Assembly (NCBI GenBank): GCA_046757465.1
Contig: JBHHYH010000017.1
Location: forward strand, 10,752-42,751
Direction of reading: 5' to 3'
Origin: Candidatus Scalinduaceae bacterium
Lineage (GTDB): Bacteria; Planctomycetota; Brocadiia; Brocadiales; Scalinduaceae
DNA: 32,000 nucleotides
Part shown: one piece after another, positions 1-32,000 of the stretch
How the letters are laid out: each line of letters begins with the position of its first letter
Position numbering within the stretch: the stretch's first letter is position 1
Position numbers and translations under genes: made by a program
Notes under the pieces: model-generated
What the model saw: the letters and a program-made list of their open reading frames with translations, nothing else
Told to the model about the DNA's origin: nothing
Databases searched by the model: none

Positions 1-1
1 G

Positions 2-520
2 GTTGGCCTTATCCTCTTTACCGATAAAATAGAAAAATTTATTCCACCAAAAAAAGGAAAAACACACGTTTTACGCGTAATTAGAGAAGTACTATACTTT
101 AAGCCAGAAGGGAAAGGAACCGATATATCTACAGCCCTTGAATATCTCATAAAGGTTACAAAACGTAAGACGGTTAGTTTTCTCGTGTCTGATTTCATCA
201 CAGAAGGTTTTGAACATACTTTGCGAATCGCAAATAAACGTCATGATATAATTGCTGTTTCCGTAACTGACCCTCGTGAATTAGAGATGCCGGATGTTGG
301 TTTTGTTGAATTAGAAGATGCGGAGACTGGTGAAACCGCACTTATCGACACATCCGATAGGAAGGTGAGAGAAGAATTTAATAGATTAAACACAAGAACC
401 ATACAGGATAGGGCAAAATTATTTAGAACCGTGGGTGTAGATCTGATTAATATTAGAACTGACAGATCATACGTCGAACCGATTATGAAGTTTTTCAGAA
501 TGAGGGAAAAGAGGCTTTAA
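2..520 (+). CDS. DUF58 family protein (vWA-like), 5'-truncated by window edge
   Basis: The frame of ORF 185..520 stays open to the window edge. Translation VGLILFTDKIEKFIPPKKGKTHVLRVIREVL...VSFLVSDF looks like the DUF58 proteins found between moxR and batA in Bat operons. Confidence 0.75.
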   Translation, partial: VGLILFTDKIEKFIPPKKGKTHVLRVIREVLYFKPEGKGTDISTALEYLIKVTKRKTVSFLVSDFITEGFEHTLRIANKRHDIIAVSVTDPRELEMPDVGFVELEDAETGETALIDTSDRKVREEFNRLNTRTIQDRAKLFRTVGVDLINIRTDRSYVEPIMKFFRMREKRL

Positions 521-817
521 TTCTAACATTTTCACACTTTTGATATAAGCCCTTTAGTTTATGTCATATTACCCCTCAAAACAGGCCCCCCCTTGTTCGC
601 CTGGACAATGAAATCGAGCAGGTTCGGATATATGGGAACTTTTAGTTTACTTTTAAGGTATATAGTTGTTAAAGGTAATGATTTCATAAATTAAGTCGTT
701 GGTCTCTTTCTCCTGTACCATAGCCCAAATACCAACACGGGTTTTCATCTACCAGATTATGTTTTGTTTGACCGAATATGGTCGGCTAGTAGCCCTTACG
801 TGACATCCTGATCAGTT

Positions 818-1864
818 ATGTATCAAACCAACATGAAAAATACTATAAAACATTCAATATTCATTGTTATCCTAATCCTCGCATATTCAAAATACTCCTG
901 CATGGCCAATGAGACAAACGTAAGCGAAGGAGATTCTAAATCCATTATTAAAGTAAACGCTACTGTTGATAAGGCTAAGATAACGATTGGGGACAAAATA
1001 ACATATAAAATAATAGTTGATTCCCCTGAGGAAATAGAGGTTATGTTCCCTGAGACAGGAGATAAAATAGGAGAATTCACTGCAGTAGACTTTGGCGATG
1101 AAGAGTTAAAGAAGGAAGACGGAAGGATTACGCTGGAAAGGTGGTATACGCTTGAGACTTATACTACTGGTTCATATATCATTCCTGCAATTACCGTAAA
1201 ACACAAAAGAAAAGATGAGGAAAAAATAAGAGAAGCAAAAACACCTGAGATCTTTATTGAGGTTGTAAGTATATTAGATGAAAATGCAAGCGACATAAGA
1301 GATATAAAGCCCCCCGTATCACTTAACAAAAATTACTACAGGCTTTACCTGATCATTGCGATTACGCTTGGAGTGTTGGGAATAGTAGGCGCTATCATAT
1401 TATTTTTATATCGTAGAAAACACAGTAGAAAGATAGACTTCGTTCCAGAACCTCTACCTGCTCATGAGATTGCCTATAATGAACTTGAGAATCTGAAGGC
1501 CTTAAACCTGATATCGAAAGGTAGAATAAAGGAGTATTATTATGTCCTAACCAATATTGTTAGGCATTACATCGAAAACCGATTCAGGTTGATGGCTCCT
1601 GAACGAACAACCGAGGAGTTCTTGGCGGAAATGGCAATTACCGACAAGTTAGAAGAAAAACACAAACAACTTATTAGAAATTTTCTTGTGCATTGTGATC
1701 TGGTAAAGTATGCAAAATATGGCCCTAATAATCAGGAAATAGAAGATGCTTTTAATTCAGCAAAAACGCTGGTTGATGAAACCAGGGGAGTTTTAGAACC
1801 CGTCCCCGCCTATACCAGAACGGGCAGGCGAATGGCTAGGCCGGGCGGAAAGGTTGCAGTATGA
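818..1864 (+). CDS. DUF4381-like membrane protein of the Bat operon
   Basis: Signal-peptide-like N-terminus. Single central TM helix (LYLIIAITLGVLGIVGAIILFLY). C-terminal helical region ending ...FLVHCDLVKYAKY is typical of DUF4381. The stop overlaps the batA start (ATGA at 1861-1864). The true start may be the M at 833. Confidence 0.6.
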   Translation: MYQTNMKNTIKHSIFIVILILAYSKYSCMANETNVSEGDSKSIIKVNATVDKAKITIGDKITYKIIVDSPEEIEVMFPETGDKIGEFTAVDFGDEELKKEDGRITLERWYTLETYTTGSYIIPAITVKHKRKDEEKIREAKTPEIFIEVVSILDENASDIRDIKPPVSLNKNYYRLYLIIAITLGVLGIVGAIILFLYRRKHSRKIDFVPEPLPAHEIAYNELENLKALNLISKGRIKEYYYVLTNIVRHYIENRFRLMAPERTTEEFLAEMAITDKLEEKHKQLIRNFLVHCDLVKYAKYGPNNQEIEDAFNSAKTLVDETRGVLEPVPAYTRTGRRMARPGGKVAV

Positions 1865-2862
1865 TATTTTTAAAAGATCCACTAGCGCTCATCTTGATCA
1901 TTATCTTGATTCCACTTATACTTGCAAACTACATTTTAAGAAAAGATAGTGGTAATTTAAGATTCTCCTCTCTTAGATATTTTAAAAAGATAAAACAAGG
2001 AAGGTTTGTTAAATTAAGACACATCCTGATTGGTTTAAGGATATTTGTAATTGTCTTGCTGGTAACTGCCCTTGCGAGACCTCAATCAGGGAAAGCCCAC
2101 TCGAAGGTAAAAACTGAAGGGATCGATATAGTTCTAGCATTAGATGTATCTAGTAGTATGTTAGCGGAAGATTTTGAATCAAAGGGTAAAAGACGAAATC
2201 GCCTCTATGTAGCCAAAGAAGTAGTTGAGGACTTTATTAAATGGCGTGAAAATGATCGTATAGGGATGGTAGTATTTGCGGGACATGCTTATACTCAGTG
2301 CCCGCTGACACCAGATTATGATGTACTATTACAGTTTCTTGAAAAAGTAAAAATTGGAATGGTTGAAGATGGAACTGCAATTGGCTCTGCGATAGGGGTG
2401 TGTGTGAATAGGATAAAGTCTTCTAAAGCTAAAAGTAAGGTGATAATTCTTCTAACCGATGGTCGTAACAATAGTGGTGAAATCGATCCGTTAACGGCCG
2501 CAGAATTAGCAAAAACATTTGGTATAAAAATATATACAGTTGGAGCAGGAACAAAGGGGCTTGCGCCTTATCCCAGAACAAATCTACTTGGATATAAGGT
2601 GTACCAATCTTTAAAGATTGAGATTGATGATGAGGGTTTGACGGAAATTGCAAAGATTACGGGCGGCAGGTATTTCAGAGCGACGGATACCGACTCCCTG
2701 AAAGAAGTTTACAGGCAAATTGATAACCTGGAAAAGACCGAAATGGAAGTTGCCAAATACACAGAGTACAACGAACTTTTTCATTATTTAGTAATCCCTG
2801 CATTAGGAATATTCCTTTTTGAGATTGTTCTTGCAAACACAAGGTTCAAAAGAATTCCCTGA
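1861..2862 (+). CDS. batA: BatA-type von Willebrand factor A membrane protein
   Basis: N-terminal TM helices. vWA MIDAS motif LALDVSSSM (DxSxS), then TDGRNNSG. C-terminal TM helix. Operon context. Confidence 0.85.
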   Translation: MIFLKDPLALILIIILIPLILANYILRKDSGNLRFSSLRYFKKIKQGRFVKLRHILIGLRIFVIVLLVTALARPQSGKAHSKVKTEGIDIVLALDVSSSMLAEDFESKGKRRNRLYVAKEVVEDFIKWRENDRIGMVVFAGHAYTQCPLTPDYDVLLQFLEKVKIGMVEDGTAIGSAIGVCVNRIKSSKAKSKVIILLTDGRNNSGEIDPLTAAELAKTFGIKIYTVGAGTKGLAPYPRTNLLGYKVYQSLKIEIDDEGLTEIAKITGGRYFRATDTDSLKEVYRQIDNLEKTEMEVAKYTEYNELFHYLVIPALGIFLFEIVLANTRFKRIP

Positions 2863-2867
2863 GTTTA

Positions 2868-2913
2868 TTTAGAGGGACAGGCATCTTTTTTGTAAAAAAA
2901 GCCAGTCCCTTTA
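2868..2913 (+). repeat. Conserved intergenic hairpin element (copy 1, batA-batB gap)
   Basis: tttagagggacaggcatcttttttgtaaaaaaagccagtcccttt. The first 32 nt match the reverse complement of 14874-14920 at 31 of 32 positions. Confidence 0.8.
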
Positions 2914-2926
2914 GGAGTCATAATTT

Positions 2927-3943
2927 ATGAAATACGAAAGTATTAACTATCTCTATCTACTGCCATTAGTTTTTATCATGGTTATAGCTTACATTGTATT
3001 TTTTAAGAACAAACAAAAGGCGCTAAGAAAGTTCGTTCAAGCAGAATTATTGGACAGAATAGCCTTATCAGTAAGCAAAAAGAAGCAGATAGCAAAGGCC
3101 GCCTTTGCTATTACGGCCATACTCTTTATTATCTTTTCTCTAGTCCAACCTAAATGGGGATATCACTGGGAAGAGGTGGAGAGAATGGGAGTTGATATAG
3201 TTATTGCAGTAGATACATCCAGAAGTATGCTTGCGGATGACATTAAACCTAACAGGCTGGAGGCTGCCAAGAGAGAGATCAGGAGCCTTTTGAATATTAT
3301 AGAGGGCGATAGGATTGGATTAGTCGCATTTGCAGGGACTGCGTTTACCCAATGCCCGCTCACCCTTGATTACGGCGCATTCAATCTTTTCCTCGATGAT
3401 CTCGATACAAGTCTCATTCCTGTGGGGGGTACGGCTATTGGCGAGGCGATAAAAAAGAGCCTGTCAGCCTTTAATGATAAGGTAAAAAAACACAAGGCCA
3501 TAGTCCTCATAACAGATGGTGAAGACCATCAGGGTAATGCAATAGAAATGGCAAAGATTGCCAAGGAACAGGGCATAATTATATATACGATTGGTGTGGG
3601 TAAAAAAGAAGGCGCCTATATCAAGATAAAAGACAAAGGAAAGGACGTCCTATTAAAAGATAAGGATGGAAAGGTTGTCAAATCACACCTCGATGAAATA
3701 GCCTTAAACAAGATAGCATTGGAAACGGGAGGGGCGTATTCTCCAGCATATGGAGCCCAGTGGGGCCTGGACAATATTTATAAAAATATCATTGCCAAGA
3801 TGGAGAAAAAAGAATTGGACAGTAAAAAAATAAAGTTATATGAGAATCGCTACCAAATCCCATTATTTATCTCGCTTATCCTTATTATGCTGGAATCATT
3901 GATCGGAGAAAGAGCCAGAAAAACCAATTCTCAGGTAACGTGA
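2927..3943 (+). CDS. batB: BatB-type von Willebrand factor A membrane protein
   Basis: TM helices at both ends. MIDAS motif IAVDTSRSM and ITDGEDHQG. AGGAG ribosome-binding site about 8 nt upstream of the ATG. Confidence 0.85.
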   Translation: MKYESINYLYLLPLVFIMVIAYIVFFKNKQKALRKFVQAELLDRIALSVSKKKQIAKAAFAITAILFIIFSLVQPKWGYHWEEVERMGVDIVIAVDTSRSMLADDIKPNRLEAAKREIRSLLNIIEGDRIGLVAFAGTAFTQCPLTLDYGAFNLFLDDLDTSLIPVGGTAIGEAIKKSLSAFNDKVKKHKAIVLITDGEDHQGNAIEMAKIAKEQGIIIYTIGVGKKEGAYIKIKDKGKDVLLKDKDGKVVKSHLDEIALNKIALETGGAYSPAYGAQWGLDNIYKNIIAKMEKKELDSKKIKLYENRYQIPLFISLILIMLESLIGERARKTNSQVT

Positions 3944-3957
3944 AATAAGAGAATGAT

Positions 3958-4809
3958 ATGCGAAATCTTAATACAAAAGTGAGCATCTTTATATTGTTAC
4001 TCTGCACAATGTTGATCGGATGGGTAGACCCGGCTTCAGATAAAAATGAGGAAGGGATTCGTCTCTACAATGAAGAAAAACCTGACGAGGCAATCAGTAA
4101 ATTTACGGATGCGCAATCATACGCCCCAGAATCACAATCATTAGATTTCAACATAGCAAATACTCATTACAAGGAAGGTAAATTCCCTGAGGCTGAAAAA
4201 TCTTTTAAAGATGTTATGAAGACAAAAGATAATACCTTAAAAGCAAAGGCCAATTACAACTTGGGTAATACTATGTACAAACAGGGTAAATTCAAGGAAG
4301 CCCTTAACTTCTATAAAAAGGCTATTGAATTAACCGAGGAGAAGGAAAAGAGCAACTCGAAGGACAAAGAAACAGCAAGTATAAGAGAAGATGCTAAATA
4401 CAATTATGAATTTGTCCAGAAAAAGATGGAAGAGATGCAAAAGGAACAACAGGAAAGGCAAGAGCAAGAAAAACAAAAACAACAAGAGCAGCAAGAACAG
4501 GAGAAACAGGAACAGGAACAACAACAAGAAGAACAAGAAAAGGATAAACAGCAATCAGAAAAAGAAGACCCTGATCAACAAGAACAGCAAGACAAACAAG
4601 CTAAAGGGGAAAAGAATGAACAAATGAAAGAACGGCCACAAGAAAATGAAATGGAAGAACCACCCCCACCACCTCATGAAAAAAGAGAAATGACAAAGGA
4701 GGAAGCTGAAAGGATCCTTGAAGCTATGAAACAGGCAGAGATGGCCGCAAGAGATGCAAAGGAAAAAAAACATAAAGCTGCACAATTTAGCATTGAAAAG
4801 GATTGGTAA
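3958..4809 (+). CDS. batC: BatC-type TPR protein with E/Q/K-rich low-complexity tail
   Basis: Signal or TM N-terminus. TPR units (NIANTHYKEGKFPEAEKSF; YNLGNTMYKQGKFKEALNFYKKAIE). Then a long QEQ/KEQ tract and a PPPPP run. Confidence 0.75.
   Translation: MRNLNTKVSIFILLLCTMLIGWVDPASDKNEEGIRLYNEEKPDEAISKFTDAQSYAPESQSLDFNIANTHYKEGKFPEAEKSFKDVMKTKDNTLKAKANYNLGNTMYKQGKFKEALNFYKKAIELTEEKEKSNSKDKETASIREDAKYNYEFVQKKMEEMQKEQQERQEQEKQKQQEQQEQEKQEQEQQQEEQEKDKQQSEKEDPDQQEQQDKQAKGEKNEQMKERPQENEMEEPPPPPHEKREMTKEEAERILEAMKQAEMAARDAKEKKHKAAQFSIEKDW
4437..4600 (+). repeat. Low-complexity caa/gaa/cag codon tract (E/Q/K-rich region of batC)
   Basis: Translation QKEQQERQEQEKQKQQEQQEQEKQEQEQQQEEQEKDKQQ... This tract generates three spurious overlapping ORFs in the six-frame track. 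Confidence 0.8.
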
Positions 4810-4813
4810 AAAA

Positions 4814-6652
4814 ATGATAAAGAAATTCTATACGATTACGTTCCTAATATTTCTATTTGTAAACAACCTTGCAACTGTTCATGCAGATGAAATAGAGCTT
4901 ACGGCAAGTGTTGATAAGACTACGGTTGAATTAGGCAGCTACGTTCGTTTTACAATTGGTGTCCATGGCGCGTTTGATACAGATCAACCACAGCTTCCAC
5001 CGCTTGAAAGCTTTTCTCTTGGATACGGGCCGACTGTATCCACTCAGACAAAGATAGTAAACAACGTTGTATCCGTTTACCGTGGGTTCAGTTACGGATT
5101 AATTGCGAAGGAAAAAGGCAAATTTACAATAGGACCTATAACATTAGAATATAAAGGGAAGACATATAAATCAAACCCGGTTAATATAGAAGTTGTCGAA
5201 AGAGCACCGTTTGAAAACAAAGGGCGTAAGAGGGGAGACAAAGATATTGATATTTCCAAAAAGATATTTGTTGAACTCTCGACTGATAAGACAGAAGCCT
5301 ATATTTATGAACAGATTATCAGGTCTTTCAAGTTATATTTTCAAAAGGGATTGTCAATAGATGACCTTGAATATGTCCCTGCCTCAACTAAAAGTTTCCT
5401 TGTAGAAAAGCTTGGCGACGAGAGACGTTATGAGGAGGTTCGTAACGGAATACTCTACAGTGTAATAGAGCTTCGCACAGCGCTTTTTCCTGTAGTTTCG
5501 GGTGAGATAGAAATACCTCCCGCAAATTTCAAGTGCAATATCCTTATCAGACAACAACATAGAAGAAATTGGGACCCATTTGAAAATTCGCTATTTGATG
5601 AGTTCCTTGGTAGAAGTGAATATAGATATCCTGTGGAGAGAAGCACTAACTCATTAAAATTAAGAATAAAACCTTTACCAGTATCTGGGAAACCAGAAGG
5701 TTTTGCCGGCGCAGTGGGAAAGTTTACGATGGACGTTCTTGCAAAACCCACCGAAGTAAAAGTTGGCGACCCTATAACGTTATCCATAAACATTTCAGGA
5801 AAAGGGAACATACAAACGATTGGCGAACCGACACTTGCTCCTGAAGGCTTGGAGGGTTTTGAGCTTTATCCTGCTGAAGTCAATACAATTATCACAGATA
5901 GAGAAGAAGGCATTAAGGGTGAAAAATTGTTTAATAAAGTAATCGAGCCGCAACATGAAAATATTAAGGCAACTCCAGCAATATCATTCAGTTTCTTTGA
6001 TCCTGTATTAGAGAAATACCAGACTATTACCAGCAAACCAATCCCAATTATGGTAGAACAATCTGATATGGAGACACCCATACGCCTTTCACTTGAAGGC
6101 GTTGAAAAGACAAAGGCGCAGGCAAGAATATTGACCAAAGACATCCTGCCCATAATGTCTGATTTATACTCATTTAAAAATCAGGGGTTTGTTCTATATA
6201 AAAGGCCCTTGTTTATGGCCCTTATTTTTTTCACGCCAATACTCTTTGTAATAGCATGTATTTATGCACAGAGACACAGAGAACTGTTACAAACTGATAT
6301 GGGCTATGCAAGAAAAAGACGTGCGCCGTCTCAGATGAAAAAACAGCTTTCCAATACAAGACAGCTCATACAACATGGAAATCCTCAAGAATTTTACGCA
6401 GCACTTGCCAAAACGCTAACGGACTATATTGCAAATAAAACAGATTTACCACCGGCTTCTATCACACTCGAAAATGTCTCTGATATCTTAGGCAACCGCT
6501 GCGTTTCTTCCGGTACTGTAGAAAAACTTAAACAATGCCTTGAGTCGTGCGATCATGGTAGATTTTCTGCCCGTCATCACCCAAAGGATCAATTGGAAGA
6601 TGCGTTTAAGACTGCAAAAAACGTCATTAAGCTTTTAGAAAAACAATTATGA
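4814..6652 (+). CDS. batD: BatD-type oxygen-tolerance family protein
   Basis: The ORF runs 4754..6652. I prefer the M at 4814 because it directly precedes a signal peptide (MIKKFYTITFLIFLFVNNLATVHA) and removes a 56-nt overlap with batC. Large beta-rich ectodomain, C-terminal TM helix (LFMALIFFTPILFVIACIYA) and a cytoplasmic tail. Confidence 0.75.
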   Translation: MIKKFYTITFLIFLFVNNLATVHADEIELTASVDKTTVELGSYVRFTIGVHGAFDTDQPQLPPLESFSLGYGPTVSTQTKIVNNVVSVYRGFSYGLIAKEKGKFTIGPITLEYKGKTYKSNPVNIEVVERAPFENKGRKRGDKDIDISKKIFVELSTDKTEAYIYEQIIRSFKLYFQKGLSIDDLEYVPASTKSFLVEKLGDERRYEEVRNGILYSVIELRTALFPVVSGEIEIPPANFKCNILIRQQHRRNWDPFENSLFDEFLGRSEYRYPVERSTNSLKLRIKPLPVSGKPEGFAGAVGKFTMDVLAKPTEVKVGDPITLSINISGKGNIQTIGEPTLAPEGLEGFELYPAEVNTIITDREEGIKGEKLFNKVIEPQHENIKATPAISFSFFDPVLEKYQTITSKPIPIMVEQSDMETPIRLSLEGVEKTKAQARILTKDILPIMSDLYSFKNQGFVLYKRPLFMALIFFTPILFVIACIYAQRHRELLQTDMGYARKRRAPSQMKKQLSNTRQLIQHGNPQEFYAALAKTLTDYIANKTDLPPASITLENVSDILGNRCVSSGTVEKLKQCLESCDHGRFSARHHPKDQLEDAFKTAKNVIKLLEKQL

Positions 6653-7509
6653 GGAGAAAAAAAATATTAACATTTTTTATTCTTTTCCTTATGTTTCTTT
6701 CCAGTAGCCTGACTTTTGCTGGAGAGGTAACACGAGAAGAAGCTATTGATGTTTTCTTTAAAGCAAATGAAGAGTATAATGCTGCTCAAAAGGAAATGGC
6801 TGCAAAAAAAGAAAAAGAGGCTTTAGAAAAATTTGAACATGCCGCACGGCTTTATGAGAAACTGCTCGGGTCCAATTTTATAAGCGGCCAGATTTACTAT
6901 AACCTGGGTAATGCATATTATAGACAGGGGATGGCCGGGAGGGCAATACTACACTACCGCAGGGCAGAAAAACTGCTTCCAAGAAATGCCGACGTAAAGG
7001 CGAACATAGACTTATTGAAAAGCGATTTTGAAGATAAAGAGTCAATGCGCCAGATGCCGGAGATCCTGAAGATTATGTGTTTCTGGTATTTCTTTCTTAA
7101 TATAAATGAGATTACGATTCTTACTGTATATATGTATCTTGCTTTTATGGCATCTATTCTCTCAATCATTTTTTTAAGATTCCAATGGCTTAAAAAAATT
7201 TCCACTATTTTGGCATCATGTCTATTCGTGTTGGTTATTTCTCTTGGTCTAATGGCTTATAATCAATACTCTATTGAAAGAGGTGTGGTAATTGCCGACG
7301 AATGTGAGATAAGATACGGACCCGGCGAAGAATACGAACCCAAATTTGAGATACATGAAGGCGCGGAAGTTAAAATAGAGGAGGAAAGAAACAAGTGGTA
7401 TAAGGTGTATGTCTATGTGGATGTTGAAAGTATTCGTGATAATGAGGAACAGAAAGATATTGAGTTCAAAAAGGGCTGGATACCTAAAGCCAAAGTAGAG
7501 AAGATATGA
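6649..7509 (+). CDS. batE: BatE-type TPR / SH3b membrane protein
   Basis: ATGA start/stop overlap with batD. Signal peptide. TPR unit (YYNLGNAYYRQGMAGRAILHYRRAEKL). Three TM helices. C-terminal SH3b-like segment (KWYKVYVYV...KGWIPKAKV). Confidence 0.7.
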   Translation: MRRKKILTFFILFLMFLSSSLTFAGEVTREEAIDVFFKANEEYNAAQKEMAAKKEKEALEKFEHAARLYEKLLGSNFISGQIYYNLGNAYYRQGMAGRAILHYRRAEKLLPRNADVKANIDLLKSDFEDKESMRQMPEILKIMCFWYFFLNINEITILTVYMYLAFMASILSIIFLRFQWLKKISTILASCLFVLVISLGLMAYNQYSIERGVVIADECEIRYGPGEEYEPKFEIHEGAEVKIEEERNKWYKVYVYVDVESIRDNEEQKDIEFKKGWIPKAKVEKI

Positions 7510-7643
7510 GGAATTGGCTTAGAAAACATTTTGTTTTTTGGTAAGATTGTGTATACTTAACCCAAATTATACCAGATTTTCTGATAAATCTTTGCAAAAG
7601 TCCTTAAAGGTGTATATCAAAATTTCAAATTAGGGTTGGGAAT

Positions 7644-8003
7644 ATGACCGATGGTCCTGAAAAACGAAGGTACCCAAGAGTTTCTCCTGGTGTTAATTTT
7701 GGTGTAACGGTGCAGCATGTTGACAAGAAGGACAGGGAATACTATGAAGGTATAATTAAGGATGTCAGTCATGGGGGTATGTTTATCGACACCGACCATC
7801 TACCTCCAAAAGGTAGTATGGTAGTCATACAATTTAGGTCGAACAAAGAAGGGGATGAACGGCCTGTCATTGCCAAGGGGTTGGTTTGCTGGACGCGAAA
7901 ATGGAAGCGTCCTCATGGAATGGGGATCGATTTCATCGAATTTGAGGGACTCGGAAACACTCCCTTTGAAGAATGGTTCAAGAAACATTTCCAATCACAA
8001 TAA
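7644..8003 (+). CDS. PilZ domain protein (c-di-GMP receptor)
   Basis: Both PilZ signature motifs are present with the expected spacing: RRYPR (RxxxR) and DVSHGG (D/NxSxxG). Confidence 0.8.
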   Translation: MTDGPEKRRYPRVSPGVNFGVTVQHVDKKDREYYEGIIKDVSHGGMFIDTDHLPPKGSMVVIQFRSNKEGDERPVIAKGLVCWTRKWKRPHGMGIDFIEFEGLGNTPFEEWFKKHFQSQ

Positions 8004-8318
8004 CTTTATACAATTGGGACCATAATAGGACAGACGCTTTTTTATTTCGTACCGTCTGTGGTTACCACTCAATTACCACTCAATCACGTCATTAGAATCT
8101 GATAATTGATATCCCTAAAATAGACTTGAATTAACCTTCAAGCGCCGTTAAGATAAATTCCAACGCTATTGGAGGGTATATTACATGCGATTGAAAGTAA
8201 AAAAAATTGAAGAAGAATTCCTTCAACTTCCTTCCCATGACCGAGCATAATTAGCAGCACACCTTATAAATAGTCTCTGTCTCTTTATAAACTTCAAGTT
8301 GAGAAGATATAAGACCTG

Positions 8319-9116
8319 ATGGATAACTCACTGGCAGAATATCTTGATTTTGCTATTAAGGCAAGTAAAGATGCCGGTAAACTTAATCTCGCATTCTTTG
8401 AAAAAGCCAAAAAAATTCGTATCAAGAAGGATAATTCTCTGGTAACAGAAGCTGATATCCAATCTGAGACATTAGTCAAAAATAAAATAACAAAAAGATT
8501 CCCAGAGCATGGGATTCTTGGAGAAGAATCAGGCCTAAAAAAGTCTACCTCACATTATTACTGGTGTATAGACCCTCTAGATGGAACTACAAACTTTGTC
8601 AGGGGAATACCCGTTTTTGCAGTATCAATTGCATTATTATACAGAAACAAACCCATTGTGGGTGTTGTTTATAATCCGGTCAGTAAAAATTTATTTTGTG
8701 CTGCAAAGGGAGAGGGTTCCTTTCTTAATAATACATCCTTAAAACCACCAAAAAACATACCACAAAAAGAATTAATGTTTGCGGTTCAATCGGAATATGA
8801 TGGAAGAGTTCCTGATTATTTAAATCAGATACTTAAAAAGGCAAAGATCCGTTGTATTGGAGTTGCATCGCTACATGTTTGTTATGTAGCGGCAGGGTGG
8901 GTTGATTGTTATATCGGTGATCGATGTTCTTTATGGGATATCGCTGGAGGTTCTATTATACTGACCGAGGCTGGAGGCGTTATAAGTAAGCCGGATGGCA
9001 AAAAAATCTTTCCACTAGAGTGTGATATATCAACTTATGTAGATACAAGTATACGTTGCATTGCTGCCAGGAAGAATAAACACAAAAAGATTCTCAGCGA
9101 ATATTTTTCGTCATAG
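8319..9116 (+). CDS. Inositol monophosphatase family protein
   Basis: IMPase motifs EESG, WCIDPLDGTTNF and WDIAGG. Confidence 0.85.
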   Translation: MDNSLAEYLDFAIKASKDAGKLNLAFFEKAKKIRIKKDNSLVTEADIQSETLVKNKITKRFPEHGILGEESGLKKSTSHYYWCIDPLDGTTNFVRGIPVFAVSIALLYRNKPIVGVVYNPVSKNLFCAAKGEGSFLNNTSLKPPKNIPQKELMFAVQSEYDGRVPDYLNQILKKAKIRCIGVASLHVCYVAAGWVDCYIGDRCSLWDIAGGSIILTEAGGVISKPDGKKIFPLECDISTYVDTSIRCIAARKNKHKKILSEYFSS

Positions 9117-9124
9117 ACATAATT

Positions 9125-10105
9125 ATGAAAAAAACAACAAATAGCTGCGCACTTGCTGCAGACGTAGGCGGCACAAATACCCGGATGGCAGTTGTGACAG
9201 GTGAAGGAGAGATTCTTACACAGTCGAAAAAGCCCACACATTGTAAAGAAGGCAGGGATGAAATGATTAAGTTCCTTGTTTCTTTTTCAAGAGAAACTAT
9301 TGAAAAATCACAACTGCCGAGGAAGGAAATATGTGGAATGGGAATAGGCTTTCCTGGCCCTTTGAATGCCGAGTCTGGTACAGTCTTCAACCCTCCAAAT
9401 CTAATAGGTTGGGACAACGTTCCATTGAAGGATATACTCGAAGAAGAGTTGAAAATGCCTGTTTCTATTGAAAACGACGCAAACTCAGCAGCACTGGGTG
9501 AATGGTGGAAGGGGGTAGGAACCGGGACAAACAGTTTGGTCTGCATTACATTGGGCACCGGTATCGGAGGAGGTATAATTCTGGATGGAAGAGTCTGGCA
9601 TGGTACATCATGGATAGCGGGTGAAATAGGACATACGACTATTATAAGAGACGGGATGAAGTGCACCTGTGGAAATAAAGGATGCCTTGAGGCCTATGCC
9701 TCATCCAGAGGAATTATAGAAAGAGTGAACATTGCGTTATCAGACAAAAGAGGCAAAGGTAAATTCCAGCCAATTACGGAGCTGAAGCAGTTGGACCAGT
9801 TGGTATTAGAAGGCAACGAAATTATACTAAAGGTTATTAAGGAAACCGGAGTTATACTGGGAATTGCCGTAGCTAATCTTGCAAACCTTCTAAATCCTGA
9901 AATGGTTGTATTGTTTGGAGGCGTGACTAACCTGGGAGAAAACCTCATCAAGCCTTTAAGGGAAGAAGTTAAGAAAAGGGCATTTAAAAAGGCAACTGAG
10001 TCGCTAAGGATAGAGGTAGCGAAGCTGGGTGATAACAGCGGAATACTTGGCGCAGCAAAGAGTATCTTTTTAAGGCTGCAAAGGACCTCGCTGCACAATT
10101 TATGA
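9125..10105 (+). CDS. ROK family sugar kinase (glucokinase-like)
   Basis: N-terminal ADVGGTNTR. ROK signature GTGIGGGIILDGRVWHG..GEIGH. Zinc Cys motif CTCGNKGCLE. Confidence 0.85.
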   Translation: MKKTTNSCALAADVGGTNTRMAVVTGEGEILTQSKKPTHCKEGRDEMIKFLVSFSRETIEKSQLPRKEICGMGIGFPGPLNAESGTVFNPPNLIGWDNVPLKDILEEELKMPVSIENDANSAALGEWWKGVGTGTNSLVCITLGTGIGGGIILDGRVWHGTSWIAGEIGHTTIIRDGMKCTCGNKGCLEAYASSRGIIERVNIALSDKRGKGKFQPITELKQLDQLVLEGNEIILKVIKETGVILGIAVANLANLLNPEMVVLFGGVTNLGENLIKPLREEVKKRAFKKATESLRIEVAKLGDNSGILGAAKSIFLRLQRTSLHNL

Positions 10106-10114
10106 GACCCCCTC

Positions 10115-10175
10115 GATTCTCTCGGGGCGATGCTATGCATCGGATTGCTTCGCTCACTTTGTTCACTCGCAATGA
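10115..10175. repeat. REP-like element, same family, between convergent genes
   Basis: ggattgcttcgctcactttgttcactcgcaatgat (10142-10175) read on the minus strand is atcattgcgagtgaacaaagtgagcgaagcaatcc. gattctctcgg lies at 10115. Confidence 0.5.
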
Positions 10176-10311
10176 TATGAGAGTAGGTATGTCACCGTAC
10201 TTACGGAACCGTGTACAAAGCAAGTTCGTTTAGGTATGTGTTATATTTAAGACTTTGTGGTTTTCCCTTACAAACTTAAAGCCCTATTCCATGAGCTATG
10301 TTTTGTAATAT

Positions 10312-11784
10312 CTAACTTACGGGAACACCATTTTCTACAGGGGCAGATACTGAAACAGCACTGCTCTTATACCAGTCTTGATAATAATCCCCGGAATCAT
10401 ATAATTTATGTAGATTTTCCAGTACCTGTTCAAAGACCTGTTGCCAGTCAGAACCAACCCTGAAGCCAAACATAGCGTTGCGTTTGCCATGCCTCGTACT
10501 ACCAATAGTCTTAAGTGACTTTCTAAAACGCATTCTCAGGTTGTCACCAGCATAAAGATGGTCATACATATATTGCATACCATCAATAAAATCTTCCAGG
10601 GTCATGTCAACAAATCTATGAACTACATGCGCAGTATCGTAATATTTCCAGTCAGCAGGATAATTCTTACGGAAAATCCTCTTTTCTGAATCCAATCTAT
10701 GATAAAGCTCAGTTTTTGGAAATGGACAATTGATACCAAAGGTAAGGACGTCAATGTTATTTTCCAATACAAATTCTGTCATCTTTTTGAATGAATCTTT
10801 ACCGTCTCCATCTGCTCCCAAGACTATGGACCCCCAAACAACAAGGCCGTGGTCATGAATCTTTTGAATGCAGTCATAATAATTATCCGTACCAAGTCTT
10901 AAATTGGTCTTTTTGTGCATCTTCTCCAGGACAGCTTCATTTGTCGATTCTATTCCACAGAGAAATCCAAAATTTCCACTCTTTGCCATCAGATCGAGCG
11001 CTTCCGCATCCTGCGATATATTAAGCGCCGTAAACCCTAGCCAATCCTTTTCGATACCTCTTTCTATCATCCCACGCCAGAGCGCCTTTGCCCTATTAGC
11101 AGAGTTCTTACTATGACCGTAGAAATTGTCCTCAGCAAACATTAGCCCCCTGTAATCGGTTGCCTCCATCTCATCCAGGACGTCTTCGTATGGCCTTTCC
11201 CTGAATTTTTTGCCCTGAAAGGTAGGGACGCTGCAGAAATCACAGTAATTCGGACAACCCTTCGTTGTAACAATAGAAGAGAACTTGTAATTATATTTCC
11301 TCTTCATGAGTTCTCTATTGGGAAAAACATGCTTCATTTCTGACAGGGCTGGCAACCCACCATTATAAACTTTTTTGAGCTGACCGTTTTCAAAATCCTT
11401 AATGACTTGAGGCCAGAGAGCCTCCGCTTCTCCCGTAAATATAGCATCAACGTATTTAGATGCTTCATCAGGCATTACGGATGCATGGATTCCGCCAATT
11501 ATCACGGTCATGCCTTTTTTTCTACATGCTTCAGCTATCTTGTACGCCCTTGCCACTTGATATGTAACAGAGGTCATACATACCAAATCAACAGGCTCAA
11601 AGGTTAATTCATCATTATCATCAAGGGCAAGTTCCAGATTCTCATCAATTACGTCAAACTCCCAGTCTCCGGGTGTAAGGGCGGAAATATATGCCAGATT
11701 TAAGGGCATTTGTACTATGACGGTTATACTTTCCTCACCATGCCTTCCCGGTGGGTGCGGATTGATAAGCATCATTTTTCTCAT
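10312..11784 (-). CDS. B12-binding-domain radical SAM enzyme
   Basis: N-terminal cobalamin-binding-like domain (DLVCMTSVTYQ...TVIIGGIHAS), followed by the radical SAM cluster motif CPNYCDFC (CxxxCxxC). Confidence 0.85.
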   Translation of the reverse strand: MRKMMLINPHPPGRHGEESITVIVQMPLNLAYISALTPGDWEFDVIDENLELALDDNDELTFEPVDLVCMTSVTYQVARAYKIAEACRKKGMTVIIGGIHASVMPDEASKYVDAIFTGEAEALWPQVIKDFENGQLKKVYNGGLPALSEMKHVFPNRELMKRKYNYKFSSIVTTKGCPNYCDFCSVPTFQGKKFRERPYEDVLDEMEATDYRGLMFAEDNFYGHSKNSANRAKALWRGMIERGIEKDWLGFTALNISQDAEALDLMAKSGNFGFLCGIESTNEAVLEKMHKKTNLRLGTDNYYDCIQKIHDHGLVVWGSIVLGADGDGKDSFKKMTEFVLENNIDVLTFGINCPFPKTELYHRLDSEKRIFRKNYPADWKYYDTAHVVHRFVDMTLEDFIDGMQYMYDHLYAGDNLRMRFRKSLKTIGSTRHGKRNAMFGFRVGSDWQQVFEQVLENLHKLYDSGDYYQDWYKSSAVSVSAPVENGVPVS

Positions 11785-11796
11785 TTTATTCTCCTC

Positions 11797-13242
11797 CTAA
11801 TTATTTAAAATCATATTCGCCACCCTCCAACCAGAGGATACAACCGCGCATACCCCTGGTCCCGGGTTTGTCCAATGTCCTGCTAGAAATAGATTATTGA
11901 AAGGTGTTTTATGTTGAAGTCTATTCGACCATGTCTGATCCACTGTAACAGCCCAACCGTAGGCAGCGCCTTTTGAATTGAGTGTATAGCGTTTAAGTGT
12001 CTTCGGTGTTGCTGCTTCGATAACGTCAATATGATTTCGGATGTTGGGAACAAGAGTTTCAAGATATTTTAATGTATATTCTTTCATTTCTTCTTTAAAG
12101 GTAACCCAATTTTCAATATCACCATAGTCTTCTTTTAAGGATACAACAACAGAAATTATTTGCTTTTCATCAGGGGCAAGACTTTTATCCGTTTTTGTCG
12201 GTACCGATATATAAAACCAACCATTATTGGAAAAACTTATATCATCTGACGTATGGTAAAAACCTCTTTTTAGTGCTTTTAAGTCAATGCCTTCATCAAG
12301 ACCCAGATACAATAGAAAAAATGAAATACTTTCCTTCATTGACTGGATCTTATGAAGATAGGAATCGTTAACTTCCTTTTCTTCTATTAACTCGGAAAAG
12401 GTCTGCTTTGGATCGATGTTTGATACAAAAACATCAGCAAAAAACTCTTTTCCTTTATTTGTCAAGACTCCTTTCACAAGTGTATCCCTTATATATATCT
12501 TGTTGACGGTAGAAGATAGCATAATTTGACCGCCATAGTCAATGAATTTTTGAGCAATCGCATCGGCGAAATTTTGGGTGCTGCCCACAGGGTAAAAAGC
12601 CCCATCCTTTAGATAATTTACCAGCATCTGGCACATACCAATAGCCGAGACTTCGTGAGGAGGCGAACCGATGTAGCCCCATTGTGCGGACAAGATAGCT
12701 TTAAGTTGCTCATCAGTAAAAAACTTATCTAACATTTCCTTGTAAGTAACATCTTGATATTTAGTTAGCAATTTACTTCGTTCAGCCCTAACCGTAGACC
12801 GATACAGTCCCACAAATTCTTTAAAAAAGGATGATAAATTTTCACTTTCAGATGTAAACCGTTGTTTTAGCAAATTGACGTAATCATCAATCTCGGCAGG
12901 AATATCTATAGAGAAAGAAGGAAAATTTATGCTGTCCATAGGATCAAGTCTTAAAAAATTAATATTTATATCAAGTTCTTTAAGGCTTCTACCGACTATA
13001 CTCCATTTTCCGCATCCACCAATGTGGTGAACCGCTGCGTCGAAAATAAAGCCTTTTCTTTTGAAAGAAGTGCAGTAACCCCCGGGTATATTATGTTGTT
13101 CAATTATCAAAACTTTTTTTCCACTTTTTGCTAAGAAAGCGCCGCAGATTAGTCCTCCAATCCCAGCCCCTAATATAATTACGTCATACTTGGATTGTAT
13201 TTTGGATTCATCTAAGGAAAAGTCACGTGTAGAAACGGCCAT
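11797..13242 (-). CDS. FAD-dependent oxidoreductase, CrtI / phytoene-desaturase-like
   Basis: Dinucleotide-binding motif DVIILGAGIGGLICGAFLAKSGKKVLIIE. The length (481 aa) and C-terminal GHWTNPGPG are typical of the CrtI family. Confidence 0.8.
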   Translation of the reverse strand: MAVSTRDFSLDESKIQSKYDVIILGAGIGGLICGAFLAKSGKKVLIIEQHNIPGGYCTSFKRKGFIFDAAVHHIGGCGKWSIVGRSLKELDININFLRLDPMDSINFPSFSIDIPAEIDDYVNLLKQRFTSESENLSSFFKEFVGLYRSTVRAERSKLLTKYQDVTYKEMLDKFFTDEQLKAILSAQWGYIGSPPHEVSAIGMCQMLVNYLKDGAFYPVGSTQNFADAIAQKFIDYGGQIMLSSTVNKIYIRDTLVKGVLTNKGKEFFADVFVSNIDPKQTFSELIEEKEVNDSYLHKIQSMKESISFFLLYLGLDEGIDLKALKRGFYHTSDDISFSNNGWFYISVPTKTDKSLAPDEKQIISVVVSLKEDYGDIENWVTFKEEMKEYTLKYLETLVPNIRNHIDVIEAATPKTLKRYTLNSKGAAYGWAVTVDQTWSNRLQHKTPFNNLFLAGHWTNPGPGVCAVVSSGWRVANMILNN

Positions 13243-13374
13243 ATAGTACCTTATTTCTTAAATCTTGAATAATTCTGGCAAAACATGTTCCTGACAGGCC
13301 CAGGAATATATATCAATAGAATTTCTCTGAAGTTAGGAAAGGTTAAGGGTTAGGAGGCCGGTGTAGTAGTCGGG

Positions 13375-13476
13375 CTAAGGTAAGGTAAAGATCGATTAAC
13401 TACTTAACCCACCCGCCCGTACCGAACTGTACGTTCGGGCGGGTTGACCAAACTGGCATCTTTACCCTAACCTAAC
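13375..13476. repeat. GC-rich imperfect palindrome inside the lipid operon
   Basis: Central hairpin acccgcccg (13411-13419) / cgggcgggt (13436-13444). It is flanked by ctaaggtaaggtaaagat (13375-13392) and atctttaccctaacctaac (13458-13476). Confidence 0.7.
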
Positions 13477-13555
13477 AACTTAACCAGATGTATATTAGTA
13501 CCTGTTTGGTTCTGGTCGTACCTTCGGCAGAGGCGCCGGGACGAACTTGTCCAGG

Positions 13556-14791
13556 CTAGGAGTATCTTGATATGATTAAGGATGAGATGTTGCCTGTATC
13601 TGAAAAGTCGTCAACCAGGACGTTTTTTACGTCTAATTTTCTGCTTTTATTAGGTACATAATCTAAATCGCATTCATCGTCCACTTCTTGATAATTTATT
13701 GTTGGAGGTATAACACTGTTGTTAATTGCCATTATACTTGCAACACTTTGCATTGCACCCGACGCGTCAAGGCACTCCCCCGTCATTGATTTTATAGCAC
13801 TTATGGGCACTTTCTTAGCATAACCACCAAAGTAGTCTTTAATAACCCTGGTTTCCATTCTATCACCCGTTATGCTGGAGTTTGCGCATGCAGATATGTA
13901 AGAGATGTCGTCAATATTAAGTTCCGCATCTTTCATTGCCAAAGAAATGCATCTTATACCCTCTTTAGTATCTAAATTGTCGTGGTAAATCTTTTTCGGA
14001 TTAAAGGTGTTTCCGTAACCCTTTATCTCGGCATAAATTCTTGCGTTTCTTTTTAATGCGTCCTCGAGCCTTTCTATCGCCATTAATGCAGCAGCTTCAC
14101 CAATTACGAAACCGTTGCGCCTTTTGTCATATGGTGTTGAAATCTCAATGGCGCTATCTTTGTAACCTGCTAATATTCCAGACCTGTAAGCTCCCCAAAA
14201 TATGTCCGGGGTTAAACCGTGAACTCCCCCAGCCAAAACCGCCTTCACCCTGCCTAACCTCAGGAAATCAGAGGCGTAAATAATAGCATCAAGGCCACTG
14301 GTAACTCCAGTAGATATAGTGGAGTTAAGGCCCGTGGCTTTGCAAAATATAGAGGCCCTGCTTGCAGGAGCATTTAGAACTGTATTTGGGAAGGCCATTG
14401 GATTAACATAATTAGGACCTTCCCTTAACGCTTCAAAGTCAAATGTACTGATACTATCTATACTGCCATAAGTAGAACCGATTACAATTCCTAAATCTTC
14501 CTCAGTATAGATTTCGTGCGTTATTTTAGCATCGTCCATTACAAGCTTTGCGGCTGAAGATGCCAATAGCGAAGTCCTGTCTATATGTCGTATTCCTTTC
14601 TTGCCCAAAAACACCTTTGCATCAAAATCTGATATCTCTCCCGCCTTCTTGCTCCTGTATTTGGATACGTCAAATAGTGTAATATCCTTTATCCCGGAAA
14701 CACCTTTTGTCAAATTGCTCCAAAACTCGTCTTTATTTACACCGATTGGTGACAAAATGCTAATACCTGTTATAACTAATCGAGTATCCAT
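13556..14791 (-). CDS. Ketosynthase-like protein lacking the catalytic Cys (chain-length-factor-like partner)
   Basis: Full-length thiolase-fold KS homolog. The active-site TAC-AAG is replaced by STGVTSG (Val163, codon 14303-14305). AHGTGT is replaced by ACANSS, and GHT by GEC. Confidence 0.8.
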   Translation of the reverse strand: MDTRLVITGISILSPIGVNKDEFWSNLTKGVSGIKDITLFDVSKYRSKKAGEISDFDAKVFLGKKGIRHIDRTSLLASSAAKLVMDDAKITHEIYTEEDLGIVIGSTYGSIDSISTFDFEALREGPNYVNPMAFPNTVLNAPASRASIFCKATGLNSTISTGVTSGLDAIIYASDFLRLGRVKAVLAGGVHGLTPDIFWGAYRSGILAGYKDSAIEISTPYDKRRNGFVIGEAAALMAIERLEDALKRNARIYAEIKGYGNTFNPKKIYHDNLDTKEGIRCISLAMKDAELNIDDISYISACANSSITGDRMETRVIKDYFGGYAKKVPISAIKSMTGECLDASGAMQSVASIMAINNSVIPPTINYQEVDDECDLDYVPNKSRKLDVKNVLVDDFSDTGNISSLIISRYS

Positions 14792-14873
14792 TACAATTGT
14801 TCCGTTGAAAAATTATCCCATAAAAAAAAGTTAATGGCCTTGTTCTAAGATACCATTAACAATTTAAATACTA

Positions 14874-14920
14874 AAGGGACAGGCTTCCTTTTTTATAAAA
14901 AAGATGCCTGTCCCTCTAAA
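14874..14920 (-). repeat. Conserved intergenic hairpin element (copy 2, KS to KS-like gap)
   Basis: agggacaggc...gcctgtccct is a perfect 10-bp stem flanking a T6-ata-A6 core. It has the same orientation relative to transcription as copy 1. Confidence 0.8.
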
Positions 14921-14951
14921 CATATATGAACTTGCTGAATTCTTGCACTTT

Positions 14952-16169
14952 TTAACCCGTAAACTTTTTTAATACAAGACAACTATTGTTACCGCCAAAA
15001 GCGTAAGCATTATTTAAGGCTATATTTACTTGCATCTCACGTTTTACATTAGGAACAAAATCTAGATCACACTCCGGATCTTTAGTTTCATAGTTTATTG
15101 TGGGAGGCACTATGTCTTCTTTAACAGCTAATGCACATGCGATAGCTTCTATTGCACTGGCAGCTCCCATTGTATGCCCTATCATAGATTTTATAGAAAT
15201 CACAGCCAAACGCTTTGAATGTTCTCCAAATACTTTCTTAATAGATATTGTTTCGGCCTTGTCATTAGCAACGGTTCCAGTACCATGTGCACTTATATGC
15301 TGAACATCCTCAGGCTTGATGTTGGCGTCTTTTAAGGCCTTTCTCATCGCAGACACGACACCATTTCCCTCTGGTTGTGGAATTGTGATATGATATCCGT
15401 CACAGCTTAGACCGTAACCCAGAATTTCTGCATAGATATTTGCATTCCTTGCTAATGCATCTTCCATCGATTCTAATACCAGCATCCCGGCGCCTTCACC
15501 AATTAACATTCCTTTTCTATTTTTGTCAAAAGGCTGGCATACCTCTGGCGCAATAGCATTCAGTTTGCTAAAACCAACGTAAGCTACTTTAGAAAAAGGA
15601 TCCGTACCGCCGGCTACCATAATATCTGCTCTTCCCAATCTTATCAGGTCGCATGCATAGCCAATAGCATAATTCCCTGCGGCACATGCAGTGGGAATTA
15701 TTGTATTTGGGCCCTCAAACCCGAATTCGATAGCTATGTTTGATGGAATATTGTTGCATGGGTGCTTAAGGAATAGATCTGCATCTACGTTATCATCTCC
15801 CTTTTCATATCTTAATTGGTTTACCCTTTCTAAAATTTGAATTTCACCCGCAGTTGTGCCGATTGAAACACCGACTCTTTCAAGATCAACATTTTTTACG
15901 TCAATTTTAGAGTCATCTAAGGCTAGCTTAGTTGCTGCGATTGCAAATTGTGATCCCTTGCCAACTTTTCTTGAACCGTTACTTATATAGTCTTCATACT
16001 TGAAATCTTTAACTTCACAACCGTTATGTACTTTAAAATCAGATGTGTCAAACGCCTTGACTTCCGAGGCTCCGGATACGCCGGAAGTTAATGCATCCCA
16101 GAAAATATCTTTATTGCATCCTATGGGGGATATTACACCTACACCAGTAATTACAATTCTTTTATCCAT
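14952..16169 (-). CDS. fabF: Beta-ketoacyl-ACP synthase II (FabF-type), catalytically intact
   Basis: Active-site PTACAAG (Cys162, codon 15684-15686). His motifs YHITIP and [19 protein letters not shown]. Confidence 0.9.
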
Positions 16170-16231
16170 AAATTTTTTTTATCTAAATTGAGCGATTTAT
16201 ATATTTCACTTGTCATTTCGACTCCTTCACT

Positions 16232-16360
16232 CCTGTCATTCCGAACGAAGAGAGGAATCCGCTTTGGGCTCGGTATTATATTACGCAAAATCCAAGATTA
16301 CGGGAGAAATCTTAACGCTTGCCGTTGTAGAAGATTTCTCGCTACACTCGAAATAACAGG
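16232..16360. repeat. REP/MITE-like inverted-repeat element (GTCATTC...GAATC family)
   Basis: cctgtcattccgaacgaagagaggaatc (16232-16259) is an imperfect inverted repeat of gatttctcgctacactcgaaataacagg (16333-16360). Confidence 0.65.
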
Positions 16361-16482
16361 TCAAAACGAGTATTTTCACCTAATAATGATTGAAGATAAT
16401 GGTTATGCTATGTCTCATAATTTAAACGGAATAACAATAAAATGAAAAACAAATCACTCAATTTAAGTTATATTACCGAGAA

Positions 16483-16938
16483 TCAATCCTTTAGAGATTC
16501 TCTTTCGGCTACACCAAAACTTAATGTAGCCTTCGAAACGATCTTTTCTCCCACTCTGGCTATGCCCTTCACTATCGCTGCATTAGAAACAACTTTTTCG
16601 GTATTGATTTCTAAAATAAGTTGGTCGCCTGGAAAGACTGGTTTTGAGAAGCGGACGTTAGCCGAGGCCAACAAAAAGACCTTGTCTTTGTCCTTGTCAG
16701 CATCAAAACTCTTTCTAAAGAGTATGATTGATGCTTGGGCCATGGCTTCTAAGATTAAGACTCCTGGCATTATGGCAAAATCCGGAAAGTGTCCAACGAA
16801 GAACGATTCATTACCGGAAATATTCTTTAAACAAACAATTTTGCTTTCCTTCTGAAACTCAACAACTTTATCAATAAATAAGAACGGATATTTTTGAGGA
16901 ATCAACTTTCTTATTTCCTCAAAGCTCAACATTTGCAA
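16483..16938 (-). CDS. fabZ: 3-hydroxyacyl-ACP dehydratase (FabZ-type)
   Basis: Hotdog-fold motifs IPQKYPFLFIDKV and VGHFPDFAIMPGVLILEAMAQ. Confidence 0.9.
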   Translation of the reverse strand: MQMLSFEEIRKLIPQKYPFLFIDKVVEFQKESKIVCLKNISGNESFFVGHFPDFAIMPGVLILEAMAQASIILFRKSFDADKDKDKVFLLASANVRFSKPVFPGDQLILEINTEKVVSNAAIVKGIARVGEKIVSKATLSFGVAERESLKD

Positions 16939-17014
16939 ATACCTTTCTTGTTAAAGTTATAAGCAGACAGATTTAAAAATTTACGAAATAGGCGGGAATA
17001 CAAAAGAAATGTGG

Positions 17015-17284
17015 TTATTTCTTGGTATTTTCTTCCAGTATTGATTTCGTCATCCCAATCGTAGCGTTTAGTGATGTAATGTCTACTAATTTTTCTTCAG
17101 GAATTTGAATTTTGTATTTTTTCTCAATAAGTGCCAGAATTTCCAATGCCAGCAAGGAATCTATTTCTAACTCCTTAAAAAAATCAGAGTCTCTTTTTTC
17201 CCATATTTCACTTTCCTCTAACTCAGTTACTTCAGCCACAATTGATGTAACCTCTTTATCTATATTATCTGCAGTCAATATCAT
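17015..17284 (-). CDS. Dedicated acyl carrier protein
   Basis: 89 aa and acidic. Phosphopantetheine attachment motif LEIDSLLALE (DSL). First gene of the minus-strand cassette. Confidence 0.85.
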   Translation of the reverse strand: MILTADNIDKEVTSIVAEVTELEESEIWEKRDSDFFKELEIDSLLALEILALIEKKYKIQIPEEKLVDITSLNATIGMTKSILEENTKK

Positions 17285-17571
17285 CCCTCCTCAAAAAATA
17301 CCAATCTACAAAAATCTAACAAATATTAACAACGAACATTTAGTGAAAAAAGAGTGTTCTTAAACGATGGTTTTTCCCTATGCTGATTACCAATACAGAG
17401 CTTATGACAGTACGGTCTGGCGTTAAAATACATTTAAAAAAAATCTGAAAAGGGAAAAATAACAAACTTACATCGATATGTCAATAACAATCTCAAGACA
17501 ATTATAGGACTAATCGAGTTGACTTGATGTATGCATTTTGCTATTGTTTTTAATCAAGGTAAGTAATTTAA

Positions 17572-18180
17572 ATGACGAAGATAAAGATTTGCGGTATAAC
17601 GAATTTAAATGATGCCATAGTCGCTGTTGACTATGGTGCAGATGCTATTGGTTTTGTATTTGCAGAAAGTGTACGAAAGGTAAACAGAAAAAAGGTTAAG
17701 GCCATTGTACGAAAATTACCGCCATTCGTTACGTTTGTGGGACTTTTTGCCAATGAAACTGCCAAAAATATCGAAAACATTTGCAGATATTGTGGTCTAA
17801 ATGCCGTGCAACTACATGGAAATGAACCGCCAGGTTTTTTAGACAAACTTAAACATTACAAGGTTATCAAGGCGTTTCGGATAAAAAATGAAAGAGACAT
17901 TGAACTAATAAATAAGTATAAACCTGATGCTGTATTGCTTGACGGATATGCAGAAAATAAAATGGGTGGTACAGGCGCCTCTTTTGACTGGAAGATTGTT
18001 AAAAAATTAAAGACCTCAAGCCCAATAATAATAGCAGGAGGCTTAACACACTTAAATGTCTCGCGTGCTATAAAGATTGCAAGACCCTATGGCGTTGATG
18101 TTTCCTCCGGTGTAGAAATCAAACCTGGAAAAAAGGATAGGCAATTAATTAAAAAATTTATCGATGCCGTAAATGGGTAG
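17572..18180 (+). CDS. trpF: Phosphoribosylanthranilate isomerase
   Basis: N-terminal KICGIT, VQLHG and GGTGxxFDW motifs. Length of 202 aa fits. Confidence 0.9.
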   Translation: MTKIKICGITNLNDAIVAVDYGADAIGFVFAESVRKVNRKKVKAIVRKLPPFVTFVGLFANETAKNIENICRYCGLNAVQLHGNEPPGFLDKLKHYKVIKAFRIKNERDIELINKYKPDAVLLDGYAENKMGGTGASFDWKIVKKLKTSSPIIIAGGLTHLNVSRAIKIARPYGVDVSSGVEIKPGKKDRQLIKKFIDAVNG

Positions 18181-18185
18181 TTCTT

Positions 18186-19499
18186 TCAAAATTCATTTGT
18201 AACACCAAACAGCGTTAAGTCTGTAGAGTCTACGATATCTACATTGGTAAGCTTACCCAGTAGCGAAGAGGCCCCGCCGAATACGACAATCTGGTTTTGC
18301 CTTGTCCTGCCTGTTAATTTGCTTTCATCAGTCTTGCTTGTTCCTTTCACCATGACCTCGACTGATTTTCCAATCATCTCTTTATTATCTTCCGCACTTA
18401 TCTCACTCTGCAAATCTAACAATATCTGATTTCTCCTTTTTTTAATTTCCTCCGGTACGTCATCCTTTAATTCCTTAGCTGCAGTTCCCGTTCGCGGTGA
18501 GTATTTAAATATAAAGCAGTTTTGATAACGCACATCCCTCATCAGACTTACGGTATCTTCAAAATCGTCTTCCGTTTCTCCCGGGAAGCCCACAATAAAG
18601 TCACTGGCAATCGTAATGTCAGGTACCAGGGACCTTGCCATTTCAACGAGTTCTCTATAATATTCAGATGTATATTGGCGTCTCATCCTTTCCAATATCC
18701 TGTCTGAACCAGACTGTGCCGGCATGTGTAAATTTTCGCAAACTTTGGGCAGTTCGCCAACGGCTTCTAATATATCTTTGGTCATATCCCCTGGATGTGA
18801 GGTAACAAACCTTATCCTCTCTATACCTTCTATTGGATCTAACCTTCTAAGCAGGGTAGCCAGAGTAGTATTTCCATTCAATCCTTTTCCATAAGAATTT
18901 ACATTCTGTCCTAACAACATGACTTCTTTACAGCCATCATCTGCAAGGTCTTTAACTTCGTTTATTACGTCTTCAACGGGTCTGCTGAACTCGCGTCCTC
19001 TTACATACGGTACAATGCAATACGAACAATAATTGTCGCATCCTCTCATGACAGATACAAATGCCTTGTACCGATTTGGTCTTTGAGTAATCAACCTGTC
19101 AAAACTTACTTCTCCGTCTTCATCAATAGCCAGAATGCGTTTATTACTTCCGTTTATTTCTTCGAGTAATTCAGGAAGTTTTGAGAACATCCTCGTACCG
19201 CATATGAGGTTGACGTGTGGCATACGCTTAAATATTTTTTCTCCATCATTTTGTGCCATACACCCCAGGACGCCAAGGATTAAGCCAGGGTTCTTTTCCT
19301 TTTGATCTCTTAAACTGCCTAGTTGGGAATATACCTTGTGTTCGGCCTTATGGCGTACGCTACAAGTATTCAGGAGGATAACGTCCGCGGCTTTTTCATC
19401 TTCGGTAAACGTATAACCTTCCTTCACAAGAGAGCCTACGGATAACTCCGAATCCAGCTTATTCATCTGGCACCCATAGGTTTTTAGAAAAACCTTCAT
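18186..19499 (-). CDS. miaB: tRNA methylthiotransferase (MiaB family)
   Basis: MTTase N-terminal domain (KTYGCQMN). Radical SAM motif CDNYCSYC. C-terminal TRAM-like domain. Confidence 0.85.
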   Translation of the reverse strand: MKVFLKTYGCQMNKLDSELSVGSLVKEGYTFTEDEKAADVILLNTCSVRHKAEHKVYSQLGSLRDQKEKNPGLILGVLGCMAQNDGEKIFKRMPHVNLICGTRMFSKLPELLEEINGSNKRILAIDEDGEVSFDRLITQRPNRYKAFVSVMRGCDNYCSYCIVPYVRGREFSRPVEDVINEVKDLADDGCKEVMLLGQNVNSYGKGLNGNTTLATLLRRLDPIEGIERIRFVTSHPGDMTKDILEAVGELPKVCENLHMPAQSGSDRILERMRRQYTSEYYRELVEMARSLVPDITIASDFIVGFPGETEDDFEDTVSLMRDVRYQNCFIFKYSPRTGTAAKELKDDVPEEIKKRRNQILLDLQSEISAEDNKEMIGKSVEVMVKGTSKTDESKLTGRTRQNQIVVFGGASSLLGKLTNVDIVDSTDLTLFGVTNEF

Positions 19500-19569
19500 G
19501 AAAAGAACCTCCCTTGTCTTTCTGAAAACCTAAGCATGGGTCCTGCCTTTTGTGTGAGTTGTCTTTATT

Positions 19570-20088
19570 TTATTCCTTATCACCTTTTTTGTTCTCTCTT
19601 TGTCTTCGGATTTCTAAAATCGCCTCTAGTTCCTTAATTACCGGTTCGTCTTTTTGCCGACCACAAGCCCTCTTCGATTTAATCAATCCTTCAACTGTCA
19701 AGACATTACACCGAATTCCGTAGATTTCCATAATTTCAGAGTATTTTAGCGCCTCATCATAATAACCTATTCCTTTGAGTTCTCCAAATAAATCAATATC
19801 TCCTATATCAGTTGAAAGTGTAAAATTTAATCCCATTTGCAGTGTTTTTGCATCAAAGATAAATTGTAAGTTTTTTTCTGCTTTCCTCAAATATGGATGA
19901 AAAGGAGTGAGTGTTTTGATAAGGTTTTCAAGGTTTTCTGTATCTCTGGCATAACAAATATCGACATCACGGGTCATATATGCTGAACCCTGGGCAACTC
20001 CAGCCTGACCACCAATTAGAACAAAGCGGACATTATGTTTTTTTAATGTCGTCAATATTTTTTTCAGATTCAGCACGTTTTCTTTCAC
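19570..20088 (-). CDS. Minimal nucleotidyltransferase-fold protein (AbiEii-like motif), possible toxin-type partner
   Basis: Motif FVLIGGQAGVAQGSAYMTRDVDI (GG...G..R.T.D.D). C-terminal K.KRACGRQKD. Overlaps the upstream small ORF. Confidence 0.5.
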   Translation of the reverse strand: MKENVLNLKKILTTLKKHNVRFVLIGGQAGVAQGSAYMTRDVDICYARDTENLENLIKTLTPFHPYLRKAEKNLQFIFDAKTLQMGLNFTLSTDIGDIDLFGELKGIGYYDEALKYSEIMEIYGIRCNVLTVEGLIKSKRACGRQKDEPVIKELEAILEIRRQRENKKGDKE

Positions 20089-20239
20089 CTGCTTTTTTCA
20101 ATTCCTCTGCTGCCTCAAGCATTCTTTGATGGCATTCTATCCTTTCGGTTGGAGTTAGCGAGATGTTTCTATATAGTAGAGAAACATCAATCCCGTACTT
20201 AATAGCTTCTTGTATCGCATCCTTATGTTTTGTTTTCAT
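20033..20239 (-). CDS. Small helical protein of unknown function (possible antitoxin-type partner)
   Basis: A 68-aa ORF that overlaps both neighbours on the same strand: 17 nt with the GIY-YIG gene and 56 nt with the nucleotidyltransferase gene. No motif recognised. Confidence 0.35.
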   Translation of the reverse strand: MKTKHKDAIQEAIKYGIDVSLLYRNISLTPTERIECHQRMLEAAEELKKAGERKRAESEKNIDDIKKT

Positions 20240-20498
20240 ATATCTTTATCAACTCTTCTTTTTTCCCACGTGTTAATTTCTTAATATCCCTTTCGGCATG
20301 TAAGACGGTTTTATAGTATCTATATTTCTTTGCATAAACCAGTTTTACCGGCAACCTCGCTCTTAGATATTTTGCTCCATTTCCTTTATTGTGTAATTTA
20401 ATCCTTTCTTCTAAGTTCTTAGTGCTACCTGTATAGTACGTTCCATCAATGCACTGAACGATATAAACATGGAATATGCCTTTACGTTTAAACCTCAT
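20223..20498 (-). CDS. GIY-YIG nuclease superfamily protein (small stand-alone type)
   Basis: HVYIVQCIDGTYYTGSTKNLEERIKLHN matches the GIY..YIG..R..H/N core of short GIY-YIG proteins. Confidence 0.8.
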   Translation of the reverse strand: MRFKRKGIFHVYIVQCIDGTYYTGSTKNLEERIKLHNKGNGAKYLRARLPVKLVYAKKYRYYKTVLHAERDIKKLTRGKKEELIKIYENKT

Positions 20499-20658
20499 GT
20501 GTTACAAAAATTATTTTATTTTTTGAATATTTGTAGCGGGAAATTCCAACAGGGTTTACTTGTAAGATTGTACGTATATTAAAAACGGTGTGATATAATG
20601 TCAACAGTTATAGTTGCTTTTAAAGAAATAAGTATAGTGTTTACCCGACGATTATTTT

Positions 20659-20877
20659 GGCGGGCCTGCCCGCCGTCTTGCAGACTGTGCCATAATCCAG
20701 AAAAAGGGCATTTTGCCATTCTGAACTTGTCGGGTTTCAGAATCTAATGATTCCAATAACTTAGCAACCTAAGAGATCCCGCCCCCACAGCTTGCTCGCC
20801 CTGTAGGCTAGAACGCCGTACGGGGCTAGCAGTGGGGGGGGATGACAATTGTGACACAGTCTGTTGTTTGGCGGGTC
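20659..20877. other. Composite structured GC-rich intergenic region (possible ncRNA or nested REP cluster)
   Basis: Hairpin ggcggg-cctg-cccgcc (20659-20674). Long-range pair cagactgtg (20681-20689) / cacagtctg (20855-20863). Internal hairpins at 20715-20745 and 20771-20846. Confidence 0.4.
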
Positions 20878-20879
20878 TA

Positions 20880-20960
20880 TCCATGATTCGCAGTTTTAAC
20901 AAATTCTTTGGTGTCAATGGGCTTTTCTCTTTTCTTCATTATCACTGGAAGTTCCTTTGT
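20880..20960 (-). pseudogene. Relic of a receiver-domain gene 3' end
   Basis: The minus-strand translation directly after the VanZ-like stop reads ...MKKREKPIDTKEFVKTANHG*. KPIDTKEFVKT is identical to the C-terminus of the REC genes at 22569 and 23098. The DNA ttttaacaaattctttggt.tcaatggg is shared. Confidence 0.5.
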
Positions 20961-20966
20961 ATAAGA

Positions 20967-21599
20967 TTAAGCATTCCGTCTCATTCTATAATCTTCAATC
21001 CATTTCTGGCGGTCATGAAGCTTCTTTTTATAAAAAGACATTTTAAGTCGCCACTTTTCTAATCTTGGACAAATTACAAGCATTATAGCAAGCTCTGATA
21101 AAATACCAGTAAATACATCTGTTTTAATGTCTAGCAGGCTAAAATCTCTTTCTGGAATAAATCTTTGAACATATTCATCTGCGCAACCTGCTATGCCGAC
21201 AAAAATTGCACACCATAAATATAAAGCTGTCGTAGGATTATAAAACCGCAATACCCTGAATAACAAAAACGCTAAGATGCCGTATACGATGATATGTAAT
21301 TTATCCTGGAAGTCTTCCATATCCGCCAAACAACTTAATCCTATAAACAAAATTACAATTAGAGCCAGCAACCTGGGGATTTTATACCTCTTATTAGTAG
21401 CTATGACATAAATTGCTAAGGCTATACCGATAATTCCTATAACTGCATAGACCGAAAGAGTAACTGGAAAGGAGGTAGAAGGACTGCTTTCAGTGATATT
21501 TTGAACTATATATACCGAAAAAGGAAGTATAGCAAAAATAACTACCAGGTAGGCGAGCAGGAAAAACCAATCAATAGAAATATAAAAAATGCCTCTCAA
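20967..21599 (-). CDS. VanZ-like integral membrane protein
   Basis: Five to six TM helices. C-terminal DEYVQRFIPERDFSLLDIKTDVFTG resembles the VanZ family motif. Confidence 0.55.
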   Translation of the reverse strand: MRGIFYISIDWFFLLAYLVVIFAILPFSVYIVQNITESSPSTSFPVTLSVYAVIGIIGIALAIYVIATNKRYKIPRLLALIVILFIGLSCLADMEDFQDKLHIIVYGILAFLLFRVLRFYNPTTALYLWCAIFVGIAGCADEYVQRFIPERDFSLLDIKTDVFTGILSELAIMLVICPRLEKWRLKMSFYKKKLHDRQKWIEDYRMRRNA

Positions 21600-21602
21600 G
21601 GC

Positions 21603-22478
21603 CTATGCCCTTTCTTCCCGCATCAAGTGAAGATGCTTAGTTAAAGTAGCATCTATCTGATCCATAGAGAAAGGTTTTATAATAATATCATCAGCTCCCA
21701 AGCTTGTTACGTCTTTAGTGACTAGAGGATCCTTCACAGATGTTACGATGATGACCCGAGTCTTTGTTTTTAATTTTTTTATCTCTTTTAATATCTCCAT
21801 ACCGTCTATCTTAGGCATAACCAAATCTAACATTACAATATCAGGTTTTACTTTTGAGAAAAGTGTCATGGCCTTCTCTGGATTGCAGCAGGTATGGACT
21901 TCAAAACCCCGGGGCGTTAACATGGCTTCTAATAAATCACAACTTGATTTTTCATCATCTATAGCGAGTATTTTTATTTCGGCTGGTTTGTATTTTTCCT
22001 TTATACCCGATTTTTGTGCTTTGTCCGCATGTTGATTTGTGCCTTCTGTCTTTTTGGTCCCTTCTCTTTTAAGCTCACCTGCACTCCTTGGTAATGGGCG
22101 AATTTTGCGTCTTTTAAGTACTTCCCCTATCTTCGTTTTTAATTGTTCGGCGGTAAGCGGCTTTGTAAGATAGTCTTCGCTATATCGTTGCATTGCTTTC
22201 ATCTTTGAACGTTCGCTGTCTTCAGCTGTTAGCATAACAACAGGTATGGGCATGGTTTTGTCATCCTTTTTAAGAGATTTTAGGACTTCGAAACCATCCA
22301 CTTTCGGCATTCTGATATCAAGTAGTATCAAATCCGGTTTAAGCCTTCGAGCAGCATAATGACCGCGTTTTCCTTCATTTTCTACCATAACCTGATATTC
22401 ACCACTGCCTTCAAGACTCGCCTTTACAACCTCTGTAACATTTTTGTCATCATCGATAATCAGTATCTTTTTTTCCAT
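21603..22478 (-). CDS. Tandem receiver (REC-linker-REC) response regulator without output domain
   Basis: Two receiver cores (ILIIDDD...DLILLDIRMP...LTKP and ILAIDDE...DIVMLDLVMP...IIKP) joined by a K/E-rich linker. Confidence 0.85.
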   Translation of the reverse strand: MEKKILIIDDDKNVTEVVKASLEGSGEYQVMVENEGKRGHYAARRLKPDLILLDIRMPKVDGFEVLKSLKKDDKTMPIPVVMLTAEDSERSKMKAMQRYSEDYLTKPLTAEQLKTKIGEVLKRRKIRPLPRSAGELKREGTKKTEGTNQHADKAQKSGIKEKYKPAEIKILAIDDEKSSCDLLEAMLTPRGFEVHTCCNPEKAMTLFSKVKPDIVMLDLVMPKIDGMEILKEIKKLKTKTRVIIVTSVKDPLVTKDVTSLGADDIIIKPFSMDQIDATLTKHLHLMREERA

Positions 22479-22490
22479 TATATTAGACCT

Positions 22491-22961
22491 CCCTTTTTAA
22501 AGACCCCTGCCTCAAATGCCAAAATTGCTTTCTTAACCCTTTCTGTACCCGTCTCCCTTGCCTTTTTTTTAATTCTTTAAAAACCTGGCAATCGTTTTAA
22601 CAAATTCTTTGGTATCAATGGGTTTGGAGATGAACGCATCACAACCAGCATTCATTATCATTTTTTTTTCTTCCTTCATTGTGCTGGCTGAACAGACTAT
22701 AAGAGTTATATTCTTTGTTATGGAATATTGTTTAAACTTTCTAACTAATTCTACCCCTCCTATATCCGGAAGCCCAGAGTCCAATAATATTAGATCCGGT
22801 ATTTCTGACTTAGCCATGTTAAACCCCTCTTTTCCATTGACAGCTTGAAGGATTAAATAACCCTCATCCTCAAGGAGGTCACTGAACAACTCCATATTCA
22901 TTAGATTGTCTTCGATGATAAGTATCCTTCCTTTAGCCATTCTTCCTCCTTAAGGGAATAG
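22491..22961. repeat. Direct repeat copy A (471 bp, period 529 bp)
   Basis: Nearly identical to 23020-23490. Contains the whole REC gene, its downstream intergenic sequence and the last ~27 bp of the kinase gene. Confidence 0.9.
22569..22940 (-). CDS. Single-domain response regulator (CheY-like), duplicate copy A
   Basis: ILIIEDN...DLILLDSGLPDIGG...ISKP. Differs from copy B at only two residues (G4/E4, L13/A13). Confidence 0.85.
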   Translation of the reverse strand: MAKGRILIIEDNLMNMELFSDLLEDEGYLILQAVNGKEGFNMAKSEIPDLILLDSGLPDIGGVELVRKFKQYSITKNITLIVCSASTMKEEKKMIMNAGCDAFISKPIDTKEFVKTIARFLKN

Positions 22962-23019
22962 ATTCTATCATCTCTATAAAGCCCTCTACCAGCTTTGGCA
23001 TCCCATTGAGTTCCCTTCC

Positions 23020-23490
23020 CCCTTTTTAAAGACCCCTGCCTCAAATGCCAAAATTGCTTTCTTAACCCTTTCTGTACCCGTCTCCCTTGCCTTTTTTTTA
23101 ATTCTTTAAAAACCTGGCAATCGTTTTAACAAATTCTTTGGTATCAATGGGTTTGGAGATGAACGCATCACAACCAGCATTCATTATCATTTTTTTTTCT
23201 TCCTTCATTGTGCTGGCTGAACAGACTATAAGAGTTATATTCTTTGTTATGGAATATTGTTTAAACTTTCTAACTAATTCTACCCCTCCTATATCCGGAA
23301 GCCCAGAGTCCAATAATATTAGATCCGGTATTTCTGACTTAGCCATGTTAAACCCCTCTTTTCCATTGACAGCTTGAAGGATTAAATAACCCTCATCCTC
23401 AAGGAGGTCACTGAACAACTCCATATTCATTGCATTGTCTTCGATGATAAGTATTCTTTCTTTAGCCATTCTTCCTCCTTAAGGGAATAG
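23020..23490. repeat. Direct repeat copy B (471 bp)
   Basis: See copy A. The few mismatches cluster at the 5' end of the REC gene. A 58-bp unique spacer (22962-23019) separates the copies. Confidence 0.9.
23098..23469 (-). CDS. Single-domain response regulator (CheY-like), duplicate copy B
   Basis: Same motifs as copy A. The start overlaps the histidine kinase stop by 8 nt. Confidence 0.85.
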   Translation of the reverse strand: MAKERILIIEDNAMNMELFSDLLEDEGYLILQAVNGKEGFNMAKSEIPDLILLDSGLPDIGGVELVRKFKQYSITKNITLIVCSASTMKEEKKMIMNAGCDAFISKPIDTKEFVKTIARFLKN

Positions 23491-26305
23491 TGAAGATAAA
23501 AGTGCTTCCTTTTCCGAATTCGCTCTCAACCCAGATCTTTCCGCCATGTAACTCCACTAGCTCTTTGGTTAAGACCAACCCCAATCCGGTGCCCCCGTGT
23601 TTTTGTGTATACTCACTCTCAATTTGGCGAAAGGTCTCAAAAAGTTTATCCATATCTTCTTCTTTTATGCCGATACCGGTATCGACCACTGAAACCCGTA
23701 GTTCCTCATCCTTAATATCAGCCCTGACGTCTACCTTGCCGCCTTCAGGGGTAAATTTTATAGCGTTGGATAGCAGGTTATACATAATCTGCTTTATCTT
23801 CCTCTCATCAGCTTTTAAAACAGATATCTCAGGTACAATATGGCTCTCTATGGTAATTTTTAATCTAAAAGCTAACTCCTTGAGGATAGTTTTAATGCCC
23901 TCTATGAGTTTTGGAAATGAGAATTCACTCGACACAAGTTCTAGCTTGCCAGCCTCAATTTTTGAAAGGTCTAGAATGTCATTGATTAAGCTTAAGAGAT
24001 CCTTGCCTCCTACGAGGATATTAGTTATGTATCTGGCTTGTTTCTCAGTAAGCTTGCCAACTCTTTCACTTTGCAATACATCGGCAAAGCCAATAACGGA
24101 ATTTAAAGGAGTTCTTAGCTCGTGAGACATATTGGCTAAGAATTCAGACTTGGCGCTGCTGGCCTTCTTTAAATGTTTGTTAAGCGTAACAAGTTCTCTA
24201 GTTCTTTCCTCAACTTTCTTTTCTAACTCTTCTCTTGCCTGGTTGTTATCATCTAACATACTTACCATTATTTCGCGGGATTTTACTGCCTCTTTTAAGG
24301 TCTGATCCAACTTCTCCTCCATCTTCCTTCTTTGTGTTATGTCAGACATAATATGACAGAACCCGACAAGAGTTCCCTTTTCATCCAGCACCGGATATGC
24401 AATTACATCGAGCCAACTATCACCAACCAGTAAAATACTGCTTTCTCTTTTATGTGTCTTCATCACCTTTACGGTAGGGCACTCTCCAATAGGTTCTGCC
24501 GCACCGTAAATAAATTTACAGCAAGACGTGCCGACAATTTCTCCAAATGGCTTTTTTGCCATATTAACCATTGCCTTGTTGCACCTTACAATCTTTCCGT
24601 CCTTATCTAGAAGGCTAATAGCATCACCCATAGCATCGAATGTTGTCCGCCACTCTCTTGCAGAATTACTCAGCGCTTCATCTAACTTCTTGCGCTCGGT
24701 GATGTCTTCTGCAACTTTAAAGAAATAGGTAGCGTCATCTTCAGGATTCTTTATAGATGAGATGGATGCGGACTCCCAGTAGAGCTCACCACTTTTTTTC
24801 TTATTATGAAATTCACCGCTCCATGTACCTCCTGTGGTAATAGTCTCCCAGAGTCGTTTGTATTCTTCGGTTGATTTTTCGCCCGATTTTAAGATGCGCG
24901 GGTTCTGCCCGATGACATCTTCTGGGGTGTAGCCTGTCACTTGTGTAAACTTTGGATTAACATATTCGATGTTGCCTTTGGCGTCCGTAATCATAACCAT
25001 ACTAGGACTTCGTTCGACTACACTAGATAACTTTTGAATCTGCTCTTCTGCCTTCTTGCGCTTGGTGATCTCTCTCGCGTGAATGCGCAAAACTTTAAAC
25101 TCTGGTATAAGATATATATCTTCTTCAAATGTTAAACTCCCTATTTTTATAATGCGGTATAATCGTGTTTCCATTTTTCCCCTTAAAGCTTTAATGATTT
25201 CATTTAAGTCCTCTGGTAAAAATAGGGTTAAGTCTTCTTTGAGACCTGACTTCTTTAGAACCTTAGAAGCTGCATTGTTGTGAAAAATAATGCCCCCAGA
25301 AAGATTTATCTCTAAAATAGGGCTGATATCCAACTGTGGGAAGGAGGCAAGGTGGCTAATTTCTTTTTCCGCCATCTTGCGCTCGGTGATGTTTTCCTTA
25401 ACAGCTATGAAATGAGTTATAATACCTTCTGAGTTTTTGATAGGTGAAATAGATGCGGACTCCCAATACAGTTCCTTGTTCTTCTTTTTGTTACAAAATT
25501 CTCCACGCCATTCACCACCTGACGTAATAATCTTCCATAAACGTTCGTATTCATCAGGTGGTGTCTTACCCGATTTTAAGATACGTGGATTTTTACCAAT
25601 AGCCTCTTCGAATGTATATCCAGTCAGTTGAGTGAACTTGGGATTAACATATTCGATGTTACCTTCAGTATCTGTGATCAAGACCGTGGACGGGCTTTGT
25701 TCTATGGCGTGAGAAAGCTTGTGTATCTGCTCTTCTGCCTTTTTACGCTTAGTGATGTCTCTTATTATGCCTATTGCATTCCACTTGCCTCTTATCTTTA
25801 CTGCCGAAAGAGATAATTCTATTGGAATTTCTGCTCCATCTTTCCTGACAGCCGCAACTTCTACCGTTTTTCCTATCATATTACCCACTCCTGTAGTCTT
25901 GAATCTTTCGAACCCTTTTAAATGTCTTTCGCGGAATCTCTCTGGTATAATTAATTGTTGTAGGTTTTCCCCTACGGTTTCCTCACTTGAGTAACCAAAG
26001 ATTCTTTCGGAGGCTTTATTCCAATAAGAAATCCTTTCATCATTACTCAACATAATGATAGCATCTTGAGCTGAAGTGGTTATTTCTCTGAACTTCTCTT
26101 CACTTTCACGTAACATATGCTCCATGTGTTTGCGCTTCTTTATTTCCTGCATTAAGGCATTTTTTGCTATCTCTAATTCACTGATTAGAGCCTTAGATTC
26201 TTCTTTCCTGATCTCAGATTCCAAAGTTAGGTGAGCTTTTTTGTGCAGCGATTCTTTCGGGGTTTCAACAGACAACTTATTGTTACTATCAGGTGAAGAT
26301 TTCAT
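23462..26305 (-). CDS. Multi-PAS sensor histidine kinase
   Basis: N-terminal coiled coil. Four PAS-type modules separated by ITxRKKAEE linkers. H-box MSHELRTPLN (His728, codon 24122-24124). HATPase boxes NLLSNAIKFTP, DTGIGI, GGTGLGL. Confidence 0.9.
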   Translation of the reverse strand: MKSSPDSNNKLSVETPKESLHKKAHLTLESEIRKEESKALISELEIAKNALMQEIKKRKHMEHMLRESEEKFREITTSAQDAIIMLSNDERISYWNKASERIFGYSSEETVGENLQQLIIPERFRERHLKGFERFKTTGVGNMIGKTVEVAAVRKDGAEIPIELSLSAVKIRGKWNAIGIIRDITKRKKAEEQIHKLSHAIEQSPSTVLITDTEGNIEYVNPKFTQLTGYTFEEAIGKNPRILKSGKTPPDEYERLWKIITSGGEWRGEFCNKKKNKELYWESASISPIKNSEGIITHFIAVKENITERKMAEKEISHLASFPQLDISPILEINLSGGIIFHNNAASKVLKKSGLKEDLTLFLPEDLNEIIKALRGKMETRLYRIIKIGSLTFEEDIYLIPEFKVLRIHAREITKRKKAEEQIQKLSSVVERSPSMVMITDAKGNIEYVNPKFTQVTGYTPEDVIGQNPRILKSGEKSTEEYKRLWETITTGGTWSGEFHNKKKSGELYWESASISSIKNPEDDATYFFKVAEDITERKKLDEALSNSAREWRTTFDAMGDAISLLDKDGKIVRCNKAMVNMAKKPFGEIVGTSCCKFIYGAAEPIGECPTVKVMKTHKRESSILLVGDSWLDVIAYPVLDEKGTLVGFCHIMSDITQRRKMEEKLDQTLKEAVKSREIMVSMLDDNNQAREELEKKVEERTRELVTLNKHLKKASSAKSEFLANMSHELRTPLNSVIGFADVLQSERVGKLTEKQARYITNILVGGKDLLSLINDILDLSKIEAGKLELVSSEFSFPKLIEGIKTILKELAFRLKITIESHIVPEISVLKADERKIKQIMYNLLSNAIKFTPEGGKVDVRADIKDEELRVSVVDTGIGIKEEDMDKLFETFRQIESEYTQKHGGTGLGLVLTKELVELHGGKIWVESEFGKGSTFIFTIPLRRKNG

Positions 26306-27045
26306 ACTTTACCTTCCAATTTAAAGATATTTCCAGTCATCTCAGGTCTCAGTGTGATTAACTTTACAGAAGGATTTAGGCTGAGAAACAAATTTGCCGT
26401 TTCATTGCTGATTTTCTCCCTGCTGAAGATAATAATAACATAAATCATATCAGTCTTATACCACCCCCCAAATCCAAACACTGACTCGATACCAAAGGGT
26501 TCAACAAACTCTGCCTGTTTAGGAATGAGTTTACTCCCCCTGGCCTCTTCGACACAAAAAATCCCGAATTCATGTTCTTCCCTGTCGATTATGATGCTTT
26601 TATCAGCTTTTGCTAGCTCAGAGATATTGAAACCTATCTGACTTAAAAGAGCTGATAGCATAGGAATATCGTAAACTATGCGAGCGTCATATAAAGGCAA
26701 AGCCTGGTGTCCTTTAGATTCTTTTCTGCAATTCCACTCTTTCAAATCTCCCGAAGTTCCCAACAAGGTTAAGTATCTATTTTGAGCAGGCATTTTTTCT
26801 CTACCCTCGTTATGTTGAATGTATTTTTTTATATCATCCGGAAGTTCTTCATATATACATGATTTAAAAAATCGACTTAGAACGAAGGCTCTCTCTCCAC
26901 TATTGGTAATAAAGACCTGGCAGAATGTGTTCATTAGTTCCTGGGTAGTTTCTTCTAAGCTTGATAATCCCTTGCACCTTTCTTTAATGAACTGAGATAG
27001 TTCGAATATATTAGTTAGAGTCAATTCCTTAACTTTAATTTGCAT
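26302..27045 (-). CDS. Protein of unknown function, translationally coupled to the PAS kinase
   Basis: A 247-aa ORF with no recognisable motif. Its stop overlaps the kinase start (ATGA at 26302-26305). Soluble mixed alpha/beta character. Confidence 0.6.
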   Translation of the reverse strand: MQIKVKELTLTNIFELSQFIKERCKGLSSLEETTQELMNTFCQVFITNSGERAFVLSRFFKSCIYEELPDDIKKYIQHNEGREKMPAQNRYLTLLGTSGDLKEWNCRKESKGHQALPLYDARIVYDIPMLSALLSQIGFNISELAKADKSIIIDREEHEFGIFCVEEARGSKLIPKQAEFVEPFGIESVFGFGGWYKTDMIYVIIIFSREKISNETANLFLSLNPSVKLITLRPEMTGNIFKLEGKV

Positions 27046-27287
27046 ATCTTTTAAGATAGTTTAACATTGCTTGCCTGAATGAAGCCCGCCCGAGCAGGTA
27101 GCCATAAAATATCGCAGCAAGATGCTGCTCCTACAGCGGAAAAAAGCTTTCCTCAGCAGAAAACAATTACCAATAACAAATAACTAAGAGAGTAGATGGT
27201 AGAGAGTAGCAAGTAGAGTGAAGATGGAAAGGGAAGTACATTTACGATTGTTTTTCATGTCAAGCAACTCTCCTCGCTACTTGCAAG

Positions 27288-28847
27288 TTATGACTTTTTA
27301 TCACCCAGCCTTGCCTCCAGTTTCTCTACCCTCTTTTTTAATTCCACTATTCGCTCTTCACGACCGATGTTTGCCTTGTAAAATACCTCGAGTTCGTGTA
27401 AATGTTTTTCTCTCTCCTTTTCCATCTTTTTGCGTTCGGTGATCTCAGCACGAAGTTGCTGTTCATCTACCTTTAATTGTTGATTAGAGGCCCTTAGTTG
27501 TTGCTCGCTTGCCCTTAGCTGCTGGTTTGTGGCTTTTAGCTGCTGCTCGCTCGCCTGTAGTTGTTGGTTTGCGGCTTTTAGCTGCTGCTCGCTCGCCCTT
27601 AGCTGCTGCCCGCTCGCTTTTAACTGTTGGTTAGCAGCTTCCAGCATCTCTTCAGCCTTTTTGCGCTCGGTAATCTCTTCATTCAACTTATCACGCGATG
27701 TGATGATTGTTTTTAAGTTATCCGTCATTTGATTGAAGGCAACAGCCAATTTGCCAAGTTCATCTCTGGATTTAATATTCACCTTAGCAGTCAGGTCACC
27801 TTTGCCAACAGTACTTGATGCATCTGCCAGCTTGCGGATAGGGTTGGCTATGCCTCGGGAAAAAGCTACGGCGACAATCACCACTAAAATGCCAATAATA
27901 ATCAAAACAAAAAATAATTTTATTCTTAAAGCAGTCACGGGAGCAAATGCTTCTTTTGTATCAATTTTACCCACTATCCCCCATTTCATTGATGGAAGAT
28001 GTTTCCAAACTGCCAGTATTTCTTCCTTTCTATAATCTATAGATAAACCTTTACCTCCCTTCCCTTGCACAGATTCCTGGATTGGTAGTGCCAGATTGCT
28101 TCCTAGAATAACTGTAGGCGGATCATTAGTATGACGTAACTGAGTAATAAATTTTATTTTATGACCCACCTTCTGACCAAGTAATATTTCCCCCGTCTCT
28201 CCCAATCCTTCTTGATCATTTGTAATATCATTCAAAACTTGAGCTCTTACTTTAAATAAAACTGCTCCGGCAAACTTCGCATCTTCATAATCTCTGATTG
28301 CCTGGAGAAAAATCAGGAATTCTTCTCCCGTTAAGGGATCAGTATTAAAACCGCCAAAGAATGTTCCCTTTGACTTTACACCTTGTAAGTAATGATCAGG
28401 CATCTTCTTACCGACAAGTTCTTTGTTTGTGTTAGCAACAATAGTTCCCTTAGTATCCCAAATACCGATAATCTCAATCGCAGTGGCTTTATCAATATCA
28501 CCATACCCACTCTTTGGCTGCATTTTCATCTCTTCAAGAATAGATTCAATATTGGCCTGGATTTTAGCAATATCTTCTGGGTCATTAACCCCACTTGATT
28601 CCAATTGTCTGGGTAAAAAAGTTCCAGCAAGTTCTTTGGCCTGCTCCTGCCGCAGTTGAATTAAGTGAGTAATATCAGACACACGTGAATTAGTGACTGC
28701 TTCCAAACTTGCGAAAGCCTGCTTTTTCAGATTAGCCCTGGCGCTATCATAGCTTATATAGCCCACAATGCCAACCGGCACAATTGAAACAACTAAAAAC
28801 AATACTATCAATTTAGTCCGCAAGCTTCTGGTAATAAAATTTGTCAT
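27288..28847 (-). CDS. Cache-HAMP membrane receptor ending in a coiled coil, with no kinase or MCP signalling domain
   Basis: TM1 (LIVLFLVVSIVPVGIVGYI). Extracytoplasmic domain of about 280 aa, of dCache size. TM2 (LFFVLIIIGILVVIVAVAF). HAMP (PIRKLADAS...ELGKLAVAFNQMTDNL). Then nine QQ heptads and a 53-aa helical tail. Confidence 0.8.
   Translation of the reverse strand: MTNFITRSLRTKLIVLFLVVSIVPVGIVGYISYDSARANLKKQAFASLEAVTNSRVSDITHLIQLRQEQAKELAGTFLPRQLESSGVNDPEDIAKIQANIESILEEMKMQPKSGYGDIDKATAIEIIGIWDTKGTIVANTNKELVGKKMPDHYLQGVKSKGTFFGGFNTDPLTGEEFLIFLQAIRDYEDAKFAGAVLFKVRAQVLNDITNDQEGLGETGEILLGQKVGHKIKFITQLRHTNDPPTVILGSNLALPIQESVQGKGGKGLSIDYRKEEILAVWKHLPSMKWGIVGKIDTKEAFAPVTALRIKLFFVLIIIGILVVIVAVAFSRGIANPIRKLADASSTVGKGDLTAKVNIKSRDELGKLAVAFNQMTDNLKTIITSRDKLNEEITERKKAEEMLEAANQQLKASGQQLRASEQQLKAANQQLQASEQQLKATNQQLRASEQQLRASNQQLKVDEQQLRAEITERKKMEKEREKHLHELEVFYKANIGREERIVELKKRVEKLEARLGDKKS
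27450..27638 (-). repeat. 21-bp tandem repeat (9 units, 42-bp higher-order alternation) encoding A-x-x-Q-Q-L-K/R heptads
   Basis: The DNA units ttagctgctgctcgctcgcc / ttagttgttggtttgcggct recur head to tail. Translation: AANQQLK ASGQQLR ASEQQLK AANQQLQ ASEQQLK ATNQQLR ASEQQLR ASNQQLK VDEQQLR. Confidence 0.9.
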
Positions 28848-28925
28848 TTTCCTTCCTTTTATCTATTACCTATGATTATACCTTCTCACTTTCTGTGATC
28901 CTAAGCACTTTGCTCCATGGCAGGC

Positions 28926-29040
28926 GGGGAAGAATCTCTTTTACGAAAAACCAATACGTAATCATATTTATGGACACATGTACTTAGTTGGCTTACAGAC
29001 AAGAGATTCTTCATTCCACTTCGTTTCATTCAGAATGACA
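28926..29040. repeat. REP-like element, same family
   Basis: ggggaagaatctctt (28926-28940) pairs with aagagattcttc (29001-29012). 29001-29040 read on the minus strand is tgtcattctgaatgaaacgaagtggaatgaagaatctctt. Confidence 0.6.
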
Positions 29041-29101
29041 AGGAAGGACTATACGCATGTCATTTCTGAAAGCCCATCGTCCTGTCGGCCTAAGTGTCCC
29101 C

Positions 29102-29398
29102 TTATTTGCCATTATTAGTTAAAATACCAATTCTATTTATCAAATAACCCAAAACAGAATCTACAATTTCTTTTGAAATACTCACTTCCCCTAGTACATC
29201 TGCTCCACCCACAAGGTTTATCTCTAAATCTTTTATCTCGGCGACCAATTTCCTCATCGTATTGAACAAAACATCTAATGCATCGTTTGGCGTTTTACCG
29301 GTAAAAATTCTTCCTCTACCGATGCCTTCAGATACTTCGATCCTAAATAGAATAAAGAGAAGTTCTAATTCCCGTTGAATTCTTGCTGCGCTTTCATA
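29102..29398 (-). pseudogene. cheD-like relic (middle/C-terminal part only, no start codon)
   Basis: A 98-codon open frame begins right after a TGA and has no ATG near its 5' end. NDALDVLFNTMRKLVAEIKDLEINLVGGADVLGE aligns by eye with RDAIENLLFKMTRLGTVKDNISACLVGGGNVLQD of the adjacent intact CheD. Confidence 0.4.
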
Positions 29399-29909
29399 TC
29401 AACACTCTCCTCCCGCCGCATTTATATAATAGTTTTTCGCCTCCGTCGCCCTCTGTATAAAATACCTCTCCTCTCTCAATGTCAATAAAGACGCTTCTTC
29501 TCTTAATCCCGCCCAGGATCTTTGCCACTATTTTTATTCCATTTTTCGTAAGAAGCTCTATAACCGAGTTTATAACTGCTTTGCAAATCGTATCGTCCTT
29601 GTCTTGAAGCACATTTCCTCCCCCAACGAGGCATGCGCTAATATTATCTTTTACAGTTCCCAATCGGGTCATCTTGAATAACAAATTCTCTATCGCATCC
29701 CTGGCATATTTGGTATTATGAAGAAATTGTCCTTCTGTCGATTGACCAGGAAGCATGACATGTGCTAATGCGCCTATTTTTTTCTTTGTATCATAAGCCG
29801 CAATAACACAGCAGGAACCTATCCCATCCGCTCTTAATATTACCCTTCTTCCGGTGGCCCAGACTTCTCCTGTTTGTACAAAAATATTCGCTTTCATGTC
29901 GAGTTCCAT
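29394..29909 (-). CDS. cheD: Chemoreceptor glutamine deamidase CheD
   Basis: GIGSCCVIAAYD...IGALAHVMLPG. The Cys33 and His50 spacing of 17 is the same as I recall for the catalytic Cys/His of characterised CheD. LVGGGNV and a C-terminal GG..R motif are also present. Confidence 0.85.
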   Translation of the reverse strand: MELDMKANIFVQTGEVWATGRRVILRADGIGSCCVIAAYDTKKKIGALAHVMLPGQSTEGQFLHNTKYARDAIENLLFKMTRLGTVKDNISACLVGGGNVLQDKDDTICKAVINSVIELLTKNGIKIVAKILGGIKRRSVFIDIERGEVFYTEGDGGEKLLYKCGGRRVLI

Positions 29910-29912
29910 TTA

Positions 29913-30158
29913 CTAATACCTTTTAATTTTAGCATTGAGCTTACGAATTTCCTCTTTCAATTCCCGTATCCGCTCTTCACGACCAATGGTTGCCTTGTAA
30001 AATATCTCGAGGTCGCGTAAATGTTCTTTAGTCTCATCTTCCATCTTTTTGCGCTCTGCACAAATCTCTGCCTCGCGTATCTCTCACTCAATTGCAGCAG
30101 TAAGACGTATCAGATTGTCTTTCAACAGGTAGTCGTGCGCGCCCTTTTTTTCACAGCG
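29913..30158 (-). pseudogene. Relic of a REC C-terminus fused to a coiled-coil tail, interrupted by an in-frame TGA
   Basis: Minus-strand translation: RCEKKGAHDYLLKDNLIRLTAAIE*EIREAEICAERKKMEDETKEHLRDLEIFYKATIGREERIRELKEEIRKLNAKIKRY*. GAHDYLLK is a receiver alpha4-beta5 motif. The tail is paralogous to the last ~50 aa of the Cache-HAMP protein. Confidence 0.45.
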
Positions 30159-30159
30159 A

Positions 30160-30537
30160 CTACTTACACAATCGATTCTCAATACACGTAATCAAGTCAT
30201 CAAGTTTCACTGGTTTAGCCAAGAACGTGCAACCAGCAATATTGCTACCTGTGGATTCTGCTTCTTCCTTTTTCAATATAGCTGTTAAAAACACTATAGG
30301 AATATATTTCAAGTTCTCATCATCAAGAATCTTTGCACCGACTGCGCCTCCATCCACGTCAGGCATAACTACATCAAGTATAATCAGGTCGGGCTGAAAC
30401 TGCTGTGCCGAGGCATACGCGAGAGCCCCGACGTTTTCTTCTCTTACTTCATATTTTCCAGTTGCCTCAAGATTTTCCCTTAACATGCAAGTGAGACTTG
30501 CATCGTCGTCAACTACCAAAATCTTCTTCTTGGGCAT
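30160..30537 (-). CDS. Single-domain response regulator (CheY-like)
   Basis: ILVVDDD...DLIILDVVMPDVDG...LAKP. Confidence 0.85.
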   Translation of the reverse strand: MPKKKILVVDDDASLTCMLRENLEATGKYEVREENVGALAYASAQQFQPDLIILDVVMPDVDGGAVGAKILDDENLKYIPIVFLTAILKKEEAESTGSNIAGCTFLAKPVKLDDLITCIENRLCK

Positions 30538-31107
30538 GGTTCATCCCCTTATATTATTTTTAATTAATATTAGATTATGTATGAAAGTCCAAATATATCA
30601 AAATACATACCACATCTTAAACGTCTCGGAATCTCAACAACCTGTATCGCTGTACATAGGAGTTTCCTTCATTTTACTTTACATTGTTCTTTAGATTTGG
30701 GAGTTAGTGAGCGATGCAATTTACTTGATTGATTAATCCGAATGGGGCTTTTATAGGAATTTCTGTACCTGACTGAACAGAATTGGCAATGAATAGAACT
30801 TATTTATTCACTAATGTGTGTGTTTTATACAAAATATTTTTATGAGAATCAAGAAGTAATATATAAATACTGTACTATTACACTTATACTGTAATATTAG
30901 TTGAAAAAATTTTTGCCTGTTTTCAAACGTGGCTCCACTTATTCAACTTCTTAAATATATCTTTCATATGCTGGTGTTATGTATTGCCTACCAAACCGTT
31001 TGTACCTTCTGCCTTTGTGCCTGAGTAATTACAATTCTTTCAAAGAACAAAACTCCATAATTTCTAACTCTGACAAACTGAGGCTGTTCAACCGATCTTA
31101 AGAGGTT

Positions 31108-32000
31108 CTACTTCTTAGCTTTCAGCACATTACTTATATCTCTTCTCAACTCTGAAAATTTAAAAGGTTTCTTGACAATAAAGTCCACGTTCAAGTCCTC
31201 TTTCTTTACGTCCTTTATCTCGTACCTCCAACCAGTTATTAGACCCACCCTTGGCCTTTTATCCAGCGCATCTAGCGCCTTTATTACGTCCCTTCCAGTA
31301 ACCTCTGGCATTACCAGGTCACATATCACGAGATCAAAACCATTACTTTTTGCTAGTTTGATGGCCTCAGCGCCACTGTTAACACTCCTGACTTTATGGC
31401 CCTCTTTAGTAAAGAAATTACTTAAAACCTCGCACATATCCTCCTCATCGTCCACCACCAATATATTGAGAATCCTGGCTGTCTTCTCCTTTGTTGGTTT
31501 GGAAGATATCTCAGAACGGGCAGTATTACTGGTAACCGGTAGACATATGGTTAACGTACTGCCTTTTCCCATCTCGCTTTTCACGTTTATCTTACCACCG
31601 TATCTTTTCATTATGCCGTAGCTAACGCTCATACCCAATCCACTTCCTTCAGGCCTCCTGGTAGTGAAAAAGGGGTCAAATATCCTTTTCTGCACCTCTT
31701 CGGGCATACCCTTCCCGGTGTCAGAAACACTTACAAATATGGTACAGTCACTTTTCCATGTGCAAAAGGAAAGATGGCCACCATCAGGCATTGCATCCAG
31801 GGCATTATTTATTAGATTTACCAATACCTCTTTCAACTCTACAGGATTACCCGGTAAGGGTGGTACTTCCTTGATGCCTTCCATATCTATGTAGTAGGTT
31901 ATCCCCTTAGCCTGAGCCATATTCTTCCATCTGGGCATTGTGAAACCAACCGCCTCTCTTATCAAATGCCTCATATCTACTGATACAAATCGTGATCTAT
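31108..32000 (-). CDS. Hybrid histidine kinase (HATPase + REC), 5' end outside the window
   Basis: The frame is open upstream of the listed M to the window edge. HATPase boxes NLINNALDAMP, DTGKGM, GSGLGM. C-terminal receiver VVDDEE...DLVICDLVMPEVTG...VKKP. Confidence 0.85.
   Translation of the reverse strand, partial: RSRFVSVDMRHLIREAVGFTMPRWKNMAQAKGITYYIDMEGIKEVPPLPGNPVELKEVLVNLINNALDAMPDGGHLSFCTWKSDCTIFVSVSDTGKGMPEEVQKRIFDPFFTTRRPEGSGLGMSVSYGIMKRYGGKINVKSEMGKGSTLTICLPVTSNTARSEISSKPTKEKTARILNILVVDDEEDMCEVLSNFFTKEGHKVRSVNSGAEAIKLAKSNGFDLVICDLVMPEVTGRDVIKALDALDKRPRVGLITGWRYEIKDVKKEDLNVDFIVKKPFKFSELRRDISNVLKAKK

What the first reader, a model, noticed from the sequence alone, without database searches (positions are those of the whole stretch)
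10312..17284. Self-contained ACP / FabZ / KS / dead-KS / CrtI-like / B12-radical-SAM cassette (ladderane-type lipid cluster with unsolved chemistry)
Six co-directional minus-strand genes encode the following:
- a dedicated ACP (DSL motif);
- a FabZ dehydratase;
- a catalytically intact FabF-type ketosynthase;
- a ketosynthase paralog without the active-site Cys;
- a phytoene-desaturase-like flavoenzyme (GxGxxG);
- a cobalamin-domain radical SAM enzyme (CPNYCDFC).

No ketoreductase, enoyl reductase or acyltransferase lies in the cassette, so it is not an ordinary FAS operon. The logic resembles a type II polyene-forming system (KS/CLF-like pair plus dehydratase) combined with a desaturase and a radical C-C or C-H chemistry enzyme. 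From memory, this is the gene content of one of the candidate ladderane (concatenated cyclobutane) lipid clusters proposed from anammox comparative genomics. To my knowledge the enzymology has never been demonstrated. This is the strongest candidate in the window for undescribed biochemistry.
Basis: partly seen in the sequence, partly recalled or inferred. Interest (0 to 1): 0.85.

Follow-up and report, generated by a model that had tools for sequence, protein, structure and literature searches.

The report
Known candidate ladderane lipid gene cluster
This is the already published six-gene "Cluster I", which anammox bacteria are thought to use for their ladder-shaped membrane lipids. Its key chemistry is still unsolved, but the cluster is not a new discovery, and collinear look-alikes with an added reductase gene occur in bacteria labelled as non-anammox phyla.

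Summary
Six co-directional minus-strand genes at 10312-17284 encode an ACP, a FabZ, an intact FabF-type KS, a KS paralogue without the Cys-His-His triad, a CrtI-like flavoenzyme and a B12-domain radical SAM enzyme. No KR, ER or AT lies anywhere in the 32 kb.

The cassette is the orthologue, in a Scalinduaceae-like anammox bacterium, of Kuenenia "Cluster I" (kuste3603-3608). Rattray et al. proposed it in 2009 and it has been studied since: amxACP, amxFabZ and the amxFabF2/amxFabFmut KS/CLF heterodimer have solved structures. Co-expression of all six genes in E. coli gave no ladderanes. Only the flavoenzyme and the rSAM remain uncharacterised. Novelty: already known.

The side result was less expected. 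The same gene order, with a dead second KS and the "amx-specific" FabZ residues, occurs in high-GC contigs labelled Acidobacteria, Vicinamibacteria, Myxococcota and Planctomycetota. There a KR follows the rSAM wherever the contig reaches. Sometimes a second rSAM-KS-CLF module is fused in. This conflicts with published statements that the cluster is exclusive to ladderane producers. It also suggests that the anammox cassette is not self-contained. The rSAM does not belong to NCBIfam "rSAM_ladder_B12" and groups with no characterised enzyme.

The parts
17015..17284 (-). Dedicated acyl carrier protein (amxACP orthologue), DSL phosphopantetheine site
   Evidence: Pfam PP-binding 48.8 bits. Best PDB matches are the anammox-specific ACPs 7qv0_D, 7auf_A and 9s5i_E (E 1e-34 to 2e-37); the next best is mycobacterial AcpM at 3e-08.
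16483..16938 (-). 3-hydroxyacyl-ACP dehydratase (amxFabZ orthologue); probable true start is the ATG at 16932
   Evidence: Pfam FabA 90.8 bits; NCBIfam FabZ NF000582 150.3 bits, above the cutoff of 113. Best PDB hits are amxFabZ structures 8ayi and 7qv0 (E 6e-75), against about 1e-31 for canonical FabZ. It carries the published amx signature: Ile at S. brodae position 69 (canonical Gly) and non-basic residues at 96 and 115 (PMC10139942).
14952..16169 (-). Catalytically intact FabF-type ketosynthase (amxFabF2 orthologue)
   Evidence: Pfam ketoacyl-synt N and C. NCBIfam NF005589 446 bits, above the cutoff of 387. Cys/His/His/Lys intact in the alignment with E. coli FabF.
13556..14791 (-). Ketosynthase paralogue without the catalytic triad (amxFabFmut orthologue, chain-length-factor-like partner)
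   Evidence: Cys to Val, His to Cys, His to Glu. Best PDB hit is 9s5h_C, a chain of the amxFabF heterodimer entry, at E 1.5e-180; canonical FabF scores 6e-78. Heterodimer function is shown in bioRxiv 10.64898/2026.05.19.726425.
11797..13242 (-). CrtI-family FAD flavoenzyme (PDH; kuste3607 orthologue), substrate unknown
   Evidence: Pfam Amino_oxidase and NAD_binding_8. NCBIfam crtI_fam 166 bits, below the cutoff of 238. Nearest solved structure is CrtI 4dgk at E 4e-40. Homologues are 95% identical in unnamed contigs and 74-83% identical in Scalinduaceae/Scalindua. Kuste3607 does not replace CrtI in vivo (PMC4790861).
10312..11784 (-). Class-B-architecture radical SAM enzyme (kuste3608 orthologue), reaction unknown
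   Evidence: Pfam Radical_SAM 57.2 bits; B12-binding 34.5 bits (cutoff 32.1); DUF4070. CPNYCDFC Cys residues are invariant in 99 homologues. AlphaFold2 model pLDDT 93.3. Nearest structures are AprD4, MgmA, TsrM, TokK and CysS at 12-19% identity. TIGR04072 scores 89.8 bits, below the cutoff of 360.
17456..17484 (-). Promoter-like site upstream of the ACP gene (TTGACA-17-TATTTT with TG)
   Evidence: Consensus scan, 10 of 12 matches. The total number of such sites in the region (19) is not above the shuffled expectation (23.6), so this is only a candidate.
14872..14918 (.). 22-nt-arm hairpin between the two KS genes; a copy of a dispersed REP-like palindrome
   Evidence: Inverted repeat I4, 86% complementary, 3-nt loop. 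One arm recurs at window 2868-2899 at 97% over 32 nt. Absent from relatives, where the two KS genes overlap.
13243..13555 (-). 313-nt structured intergenic spacer between the dead KS and PDH genes
   Evidence: GC 45% against 39% for the window. RNA fold z = -3.4. No Rfam match. No counterpart in other loci.
16170..16482 (-). 313-nt spacer between the FabZ and live KS genes, bracketed by a 15-nt inverted repeat (16184-16198 / 16451-16465)
   Evidence: Inverted repeat I20, 93% complementary. RNA fold z = -5.2. No Rfam match. Relatives have about 30 nt here.

Best explanation
**What it is.** The cassette is the orthologue, in a Scalinduaceae-like anammox bacterium, of Kuenenia stuttgartiensis Cluster I (kuste3603-3608).

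**Steps shown for orthologues in the literature.**
- The ACP is a dedicated carrier that insulates the pathway from housekeeping fatty-acid synthesis. amxFabZ acts on amxACP-bound substrates but not on canonical-ACP-bound ones.
- The live KS and the dead KS form a KS/CLF-type heterodimer. It decarboxylates malonyl-amxACP (priming) and, in crosslinking assays, favours C6-C8 acyl chains.
- amxFabZ dehydrates (3R)-3-hydroxyacyl-amxACP of up to about C8.

**Steps inferred here.**
- A ketoreductase must act in trans, because the KR-bearing relatives encode one directly after the rSAM.
- With no enoyl reductase in the unit, the module should deliver short unsaturated (enoyl or polyenoyl) acyl-amxACP.
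- The CrtI-like flavoenzyme would then desaturate, isomerise or saturate a C=C bond.
- The class-B-type radical SAM enzyme would abstract H and form or rearrange C-C bonds on the tethered chain.
- In anammox bacteria the end product is most likely the ladderane moiety or a committed precursor. The cassette probably works with the separate rSAM-KS-CLF module (kuste2803-2805 type) rather than alone.
For: **Gene content and motifs:**

**Orthology to solved amx proteins:** FabZ E 6e-75, dead KS E 1.5e-180, ACP E 2e-37.

**Anammox host:**
- rSAM is 78-80% identical to Kuenenia and Brocadia proteins and 93% identical to a Brocadiaceae-labelled MAG.
- PDH is 83% identical to a Scalinduaceae protein.

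**amxFabZ signature residues:** present in the window and in 40 of 40 group A loci.

**Biochemistry of orthologues:** PMC10139942 (FabZ chain length and ACP specificity) and bioRxiv 10.64898/2026.05.19.726425 (heterodimer, decarboxylation, C6-C8 preference).

**KR in trans:**
- No KR in the scanned ORFs of the window.
- A KR directly follows the rSAM in 11 of 11 group B loci whose contig reaches that far.

**rSAM linked to KS/CLF pairs:** every sampled branch of the rSAM family except one stand-alone copy (L088) sits beside a live KS and a dead KS.

**Two modules fused in one locus:** L004, L086, L091, L165. They are adjacent in the anammox-type locus L003.
Against: - No experiment links any protein of the cluster to ladderanes. 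Expression of kuste3603-3608 in E. coli gave no new fatty acids, although all six proteins were detected (PMC4790861).
- According to PMC10139942, published isotope labelling fits none of the proposed routes for the ladder part.
- The C6-C8 preference can also be read as synthesis of the linear part only.
- Collinear homologues in non-anammox phyla show that this type of cassette is not diagnostic of ladderane production.
- The B12-binding domain score is marginal (34.5 bits against a cutoff of 32.1). The closest structure, AprD4, is to my knowledge not cobalamin-dependent, so even the cofactor is uncertain.
Confidence: 0.6

Rival explanations
1. The cassette makes a more generic short, modified acyl-ACP building block or a specialised lipid or polyketide. 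This product would be shared with the Acidobacteria-, Myxococcota- and Planctomycetota-labelled relatives and would not be a ladderane. The cyclobutane-forming steps of anammox bacteria would then be encoded elsewhere.
For: - The same gene order, a dead second KS and the FabZ tunnel and docking substitutions occur in 18 group B loci with GC 54-76%.
- About 36 group B PDH clusters form a clade separate from the anammox PDHs.
- Heterologous expression of kuste3603-3608 gave no ladderane (PMC4790861).
- Accessory genes typical of secondary-metabolite type II systems recur around relatives: SRPBCC polyketide cyclase, muconolactone-isomerase-like protein, ferredoxin, ECH and FabH.
Against: - The anammox clade is distinct. 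Its PDHs score at most 598 bits against the group B profile, whereas group B members score 762-932 bits.
- The cassette is present in every anammox lineage sampled, including Hypogeohydatales.
- The literature reports the cluster as among the most highly expressed lipid clusters (PMC4790861, PMC10139942).
- No lipid data exist for group B hosts, so they could make related strained or cyclic lipids.
Confidence: 0.25
2. The radical SAM enzyme is a cobalamin-dependent C-methyltransferase. The cassette would then make methyl-branched acyl chains, which from my own knowledge are abundant in anammox bacteria (for example 10-methylhexadecanoic acid). It would not be forming rings.
For: - The rSAM has class B architecture.
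- Most of its nearest structural neighbours are methyltransferases: MgmA, TsrM, TokK and CysS.
- Its NCBIfam sub-threshold hits include PhpK, HpnR and the Mmp10-type methylase.
- By my own arithmetic, methylation at C2 of a C8 intermediate followed by four elongations would place the methyl group at C10 of a C16 acid. This has not been tested.
Against: - All these similarities are at 12-19% identity and far below the family cutoffs.
- The best structural and profile match is AprD4, a dehydratase.
- Alpha-methylation of beta-keto intermediates normally needs no radical chemistry.
- This reading gives no role to the flavoenzyme or to the missing ER.
Confidence: 0.1
3. It is an ordinary aryl-polyene or other known type II PKS/FAS cluster that has been misread as special.
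For: - It has a KS/CLF pair plus a dehydratase without an ER.
- Precomputed Pfam hits of the relatives' dehydratases include ApeI-like and ApeP-like models.
- antiSMASH "ladderane" calls are known in many phyla (PMC9902471).
Against: - The scanned ORFs of the window show no aryl-starter activation, second ACP, second DH, KR, acyl/glycosyltransferase or export genes.
- No known aryl-polyene or type II PKS system that I am aware of contains the CrtI-like plus class B rSAM pair.
- The proteins are nearest to the solved anammox-specific structures by a wide margin.
Confidence: 0.03

Closest known systems
Kuenenia stuttgartiensis Cluster I, kuste3603-3608 (amxACP, amxFabZ, amxFabF2, amxFabFmut, PDH, B12-rSAM); Rattray 2009, Javidpour 2016, Dietl 2023, Granatino 2026
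   Same: The six gene functions and their order are identical. The dead KS has the same class of substitutions, with Cys replaced by Val. The FabZ has Ile69 and non-basic residues at 96 and 115. The rSAM is 79% identical to the Kuenenia protein. The PDB amx structures are the best matches for FabZ, ACP and the dead KS.
   Different: The host is a different lineage (Scalinduaceae-like, GC 39%). The window has unusually long structured spacers (313, 160 and 313 nt) where relatives have abutting or overlapping genes.
Group B cassettes found here in high-GC contigs labelled Acidobacteria, Vicinamibacteria, Myxococcota and Planctomycetota (L001, L004, L086, L090, L091, L138-L151, L166)
   Same: The gene order ACP-DH-KS-deadKS-PDH-rSAM is the same. 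The second KS always lacks Cys. FabZ position 69 is Ile or Ala, never Gly, and the ACP-docking residues are non-basic.
   Different: Identity is only 33-59% per protein. A KR always follows the rSAM. A FabH is often present, and sometimes a second rSAM-KS-truncated CLF module. The PDHs form a separate clade. The product and lipids are unknown.
kuste2803-2805-type module (B12-rSAM, FabF, non-canonical KS)
   Same: The rSAM is a paralogue of the same family (49-50% identity) and is again paired with a live KS and a dead KS. The dead KS has the Phe/Asn/Lys/Glu pattern that Rattray reported for Kuste2805 (PMC2649909).
   Different: This module has no ACP, FabZ or PDH. In some genomes it is followed by an OYE-type reductase, ECH, KR and a muconolactone-isomerase-like gene. 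It is not present in this window.
Highly reducing type II PKS KS/CLF systems (ishigamide Iga11/Iga12, aryl polyene ApeO/ApeC)
   Same: These also use a KS plus an inactive partner that sets chain length, a dedicated ACP, and a DH without an ER, giving polyenes. The authors of the heterodimer study draw the same analogy (bioRxiv 10.64898/2026.05.19.726425).
   Different: Those systems encode their own KR and have no CrtI-like flavoenzyme or radical SAM enzyme. Sequence similarity is at the general FabF/KS level (actinorhodin KS E 9e-53, against 1.5e-180 for amxFabFmut).
NCBIfam TIGR04072 rSAM_ladder_B12 (lipid biosynthesis B12-binding/radical SAM protein)
   Same: It is also a B12-domain radical SAM enzyme found in FAS-like clusters, and it is named after ladderanes.
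   Different: It is a different family. The window rSAM scores 89.8 bits and Kuenenia's orthologue 87 bits against a cutoff of 360. A Geobacter-labelled locus protein scores 405.7 bits.
Solved class-B-type radical SAM enzymes (AprD4 6fd2, MgmA 9ccb, TsrM 6wte, TokK 7kdx, CysS 9n1b, OxsB 5ul2) and CrtI (4dgk)
   Same: The rSAM shares the overall architecture: an N-terminal Rossmann domain, a radical SAM barrel and a C-terminal helical domain (TM 0.57-0.69). The flavoenzyme shares the CrtI fold family.
   Different: The rSAM is 12-19% identical to these enzymes and has no clear nearest subfamily. The PDH falls below the CrtI family cutoff, and its Kuenenia orthologue fails to desaturate phytoene (PMC4790861).

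Membership tests
Anammox Cluster I (kuste3603-3608 type) | Six genes in the order ACP, FabZ, FabF2, FabFmut, PDH, B12-rSAM on one strand | tested here: met
   The same order is seen in 52 group A loci.
Anammox Cluster I (kuste3603-3608 type) | Second KS lacks the Cys-His-His triad (Cys replaced by Val or Thr; His replaced by Asn, Cys or Glu) | tested here: met
   Val/Cys/Glu in the window. Group A distribution at the Cys position: V32, T10, E6, I1, F1.
Anammox Cluster I (kuste3603-3608 type) | amxFabZ signature: Ile at position 69, Ser/Thr at 96, Val/Ile at 115 (S. brodae numbering; PMC10139942) | tested here: met
   Ile/Ser/Val in the window.
Anammox Cluster I (kuste3603-3608 type) | Proteins closest to the experimentally studied amx proteins | tested here: met
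   PDB best hits are 8ayi/7qv0 (FabZ), 9s5h_C (dead KS) and 7qv0_D/7auf (ACP), with large margins over canonical enzymes.
Anammox Cluster I (kuste3603-3608 type) | Host is an anammox bacterium (hydrazine synthase, ladderane lipids) | not testable with these tools
   No hzs or hdh genes were found in the scanned ORFs of the 32 kb window. Host identity is inferred only from the best hits to Scalinduaceae, Scalindua and Brocadiaceae MAGs.
Anammox Cluster I (kuste3603-3608 type) | Cluster makes ladderanes | not testable with these tools
   Never shown for any member. The E. coli co-expression was negative (PMC4790861).
NCBIfam TIGR04072 rSAM_ladder_B12 | Score at or above the curated cutoff of 360 bits | tested here: not met
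   89.8 bits. The Kuenenia orthologue P0009 scores 87 bits. As a positive control, the second rSAM of L018 scores 405.7 bits.
Class B (cobalamin-dependent) radical SAM enzymes | CxxxCxxC cluster motif and radical SAM core | tested here: met
   C177/C181/C184 are invariant in 99 sequences. Pfam Radical_SAM 57.2 bits.
Class B (cobalamin-dependent) radical SAM enzymes | N-terminal cobalamin-binding Rossmann domain | tested here: met
   Pfam B12-binding 34.5 bits against a cutoff of 32.1, which is marginal. The fold matches TsrM, TokK, CysS and OxsB, and also AprD4.
Class B (cobalamin-dependent) radical SAM enzymes | Actually binds and uses cobalamin | not testable with these tools
   The best structural match, AprD4, is to my knowledge cobalamin-independent, so the domain alone does not settle the cofactor.
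CrtI phytoene desaturase family (TIGR02734) | Score at or above the curated cutoff of 238.1 bits | tested here: not met
   166.3 bits. All CrtI, CrtD, CrtISO and CrtO equivalogs are far below their cutoffs.
CrtI phytoene desaturase family (TIGR02734) | Desaturates phytoene | not testable with these tools
   The orthologue Kuste3607 did not complement a crtI deletion in a lycopene pathway (PMC4790861).
Housekeeping FabF (TIGR03150 equivalog) | Score at or above the cutoff of 493.75 bits | tested here: not met
   The live KS scores 461 bits and the dead KS 347 bits. The live KS passes only the broader subfamily NF005589 (446 bits, cutoff 387).
FabZ (NF000582 / TIGR01750) | Score at or above the cutoff, with the catalytic His and Glu | tested here: met
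   NF000582 150.3 bits, above 113. TIGR01750 149.8 bits, just below 155.15. His and Glu are present.
Aryl polyene (APE) clusters | Own KR, two dehydratases (ApeI/ApeP), two ACPs, aryl-starter activation, and acyltransferase and export genes (feature list from my own knowledge) | tested here: not met
   The cassette has one DH and one ACP. No KR or any of the other functions is found in the scanned ORFs of the window.

The most novel reading that the evidence does not exclude
The ACP-DH-KS-CLF-PDH-rSAM unit is the core of a widespread, uncharacterised pathway that performs radical C-C bond formation (ring building) on short ACP-tethered unsaturated chains. The anammox ladderane cluster would be one reduced, split-up branch of this pathway.

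Its KR-bearing, sometimes two-module relatives occur in bacteria labelled Acidobacteria, Vicinamibacteria, Myxococcota and non-anammox Planctomycetota. These would make still-undiscovered cyclobutane-containing or otherwise carbocyclic lipids.

Because these versions are complete in one locus and come from faster-growing, high-GC lineages, they would offer the first tractable route to reconstituting ladderane-type chemistry.
Probability: 0.15. Interest if true: 0.85.

Novelty: already known. Interest (0 to 1): 0.35.

Why it matters
Ladderane biosynthesis is a long-standing open problem. These are concatenated cyclobutanes with no known enzymology, made by organisms without genetics. This cassette is the field's prime suspect.

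Finding it again in another anammox genome adds little. It has been known since 2009, and four of its six proteins have been characterised.

The comparative result is more useful:
- The cassette type is not exclusive to anammox bacteria.
- Its relatives carry the ketoreductase that the anammox version lacks, wherever the contig reaches.
- Some relatives fuse it with the second rSAM-KS-CLF module.

This gives one possible reason why expressing kuste3603-3608 alone failed, namely missing partners. It also names a fuller gene set to try, and it offers alternative source organisms for the rSAM, which has so far resisted heterologous production.

Tried and rejected
**Genome scan.** It is not a census, and known anammox genomes are missing from it. 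I replaced it with a PDH-based metagenome scan.

**Riboswitch or known RNA in the spacers.** I tested whether the long intergenic spacers hide a cobalamin riboswitch or another known RNA. Rfam gave nothing at gathering thresholds and only chance-level hits at E up to 1.

**Repeated element in the two 313-nt spacers.** I tested whether the two spacers are copies of one element. They share no similarity. Only the hairpin in the 160-nt spacer recurs, at window 2868-2899.

**Internal terminators and promoters.** The counts equal the shuffled expectation, so I make no claim about sub-operons.

**Cultured host for the KR-bearing version.** None was found. All named group B hits are MAGs.

**Aryl-polyene reading.** Rejected for lack of the hallmark genes.

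**TIGR04072 membership.** Rejected on score.

**NJ tree of the rSAM family.** I used it only for coarse grouping. I did not interpret its deeper branch order, such as independent versus shared rSAM duplications.

Full report
**1. Observation.**

Pfam confirms every domain above its gathering score:

| Gene | Coordinates | Pfam domains |
|---|---|---|
| rSAM | 10312-11784 | B12-binding, Radical_SAM, DUF4070 |
| Flavoenzyme (PDH) | 11797-13242 | Amino_oxidase, NAD_binding_8 |
| Dead KS | 13556-14791 | ketoacyl-synt N and C |
| Live KS | 14952-16169 | ketoacyl-synt N and C |
| Dehydratase | 16483-16938 | FabA-like |
| ACP | 17015-17284 | PP-binding |

The quoted motifs (CPNYCDFC, DSL, GxGxxG) are in the translations.

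Aligned to E. coli FabF, the upstream KS keeps Cys/His/His/Lys. The downstream paralogue has Val/Cys/Glu at the triad positions.

The cassette has no KR, ER or acyltransferase. Neither do the 20 other ORFs I scanned. Those ORFs encode:
- on one side, a Bat/VWA operon, PilZ, inositol monophosphatase and a ROK kinase;
- on the other side, TrpF, MiaB, response regulators and a PAS histidine kinase.

**2. Identity.**

The literature settles what this is. Rattray et al. 2009 (PMC2649909) described the unusual FAS clusters of Kuenenia stuttgartiensis. These include kuste3605/3606 (a FabF and a non-canonical FabF without active-site residues) and kuste3607 (phytoene-desaturase-like).

Javidpour et al. 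2016 (PMC4790861) list the genes as follows:

| Locus | Product |
|---|---|
| kuste3603 | ACP |
| kuste3604 | FabZ |
| kuste3605 | FabF |
| kuste3606 | non-canonical FabF |
| kuste3607 | phytoene desaturase |
| kuste3608 | radical SAM enzyme |

Dietl et al. 2023 (PMC10139942) and Granatino et al. 2026 (bioRxiv 10.64898/2026.05.19.726425) call it the putative ladderane cluster, or "Cluster I".

The window's proteins are the orthologues:
- The FabZ matches the amxFabZ structures 8ayi and 7qv0 at E 6e-75, against about 1e-31 for canonical FabZ.
- The dead KS matches a chain of the amxFabF heterodimer entry, 9s5h_C, at E 1.5e-180, against 6e-78 for FabF.
- The ACP matches amxACPs at E 1e-34 to 2e-37, against 3e-08 for the next ACP.
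- The FabZ carries the published amx signature: Ile69 where canonical FabZ has Gly, and non-basic residues at 96 and 115.

The host is an anammox bacterium of a Scalinduaceae-like lineage:
- The rSAM is 93% identical to a groundwater MAG labelled Brocadiaceae (L006).
- The PDH is 83% identical to "Ca. Scalinduaceae bacterium" and 74-80% to Scalindua species.
- Window GC is 39%.

**3. What is already known about how it works.**

- amxFabZ dehydrates (3R)-3-hydroxyacyl chains of up to about C8, and only when they are carried by amxACP (PMC10139942).
- The two KS homologues form a KS/CLF-like heterodimer. It decarboxylates malonyl-ACP and favours C6-C8 in crosslinking (bioRxiv 10.64898/2026.05.19.726425).
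- Kuste3607 does not replace CrtI (PMC4790861).
- Co-expression of kuste3603-3608 in anaerobic E. coli, with all six proteins detected, produced no new fatty acids (PMC4790861).
- No experiment links the cluster to ladderanes. The 2026 review of lipid-modifying radical SAM enzymes still lists three unproven mechanisms (PMC13459092).

**4. The two uncharacterised enzymes.**

*The rSAM.*
- Its best NCBIfam hit is TIGR04072 "rSAM_ladder_B12", but at 89.8 bits against a cutoff of 360.
- Kuenenia's own orthologue scores 87 bits. A Geobacter-labelled locus protein scores 405.7 bits.
- So the curated "ladder" family is a different enzyme, of the type shared with Deltaproteobacteria. The Cluster I rSAM has no curated family.
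- A profile of 16 homologues finds only weak, core-only matches in the PDB. The best is AprD4 at E 3e-13.
- A high-confidence AlphaFold2 model (pLDDT 93.3, pTM 0.90) is closest to AprD4 (TM 0.69, 16% identity). Next come MgmA, TsrM, TokK, CysS, MiaB and OxsB.
- The enzyme therefore has class B architecture but groups with no characterised enzyme.
- The B12-binding Pfam score is marginal (34.5 against 32.1). To my knowledge AprD4 does not use cobalamin, so cofactor use is unproven.

*The flavoenzyme.*
- It is nearest to CrtI (4dgk, E 4e-40).
- It falls below the CrtI family cutoff (166 bits against 238).

**5. Distribution: the unexpected part.**

The rSAM search returned two tiers. One tier, at 64-90% identity, comes from named anammox genera. 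A large second tier, at 49-60%, includes proteins labelled Acidobacteria, Myxococcota and Planctomycetota.

I examined genomic contexts, ran a PDH-seeded metagenome scan and made my own ORF/BLAST tabulation. These show that the order ACP-DH-KS-KS-PDH-rSAM is invariant. The loci fall into two groups:

| | Group A | Group B |
|---|---|---|
| Loci | 52, including the window and all named anammox lineages | 18 |
| PDH identity to window | at least 53% | 37-50% |
| GC | 35-55% | 54-76% |
| KR after the rSAM | none co-directional | present in 11 of 11 loci whose contig reaches |
| Other features | | often an opposite-strand FabH; in L004, L086, L144 and L145 a second rSAM, a third KS and a truncated CLF-like gene before the KR |

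Group B has these source labels:
- Acidobacteria bacterium 13_1_40CM_2_60_7
- Vicinamibacteria
- Myxococcota
- Planctomycetota

Group B is not mis-binned anammox DNA:
- Its GC is far higher than that of the anammox loci.
- Its PDHs form their own clade, at 762-932 bits against at most 598 for anammox PDHs.

Group B shares the supposedly anammox-specific features:
- The second KS lacks Cys in 14 of 14 cases.
- FabZ position 69 is Ile (6) or Ala (4), never Gly.
- Positions 96 and 115 are never basic.

No cultured host was found.

In the papers held by the library, the cluster is called "encountered exclusively" in, or "unique to", ladderane producers (PMC10139942; bioRxiv 10.64898/2026.05.19.726425). 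The only contrary remarks are Rattray's similar clusters in Deltaproteobacteria and loose antiSMASH "ladderane" calls in other phyla (PMC2649909; PMC9902471). Neither involved a gene-by-gene comparison.

**6. A second module.**

The remaining tier-2 rSAMs sit in rSAM-KS-KS modules. Their dead KS has the Phe/Asn/Lys/Glu pattern that Rattray reported for Kuste2805 (L003, L008, L009). These modules are sometimes followed by an OYE-type reductase, ECH, KR and a muconolactone-isomerase-like gene (L003, L089).

The placement of this module relative to the cassette varies:
- It lies next to the cassette in the anammox-type locus L003.
- It is fused into the same locus in L004, L086, L091 and L165.
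- It is absent from this window.

In a coarse NJ tree, the anammox Cluster I rSAMs form one clade nested in a family. Every sampled branch of that family except one stand-alone copy (L088) neighbours a live KS and a dead KS.

The conserved functional unit therefore seems to be rSAM plus KS/CLF, and the window's cassette is probably not self-contained.

**7. Mechanism: what is shown and what is inferred.**

*Shown for orthologues:*
- a dedicated ACP;
- priming by the KS/CLF heterodimer and short-chain elongation;
- short-chain dehydration.

*Inferred:*
- a KR acts in trans;
- because no ER is present, the products are short enoyl or polyenoyl-amxACPs;
- the flavoenzyme adjusts a double bond (desaturation, isomerisation or saturation);
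- the rSAM initiates radical C-C chemistry on the tethered chain.

I rate identity with Cluster I at about 0.97. I rate a role in ladderane or ladderane-precursor synthesis at about 0.6.

The rivals are:
- a generic product shared with group B, with the ladder-forming steps encoded elsewhere (0.25);
- a cobalamin-dependent methyltransferase making branched chains (0.10);
- an ordinary aryl-polyene or type II cluster (0.03).

**8. Local peculiarities.**

Relatives have abutting or overlapping genes. The window instead has spacers of 313, 160 and 313 nt:
- The 160-nt spacer holds a 22-nt-arm hairpin (14872-14918). One arm recurs at 2868-2899, so this is a REP-like dispersed palindrome.
- Both 313-nt spacers fold better than shuffled controls (z = -3.4 and -5.2).
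- One 313-nt spacer is bracketed by a 15-nt inverted repeat.
- None of the spacers matches Rfam.

Their significance is unknown.

**9. Verdict.**

- "Self-contained" and "never demonstrated" need correcting.
- Novelty: already known.
- Interest is modest for the finding as given. It rises somewhat because collinear, KR-bearing homologues occur outside anammox bacteria, which bears directly on how the open ladderane problem might be attacked.

Noticed in passing
L001 5476-12338; L090 6903-13674; L091 6881-13684; L004 5338-15838; L086 3993-14371; L166 6859-13655; L138, L140, L146, L149, L151: Collinear ACP-DH-KS-deadKS-PDH-rSAM cassettes occur in high-GC (54-76%) contigs labelled Acidobacteria, Vicinamibacteria, Myxococcota and Planctomycetota. 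A KR always follows the rSAM. They share the "amx-specific" FabZ residues and the dead second KS. This conflicts with published statements that the cluster is exclusive to ladderane producers.
   Followed up: yes
L003 10001-18040; L008 9923-14277; L009 10001-14191; L089 10001-16113; L004 11480-15086; L086 10001-13628: A second module recurs: a paralogous B12-rSAM, a live KS and a dead KS with the Kuste2805-type Phe/Asn/Lys/Glu pattern. It is sometimes followed by an OYE reductase, ECH, KR and a muconolactone-isomerase-like gene. It is fused to the cassette in non-anammox loci, adjacent to it in L003, and absent from this window.
   Followed up: partly
L003 (ENA ERZ25071401 contig_1, 5.1 Mb; GC 34%) 3035-4498 and 20394-21464: One anammox-type genome carries two tier-1 copies of the Cluster I rSAM (70% and 72% identical to the window's) about 16 kb apart, with a transposase gene between them.
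   Followed up: no
L165 4101-21437 (JGI 3300082212): A large variant supercluster is built around the same core. An FGE-sulfatase-like gene and an SRPBCC polyketide-cyclase-like gene are inserted between the DH and the KS. Two rSAMs, a MIase-like gene, a ferredoxin, ECH, KR, three KS pairs and a FabH follow. An SRPBCC cyclase gene, a MIase-like gene and a ferredoxin also flank L166.
   Followed up: no
window 14872-14918 and 2868-2899: A near-perfect 22-nt-arm hairpin lies between the two KS genes. One arm is repeated (97% over 32 nt, opposite orientation) in an unrelated intergenic region between two VWA-domain genes. This is a dispersed REP-like palindrome.
   Followed up: partly
window 13243-13555 and 16170-16482: Two spacers of exactly 313 nt lie inside the cassette and share no sequence similarity with each other. 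Both fold better than shuffled controls (z = -3.4 and -5.2). The second is bracketed by a 15-nt inverted repeat (16184-16198 / 16451-16465), like a small inserted element. Relatives have about 0-30 nt at these junctions. There is no Rfam match.
   Followed up: partly
L018 12275-13855 compared with window 10312-11784: The NCBIfam model named rSAM_ladder_B12 (TIGR04072) recognises an rSAM in a Geobacter-labelled locus (405.7 bits). It does not recognise the Cluster I rSAM of the window (89.8 bits) or of Kuenenia (87 bits). The "ladder" name is attached to a different enzyme family from the one now favoured for ladderanes.
   Followed up: yes
window 16932-16938: The FabZ ORF is listed with a TTG start at 16938. 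An ATG two codons downstream (16932) matches the N-termini of the solved amxFabZ proteins better.
   Followed up: partly
window 185-7509: A BatA-BatD-type operon lies upstream on the plus strand: DUF58, an unknown gene, VWA/BatA, VWA, TPR, BatD and TPR. Pfam names the BatA N-terminal domain 'Aerotolerance regulator N-terminal'. This is notable in a presumed strict anaerobe.
   Followed up: no
window 21603-28847: A dense signalling block lies on the minus strand. It has three response-regulator genes (one with two receiver domains), a 947-aa histidine kinase with multiple PAS domains, and a HAMP/Cache sensor.
   Followed up: no
L092 (LAZR01008328.1): The closest relative of the window's cassette is a short metagenome contig. 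Its live KS is 98% identical, its dead KS 94% and its PDH 95%. This is closer than any named genome found.
   Followed up: no

Follow-up and report, generated by a model that had tools for sequence, protein, structure and literature searches.

The strained cyclobutane fatty acids of ladderane lipids are unique, and their biosynthesis is unsolved. The leading candidate for their synthesis, by a link that is circumstantial, is Cluster I, which in Kuenenia corresponds to kuste3603-3608 (Granatino et al., bioRxiv, May 2026, 10.64898/2026.05.19.726425). It includes two beta-ketoacyl synthases (KS), amxFabF2 and amxFabFmut. The loss of the catalytic triad in amxFabFmut was tabulated by Rattray et al. 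2009 (Table 2), who proposed that this dead paralogue couples a ladderane moiety that is made separately into the fatty-acid pathway. Its pattern is Val or Thr at the Cys position and Asn, Cys or Glu at the His positions (Granatino et al.; Rattray 2009, Table 2), with Thr at the nucleophile position in S. brodae (Granatino et al.). By working with the KustE3605/3606 and Broful02171/02170 pairs, Granatino et al. found that the two proteins co-purify and that only the co-expressed pair decarboxylates malonyl-ACP and forms acetoacetyl-ACP, and they crystallised a KS/chain-length factor (CLF)-like heterodimer from these orthologues. In the same preprint, Phe135, Thr138 and Val139 of the Brocadia dead subunit line the substrate tunnel of the partner, and a crystal structure together with mutants indicates that the tunnel residues of the dead subunit change the chain-length preference. 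This preference derives from a crosslinking reaction that is not physiological, acetoacetyl-ACP being the only product of the heterodimer in vitro (Granatino et al.).

Similar pairs are described elsewhere. In type II polyketide synthases (PKS) such as that of actinorhodin (ActI-ORF1/ORF2, PDB 1TQY), KS-beta is a full-length, Cys-less KS fold whose gene directly follows that of the active KS. The actinorhodin CLF heterodimerises and shapes the tunnel of its partner, as do the characterised amxFabFmut orthologues, and its triad reads QDR, with Gln in place of the nucleophile. Decarboxylative priming in aromatic type II PKS is driven by this Gln of the CLF. Iga11/Iga12 of the ishigamide system (PDB 6KXD-6KXF) is likewise a KS/CLF pair, which together with a FabZ-like dehydratase makes acyl chains that are reduced and unsaturated. 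ApeO/ApeC of E. coli CFT073 (PDB 6QSP) is a functional analogy only, in that its FAS-like cluster also pairs an active KS with a subunit that is not catalytic. In contrast, the canonical FabF (B. subtilis, PDB 4LS5/4LS6) is a homodimer with two active sites.

A triad-less ketosynthase in a Scalindua Cluster I

We analysed a 32,000-nt stretch of DNA (the window) from a member of the anammox genus Candidatus Scalindua. Six of its genes lie in the order ACP-FabZ-KS-KS'-CrtI-rSAM, which is identical in all 30+ Brocadiia loci examined and is the same as in kuste3603-3608:

17015-17284, minus strand: amxACP-type acyl carrier protein (ACP), 89 aa (PF00550)
16483-16938, minus strand: amxFabZ-type 3-hydroxyacyl-ACP dehydratase, 151 aa (PF07977)
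14952-16169, minus strand: active KS, 405 aa, amxFabF2 orthologue (KustE3605), with Cys162/His295/His332
13556-14791, minus strand: KS', triad-less beta-ketoacyl synthase, 411 aa, amxFabFmut orthologue (KustE3606 / Broful02170 / Scabro02228)
11797-13242, minus strand: CrtI/phytoene-desaturase-family FAD oxidoreductase, 481 aa, at the KustE3607 position (TIGR02734, PF01593)
10312-11784, minus strand: B12-binding radical-SAM enzyme, 490 aa, at the KustE3608 position (PF02310 and PF04055)

The ACP scored 130, 127 and 118 bits against PDB chains 7qv0_D, 7auf_A and 9s5i_E, respectively, and at most 37 bits against other ACPs. FabZ scored 253 bits against 8ayi/7qv0 and at most 113 bits against chains beyond that top group. 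The CrtI-like protein matched TIGR02734 (crtI_fam) with E = 1e-48, below the model cutoff, and the best NCBIfam match of the B12 radical-SAM protein was TIGR04072 (rSAM_ladder_B12) at 89.8 bits, far below the 360-bit cutoff; both genes are syntenic in all Brocadiia loci examined. In these loci the active KS always has the Cys-His-His triad with FHP and always lies upstream of KS'.

KS' has the full length of a beta-ketoacyl synthase and carries the N- and C-terminal KS domains of Pfam (PF00109, E = 1e-35; PF02801, E = 7e-24); it is 36% identical to the adjacent KS across its full length (BLASTP, E = 2e-88). The first-pass annotation of this locus had claimed, from an alignment by eye, that KS' has lost the catalytic Cys and both catalytic His (hereafter His1 and His2). 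First, we could confirm this loss by BLASTP and a codon check. BLASTP pairs STGVTSG, SACANSS and TGECLD of KS' with PTACAAG, SAHGTGT and IGHTMG of the adjacent KS, the triad positions being Val163/Cys302/Glu339 in KS' and Cys162/His295/His332 in its neighbour, and the Val163 codon lies exactly where it had been placed:

14303-14305, minus strand: GTT, Val163 at the catalytic Cys position of KS' (BLASTP alignment and codon check)
13886-13888, minus strand: TGC, Cys302 at the His1 position (BLASTP alignment and codon check)
13775-13777, minus strand: GAG, Glu339 at the His2 position (BLASTP alignment and codon check)
14378-14392, minus strand: codons of Phe134 ... Thr137-Val138 (FPNTV) in the helix-loop-helix of KS', Phe135/Thr138/Val139 in Brocadia numbering

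Second, the segments that had been taken as fold-defining (VITG, LRLGR, PPTINY and CDLDYVPN) are each found in KS'. Third, a shift in the by-eye alignment can be discarded, as a MAFFT alignment put Cys at the nucleophile column in 0 of 120 orthologue clusters. In addition, a HMMER alignment of KS' to the solved orthologue 9s5h_C placed Val on Val and Glu on Glu. Since the MAFFT columns and the HMMER alignment agree, the triad placement is not an alignment artefact. KS' also scored only 347.4 bits against the TIGR03150 model, under its cutoff of 493.75, so that with its missing Cys-His-His triad it does not qualify as a canonical FabF.

The two proteins match two chains deposited in one PDB entry, KS' matching 9s5h_C over residues 3-410 (603.6 bits, E = 1.5e-180) and the active KS matching 9s5h_B (695.6 bits, E = 1.9e-208), and the sister entry 9s5i holds the ACP chain matched by the window ACP. 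We infer that 9S5H/9S5I are the structures of the Granatino preprint, because the chain composition fits, the main text of the preprint carrying no codes. The active KS also scored 340.5 bits against the Iga11 KS (6kxd_A), Iga11 being the closest structural homologue of amxFabF2 in the preprint. The AF2 monomer model of KS' was poor (mean pLDDT 66.6, 35 orthologues), with low confidence at residues 34-70, 108-132, 138-163 and 204-230. By using it in Foldseek, we obtained generic FabF matches only (TM about 0.67), and 9S5H was absent among the matches listed (structure library to April 2026). Counting net charge crudely over the helix-loop-helix segments of the window proteins (residues 110-140 / 196-206) gave -3/0 for KS' and -2/+1 for KS and did not reproduce the electrostatic asymmetry reported in the preprint. 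The Brocadia segment, counted by eye, has the same crude charge, and such a count is uninformative without 3D surfaces.

Then, we compared KS' with the described systems. With the KustE3606/3605 and Broful02170/02171 heterodimers (amxFabFhet), it shares the downstream position of the dead subunit, Val at the nucleophile site, Glu at His2 and the F/T/V residues. The His1 site, however, is Cys in KS' and Asn in Brocadia-named sequences and Kuste3606, and the nucleophile position is Val in the KS' lineage whereas the preprint gives Thr for S. brodae amxFabFmut. As a set, Val163/Cys302/Glu339 fits the replacement pattern of amxFabFmut in the preprint and in Rattray 2009 (Table 2). With KS-beta of type II PKS it shares the full-length, Cys-less KS fold and the position directly downstream of an active KS. 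Here the nucleophile position differs from the Gln of the actinorhodin CLF, being Val163 in KS' and V/T/E/I in orthologues, and the context of KS' is FAS-like (FabZ, ACP) whereas aromatic type II PKS come with cyclases. The first-pass annotation had also cited aryl-polyene systems as an example of a CLF on a retained KS scaffold. This does not apply, as E. coli ApeC has 240 aa and no similarity to KS' (E = 1.1). We likewise rejected the ApeC family for KS', ApeC being a truncated protein of that length with this BLASTP E value; its PDB matches were 6qsp_B and 7f28_A only.

Together, these data suggest that KS' is a catalytically dead amxFabFmut orthologue and the obligate CLF-like partner of the adjacent active KS, to which we give a probability of about 0.88. 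Orthology, synteny, triad loss, invariant tunnel residues and purifying selection are observed here (see below). Heterodimer formation, activity and the effect on chain length have been demonstrated in the Kuenenia and Brocadia orthologues only, so that this reading is supported but already known from the experiments of Granatino et al. By analogy, the pair of the window probably behaves like its orthologues, and its product may feed ladderane lipid synthesis. In such a mechanism, KS' would be a correctly folded but dead FabF-type ketosynthase in an obligate 1:1 heterodimer with the amxFabF2 orthologue, which would hold the single active site. The heterodimer would take substrates on the cluster's own ACP, decarboxylate malonyl-ACP and condense to acetoacetyl-ACP. 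The helix-loop-helix of KS' (Phe134, Thr137, Val138) would close and shape the acyl tunnel of the partner and bias it to short chains of about C6-C8, as a chain-length factor does in type II PKS.

The earlier proposal of a non-catalytic, CLF-like partner rather than a redundant FabF was thus borne out, by the biochemistry of the preprint on orthologues and by firm orthology. It had named control of chain length or of starter decarboxylation; in the orthologues, tunnel residues of the dead subunit alter the chain-length preference. Since KS' has Val instead of Gln at its nucleophile position, any starter decarboxylation should be ascribed to the site of the active subunit.

Conservation and selection across KS' orthologues

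To 120 orthologue clusters we added KS' and aligned the 121 sequences with MAFFT. The nucleophile column is V in 53, T in 59, E in 5 and I in 4 of them, and never Cys. The His1 column is Cys in 98, among them every V-C-E (39) and T-C-E (59) sequence, and Asn in 23, including Brocadia-named sequences and Kuste3606. The His2 column is Glu in 120 and Asp in one, and none of the 121 sequences combines Cys-His-His. Phe134, Thr137 and Val138 are invariant (121/121), as is Lys334.

Given that its three catalytic residues are gone and that its score is below the FabF equivalog cutoff, KS' could be seen as a redundant or decaying fabF duplicate, that is a functionless pseudo-enzyme. Several observations contradict this. 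First, all anammox genera sampled retain an intact ORF of 408-413 aa, with 61-96% identity to the Scalindua, Brocadia, Kuenenia and Jettenia homologues, dropping to 52% or less outside Brocadiia (the genomes were scanned with a 7-sequence alignment). Second, more than 100 alignment columns are invariant, and purifying selection acts on KS' as strongly as on the active KS beside it (dN/dS against S. rubra 0.052 and 0.058, respectively). Third, in a NJ tree KS' separates from the adjacent KS and falls in a distinct deep clade, which argues against a recent duplicate of the neighbour; the anammox clade of KS' has 100/100 bootstraps. Fourth, both amxFabF2 and amxFabFmut are expressed (Granatino et al.). 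Conservation and dN/dS thus effectively refute decay.

The same conservation could also speak for an enzyme with a re-tooled pocket (e.g. Cys302, Glu339, Lys334) and a non-FabF reaction, such as the loading or coupling of a ladderane moiety, an idea raised by Rattray et al. 2009. Indeed, selection on KS' equals that on the active KS, and the essentially invariant Glu339 and Lys334, with Cys at His1 in most sequences, do not look like simple decay. Moreover, in the Brocadia structure a second tunnel runs to the mutated triad and binds PEG (Granatino et al.). However, the 23 sequences with Asn in place of Cys302 imply that this Cys cannot be a universal nucleophile, and residue 163 varies (V/T/E/I). 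In addition, without its partner amxFabFmut was inactive and acyl-ACP probes did not crosslink to it, and electrostatic docking predicted no ACP binding at its tunnel entrance (Granatino et al.). We therefore consider a re-tooled enzyme unlikely, and keep the dead, CLF-like partner as the preferred reading.

Spacers on both sides of KS'

Compared to the amxFabFmut/amxFabF2 system of Kuenenia and Brocadia, this genome differs by extra palindromic insertions on both sides of KS':

14792-14951, minus strand: KS-to-KS' spacer, 160 nt, with two stable hairpins (MFE -40.5 kcal/mol, z = -5.6)
about 14871-14920, minus strand: 47-nt palindromic element in the KS-to-KS' spacer
14822-14860, minus strand: terminator-like hairpin then U8 in the KS-to-KS' spacer
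13243-13555, minus strand: KS'-to-CrtI spacer, 313 nt, with a long nested hairpin (MFE -51.6 kcal/mol, z = -5.6)

The hairpin and U-run of the KS-to-KS' spacer are kept in the closest relative (locus L089), where the 47-nt element is absent; an exact-pattern search for this palindrome gave no match among 88 loci. The KS'-to-CrtI junction, which is 313 nt here, measures 6 nt in both L089 and L090, and between 3 and 65 nt in L001, L003 and L004, which makes this spacer an insertion when compared with L089. A search of the whole window against Rfam gave no match at gathering thresholds, and a scan of the operon for consensus promoters and terminators gave counts not above those of shuffled sequence. 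The scan did not flag the hairpin with U8 because its loop is longer than the scan allows. A terminator-like hairpin with U8 and an inserted palindrome between KS and KS' are unlike what tightly coupled 1:1 expression would suggest.

Triad-less partners beyond anammox bacteria

Beyond the literature that we found, KS' appears to fall in a large clade of KS partners that lack the triad and occur outside anammox bacteria. In this wider clade, Glu is predominant at the His2 position. In MAGs of Omnitrophota, Nitrospirae and non-anammox Planctomycetia, members of the clade stand beside an active KS, an ACP, a FabZ-like dehydratase and a CrtI-like desaturase. There are also natural fusions of about 820 aa, one of them in a Helarchaeota MAG, in which an N-terminal Cys-His-His KS half is followed by a C-terminal, triad-less F..TV half. 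These fusions provide independent support for a physical pairing of KS and KS'.

They also bear on the possibility that KS' is mainly a homodimeric scaffold or regulator, for instance a sink for ACP, or a platform on which the desaturase or the radical-SAM enzyme docks. Such a role would fit with S. brodae amxFabFmut, which crystallised as a homodimer when expressed alone (Granatino et al.), and with several Omnitrophota genomes in which the closest non-anammox relatives have FabG and FabZ as neighbours and lack an active KS within 8 kb. Against it stand the KS-KS' fusions and the finding of the preprint that the heterodimer is the form that co-purifies and acts, and we regard a scaffold as very unlikely.

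In the NJ tree, the actinorhodin CLF (the stretch exactly matching PDB 1tqy_B, residues 2-407) groups with the triad-less clade to the exclusion of every Cys-His-His protein in 76/100 bootstraps, this being a single CLF with long branches. The raw scores reveal no particular affinity, as this CLF scored 131.9 bits to amxFabFmut versus 200 bits to B. subtilis FabF, to which KS' scored 266 bits. ApeO falls among the partner-KS sequences, a grouping that is weakly supported. Taking these observations further, KS' might be a twig of an old and widespread triad-less clade marked by Glu at His2 and F-x-x-T-V. Elongation of the KS/CLF type would then be common in FAS-like lipid and polyene pathways, and the B12 radical-SAM enzyme, rather than the KS pair, would be the anammox innovation, with a possible shared ancestry with polyketide CLFs. 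We give this scenario an even chance.

If chain extension falls to a KS/CLF-like heterodimer that has one active site and is tuned to short chains, the routes to ladderanes are constrained, and such a heterodimer argues against a dead paralogue that couples in a pre-made ladderane unit. This point was already made experimentally by others, and the value for this window is a correct annotation. Beyond it, the dead partners in many non-anammox phyla and the natural fusions bear on how unique Cluster I is and on the meaning of the "ladderane" hits that antiSMASH gives outside anammox bacteria.

Cluster I and its surroundings in the window

The triad-less ketosynthase KS' is encoded in a run of six co-directional genes on the minus strand (17284 to 10312), whose domains were assigned with Pfam and NCBIfam:

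17015-17284, minus: ACP, 89 aa
16483-16938, minus: FabZ-like dehydratase, 151 aa
14952-16169, minus: ketosynthase (active KS), 405 aa
13556-14791, minus: ketosynthase-like ORF (KS'), 411 aa
11797-13242, minus: CrtI/phytoene-desaturase-family flavoprotein, 481 aa
10312-11784, minus: B12-binding radical-SAM protein (rSAM), 490 aa

The genes bordering this block are trpF, in divergent orientation, and a ROK-family gene, which is convergent. Upstream, a plus-strand Bat (aerotolerance-type) operon (818-7509) comprises an unassigned 348-aa ORF and genes for BatA-like, VWA and TPR proteins and for one BatD-like protein; a PilZ protein, an inositol monophosphatase and a ROK kinase are encoded after it. 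Elsewhere, a repeat with a 529-bp period (22491-23319; 300-nt copies 22491-22790 and 23020-23319, 100% identical) takes in the 3' portions of two response-regulator ORFs, both single-domain and 123 aa long (22569-22940 and 23098-23469), adjoined by a PAS-rich histidine kinase, and 21-nt-period repeats (27454-27642) within a 519-aa HAMP-domain ORF (27288-28847) are likely to code for a heptad or coiled-coil stalk.

The six genes are the kuste3603-3608 "Cluster I" of Kuenenia, and the order ACP, FabZ, KS (Cys-His-His), KS' (triad-less), CrtI, rSAM is common to every Brocadiia locus examined. The top homologues of KS' belong to Candidatus Scalindua (77-96% identity), while Brocadia- or Brocadiaceae-named ones share ~67%. 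When one genome from each GTDB species was scanned, identities of at least 61% came almost only from records whose names refer to an anammox genus, to Brocadiia or to unclassified Planctomycetota; the few exceptions carry the same Scalindua-type cluster. One of them, a MAG binned as 'uncultured Thermodesulfobacteriota' (L012, CAXMPV010000082.1), holds the complete cluster with a 77% identical KS' (triad T-C-E), probably as a result of misbinning and not of horizontal transfer. The next tier (44-52%) consists of Omnitrophota and some Planctomycetia and Nitrospirae MAGs.

KS' scored 603.6 bits against chain C and the active KS 695.6 bits against chain B of PDB 9S5H/9S5I (9S5I also includes an ACP chain); these are presumably the structures of a preprint whose main text cites no codes (bioRxiv 10.64898/2026.05.19.726425). 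The window FabZ reached 253 bits with the top dehydratase chains (8ayi, 7qv0) and at most 113 bits with solved chains outside that group, and the ACP 118-130 bits with 7qv0_D, 7auf_A and 9s5i_E and at most 37 bits with other ACPs. KS' is an amxFabFmut orthologue, showing every testable defining feature of the family.

Loss of the catalytic triad in KS'

The first-pass annotation, aligning by eye, had KS' lacking the Cys and two His-region residues, and every detail of this held. By BLASTP, KS' aligns with the active KS over its full length (36% identity, E = 2e-88), pairing TGVTSG with TACAAG, SACANSS with SAHGTGT and TGECLD with IGHTMG. The Cys162/His295/His332 triad of the active KS corresponds in KS' to:

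14303-14305, minus: GTT, Val163, nucleophile site
13886-13888, minus: TGC, Cys302, His1 site
13775-13777, minus: GAG, Glu339, His2 site

When KS' and its 120 best homologue clusters were aligned with MAFFT, no sequence had Cys-His-His: the nucleophile column held V (53), T (59), E (5) or I (4), the His1 column C (98) or N (23), and the His2 column E (120) or D (1). An HMMER alignment to the solved orthologue agreed on the triad placement, so that the manual placement, with no Cys at the nucleophile site, proved robust. V-C-E triads occur in 39 sequences (KS' of the window and S. rubra among them) and T-C-E triads in 59, including S. japonica; the other 23, Brocadia-named ones among them, are V-N-E, I-N-E or E-N-E/D. 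The preprint (bioRxiv 10.64898/2026.05.19.726425), for its part, gives Thr at the nucleophile site for no species but S. brodae. Phe134, Thr137, Val138 and Lys334 of KS' are present in 121/121 sequences and Glu339 in 120/121, a pattern that fits a conserved tunnel-shaping role. Against the FabF equivalog model (cutoff 493.75), KS' (347 bits) and likewise the active KS (461 bits) fall short; against the FabF subfamily model NF005589 (cutoff 387), the active KS passes at 446 whereas KS' fails at 335.

KS' as a probable partner of the active KS

We propose, with a probability of about 0.88, that KS' would be a non-catalytic, tunnel-shaping heterodimer partner of the active KS. The finding itself is not new. 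Rattray et al. 2009 (PMC2649909) tabulated Kuste3606 with Val163/Asn298/Glu333, judged the site incompatible with FabF chemistry and proposed a possible recruiter of a non-FAS moiety; Javidpour et al. 2016 named it "non-canonical FabF". The same heterodimer hypothesis was tested in the May 2026 preprint of Granatino et al. (bioRxiv 10.64898/2026.05.19.726425). There, KustE3605 and KustE3606 co-elute with a tag on one only, neither is active singly, and the pair decarboxylates malonyl-amxACP and forms acetoacetyl-amxACP. The Brocadia fulgida heterodimer has one catalytic tunnel, which runs through amxFabF2 and is lined by Phe135, Thr138 and Val139 of amxFabFmut; C8 and C6 probes were preferred to C16 in crosslinking, V139G and F135G/V139G altered this preference, and amxACP contacts both subunits. 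Electrostatics disfavour homodimers in the same preprint. A catalytic pocket re-tooled within KS' is not our reading, and we consider it unlikely. A homodimeric scaffold or regulator seems less likely still. The partner reading of the first-pass annotation, and the co-purification it called for, find support in the Kuenenia and Brocadia orthologues. Heterodimer formation and activity, shown only for orthologues, would be expected to carry over to the Scalindua pair, judging by identity of at least 67% and strict synteny.

Although the preprint places amxFabFmut 'just upstream' of amxFabF2, the window and all Brocadiia loci examined (L001-L042 compared) have the active KS 5' and the dead KS' downstream, the order in which KS-alpha and KS-beta usually occur. 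As for likeness to known chain-length factors (CLFs), KS' may be taken as a working analogue of the type II PKS CLF, save for Val at the nucleophile site where the actinorhodin CLF has Gln; the latter scored 131.9 bits to amxFabFmut and 200 bits to B. subtilis FabF. The suggested aryl-polyene likeness was dropped, ApeC being a 240-aa protein without similarity to KS'.

Decay of a redundant duplicate can be practically dismissed, since KS' has a dN/dS of 0.052 against S. rubra, and the active KS one of 0.058. In a neighbour-joining (NJ) tree of 188 sequences, KS' and the active KS also sit apart, so that KS' did not arise from its neighbour by recent duplication. All triad-less proteins form one clade of 111-113, without any Cys-His-His member (exact-set bootstrap 39-49), and the validated actinorhodin CLF (1tqy_B) fell within such a clade in 76/100 replicates; the tree included a single CLF, and NJ is prone to long-branch artefacts. 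The anammox KS' and KS clades had 100% and 99% bootstrap; in the reference tree the active KS grouped with fusion N-terminal halves and the aryl-polyene KS ApeO, at 5% exact-set support only.

When 1.84 billion cluster representatives were searched exhaustively, the best 150 included ~110 further clusters of triad-less KS proteins, most with Glu at His2 and the F..TV tunnel motif. C-terminal halves of ~820-aa proteins with Cys-His-His N-terminal halves account for about 40 of them, and such natural fusions are independent "Rosetta-stone" evidence that both subunit kinds act as a pair. Fusions with an F..TV C-terminal half include P0122, P0126, P0127 and about 40 more; one fusion, P0272, comes from a MAG annotated as Asgard (Helarchaeota), and the L007 fusion has a polyketide cyclase, ACPs, an acyltransferase and two further KS genes as neighbours.

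In MAGs of Omnitrophota, Nitrospirae and Planctomycetia, genes for ACP, FabZ and an active KS and a CrtI-like gene usually come after the KS' relative, with the B12 rSAM mostly missing; antiSMASH "ladderane" rule matches in such phyla were reported previously. The metagenomic locus L006 (Logan SRR32147499, 644-12079) has a Cluster-I-like operon (ACP, DH, KS, KS', CrtI, three consecutive B12 radical-SAM genes, two more KS genes) with a 48% identical KS' (triad E-G-E). The closest non-anammox relatives, in Omnitrophota and Planctomycetia MAGs (L041, L043, L052, L054, L056, L066, L070, L074, L080), have triad F-N-E, motif FTV and a FabZ-like gene downstream, with no Cys-His-His KS within 8 kb of the KS' relative. 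L041, the only one annotated by Pfam, has a FabG-type SDR between the KS' relative and the FabZ-like gene, and riboflavin genes upstream.

Spacer elements around KS'

The 313-nt KS'-CrtI spacer (13243-13555) forms a long, nested hairpin (-51.6 kcal/mol, z = -5.6). At this junction, L089 (the closest relative) and L090 have 6 nt, and L001, L003 and L004 have 3-65 nt, which indicates a strain-specific insertion of ~307 nt in the window operon; it has no second copy within the window. Between the active KS and KS' lies a 47-nt palindromic element (14871-14920; TAGAGGGACAGGC, A/T-rich loop, GCCTGTCCCTTTAG), with a second, 97% complementary copy (2868-2914) in the spacer separating two VWA (BatA/BatB-like) genes. 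Since the element is found neither in the matching spacer of L089 nor in the 88 fetched loci, it resembles a small mobile hairpin of the REP/MITE type.

The same KS-KS' spacer contains a minus-strand hairpin (GTTAATGG ... CCATTAAC; 14822-14860) followed by a U8 run, kept in the 96%-identical L089 with U9. Its loop is longer than the consensus terminator scan allows, and the scan for that reason passed it over. This element could serve as an intrinsic terminator or attenuator setting KS/KS' subunit ratios, and it separates two genes whose products should form a 1:1 complex.

Follow-up and report, generated by a model that had tools for sequence, protein, structure and literature searches.

What is a run of nine Gln-Gln heptads, resembling the covalent modification sites of chemoreceptors (MCPs), doing in a sensor that is not itself a chemoreceptor, and is it a target of the CheD encoded beside it? 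The question arises from a locus of a Candidatus Scalinduaceae bacterium (assembly GCA_046757465.1, contig JBHHYH010000017.1), of which a stretch of 32,000 nucleotides was analysed (hereafter, the window; Table 1). An initial annotation had placed the array at 27450-27638, and translation of the open reading frame confirmed both its position and its sequence, which reads AANQQLK ASGQQLR ASEQQLK AANQQLQ ASEQQLK ATNQQLR ASEQQLR ASNQQLK VDEQQLR.

Table 1. Features of the window that bear on the Gln-Gln heptad array
Feature	Position	Strand	Details
PASx4-HisKA-HATPase sensor kinase	23462..26305	-	Pfam
247-aa protein gene	26302..27045	-	downstream of array gene; overlaps PAS kinase start by 4 bp
dCache-TM-HAMP-array-tail sensor gene	27288..28847	-	519 aa; no kinase, no MCP domain
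Conserved C-terminal tail	27306..27425	-	aa 475-514, MEKEREKHLHELEVFYKANIGREERIVELKKRVEKLEARL; alignment
Second EITERK motif	27429..27446	-	C-terminal side of array
Nine-heptad Gln-Gln array	27450..27638	-	aa 404-466; consensus A-[AST]-[N/E]-Q-Q-L-[K/R]
First EITERK linker motif	27660..27677	-	N-terminal side of array
HAMP domain	27711..27863	-	aa 329-379; Pfam PF00672, E 6.4e-16
Periplasmic dCache-like sensor domain	27969..28730	-	aa 40-293; Pfam dCache_1, E 5.7e-5, below gathering score
55-aa ORF	29102..29269	-	weak similarity to middle of CheD, 33% over 57 aa, pairwise E 0.003
cheD	29394..29909	-	171 aa; PF03975, E 3.3e-17, 63 bits vs cut-off 25
43-aa ORF, tail motif only	29913..30044	-	stop codon 3 nt before cheD ATG

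The protein that carries the array is 100% identical to a protein (P0001) of a Candidatus Scalinduaceae MAG. It had been described as a Cache-HAMP protein with neither an MCP signalling tip nor a kinase domain, and this description was borne out, in that a Pfam scan of the 519 residues did not find MCPsignal (PF00015), HisKA, or HATPase, and NCBIfam returned partial matches only, through the HAMP region. The same sensor domain is joined to HisKA-HATPase in one other protein (P0002) and to MCPsignal in another (P0003). The array has an EITERK motif on either flank and therefore sits within a duplicated linker motif; the same motif is found after the PAS domains of the neighboring kinase. The conserved C-terminal tail, found at 197 loci among species-representative genomes, is probably an output or assembly helix. 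In an AF2 monomer model of the whole protein (pLDDT 80.8), array and tail form one long helix, which is continuous over residues 417-514 and preceded by a low-confidence break at residues 402-416; the model discriminates neither oligomeric state nor register.

At 63 residues, the array comprises exactly nine heptads between HAMP domain and tail, and its flanks continue the pattern of a leucine every seventh residue. It is thus an in-phase helical heptad segment that joins sensor and output modules, as are linkers of the signaling-helix type. Because N and E alternate between heptads, the true repeat unit is 14 residues (42 bp), and Tandem Repeats Finder reported periods of both 21 bp and 42 bp, the latter with 83% matches and a score of 174. 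The initial annotation had proposed that copy number could vary by slippage, and the array might accordingly be viewed as a contingency locus, in which slipping of the 21/42-bp repeat gives a linker of phase-variable length. Detection of the repeat by the program is in keeping with this, as are the identity of units 3 and 5, which form part of an exact 25-bp repeat spaced by 42 bp, and the existence of relatives of the same HAMP-array-tail architecture with 3-6 heptads rather than nine. However, no other two units are identical, the remaining pairs having 9-18 of 21 bases in common, and CAG and CAA codons are mixed across the array. Furthermore, the array gene is unchanged in an independent assembly, and conservation is at the level of the protein. 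Given that the units have diverged at synonymous sites, we do not retain slippage as a current mechanism of copy-number change, and give the contingency reading almost no credence.

All nine heptads had initially been taken for perfect MCP modification sites. This stands for seven of them when the short consensus, [ASTG]-x-x-[EQ]-[EQ]-x-x-[ASTG], is applied (on shuffled versions of the protein the average was 0.76 matches, and no shuffle exceeded 5); heptads 8 and 9 fail because Val460 takes one flank of each. It does not stand for the full consensus, [ASTG]-[ASTG]-x2-[EQ]-[EQ]-x2-[ASTG]-[ASTG] (PMC6829392; PMC6391922), which none of the nine heptads matches. Five of its six specified positions fit, but the first is always K, R, or Q in this array. 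We also considered whether the match could be dismissed on the basis of heptad register, and it could not, since placing L at d (with N/E at a) puts the QQ pair at b and c, which is where MCP sites have their Glx pair, the modified residue being that at c. In the alternative register, with L at a and the small residue at d, the pair falls at f and g, and the AF2 monomer does not separate the two.

The initial annotation was also correct in that an intact cheD lies on the same strand about 0.5 kb upstream of the array gene. The gap is 546 bp, so the two genes do not abut. The encoded protein aligns with PDB entry 2F9Z_C (E 8e-17), with Cys33 and His50 opposite the catalytic residues of the Thermotoga maritima enzyme. 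When 54 array-linked CheDs were aligned, every one of them (54/54) had the catalytic Cys, and the His was found to lie within a conserved AH[IV]MLPG block. The third residue of the triad, Thr in T. maritima, is Ala27 in the window CheD; 40 of the 54 relatives have Ser at this position, 11 have Ala, and one has Thr. Judged by the Cys and the His, array-linked CheD appears capable of catalysis. Among NCBIfam CheD models, the best scored 89.7 bits against a cut-off of 240, and the protein falls far under all nine equivalog cut-offs; on these scores, the window CheD is a member of a divergent subfamily and not an equivalog of a characterized chemotaxis CheD.

The 43-aa ORF that precedes cheD is 60% identical to the tail motif over 40 residues (E 2e-13), and is probably what remains, as the final 43 codons, of a PAS-tail gene that was lost; the gene order [PAS-tail]-cheD-[HAMP-array-tail] is seen at two other loci (L005 and L006). 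The 55-aa ORF is, tentatively, a possible decayed partial duplicate of cheD, which would explain why cheD lies unusually far from the array gene here. Downstream, the 247-aa protein has no family match in Pfam or NCBIfam and gave an AF2 model with a pLDDT of 37.7, and a homolog is encoded directly after a tail gene in locus L026. The PASx4-HisKA-HATPase kinase is likely the downstream partner of the kinase-less sensor; a sensor kinase is also located 3′ of the array-tail gene in two other loci (L081 and L082).

Support for the idea that array and CheD belong together came from their genomic association. We picked 80 metagenome loci solely by similarity to a synthetic nine-heptad array, a ranking which, by rewarding likeness to an idealized array, could favor a cheD-linked clade, and 69 of them were testable. 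In 49 of these, a cheD gene directly preceded the array gene on the same strand, usually with a gap of 9-100 bp and with some overlaps. It was convergent and abutting in four (giving 53 abutting in total), elsewhere in the locus in four, and absent from the locus in 12. Adjacency, on which the initial proposal had been made to depend, is therefore kept in 53-57 of the 69 loci. In the reverse direction, six CheD homologs picked only for their long contigs all abutted a sensor kinase with 3-14 heptads (6/6). Redundancy is excluded as the source of the association: pairwise identity among the 54 array-linked CheDs has a median of 44%, and clustering them at 70% identity leaves 40 groups. At 79 loci of the tail family, six had arrays, and CheD was present in 6/6, whilst 72 loci had neither (Fisher p = 2.5e-8). 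We considered the tail as the CheD-linked element and rejected it, since some 70 array-less tail proteins are without cheD and the tail occurs in only 3 of the 80 array loci. Two loci encode CheD-PAS-tail fusions, with the array gene in between. A natural control is provided by P0002, whose sensor is 72% identical and has a kinase and no array; the 5.7 kb upstream and the 8 kb downstream of its gene contain no cheD. Clustering of 160 neighboring ORFs gave no recurrent partner except receiver-domain proteins.

Arrays of this kind are rare (916 of 1.84 billion representatives), and apparently constitute a discrete repeat family that has so far gone undescribed. Literature searches on the repeat strings, and on CheD together with kinases, repeats, gene neighborhoods, or orphan CheD, returned nothing relevant. 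Pfam has no model for the array, the tail, or a recurrent domain characterized by 'RVKELNCLYG...AWQYPEIT...DEGPFL'; matches of array proteins to the Pfam models Tropomyosin and Exonuc_VII_L were set aside as spurious coiled-coil matches. Sources with names include Planctomycetota (Brocadiia and Sedimentisphaerales), Omnitrophota, and Auribacterota. The arrays are found in two-component sensors, where they follow HAMP, lie between PAS domains, or precede the kinase dimerization domain. The cheD-adjacent proteins comprise HisKA_3, HisKA+REC, HisKA_2/HWE, and GAF-PAS-HisKA kinases, or are of the kinase-less HAMP-tail type, and the array is the sole element they have in common, their architectures being otherwise unrelated.

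Across 560 heptads of homologous arrays, A occupies position 1 in 91% and A, S, or T occupies position 2 in 73%, positions 4 and 5 are Q in 95% and 97%, respectively, position 6 is L in 99%, and position 7 varies. The A-x-x-Q-Q register is thus conserved among homologs, and the array is not an arbitrary Q-rich coiled coil. A1, Q4, and Q5 are near-invariant, yet they cannot all be core positions. Such a pattern is the reverse of that of an ordinary coiled coil, and would fit a recognition surface. The simplest alternative, in which the array is a purely structural polar spacer that merely happens to lie beside cheD, is very unlikely in our opinion. A spacer would be expected to come, as the arrays do, in whole heptads of variable number (3-23 per protein) that merge in register with the flanking linker helices, and both the single continuous helix predicted by AF2 and the flanking ITERKK motifs, which are generic PAS-linker motifs, agree with it. 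The conserved positions, however, are the exposed ones, the association with cheD is bidirectional and extends across architectures and phyla, and generic linkers would not be so rare.

In our view, the array probably serves a dedicated CheD clade as its cognate substrate, in which Gln would be converted to Glu at many sites, and this would tune signal transmission through the sensor. The initial annotation had already suggested a multi-site target of the neighboring CheD, and comparative genomics strongly supports that suggestion; we infer deamidation, and its effect on signaling, the former from the known chemistry of CheD only. Points against the target reading are the mismatch with the full consensus, the Ala in the triad of the window CheD, the 12 testable loci devoid of a nearby cheD, the 546-bp separation in the window, and the possible bias of the metagenome ranking. 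Two elaborations of the original idea found no support. Methylation of the array by CheR is not supported, given that no cheR or cheB occurs in any annotated neighborhood. The second made the array a sink, which as a decoy would titrate CheD away from true chemoreceptors and thereby modulate chemotaxis. The motif does mimic receptor sites, and sensors of the Cache family are also fused to MCP signaling domains, as in P0003. However, no cheA, cheW, cheR, cheB, cheC, or MCP gene was present in the window or in eight Pfam-annotated neighborhoods, so that array-linked cheD genes lie outside chemotaxis clusters, and the CheD clade itself is divergent from the NCBIfam equivalogs. Moreover, most arrays are located inside active-looking kinases, between sensor and catalytic domains, where they would affect the kinase's own signaling. 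A sink for chemotaxis CheD is therefore unlikely, and we would assign the decoy only a slight chance.

A more serious alternative, albeit one that we still regard as unlikely, is that the array is a multivalent docking platform, on which CheD, turning over little or no substrate, would be a stoichiometric regulatory subunit of the sensor. There is a likeness in Bacillus subtilis, where CheD binds receptors to activate signaling, and another in the helix of CheC, which holds CheD by imitating a receptor site. The association data fit docking and substrate readings equally well, and the array gene and cheD are usually co-transcribed, which suits a complex. Docking would also make it easier to explain the near-absolute preference for Q over E, if Gln is the functional end state, and the Ala that occupies the Thr position of the triad in the window CheD. 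On the other hand, an invariant Cys, a His in a conserved block, and a third residue that is mostly Ser would be needless for pure binding, and as many as 23 heptads in a protein is far beyond the need of one binding partner.

How might deamidation of the array by CheD act upon the sensor? We envisage that CheD would recognize the exposed A-x-x-Q-Q-x-x-A face, presented once per heptad, and would deamidate Gln to Glu at many of these sites. A near-neutral helix would thereby become strongly acidic, in that a heptad with a net charge of about +1 or 0 would come to carry about -1 or -2. The linker coiled coil could then differ in stability or pack differently, and the passage of the signal from sensor to output would change accordingly. 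In the window protein the output would be the conserved C-terminal tail and probably also the downstream PAS kinase. The scheme has a parallel in the chemoreceptor adaptation region: there, Gln acts like methyl-Glu, and charge controls helix packing. Deamidation may be one-way, as no reversing enzyme is encoded nearby, in which case it could serve to mature the sensor, or to log the signaling state cumulatively, with protein turnover as the only reset. Q is retained at about 95% in the arrays, although Q-to-E is a single-base change and a gene that specified E from the outset ought to be tolerated if conversion were all that happened to the arrays. This counts against simple conversion, and would imply that conversion is regulated or slow, or that binding occurs without turnover.

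A hallmark of chemotaxis systems, and one taken to set them apart from ordinary two-component systems, is the covalent modification of receptors by CheR, CheB, and CheD. The arrays suggest a transfer of this kind of modification from chemoreceptors to ordinary two-component sensors, and, if the pairing of CheD and array is functional without other che genes, the principle of covalent modification would extend to a different class of sensor. It would also reassign the array-linked genes annotated as "chemotaxis protein CheD" in genomes of the PVC group (Planctomycetota, including anammox bacteria, Omnitrophota, and Auribacterota), and define a new and easily recognized substrate motif. Experimentally, one small enzyme and one repeat peptide would make a simple system in which to relate the charge of a linker helix to kinase output, and the suggested design principle is a coiled coil that can be switched by an enzyme. 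Tentatively, and with less conviction than we attach to the CheD-target reading itself, Glx arrays could be a portable adaptation or memory cassette of histidine-kinase pathways that lack CheA, CheW, and MCPs, in which QQ pairs would be served by the CheD clade and EE pairs by CheR/CheB in cis. Were this true, the CheD/QQ form would be a high-capacity, one-way counter of signaling history, with 10-46 sites per protein.

Several known systems resemble this arrangement in part. The adaptation region of MCPs, modified by CheD in B. subtilis and T. maritima and by CheB in E. coli, likewise has Glx-Glx pairs with small flanking residues, at heptad spacing, on an exposed face; in both cases a CheD-family enzyme is encoded next to its target, and Gln is encoded where the uncharged state is wanted. 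The arrays differ in that they come without an MCP signaling domain or a four-helix hairpin, that CheA, CheW, CheR, and CheB are not encoded nearby, and that their hosts are not chemoreceptors but histidine kinases or a HAMP sensor that has no kinase. They carry a site in each consecutive heptad (up to 23), compared with 4-6 scattered sites in MCPs, the pairs are almost always QQ rather than mostly EE, and the first consensus position is, unlike that of MCP sites, K, R, or Q. A non-receptor protein, CheC, reportedly presents a receptor-like helix to CheD in the CheC-CheD complex; CheC, however, mimics one site only and acts in chemotaxis as a CheY-P phosphatase, whereas the arrays offer many tandem sites in sensors, with no cheC. 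The S-helix and the ITERK linkers of the PAS 'S-box' in two-component sensors are similar in being parallel coiled-coil linkers between sensor and output, and the array is itself bracketed by ITERKK with the heptad phase kept. S-helices are nevertheless single segments of ~40 residues with conserved core positions, and not tandem arrays with conserved, exposed Gln pairs, nor do they have a dedicated modifying enzyme as the arrays do. An EE analogue is found in heptads of the form S-[AT]-N-E-E-L-Q, which occur in kinases with CheR in cis that are annotated as CheB/CheR fusion proteins; no paper was found that reports modification of these runs. They share with the arrays the heptad pattern small-small-N-Glx-Glx-L-polar and a position in the linker before PAS/kinase modules, the runs lying ahead of PAS_10. 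The pairs are EE rather than QQ and the runs are shorter, but these kinases, too, are paired with an MCP-modifying enzyme, in their case CheR (with CheB) fused in cis instead of a separate CheD.

Our analysis shows that the pairing of a clade of CheD proteins with Gln-Gln heptad arrays in sensors that are not chemoreceptors is real and specific. It has apparently not been described before, and literature searches found no publications on QQ arrays or on the EE heptad runs considered below. The 519-aa array protein of the window is identical to a protein of a Candidatus Scalinduaceae MAG, the source of which is an anammox planctomycete (database search). Translated, its heptads read AANQQLK, ASGQQLR, ASEQQLK, AANQQLQ, ASEQQLK, ATNQQLR, ASEQQLR, ASNQQLK, and VDEQQLR, and the DNA has periods of 21 and 42 bp, with 83% matches at 42 bp (Tandem Repeats Finder). 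The initial annotation had called all nine perfect MCP modification sites, an observation that is real, if slightly overstated: seven of the nine fit the short consensus ([ASTG]xx[EQ][EQ]xx[ASTG]), and none fits the 10-residue Alexander-Zhulin form ([ASTG]-[ASTG]-x2-[EQ]-[EQ]-x2-[ASTG]-[ASTG]; quoted in PMC6829392 and PMC6391922), because K, R, or Q takes its opening position in the array.

Features of the array locus, with positions in the window or in the 519-aa protein
Feature	Position	Strand	Remark
247-aa protein	26302-27045	-	4-bp overlap with PASx4 kinase gene
Array-protein ORF	27288..28847	-	519 aa
C-terminal tail, LEVFYKAsIGREERIlELKK	27306-27425; loci L002-L080	-	large family
Nine-heptad array	27450..27638	-	aa 404-466 of 519-aa protein
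HAMP domain	aa 329-379 of 519-aa protein	-	Pfam
dCache_1	aa 40-293 of 519-aa protein	-	Pfam, weak match
55-aa ORF	29102-29269	-	in 546-bp gap between cheD and array gene; weakly like mid-CheD
cheD	29394..29909	-	PF03975, Pfam; same strand as array gene
43-aa ORF, tail only (MEDETKEHLRDLEIFYKATIGREERIRELKEEIRKLNAKIKRY)	29913-30044	-	60% identity to aa 475-514 of array protein

As had been noted from the sequence, the Cache-HAMP protein carries no MCP signalling or kinase domain (no MCPsignal, HisKA, or HATPase in Pfam), and NCBIfam adds nothing further. The array is flanked on each side by an EITERK(K) motif, which also ends the PAS domains of the adjoining kinase, and is followed by the conserved tail, HLHELEVFYKANIGREERIVELKKRVEKLEARL; an AF2 model (pLDDT 80.8) has a single helix, aa 417-514, running through array, linker motif, and tail. 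In the closest relative (P0002, of a Scalindua MAG; 72% identity across the Cache-HAMP part), HisKA-HATPase stands in place of array and tail, and another match, P0003, joins an MCP signalling domain to the same sensor. Since these proteins bear other outputs on one sensor, array and tail together make up an alternative output module.

The neighboring cheD gene on the same strand was confirmed, while no cheA, cheW, cheR, cheB, or MCP gene lies within the window. Across species-representative genomes the tail occurs at 197 loci, for the most part in Omnitrophota and Planctomycetota, the MAG taxonomy being approximate. Among the best 79 of these 197 loci, CheD was confined to those with an array gene (array and CheD, 6/6; neither, 72; Fisher p = 2.5e-8), and one more CheD-bearing locus has a degenerate array. 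The cheD gene ends 0-100 bp upstream of the HAMP-array-tail gene in loci L002-L006; it abuts or overlaps the array gene, with a sensor kinase next, in L081 and L082; and in L045 and L073 a fusion protein joins CheD to PAS domains and a tail, with an array gene just upstream. Around P0002, the same sensor without the array, cheD is missing from the 5.7 kb on the upstream side and the 8 kb on the downstream side.

A second set comprised 80 metagenome loci picked only by similarity to a synthetic array and ranked by similarity to the idealised array; 69 were testable. Many contigs in the analysis were short, and ORFs were called by a simple script. Adjacency of cheD holds among these homologs, with the gene directly upstream on the same strand in 49 of the 69 and convergent and abutting in 4; it lies elsewhere in the locus in 4 and is absent from the locus in 12. 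The hosts here are not HAMP-tail proteins but kinases of 450-1350 aa (HisKA_3, HisKA+REC, HisKA_2/HWE, and GAF-PAS-HisKA), and the array is the sole element common to the cheD-adjacent proteins. Conversely, all six CheD homologs picked only for their long contigs adjoin a sensor kinase with 3-14 heptads, and none of the six lies in a chemotaxis cluster. Redundancy does not account for these counts: pairwise identity among the 54 linked CheDs is 44% at the median, and clustering at 70% still leaves 40 groups.

The window CheD aligns with T. maritima CheD (2F9Z, E 8e-17). It belongs to a divergent subfamily, its scores against the nine NCBIfam CheD equivalog models all falling well short of the cut-offs (best 89.7 bits versus 240). 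The triad residue identities and the short CheD site consensus reportedly go back to Chao et al. in 2006, a paper in the reference list of PMC2577667. On alignment of the linked CheDs, the catalytic Cys is kept in 54/54, the His falls in a conserved AH[IV]MLPG block (n = 54), and the Thr position is Ser in 40/54, Ala in 11/54 (the window CheD among them), and Thr in 1/54.

The array family is discrete and rare: with the 63-aa array as query, a full HMMER search of 1.84 billion representatives gave 916 proteins at E<=1e-3, falling to 263 at E<=1e-10. The same heptads recur in about 90 of the top 120 database matches, where they follow HAMP, separate PAS domains, or stand at kinase N-termini. 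The A-x-x-Q-Q register is conserved among homologs, the logo (n = 560 heptads) being A (91%)-[A/S/T] (73%)-[N 53%/E 40%]-Q (95%)-Q (97%)-L (99%)-[R/K 59%]. At the N/E position alternation is almost strict (N-then-E 218, E-then-N 212, N-then-N 40), which makes the true repeat unit 14 residues long. The near-invariance of positions 1, 4, and 5, which cannot all be core, points to a surface used for recognition and not to constraints of packing. Repeat number varies, with 3-6 heptads in same-architecture relatives versus 9 here. Slippage of the 21-bp repeat found no support, as units 3 and 5 are the sole identical pair, other pairs match at 9-18 of 21 bases, and the gene is unchanged in a second assembly. 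A recurrent ~110-aa domain (RVKELNCLYGLS...AWQYPEIT.ARI.F.G..FKT.NF..T.W.Q.ADI...G.K.G.IEV.YL...P..DEGPFL.EER.LL), not covered by the Pfam copy used, often follows an array and occurs in array-bearing kinases of L084, L086, L094, L116, L126, L131, L132, L136, and L141.

The tail, to which nothing in the searched Pfam and NCBIfam copies matches, has several paralogs per genome and a variant, FMVDRELRIIELKKEVNxL. It usually forms the end of PAS sensors that lack a kinase, where it comes immediately after an ITERKK motif. The 43-aa tail ORF, whose stop codon is 3 nt ahead of the cheD start, has, in frame upstream and following a stop codon, the sequence ..AEICAERKK; it resembles the remnant of a PAS-ITERKK-tail gene that was lost, and loci L005 and L006 show the corresponding order, [PAS-tail]-cheD-[HAMP-array-tail]. 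In related loci cheD and the array gene abut, versus the 546-bp gap here, and the 55-aa ORF within it (33% identity to the middle of CheD across 57 aa; E 0.003 in a pairwise comparison) could be a partial cheD duplicate that has decayed. The 247-aa protein has no Pfam or NCBIfam match and an AF2 single-sequence model too poor to use (pLDDT 37.7); its sole homolog found directly follows a tail gene in L026.

Elsewhere in the window, two single-domain response-regulator genes (22569-22940 and 23098-23469, -) form a near-identical tandem duplicate (2 residues differ; period 529 bp). A cluster at 10312-16938 (-), with a B12/radical-SAM enzyme, an amine-oxidase-like flavoprotein, two ketoacyl synthases, and a FabA-like dehydratase, is reminiscent of the proposed ladderane-lipid gene clusters of anammox bacteria. 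AAC/AAG-rich tandem repeats (periods 9, 15, and 27 bp) at 4463-4566 (+), where a TPR gene and a BatD-like gene overlap, would encode a low-complexity N/K/Q run.

CheD deamidates Gln to Glu at A/S-x-x-Q/E-Q/E-x-x-A/S sites of receptor helices, and nearly every array heptad provides such a site. By this chemistry, CheD would deamidate the array; full conversion would take the net charge per heptad from ~+1 or 0 to ~-1 or -2, which should change the stability of the linker coiled coil. The main rival is that CheD binds the array without turnover. If deamidation does occur, it is probably conditional or slow, serving in maturation or as a record of signalling state that runs one way, because Q is kept at ~95% though E is one base away and no reversing enzyme is encoded nearby. 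The initial annotation had also offered the array as a sink for CheD, which is unlikely for chemotaxis CheD given the non-chemotaxis gene context, and possibly as a CheR substrate, for which there is no contextual support, neither cheR nor cheB being present in any annotated neighborhood.

An EE counterpart, runs of S-[AT]-N-E-E-L-Q heptads, is found next to PAS_10 in P0121-P0198, matches annotated by JGI as CheB/CheR fusion proteins; at L169 (5001-5246) and neighbors the run lies between CheR and PAS_10-PAS-HisKA-HATPase. These runs could be in-cis methylation sites. With QQ arrays accompanying CheD and EE runs accompanying CheR, kinase-linker Glx heptads are thus found twice with MCP-modifying enzymes. 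In chemoreceptors, Gln mimics methyl-Glu, and both the packing of helices and the output of the kinase are governed by charge in the adaptation region; by analogy, the array would serve two-component sensors as an adaptation-like module.

Follow-up and report, generated by a model that had tools for sequence, protein, structure and literature searches.

A kinase-less sensor carrying Gln-Gln heptads

The stretch of DNA analysed here, referred to as the window, comprises 32,000 nucleotides from a Candidatus Scalinduaceae bacterium and harbors a set of signalling genes on its minus strand (Table 1). Within the 519-residue membrane sensor, the HAMP domain follows a transmembrane helix, fitting a HAMP-containing transducer, and PF02743 is present in close homologs of the protein, whose own dCache-like domain scored below the cut-off. 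A preliminary description of this DNA had noted that the sensor carries neither a chemoreceptor (MCP) signalling tip nor a kinase domain. This was borne out by a Pfam search of the sensor (P0001), which returned no match to MCPsignal (PF00015), HisKA or HATPase. Over residues 1-400, the protein is about 80% identical to its closest relative, a Ca. Scalindua histidine kinase (P0002), and beyond this point the two diverge completely, with HisKA/DHp and HATPase_c domains being present in the relative and absent from the window sensor. The sensor ends in a tail module that represents the conserved helical ending of kinase-less sensors. Searching with a tail profile yielded 16,471 representatives at E ≤ 1e-3, nearly always at the extreme C-terminus; the carriers have PAS, REC, GAF, Cache or HAMP domains but no kinase. 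The host genome contains two tails in all, both within the window locus, the second one being the short tail-only ORF (65.8 bits on the tail profile). Two further features appear to be gene remnants: the weak CheD-like fragment, which includes a 55-residue ORF, scored 25 bits in an hmmsearch with the profile of the CheD subfamily described below (profile positions 63-118), and the out-of-frame stretch resembling a receiver end is probably what remains of a REC-tail gene.

Table 1. Features of the sensor locus, in order of their position in the window.
Feature	Position	Strand	Basis
REC-REC protein, 291 aa	21603..22478	minus	Pfam
Two tandem single-domain response-regulator genes, 123 aa each, 98% mutual identity	22569..23469	minus	
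947-aa kinase: four PAS, HisKA, HATPase	23462..26305	minus	Pfam
247-aa ORF, overlaps start of PAS kinase gene	26302..27045	minus	
519-aa kinase-less membrane sensor gene: dCache, TM helix, HAMP, heptad array, C-terminal tail	27288..28847	minus	
C-terminal tail module, aa 471-519, ERKK..HLHELEVFYKA.IGREERI.ELKK	27291..27437	minus	
Gln-Gln array, nine abutting heptads, aa 404-466	27450..27638	minus	translation
HAMP, aa 329-379	27711..27863	minus	Pfam PF00672, E=6e-16
Periplasmic dCache-like sensor domain, aa 40-293	27969..28730	minus	Pfam dCache_1, 23 bits, below cut-off 45
Weak CheD-like fragment, remnant of second copy, between cheD and sensor gene	29105..29398	minus	
CheD-family gene, 171 aa, array-linked subfamily, not chemotaxis-linked	29394..29909	minus	Pfam CheD
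Short ORF, tail module only (second copy), 43 aa from ATG, 56 aa stop to stop	29913..30044	minus	
Out-of-frame stretch resembling C-terminal end of receiver domain, probable remnant	30084..30182	minus	read from sequence
Single-domain response regulator	30160..30537	minus	Pfam Response_reg, E=1e-16
Hybrid histidine kinase, 3' part, HATPase_c and REC, runs off window	31108..31998	minus	Pfam

Between HAMP domain and tail lies the array, for which translation of the sensor gene returned exactly the nine heptads initially read. The repeat follows the formula A-x-[N/E]-Q-Q-L-[K/R]. By heptad position, f is Ala, g is Ala, Ser or Thr, a is Asn, Glu or Gly, and e is Lys, Arg or Gln, while the Gln-Gln pairs at b and c (18 Gln in total) and Leu at d conform to the MCP-like register that had been proposed. 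The additional claim of a perfect modification-site consensus at each pair held in part: A-x-x-Q-Q-x-x-A is present in seven of the nine heptads, but in heptads 8 and 9 one flanking residue is Val. Compared to the 10-residue MCP consensus [ASTG][ASTG]xx[EQ][EQ]xx[ASTG][ASTG] (PMC6829392), all window sites miss position 1, where Lys, Arg, Gln or Glu is found, so that no more than 9 of the 10 positions agree. At the DNA level, the expected 21-bp tandem repeat was recovered by Tandem Repeats Finder, which reported for positions 27490-27626 a period of 21 (6.1 copies, 67% matches) and a period of 42 (2.7 copies, 83% matches). The array is unique within the host's 3.3-Mb genome and its translation is flanked by 'ITERK'-type motifs. 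The AF2 model predicts a single unbroken helix spanning residues 363-517 (mean pLDDT 91). A Q-linker, the flexible Gln-rich type of interdomain linker, was considered and discarded for this strictly periodic stretch with its predicted helical fold. Newer Pfam accessions, including PF27881, are annotated on some array proteins, and one of these could already describe the repeat.

A CheD subfamily and Gln-Gln arrays form a conserved module

Between the end of cheD and the start of the sensor gene, 546 bp were counted, in line with the initial estimate of about 0.5 kb; cheD is the upstream gene and shares the strand. The CheD protein scored 63 bits against Pfam CheD (PF03975, cut-off 25), or 63.9 bits when the whole genome was searched, and could be aligned to Thermotoga maritima CheD (2F9Z_C, E = 8e-17), retaining as C33 and H50 the residues Cys27 and His44, which we take to be catalytic in the T. 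maritima enzyme. Both are invariant among the aligned sequences of the subfamily (Cys 82/82, His 82/82). The position of Thr21, presumably the third active-site residue of T. maritima CheD, is occupied by Ala27 in the window protein, and by Ser in 71, Ala in 8 and Thr in 2 subfamily sequences; with Ala at this site, the window copy could therefore be less active. Using a subfamily profile, members scored 162-267 bits (window CheD, 260) as compared to 51-80 bits for canonical CheDs, the upper value being that of the host genome's own canonical CheD, whose gene precedes a CheR gene by about 1.2 kb on contig C68. Against the NCBIfam CheD equivalogs, the window protein reached 89.7 bits at best, with a cut-off of 240, and Pfam revealed no che genes in the window locus. 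Thus, the window CheD fits neither the scores nor the cluster context of a canonical chemotaxis CheD.

We then assembled 79 loci by alignment to the CheD subfamily alone, making no use of arrays. A strict array of at least three heptads was present in 66 of them, and five more had a short array beside cheD. In 38 loci, the nearest array was no more than 1 kb away; allowing 2 kb raised this number to 55, and allowing 3 kb to 63. It was mostly in the adjacent gene, and two array proteins were fused to CheD. In locus L058 from Sunxiuqinia indica strain RC1_OXG_1F, a cultured carrier of the module, a 455-residue array-PAS-HisKA-HATPase protein is encoded next after the CheD-like gene. Five of the eight CheD-like loci without an array are cut by a contig end; the remaining three (L014, L029 and L053) have none despite ample flanks. 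For the kinase-less homologs, CheD was found in all three neighbourhoods looked up. A three-heptad DNA pattern, applied to 301 genomes from the same phylum as the host, matched in seven of these, and the reversed pattern in none. The seventh match (G159) was discounted as a false positive, since it falls in an ordinary Gln-rich coiled coil of a non-signalling protein. At E ≤ 1e-35, the CheD subfamily was detected in six of the 301 genomes, exactly the six with true arrays. These belong to five families, and in each of them, host included, a single contig carries array and CheD at a distance of 0.5-2.4 kb. We also inspected five large genomes from other groups (G301-G305). There, every array locus had a CheD of 172-224 bits on the subfamily profile no more than 9 kb away, and no more than about 2 kb away in all but one case, whereas CheDs of 51-78 bits sit away from the array loci, in G303 and G304 beside CheR and MCP genes. 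MCPsignal had no match in G301 and G305, nor did CheR in G305. The cheD adjacency first noted at a single locus is strongly conserved, both from array to CheD and from CheD to array.

The surroundings of the module are those of two-component signalling. CheR occurs in one of the 79 CheD-like loci and CheB in none, leaving the suggested CheR methylation of the array without genomic backing. PF00015 was absent from all 51 array proteins adjoining CheD-like genes; most carriers are PAS histidine kinases, the others being HAMP histidine kinases or sensors devoid of a kinase, and none is an MCP. Relatives of the 947-residue PAS kinase, the likely kinase of the window locus, are found in 67 and REC relatives in 55-56 of the 79 loci. 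According to record titles, the module occurs in Planctomycetota, Bacteroidota, Omnitrophota, Ignavibacteria-type and Desulfobacterota-type genomes, among others. The CheD subfamily and the Gln-Gln arrays hence constitute a conserved, patchily distributed two-part module in two-component signalling loci that lack CheA, CheW, MCP, CheB and, in all but one of the 79, CheR, and the window array is not peculiar to its sensor but a member of this widespread heptad module.

Several other elements were evaluated as parts of the system and rejected. The tail is present in just 17 of the 79 loci and belongs to a family far broader than the arrays, which speaks against a CheD-linked element. The 247-residue ORF has no Pfam or NCBIfam match, no relative across the 79 related loci and no similarity to a 257-residue ORF at the same position in locus L008, and was dropped as a conserved partner. 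An 'LN.MED' repeat, seen in proteins in which CheD is fused directly to HisKA-HATPase (P0241-P0245), was found near only two of the 79 CheD-like genes, too few for a general alternative target. These fusions have no Gln-Gln arrays, and the CheD subfamily can therefore work with other partners as well.

A tally of 815 heptads from 88 arrays beside CheD-like genes revealed that the register is kept in homologs, with Ala at f in 91%, Gln at b and c in 86% and 87%, and Leu at d in 99% of heptads, position a being Asn (51%) or Glu (42%). These sequences do not represent an arbitrary Gln-rich coiled coil. Together with the conserved cheD adjacency, this outcome favours the initial proposal on both points at which sequence comparison could have overturned it. 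Repeat number varies as anticipated, from 3 to 13 heptads per array across loci. Moreover, a contig of about 95% identity, assembled from another sample of the same study, lacks exactly 21 bases, so that the two assembled arrays differ by one unit.

The array as a candidate target of CheD

Judging from these patterns in sequence, the best reading is that the array serves as a multi-site Gln-to-Glu substrate, or at least as a docking site, of its cognate CheD, and we consider it reasonably probable that the CheD-family enzyme encoded next to it targets this region. The sensor would dimerize via one long helix that connects HAMP to the C-terminal tail and includes the array. Leu at d and the alternating Asn and Glu at a should provide a marginal coiled-coil core, while the exposed Gln-Gln pairs at b and c, together with the small residues at f and g, would copy the geometry of an MCP adaptation site. 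The CheD-like enzyme, with its conserved catalytic Cys and His, would turn array Gln into Glu, such that up to 18 sites per chain could be modified and the stalk would shift from about +3 to about −15, as counted from the encoded charges. Such a conversion may alter helix packing and stiffness and therefore the signal passed from sensor to output, which for the kinase-less window carrier would be the conserved C-terminal tail. Because a methyltransferase is absent, the modification should be one-way, acting as a set-point, timer or slow adaptation that is reset by protein turnover, and the single-domain response regulators of the locus may feed back on CheD. If Glu is the working state, the strict retention of Gln and the irreversibility are puzzling. 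Counting against the target reading, too, are the CheD-HisKA fusions without arrays, the three array-free loci with ample flanks, Ala at the Thr21-equivalent position and the binding mode reported for B. subtilis CheD. A complex prediction for the CheD-like protein and array residues 392-474 gave scores of 0.06, 0.45 and 0.01 and was not used as evidence.

The strongest competitor of this target reading, which we nevertheless judge unlikely, is docking without chemistry. Here, the CheD-like protein would bind the array as a multivalent platform and exert an allosteric effect on the sensor or kinase, the Gln residues being conserved as binding determinants with little or no deamidation. An effect of this kind is proposed for B. 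subtilis CheD, both on receptors and on CheC. Genomic coupling also fits this possibility, the strict preference for Gln over Glu suits a ligand that is not consumed, and Ala at the Thr21-equivalent position of the window CheD points in the same direction. For B. subtilis chemotaxis, CheD has been reported to act mainly via binding and less via catalysis, and binding rather than deamidation has been argued to matter (PMC3513319). However, the invariant Cys and His of the subfamily are hard to explain without catalysis, and the domain tallies showed no CheC-like competitor in the loci.

It is less probable still that the array is a mere coiled-coil stalk of the signalling-helix type, with CheD acting on another component of the locus, for example the kinase, a response regulator or the tail. 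Arrays do occupy the sites of interdomain helices in histidine kinases, their length changes in whole-heptad steps, the CheD-HisKA fusions manage without them, and the signalling helix is an established heptad linker (PMC1592074). Yet a passive spacer needs neither exposed Gln-Gln nor Ala at f, and the degree to which these residues are conserved counts for the target reading. A spacer would also leave unexplained the joint presence and absence of arrays and CheD subfamily in the 301 genomes, as well as the CheD-array fusions. As to the tail, it is far commoner than the arrays, only 5 of the 139 top tail proteins having one, and therefore is not the shared feature.

A full MCP-like cycle, in which deamidated Glu would be reversibly methylated by CheR and CheB encoded elsewhere to yield true adaptation, appears improbable to a still greater degree. 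The host genome does encode CheR twice, once on contig C68 and once on C51, and CheB at least once, on C51, where a kinase with similar heptads adjoins CheR and CheB; in other genomes, long ORFs of 873-1114 residues carry Glu-Glu heptads ('STNEELQ') after a CheR domain. Against such a cycle stand the near absence of CheR and complete absence of CheB from the CheD-like loci, the genome that has the module but no CheR match (G305), and the location of the host CheR genes in clusters other than the array locus. Finally, a contingency-style locus in which slippage of the 21-bp repeat mainly varies gene function, as the repeat periods and the missing unit of the related contig might suggest, is highly improbable: the DNA copies are just 67-83% alike, conservation is at the protein level and across phyla, and unit changes stay in frame and keep the heptad phase, such that nothing is switched off.

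Relation to known systems and implications

The closest parallel is the MCP adaptation region with CheD of B. subtilis and T. maritima, which likewise combines Glx-Glx at b and c, small flanking residues and heptad-spaced sites (PMC6829392) with a CheD-family enzyme bearing Cys and His. The differences are substantial. Array carriers lack the MCP signalling domain, and their loci lack CheA, CheW, CheB and, with one exception among the 79, CheR. Whereas MCPs distribute a few sites between two antiparallel helices, an array packs 3-13 abutting sites into a single helix, each encoded as a Gln-Gln pair, and has Asn or Glu instead of a hydrophobic residue at core position a. The array-linked CheDs also constitute a subfamily of their own that scores under all NCBIfam CheD equivalog cut-offs. 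In the CheC-CheD complex (PDB 2F9Z), too, a non-receptor protein presents a receptor-like helix to CheD, and Gln engineered into CheC gets deamidated (PMC3513319). Compared to this pair, no CheC-family protein was seen in the loci, and the array offers many sites within the signalling protein itself.

Signalling helices link signalling domains by a heptad helix some 40 residues long that has a conserved motif at its centre. We know of no described signalling helix in which a tandem Gln-Gln array is coupled to a modifying-enzyme gene. Signalling helices (Anantharaman, Balaji & Aravind 2006, PMC1592074) share with the arrays the heptad helix between input and output domains. Flanking 'ITERK'-type motifs and one continuous predicted helix in the window sensor add to this likeness, whereas the near-identical tandem heptads, invariant exposed Gln-Gln and a coupled modifying-enzyme gene set the arrays apart. 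The long CheR-containing proteins with 'STNEELQ' arrays are presumably annotated CheB/CheR fusion proteins. Their arrays follow right after the CheR domain and match ours in having small residues at f and g, Asn at a, a Glx pair at b and c, and Leu at d, but they are Glu-Glu and partnered with CheR/CheB, as compared to Gln-Gln and CheD in the window. It is possible, as a tentative generalization, that Glx-pair heptad arrays are portable MCP-like modification modules beyond chemotaxis; the Gln-Gln version would be written by the CheD subfamily, and for Glu-Glu arrays CheR and CheB, either fused or adjacent, would act as writer and eraser.

In the searched literature, which covers subscription journals thinly, we found no description of CheD paired with Gln-Gln arrays, a weak sign of novelty. 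Covalent modification of Glx sites is a textbook mechanism for sensory adaptation and memory in chemotaxis. It is not known to operate outside MCPs, and classical two-component sensors are commonly viewed as having no equivalent. The coupling described here suggests that ordinary sensor proteins, too, are tuned by covalent modification in the manner of chemoreceptors, and the array and CheD pair would represent an MCP-like adaptation region transplanted into two-component signalling. A CheD and array module in kinases and kinase-less sensors would thereby extend the Glx-modification principle to these systems; in at least one complete genome with the module, no MCP was matched. A very common uncharacterised linker motif would be accounted for as well, CheD homologs encoded away from che clusters would gain a candidate role, and the modular, phase-keeping array could serve the engineering of tunable sensors. 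Should the portable-module reading be true, an unnoticed layer of chemical memory or adaptation would exist across many phyla in ordinary two-component sensors, with or without a kinase domain.

The array-bearing sensor and its output end

Translation of the sensor gene (P0001, a dCache-HAMP protein) revealed nine abutting heptads exactly as read in the preliminary description, encoded by DNA that is, as had also been stated, a tandem repeat (periods of 21 and 42 were found). With Leu set at position d, the heptads carry Ala at f, Ala, Ser or Thr at g, Asn or Glu at a, Gln at b and c, and Lys, Arg or Gln at e. MCP adaptation sites follow the consensus [ASTG][ASTG]xx[EQ][EQ]xx[ASTG][ASTG], in which the pair's second residue falls at heptad position c (PMC6829392). 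Because the Gln-Gln pairs of the array occupy b and c, the two share a heptad register, as had been proposed. The further claim that every pair is a perfect consensus site held only in part: A-x-x-Q-Q-x-x-A is present in 7 of 9 sites, whereas the 10-residue form is matched at 9/10 at most, because its first position is always Lys, Arg, Gln or Glu. Pfam detected no MCP signalling, HisKA or HATPase domain in P0001, which bears out the earlier view of a protein lacking both signalling tip and kinase domain, and no second array of this kind was found elsewhere in its own 3.3-Mb genome. Repeat number had been suspected to vary, and it does: arrays comprise 3 to 13 heptads (median 6) across loci, and a ~95% identical contig that comes from a different sample within the same study has 21 bases fewer at 27590, exactly one heptad. 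Such changes by whole heptads keep both reading frame and helical phase.

Over its first 400 residues P0001 is ~80% identical to the Candidatus Scalindua sensor kinase P0002. Beyond residue ~400 the two proteins share nothing, P0002 continuing into HisKA-HATPase and P0001 into the array and tail, and this latter part shares 74% identity with the C-terminal end of P0040, a protein from a Thermodesulfobacteriota assembly. The output end of P0001 therefore looks swapped in. P0040 appears to share one 3.7-kb contig with P0123, a partial CheD 89% identical to that of the window, and the swapped-in end probably arrived together with cheD.

The helical tail that ends P0001 (45-50 aa) follows the pattern ERKK..LE.F.KA.VGRE.RI.ELKK in our tail alignment. 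Among 1.84 billion proteins its profile matched 16,471 cluster representatives at E<=1e-3, and 1,255 when the threshold was E<=1e-10, with the match nearly always at the very C-terminal end. Proteins that carry the tail are sensors only, with PAS (86/104), REC, PocR, GAF, Cache, CHASE or HAMP domains; the 25 commonest families listed for them include neither a kinase nor a cyclase domain. Since, moreover, arrays occur in only 5 of the 139 top tail proteins, the tail is a separate, uncharacterised output module; this very widespread ending is unnamed and has no model in the Pfam library searched. The genome has just two tails, both at this locus. The second forms a short ORF between a response regulator gene and cheD, just upstream of the latter; together with an out-of-frame stretch just before it, this ORF looks like the remnant of a REC-tail gene.

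Features of the sensor locus and of other parts of the window
Feature	Position	Strand	Evidence
P0001 gene, 519 aa	27288-28847	-	translation
dCache_1 match of P0001	aa 40-293		Pfam, sub-threshold
HAMP domain of P0001	aa 329-379		Pfam, E=6e-16
Nine-heptad array of P0001	aa 404-466 = 27450-27638	-	translation
C-terminal tail of P0001	27291-27437	-	
CheD-family ORF, 171 aa	29394-29909	-	Pfam CheD 63 bits, cut-off 25
Weak CheD-like fragment	29105-29398	-	25 bits, profile positions 63-118
Tail-only short ORF	29913-30044	-	
Stretch like receiver-domain end	30084-30182	-	
Intergenic stretches flanking the sensor gene	27107-27218; 28945-29040		
7/14-bp tandem repeat (AGAGAGT)	27187-27227		
Two tandem response-regulator genes	22569-23469	-	
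B12-binding radical-SAM, flavin amine-oxidase-like and two ketoacyl-synthase genes	10312-16169	-	
VWA-domain and BatD-domain genes	2927-6652	+	

Coupling of Gln-Gln arrays to a CheD subfamily

The intact cheD had been placed about 0.5 kb upstream on the same strand, and lies 546 bp from the P0001 gene. It belongs to a subfamily that falls under every NCBIfam CheD equivalog cut-off. The catalytic Cys and the His are each present in 82 of 82 subfamily sequences, and the position that we take to be Thr21 of T. maritima CheD is Ser in 71, Ala in 8 (the window's CheD among them) and Thr in 2. Directly downstream of cheD, the weak CheD-like fragment suggests a decayed duplicate of the gene and earlier rearrangement at this locus.

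Thirty relatives of the window's CheD were aligned, and this alignment served as the sole query for fetching 79 loci from species genomes. Of these, 66 contain three or more strict Gln-Gln heptads, the nearest array residing mostly in the gene adjoining the CheD-like gene; 38 loci have it within 1 kb, 55 within 2 kb and 63 within 3 kb. Array and CheD-like gene share a strand with the array downstream in 48 loci and upstream in 10, and are on opposite strands in 8. Short or degenerate arrays sit right beside cheD in 5 further loci; no array was found in 8 of the 79, 5 of these being cut by a contig end. CheD is also present in all three neighbourhoods of kinase-less homologs that were inspected, in one case fused to a PAS protein.

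From the array side, a three-heptad DNA pattern matched 7 of 301 genomes of the phylum, and the reversed pattern, used as control, matched none. At E<=1e-35 the CheD subfamily occurs in six of the 301, the same six that carry true arrays, representing five families; in each, array and CheD are 0.5-2.4 kb apart on one contig. The seventh match lies in a non-signalling protein and was rejected as a true array, being a generic Gln-rich coiled coil; its genome (84% complete) yielded no CheD-like gene. Neither array nor CheD subfamily was detected in the 15 genomes sampled from the same order. Five further genomes, large or complete, came from other phyla; in them, every array locus lies <=9 kb from a CheD scoring 172-224 bits against the subfamily profile, all but one within ~2 kb. 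CheDs of 51-78 bits occur elsewhere in these genomes, in two of them beside CheR and MCP genes; two of the five gave no MCP match, one of which also gave no CheR match. Although related genomes in these counts are not independent of one another, the pattern recurs across unrelated phyla in both directions, and the genomic coupling of subfamily and arrays is well supported. The adjacency to cheD noted for the single locus is thus conserved.

A search with P0001 returned ~100 proteins alike only in the array, many with two or three arrays, and most of them PAS histidine kinases and HAMP proteins. The array is thus a common module that is rare per genome. Among 51 array proteins next to CheD-like genes, we counted PAS and HATPase_c in 31 each, HisKA in 20, REC in 13, HAMP in 8, GAF in 6, fused CheD in 2 and MCPsignal in none; some array proteins list newer Pfam accessions. 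The 79 CheD-picked loci contain CheR once, and CheB, CheW and MCP not at all. Over 815 heptads the A-x-x-Q-Q register is kept, with Ala at f (91%), Gln at b (86%) and c (87%), Leu at d (99%) and Asn (51%) or Glu (42%) at a. Positions b, c and f point away from the core of a coiled coil, so their strong conservation, as judged from sequence, points to recognition by a partner and not to packing.

Related repeats and other features of the window

Five CheD-HisKA-HATPase fusions (P0241-P0245) are without Gln-Gln arrays and carry 2-3 copies of the repeat A[SY]LN[IL]MED[LM]E instead; the Scalindua paralog P0002 has a similar motif in its linker. Glu-Glu versions of the array heptad are found beside CheR and CheB. 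Outside the window, another contig of the same genome (C51:3364-9141) encodes a 1400-aa ORF with a HisKA-like H-box and EELRQTNEELE heptads, followed by CheR and a stand-alone CheB. Three Bacteroidales genomes and one Kapabacteria genome (L089-L092) have STNEELQ arrays directly after the CheR domain in long ORFs (873-1114 aa).

Within the window, the tandem single-domain response regulators are 98% identical (121/123 residues), which looks like a recent duplication. The radical-SAM to ketoacyl-synthase row is reminiscent of anammox lipid (ladderane-type) gene clusters, fitting the Scalindua-like best hit of the sensor, and the VWA and BatD genes are of the Bat aerotolerance-operon type. The short intergenic stretches flanking the sensor gene match several other contigs of the source metagenomes at higher summed depth and look like small dispersed repeats; one of them overlaps the AGAGAGT tandem repeat.

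Possible action of CheD on the array

The AF2 model of P0001 residues 300-519 (mean pLDDT 91) contains a single unbroken helix, residues 363-517, which begins with the second HAMP helix and runs on to the C-terminus. We infer that two chains form a parallel stalk whose weak core consists of Asn/Glu at a and Leu at d; along this stalk CheD would deamidate the exposed Gln-Gln pairs. The array has 8 Lys/Arg and 5 Asp/Glu (net +3), and on this count its charge would fall to about -15 if every one of the 18 Gln at b and c were converted. Such a shift should, by analogy with MCP methylation helices, alter helix packing and signalling bias. Given the near-complete lack of CheR and the lack of CheB in the loci, deamidation would be one-way. 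The main alternative is that CheD regulates by binding alone, a case that has been made for the B. subtilis enzyme (PMC3513319); pure binding becomes less likely given that the subfamily's Cys and His are invariant.

For experiments, Sunxiuqinia indica RC1_OXG_1F (NZ_WVEM01000014.1) should be a practical model, its compact module consisting of a CheD-like gene and then a 455-aa protein in which a short N-terminal array precedes PAS, HisKA and HATPase. A literature search of incomplete coverage, and hence weak evidence of novelty, found no account tying this CheD subfamily to Gln-Gln arrays in two-component proteins. What appears to be new is the well-supported coupling, through which a known kind of receptor modification, that of the CheD type, would have moved onto non-MCP sensors, with Gln-to-Glu conversion as its probable chemistry.

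Follow-up and report, generated by a model that had tools for sequence, protein, structure and literature searches.

Can a CheD protein serve signalling proteins other than chemoreceptors? The question is raised by a locus of a Candidatus Scalinduaceae bacterium, in which a Cache-HAMP receptor that carries a tandem array of glutamine-rich heptads is encoded close to a cheD-like gene, here termed CheD2. The preliminary description of the analysed stretch of contig C17 (32,000 nt, hereafter the window) had proposed that the array is a multi-site substrate of the neighbouring CheD, by which a neutral helix would be turned into an acidic one. In Bacillus/Thermotoga-type systems, sites of methyl-accepting chemotaxis proteins (MCPs) are modified by CheD, which converts glutamine to glutamate. 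To our knowledge, covalent adaptation by the Che enzymes CheR, CheB, and CheD is thought to be limited to chemoreceptors in chemosensory arrays. Literature searches retrieved nothing relevant on histidine kinases as targets of CheD, on Q-rich or CheD-associated heptad arrays of kinases, or on methylation helices in proteins other than MCPs.

The source reads originate from a hydrothermal-vent metagenome study, and the genome comprises 3.3 Mb at 97% completeness. Judging from its genes, the host is probably an anammox planctomycete with Candidatus Scalindua as best named relatives. The features of the locus are compiled in Table 1.

Table 1. Features of the receptor, CheD2, and adjacent signalling genes in the window.
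Feature	Position	Strand	Remarks
Single-domain response regulator	30160..30537	-	just upstream of CheD2; a response regulator is also upstream in L014
Hybrid kinase PAS-HisKA-HATPase-RR, 986 aa (start)	31108..32000	-	candidate partner; runs past the window
CheD2, CheD-family, putative glutamine deamidase, 171 aa	29394..29909	-	intact
Cache-TM-HAMP receptor with array, 519 aa	27288..28847	-	without kinase domain
dCache_1 sensor domain	27969..28730	-	residues 40-293; Pfam
HAMP domain	27711..27863	-	residues 329-379; Pfam
EITERKK motif before the array	27660..27680	-	end of HAMP output helix
Nine-heptad Q-rich array	27450..27638	-	residues 404-466; 9 x 21-bp units
Second EITERKK motif, after the array	27426..27446	-	followed by short C-terminal coiled-coil tail
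Hypothetical protein, 247 aa	26302..27045	-	just downstream of receptor, same orientation
Four-PAS histidine kinase, 947 aa	23462..26305	-	downstream; candidate partner

The heptad array

Translation yields nine directly abutting heptads, namely AANQQLK, ASGQQLR, ASEQQLK, AANQQLQ, ASEQQLK, ATNQQLR, ASEQQLR, ASNQQLK, and VDEQQLR, exactly as they had been read before. The accompanying statement that every QQ pair is embedded in a consensus of small residues holds for 8 out of 9 pairs, which are found in the context [AS]xxQQxx[AS]; the exception is heptad 9, VDEQQLR, which starts with valine. The underlying DNA repeat is degenerate at the nucleotide level, with a period of 21 at 67% identity and a period of 42 at 83% (Tandem Repeats Finder). 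At Q4, Q5, and L6 of the window array the differences between units are synonymous in 20 out of 20 pairs per position, which indicates that the amino acid pattern of the heptad is maintained while its codons drift, and a comparison of the nine units resulted in a mean dN of 0.31 vs a dS of 0.95. On the evidence of these codons and of its recurrence in homologues (see below), the heptad pattern is selected and non-random. That the array arose by recent slippage alone was considered, but this explanation is insufficient, since most of the divergence between units at the conserved positions is synonymous.

Copy number changes of the slippage type were observed nevertheless. Run X3 of the vent study represents a related strain (approximately 95% identical), whose array has lost 21 bp by deletion and with them one heptad; run X2, from another sample of this study, contains a near-identical receptor copy of equal length (519 aa). 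The prediction that the copy number could vary is borne out by this shorter array and by the homologues described below, which comprise 2-20 heptads each.

In many kinases, the output linkers of PAS and HAMP domains end with an ITERK-type motif. Besides bracketing the array of the window receptor, such motifs also flank the arrays of the partner kinases of loci L014 and L058.

A Cache-HAMP receptor without kinase

As noted in the preliminary description, the array protein has neither an MCP signalling tip nor a kinase: Pfam searches of the receptor detected no MCPsignal domain (PF00015) and no HisKA or HATPase domains. With respect to MCPs, the receptor lacks MCPsignal with its CheW/CheA-binding hairpin tip and carries the adaptation-site motif [AS]xx[EQ][EQ]xx[AS] in 8 of its 9 heptads, and it does not contain the combination of HisKA and HATPase_c that characterizes a sensor histidine kinase. 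The similarity to MCP models of NCBIfam, which extends over the HAMP-array residues 308-454, is weak and sub-threshold.

The closest homologue of the receptor is P0002 of Ca. Scalindua, with which it has the Cache sensor and HAMP domain in common (72% identity over residues 1-465). P0002 is a full Cache-HAMP-HisKA-HATPase kinase without an array; at the place of its kinase half, the window protein has the array, followed by a short coiled-coil tail, and no kinase. A broken kinase that continues downstream of the receptor was considered as well. As a tblastn search with the kinase half of P0002 matched only paralogous kinases elsewhere in the window, no kinase remnant is present downstream. Antisense ORFs are situated inside the receptor and PAS kinase genes (27733-28035, 23490-24125, and 25719-25994, all on the plus strand), and nothing marks them as genes.

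CheD2 is distinct from canonical CheD

An intact cheD had been reported about 0.5 kb upstream of the receptor on the same strand, and the gene was recovered there at a distance of 0.55 kb. Its product matches PF03975 at E=3.3e-17; the best NCBIfam model is CheD_Thtga, with the NCBIfam CheD matches remaining below the trusted cut-offs. In an alignment with T. maritima CheD (2F9Z), the active-site Cys and His are recovered within the motifs GSC and AHxMLP, respectively, both of which are conserved across the CheD2 proteins. The fold and the catalytic Cys/His thus assign the gene to the CheD family, but its placement does not, as it is the second CheD copy of the genome and is located on C17 outside any che cluster. 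The genome encodes one MCPsignal protein (C7), two copies each of CheD, CheR, CheB, and CheW, and one CheA, with the che-related contigs being C7, C68, C51, C40, and C17. The canonical che cluster on C68 comprises CheA, CheD1, CheC, and CheR, and both CheR genes reside in che clusters on contigs other than C17.

CheD2 of the window and the canonical CheD1 of the same genome are 26% identical. CheD2 proteins share 35-49% identity among each other and 23-29% with CheD1, and in the tree they form a clade with a support of 100/96 from which all canonical CheDs, including CheD1 of this genome, are excluded. Members of the clade occur in the Planctomycetota, Bacteroidota, Zixiibacteriota, and others. 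The nearest relatives of the window protein belong to other planctomycete families, Bacteroidales, Zixiibacteriota, and an unassigned lineage; the sampled members of the same order possess canonical CheD only.

Association of CheD2 with heptad arrays

A signalling protein with a Q-heptad array adjoins CheD2 in 10 out of 10 loci examined (the window; L014/L015; L021/L023; L022; and the planctomycete genomes G014, G222, G284, G101, and G274), whereas no array was found near canonical CheD genes (0 out of 34, of which 24 were searched within 1.5 kb and 10, including the CheD1 cluster of this genome, within 8 kb). Usually the partner is a PAS histidine kinase. In L014 and L015 it is a PAS-HWE kinase whose two arrays lie between ITERK motifs, and its gene follows those of a response regulator and then CheD, in the same order as the array receptor gene of the window. 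Hybrid PAS kinase-response regulator proteins are the partners in the Bacteroidales loci L021 and L023 and in the Zixiibacteriota locus L022, and PAS kinases in the five planctomycete genomes. Upstream of CheD2 in Bacteroidales, 181-aa proteins are encoded for which no Pfam or NCBIfam match was obtained.

A search for the array module in 401 genomes of the phylum returned strong Q-array matches in exactly the five CheD2-bearing genomes and in G159, in which no CheD was detectable. The resulting co-occurrence of CheD2 and arrays (Fisher p=7e-11) is overstated, because related genomes are not independent, and it assumes that the CheD and array scans covered one sample of 401 genomes; both samples were evenly drawn and their handles overlap. 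Taken together, the link between CheD and the array that the preliminary description had drawn from a single locus recurs wherever CheD2 was examined, and the idea at its centre, that CheD acts on the array, is well supported in the form of a genomic association that is conserved across phyla.

The heptad A-x-[N/E]-Q-Q-L-[R/K] recurs as 101 heptads in 10 proteins of at least 4 phyla, with the full consensus being A-[A/S/T/G]-[N/E]-Q-Q-L-[R/K/Q]. Conservation amounts to 91% for A at position 1, 91% and 94% for Q at positions 4 and 5, and 99% for L at position 6, and at positions 4-5 glutamate takes the place of glutamine at 6-9%. The QQ register is hence retained in the homologues, for which this had been suggested as a check, even though the number of repeats differs. 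The window receptor matches the partner kinases nowhere but in the array module and the ITERK motifs on either side of it, which implies that the module was grafted into unrelated proteins, namely a Cache-HAMP receptor in the window and PAS kinases in other lineages. The arrays are inserted in register, as whole heptads, in the linker helix that follows the ITERK motif. Near none of the CheD2-array modules were genes for CheR, CheB-methylesterase, CheC, CheW, CheA, or an MCP found, the only such neighbours being receiver domains.

Two further types of arrays were encountered. E-type arrays (S-x-E-E-L-x) are located on histidine kinases of G380 (C34:1091016-1091243) and G079 (C92), both genomes without CheD2, and could be regarded as "pre-deamidated" equivalents. 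The P0033 family (L016-L018) consists of hybrid HisKA-HATPase-RR kinases with an N-terminal array of approximately 20 Q/E heptads, which Pfam relates to tropomyosin- and CCDC-like families; on the short contigs available, no CheD adjoins them.

Predicted structure, register, and charge

Residues 361-514 were modelled by AlphaFold from the single sequence as one continuous helix, which extends from HAMP AS2 across the array (pLDDT approximately 90). The model was used for this helix only, as the Cache domain is unreliable (pLDDT <50). Insertion of whole heptads preserves the helical register. Two registers were considered: with a = N/E and d = L, as in GCN4, the QQ pair occupies positions b and c, and with a = L and d = A it occupies f and g. 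In either register the QQ pair is predicted to be exposed with small residues alongside. Adaptation sites of MCPs occupy the solvent-exposed heptad positions b/c and tune the packing of the bundle (PMC11291126), and the proposed likeness in site geometry between array and MCPs agrees with this arrangement. Deamidation of all 18 glutamines would shift the net charge of the array from approximately +3 to approximately -15, as counted from the sequence. Modification may also switch the rigidity of the helix, as the preliminary description had suggested. A predicted complex of CheD2 with receptor residues 380-480 reached an ipSAE of 0.01, a value that weighs neither for nor against binding.

Genomic neighbourhood

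In this part of the window, genes of two-component systems are densely packed and include an operon-like run. On the minus strand these are transcribed in the order hybrid kinase, response regulator, CheD2, array receptor, 247-aa protein, four-PAS kinase, and several response regulators. The response regulator next to CheD2 is possibly its regulator. For the 247-aa protein neither Pfam nor NCBIfam gave a match. The four-PAS kinase is a distant homologue of the array-bearing kinases of other lineages. The hybrid kinase (C17, locus L012, 1860-4820) is a homologue of array-bearing hybrid kinases and has 40% identity to a PAS-HK-RR protein of Ca. Scalindua; a 288-aa ORF with HATPase and RR domains (31108-31974, minus strand) represents its C-terminal part. 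Among the several stand-alone response regulators lies a gene for a 291-aa protein (21603-22478, minus strand) that has its receiver domain at the C-terminus and for which a PDE8A_N-like match was obtained.

In comparison to the Cache-kinase locus of Scalindua, the window contains the same components in a rearranged order with CheD2 inserted, which suggests a joint acquisition of CheD2 and the array module. Beyond the window, a gene of the PF05635 family (23S rRNA-intervening-sequence protein; L012, 5026-5391) adjoins the hybrid kinase. In the locus of Ca. Scalindua, a PF05635 gene adjoins the Cache kinase as well, which points to a rearranged shared neighbourhood. Nearby housekeeping genes encode a FabA-like dehydratase (16483-16938), PRAI/TrpF (17572-18180), and MiaB (18186-19499), the latter being 89% identical to that of Ca. 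Scalindua and having served to place the genome taxonomically.

Discussion

Like the methylation/deamidation helices of MCPs such as E. coli Tsr and B. subtilis McpA, the arrays present exposed Gln/Glu pairs flanked by small residues, and like MCP adaptation sites their heptads are a natural, genome-encoded mixture of Q and E. Unlike MCPs, array proteins have no MCP signalling domain, no coupling to CheW/CheA, and no CheR or CheB nearby, and their sites are identical tandem heptads (3-20) in the linkers of histidine kinases or, in the case of the window, after the HAMP domain of a kinase-less receptor. The position of the array in the helix leaving the sensor, after ITERK and with the register kept, resembles that of signalling-helix, PAS Jalpha, and HAMP output linkers. 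We know of no ordinary kinase linkers with repetitive Q-rich arrays or with a dedicated modifying enzyme. CheD2 itself shares the fold family and the GSC-Cys and AH-His motifs with CheD of B. subtilis and T. maritima (PF03975; 2F9Z); unlike CheD, it constitutes a clade of its own, occurs outside che clusters without a CheC partner, and adjoins Q-array proteins throughout.

We therefore propose, from comparative sequence data, that the CheD2-array system represents Che-type adaptation chemistry on non-MCP sensors. CheD2 would have moved from chemoreceptor clusters to array-bearing signalling proteins as its new partners, the arrays being placed behind ITERK in the helix that leaves the sensor domain, which is HAMP in the window receptor and PAS in the majority of its relatives. 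It would bind the array helices and deamidate their exposed QQ pairs to glutamate, which is the reaction of CheD at the adaptation sites of chemoreceptors. The neutral helix would thereby become acidic, the packing of the coiled coil would shift, and the output of the attached kinase would change, so that a two-component sensor may acquire a covalent multi-site switch for adaptation or memory. Modification of the arrays by CheD2 is probable in our opinion, and to the reading of CheD2 as a dedicated deamidase (or binding regulator) of arrays by which the charge of sensor kinases would be switched in an adaptation-like manner we assign a probability of roughly 60%. Points against this reading are the Q-array genome G159 with no detectable CheD and the E-type arrays in genomes without CheD2. 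A precedent for the proposed chemistry is that CheD deamidates McpA in vitro and also a glutamine engineered into a helix of CheC (PMC3513319), and hence can act on non-MCP helices.

Catalysis is not the only conceivable function. CheD2 could be a non-catalytic regulator that binds to the array helices, with the glutamines serving as a docking surface rather than being converted. In B. subtilis chemotaxis, binding by CheD matters more than its deamidase activity (PMC3513319), for which reason catalysis may not be the point of CheD2 either, and the association data fit binding as well as catalysis. If CheD2 only bound the helices, decay of the active site would be expected, but CheD2 has retained the motifs of the catalytic Cys and His, and we regard binding alone as unlikely. 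The opposite extension, a full MCP-like adaptation cycle in which deamidated arrays are subsequently methylated by CheR, had been raised as a possibility in the preliminary description and could draw on the two CheR and two CheB of the genome and on a geometry that matches MCP methylation sites. Since CheR, CheB, CheW, and CheA are not found nearby, such a cycle is absent from these loci. No CheR or CheB gene is situated near any CheD2-array module, by which CheR methylation is ruled out as a conserved feature of the arrays, and with the CheR genes of this genome confined to che clusters on other contigs it is highly improbable altogether.

Other explanations dispense with an interaction or with a function of the window protein. 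The array might be a length-tunable coiled-coil spacer that arose by repeat expansion, with CheD2 co-travelling as a mobile module without direct interaction. The varying number of heptads, both among homologues and in the related strain, and the existence of Q- and E-arrays in genomes without CheD2 are compatible with a spacer, but we consider it very unlikely given that CheD2 is found beside arrays in several phyla with partners as varied as Cache-HAMP, PAS-HWE, and hybrid PAS-HK-RR proteins and that the heptad pattern is kept at the protein level despite codon drift. For the window receptor in particular, it could be presumed that recombination of an array into a Scalindua-type Cache kinase left a decaying remnant with no current signalling role. 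The kinase domain of the Scalindua homologue is indeed lost, the neighbourhood is rearranged with respect to the Scalindua locus, and canonical CheD only is present in the sampled members of the order. Yet the ORF is intact, the same 519-aa protein is found in a second sample, the Cache and HAMP domains are complete, and the gene lies in the operon-like run with CheD2 and kinases, which renders decay quite unlikely.

Returning to the proposed deamidation switch, the window receptor would be a case in which the array was grafted on and the kinase was lost. As the protein has no kinase, any signalling effect must pass through a partner, and it probably acts via a nearby partner kinase or works as a modifiable decoy or sink. 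A more far-reaching version is tentative, though still plausible: CheD2 may be an irreversible multi-site deamidase for sensor kinases, its arrays being charge switches that integrate past signalling, slippage tuning the number of sites, and chemotaxis adaptation chemistry having been exported into phosphorelays.

Modular repeat arrays can evidently be grafted into new signalling proteins, and in the window receptor the array appears to have replaced the kinase of a Cache receptor. If the proposed function is true, Che adaptation chemistry would have been carried into two-component systems in several phyla, and the linker between sensor and output would provide sensor kinases with a memory or charge switch that is covalent and multi-site and that may be irreversible.
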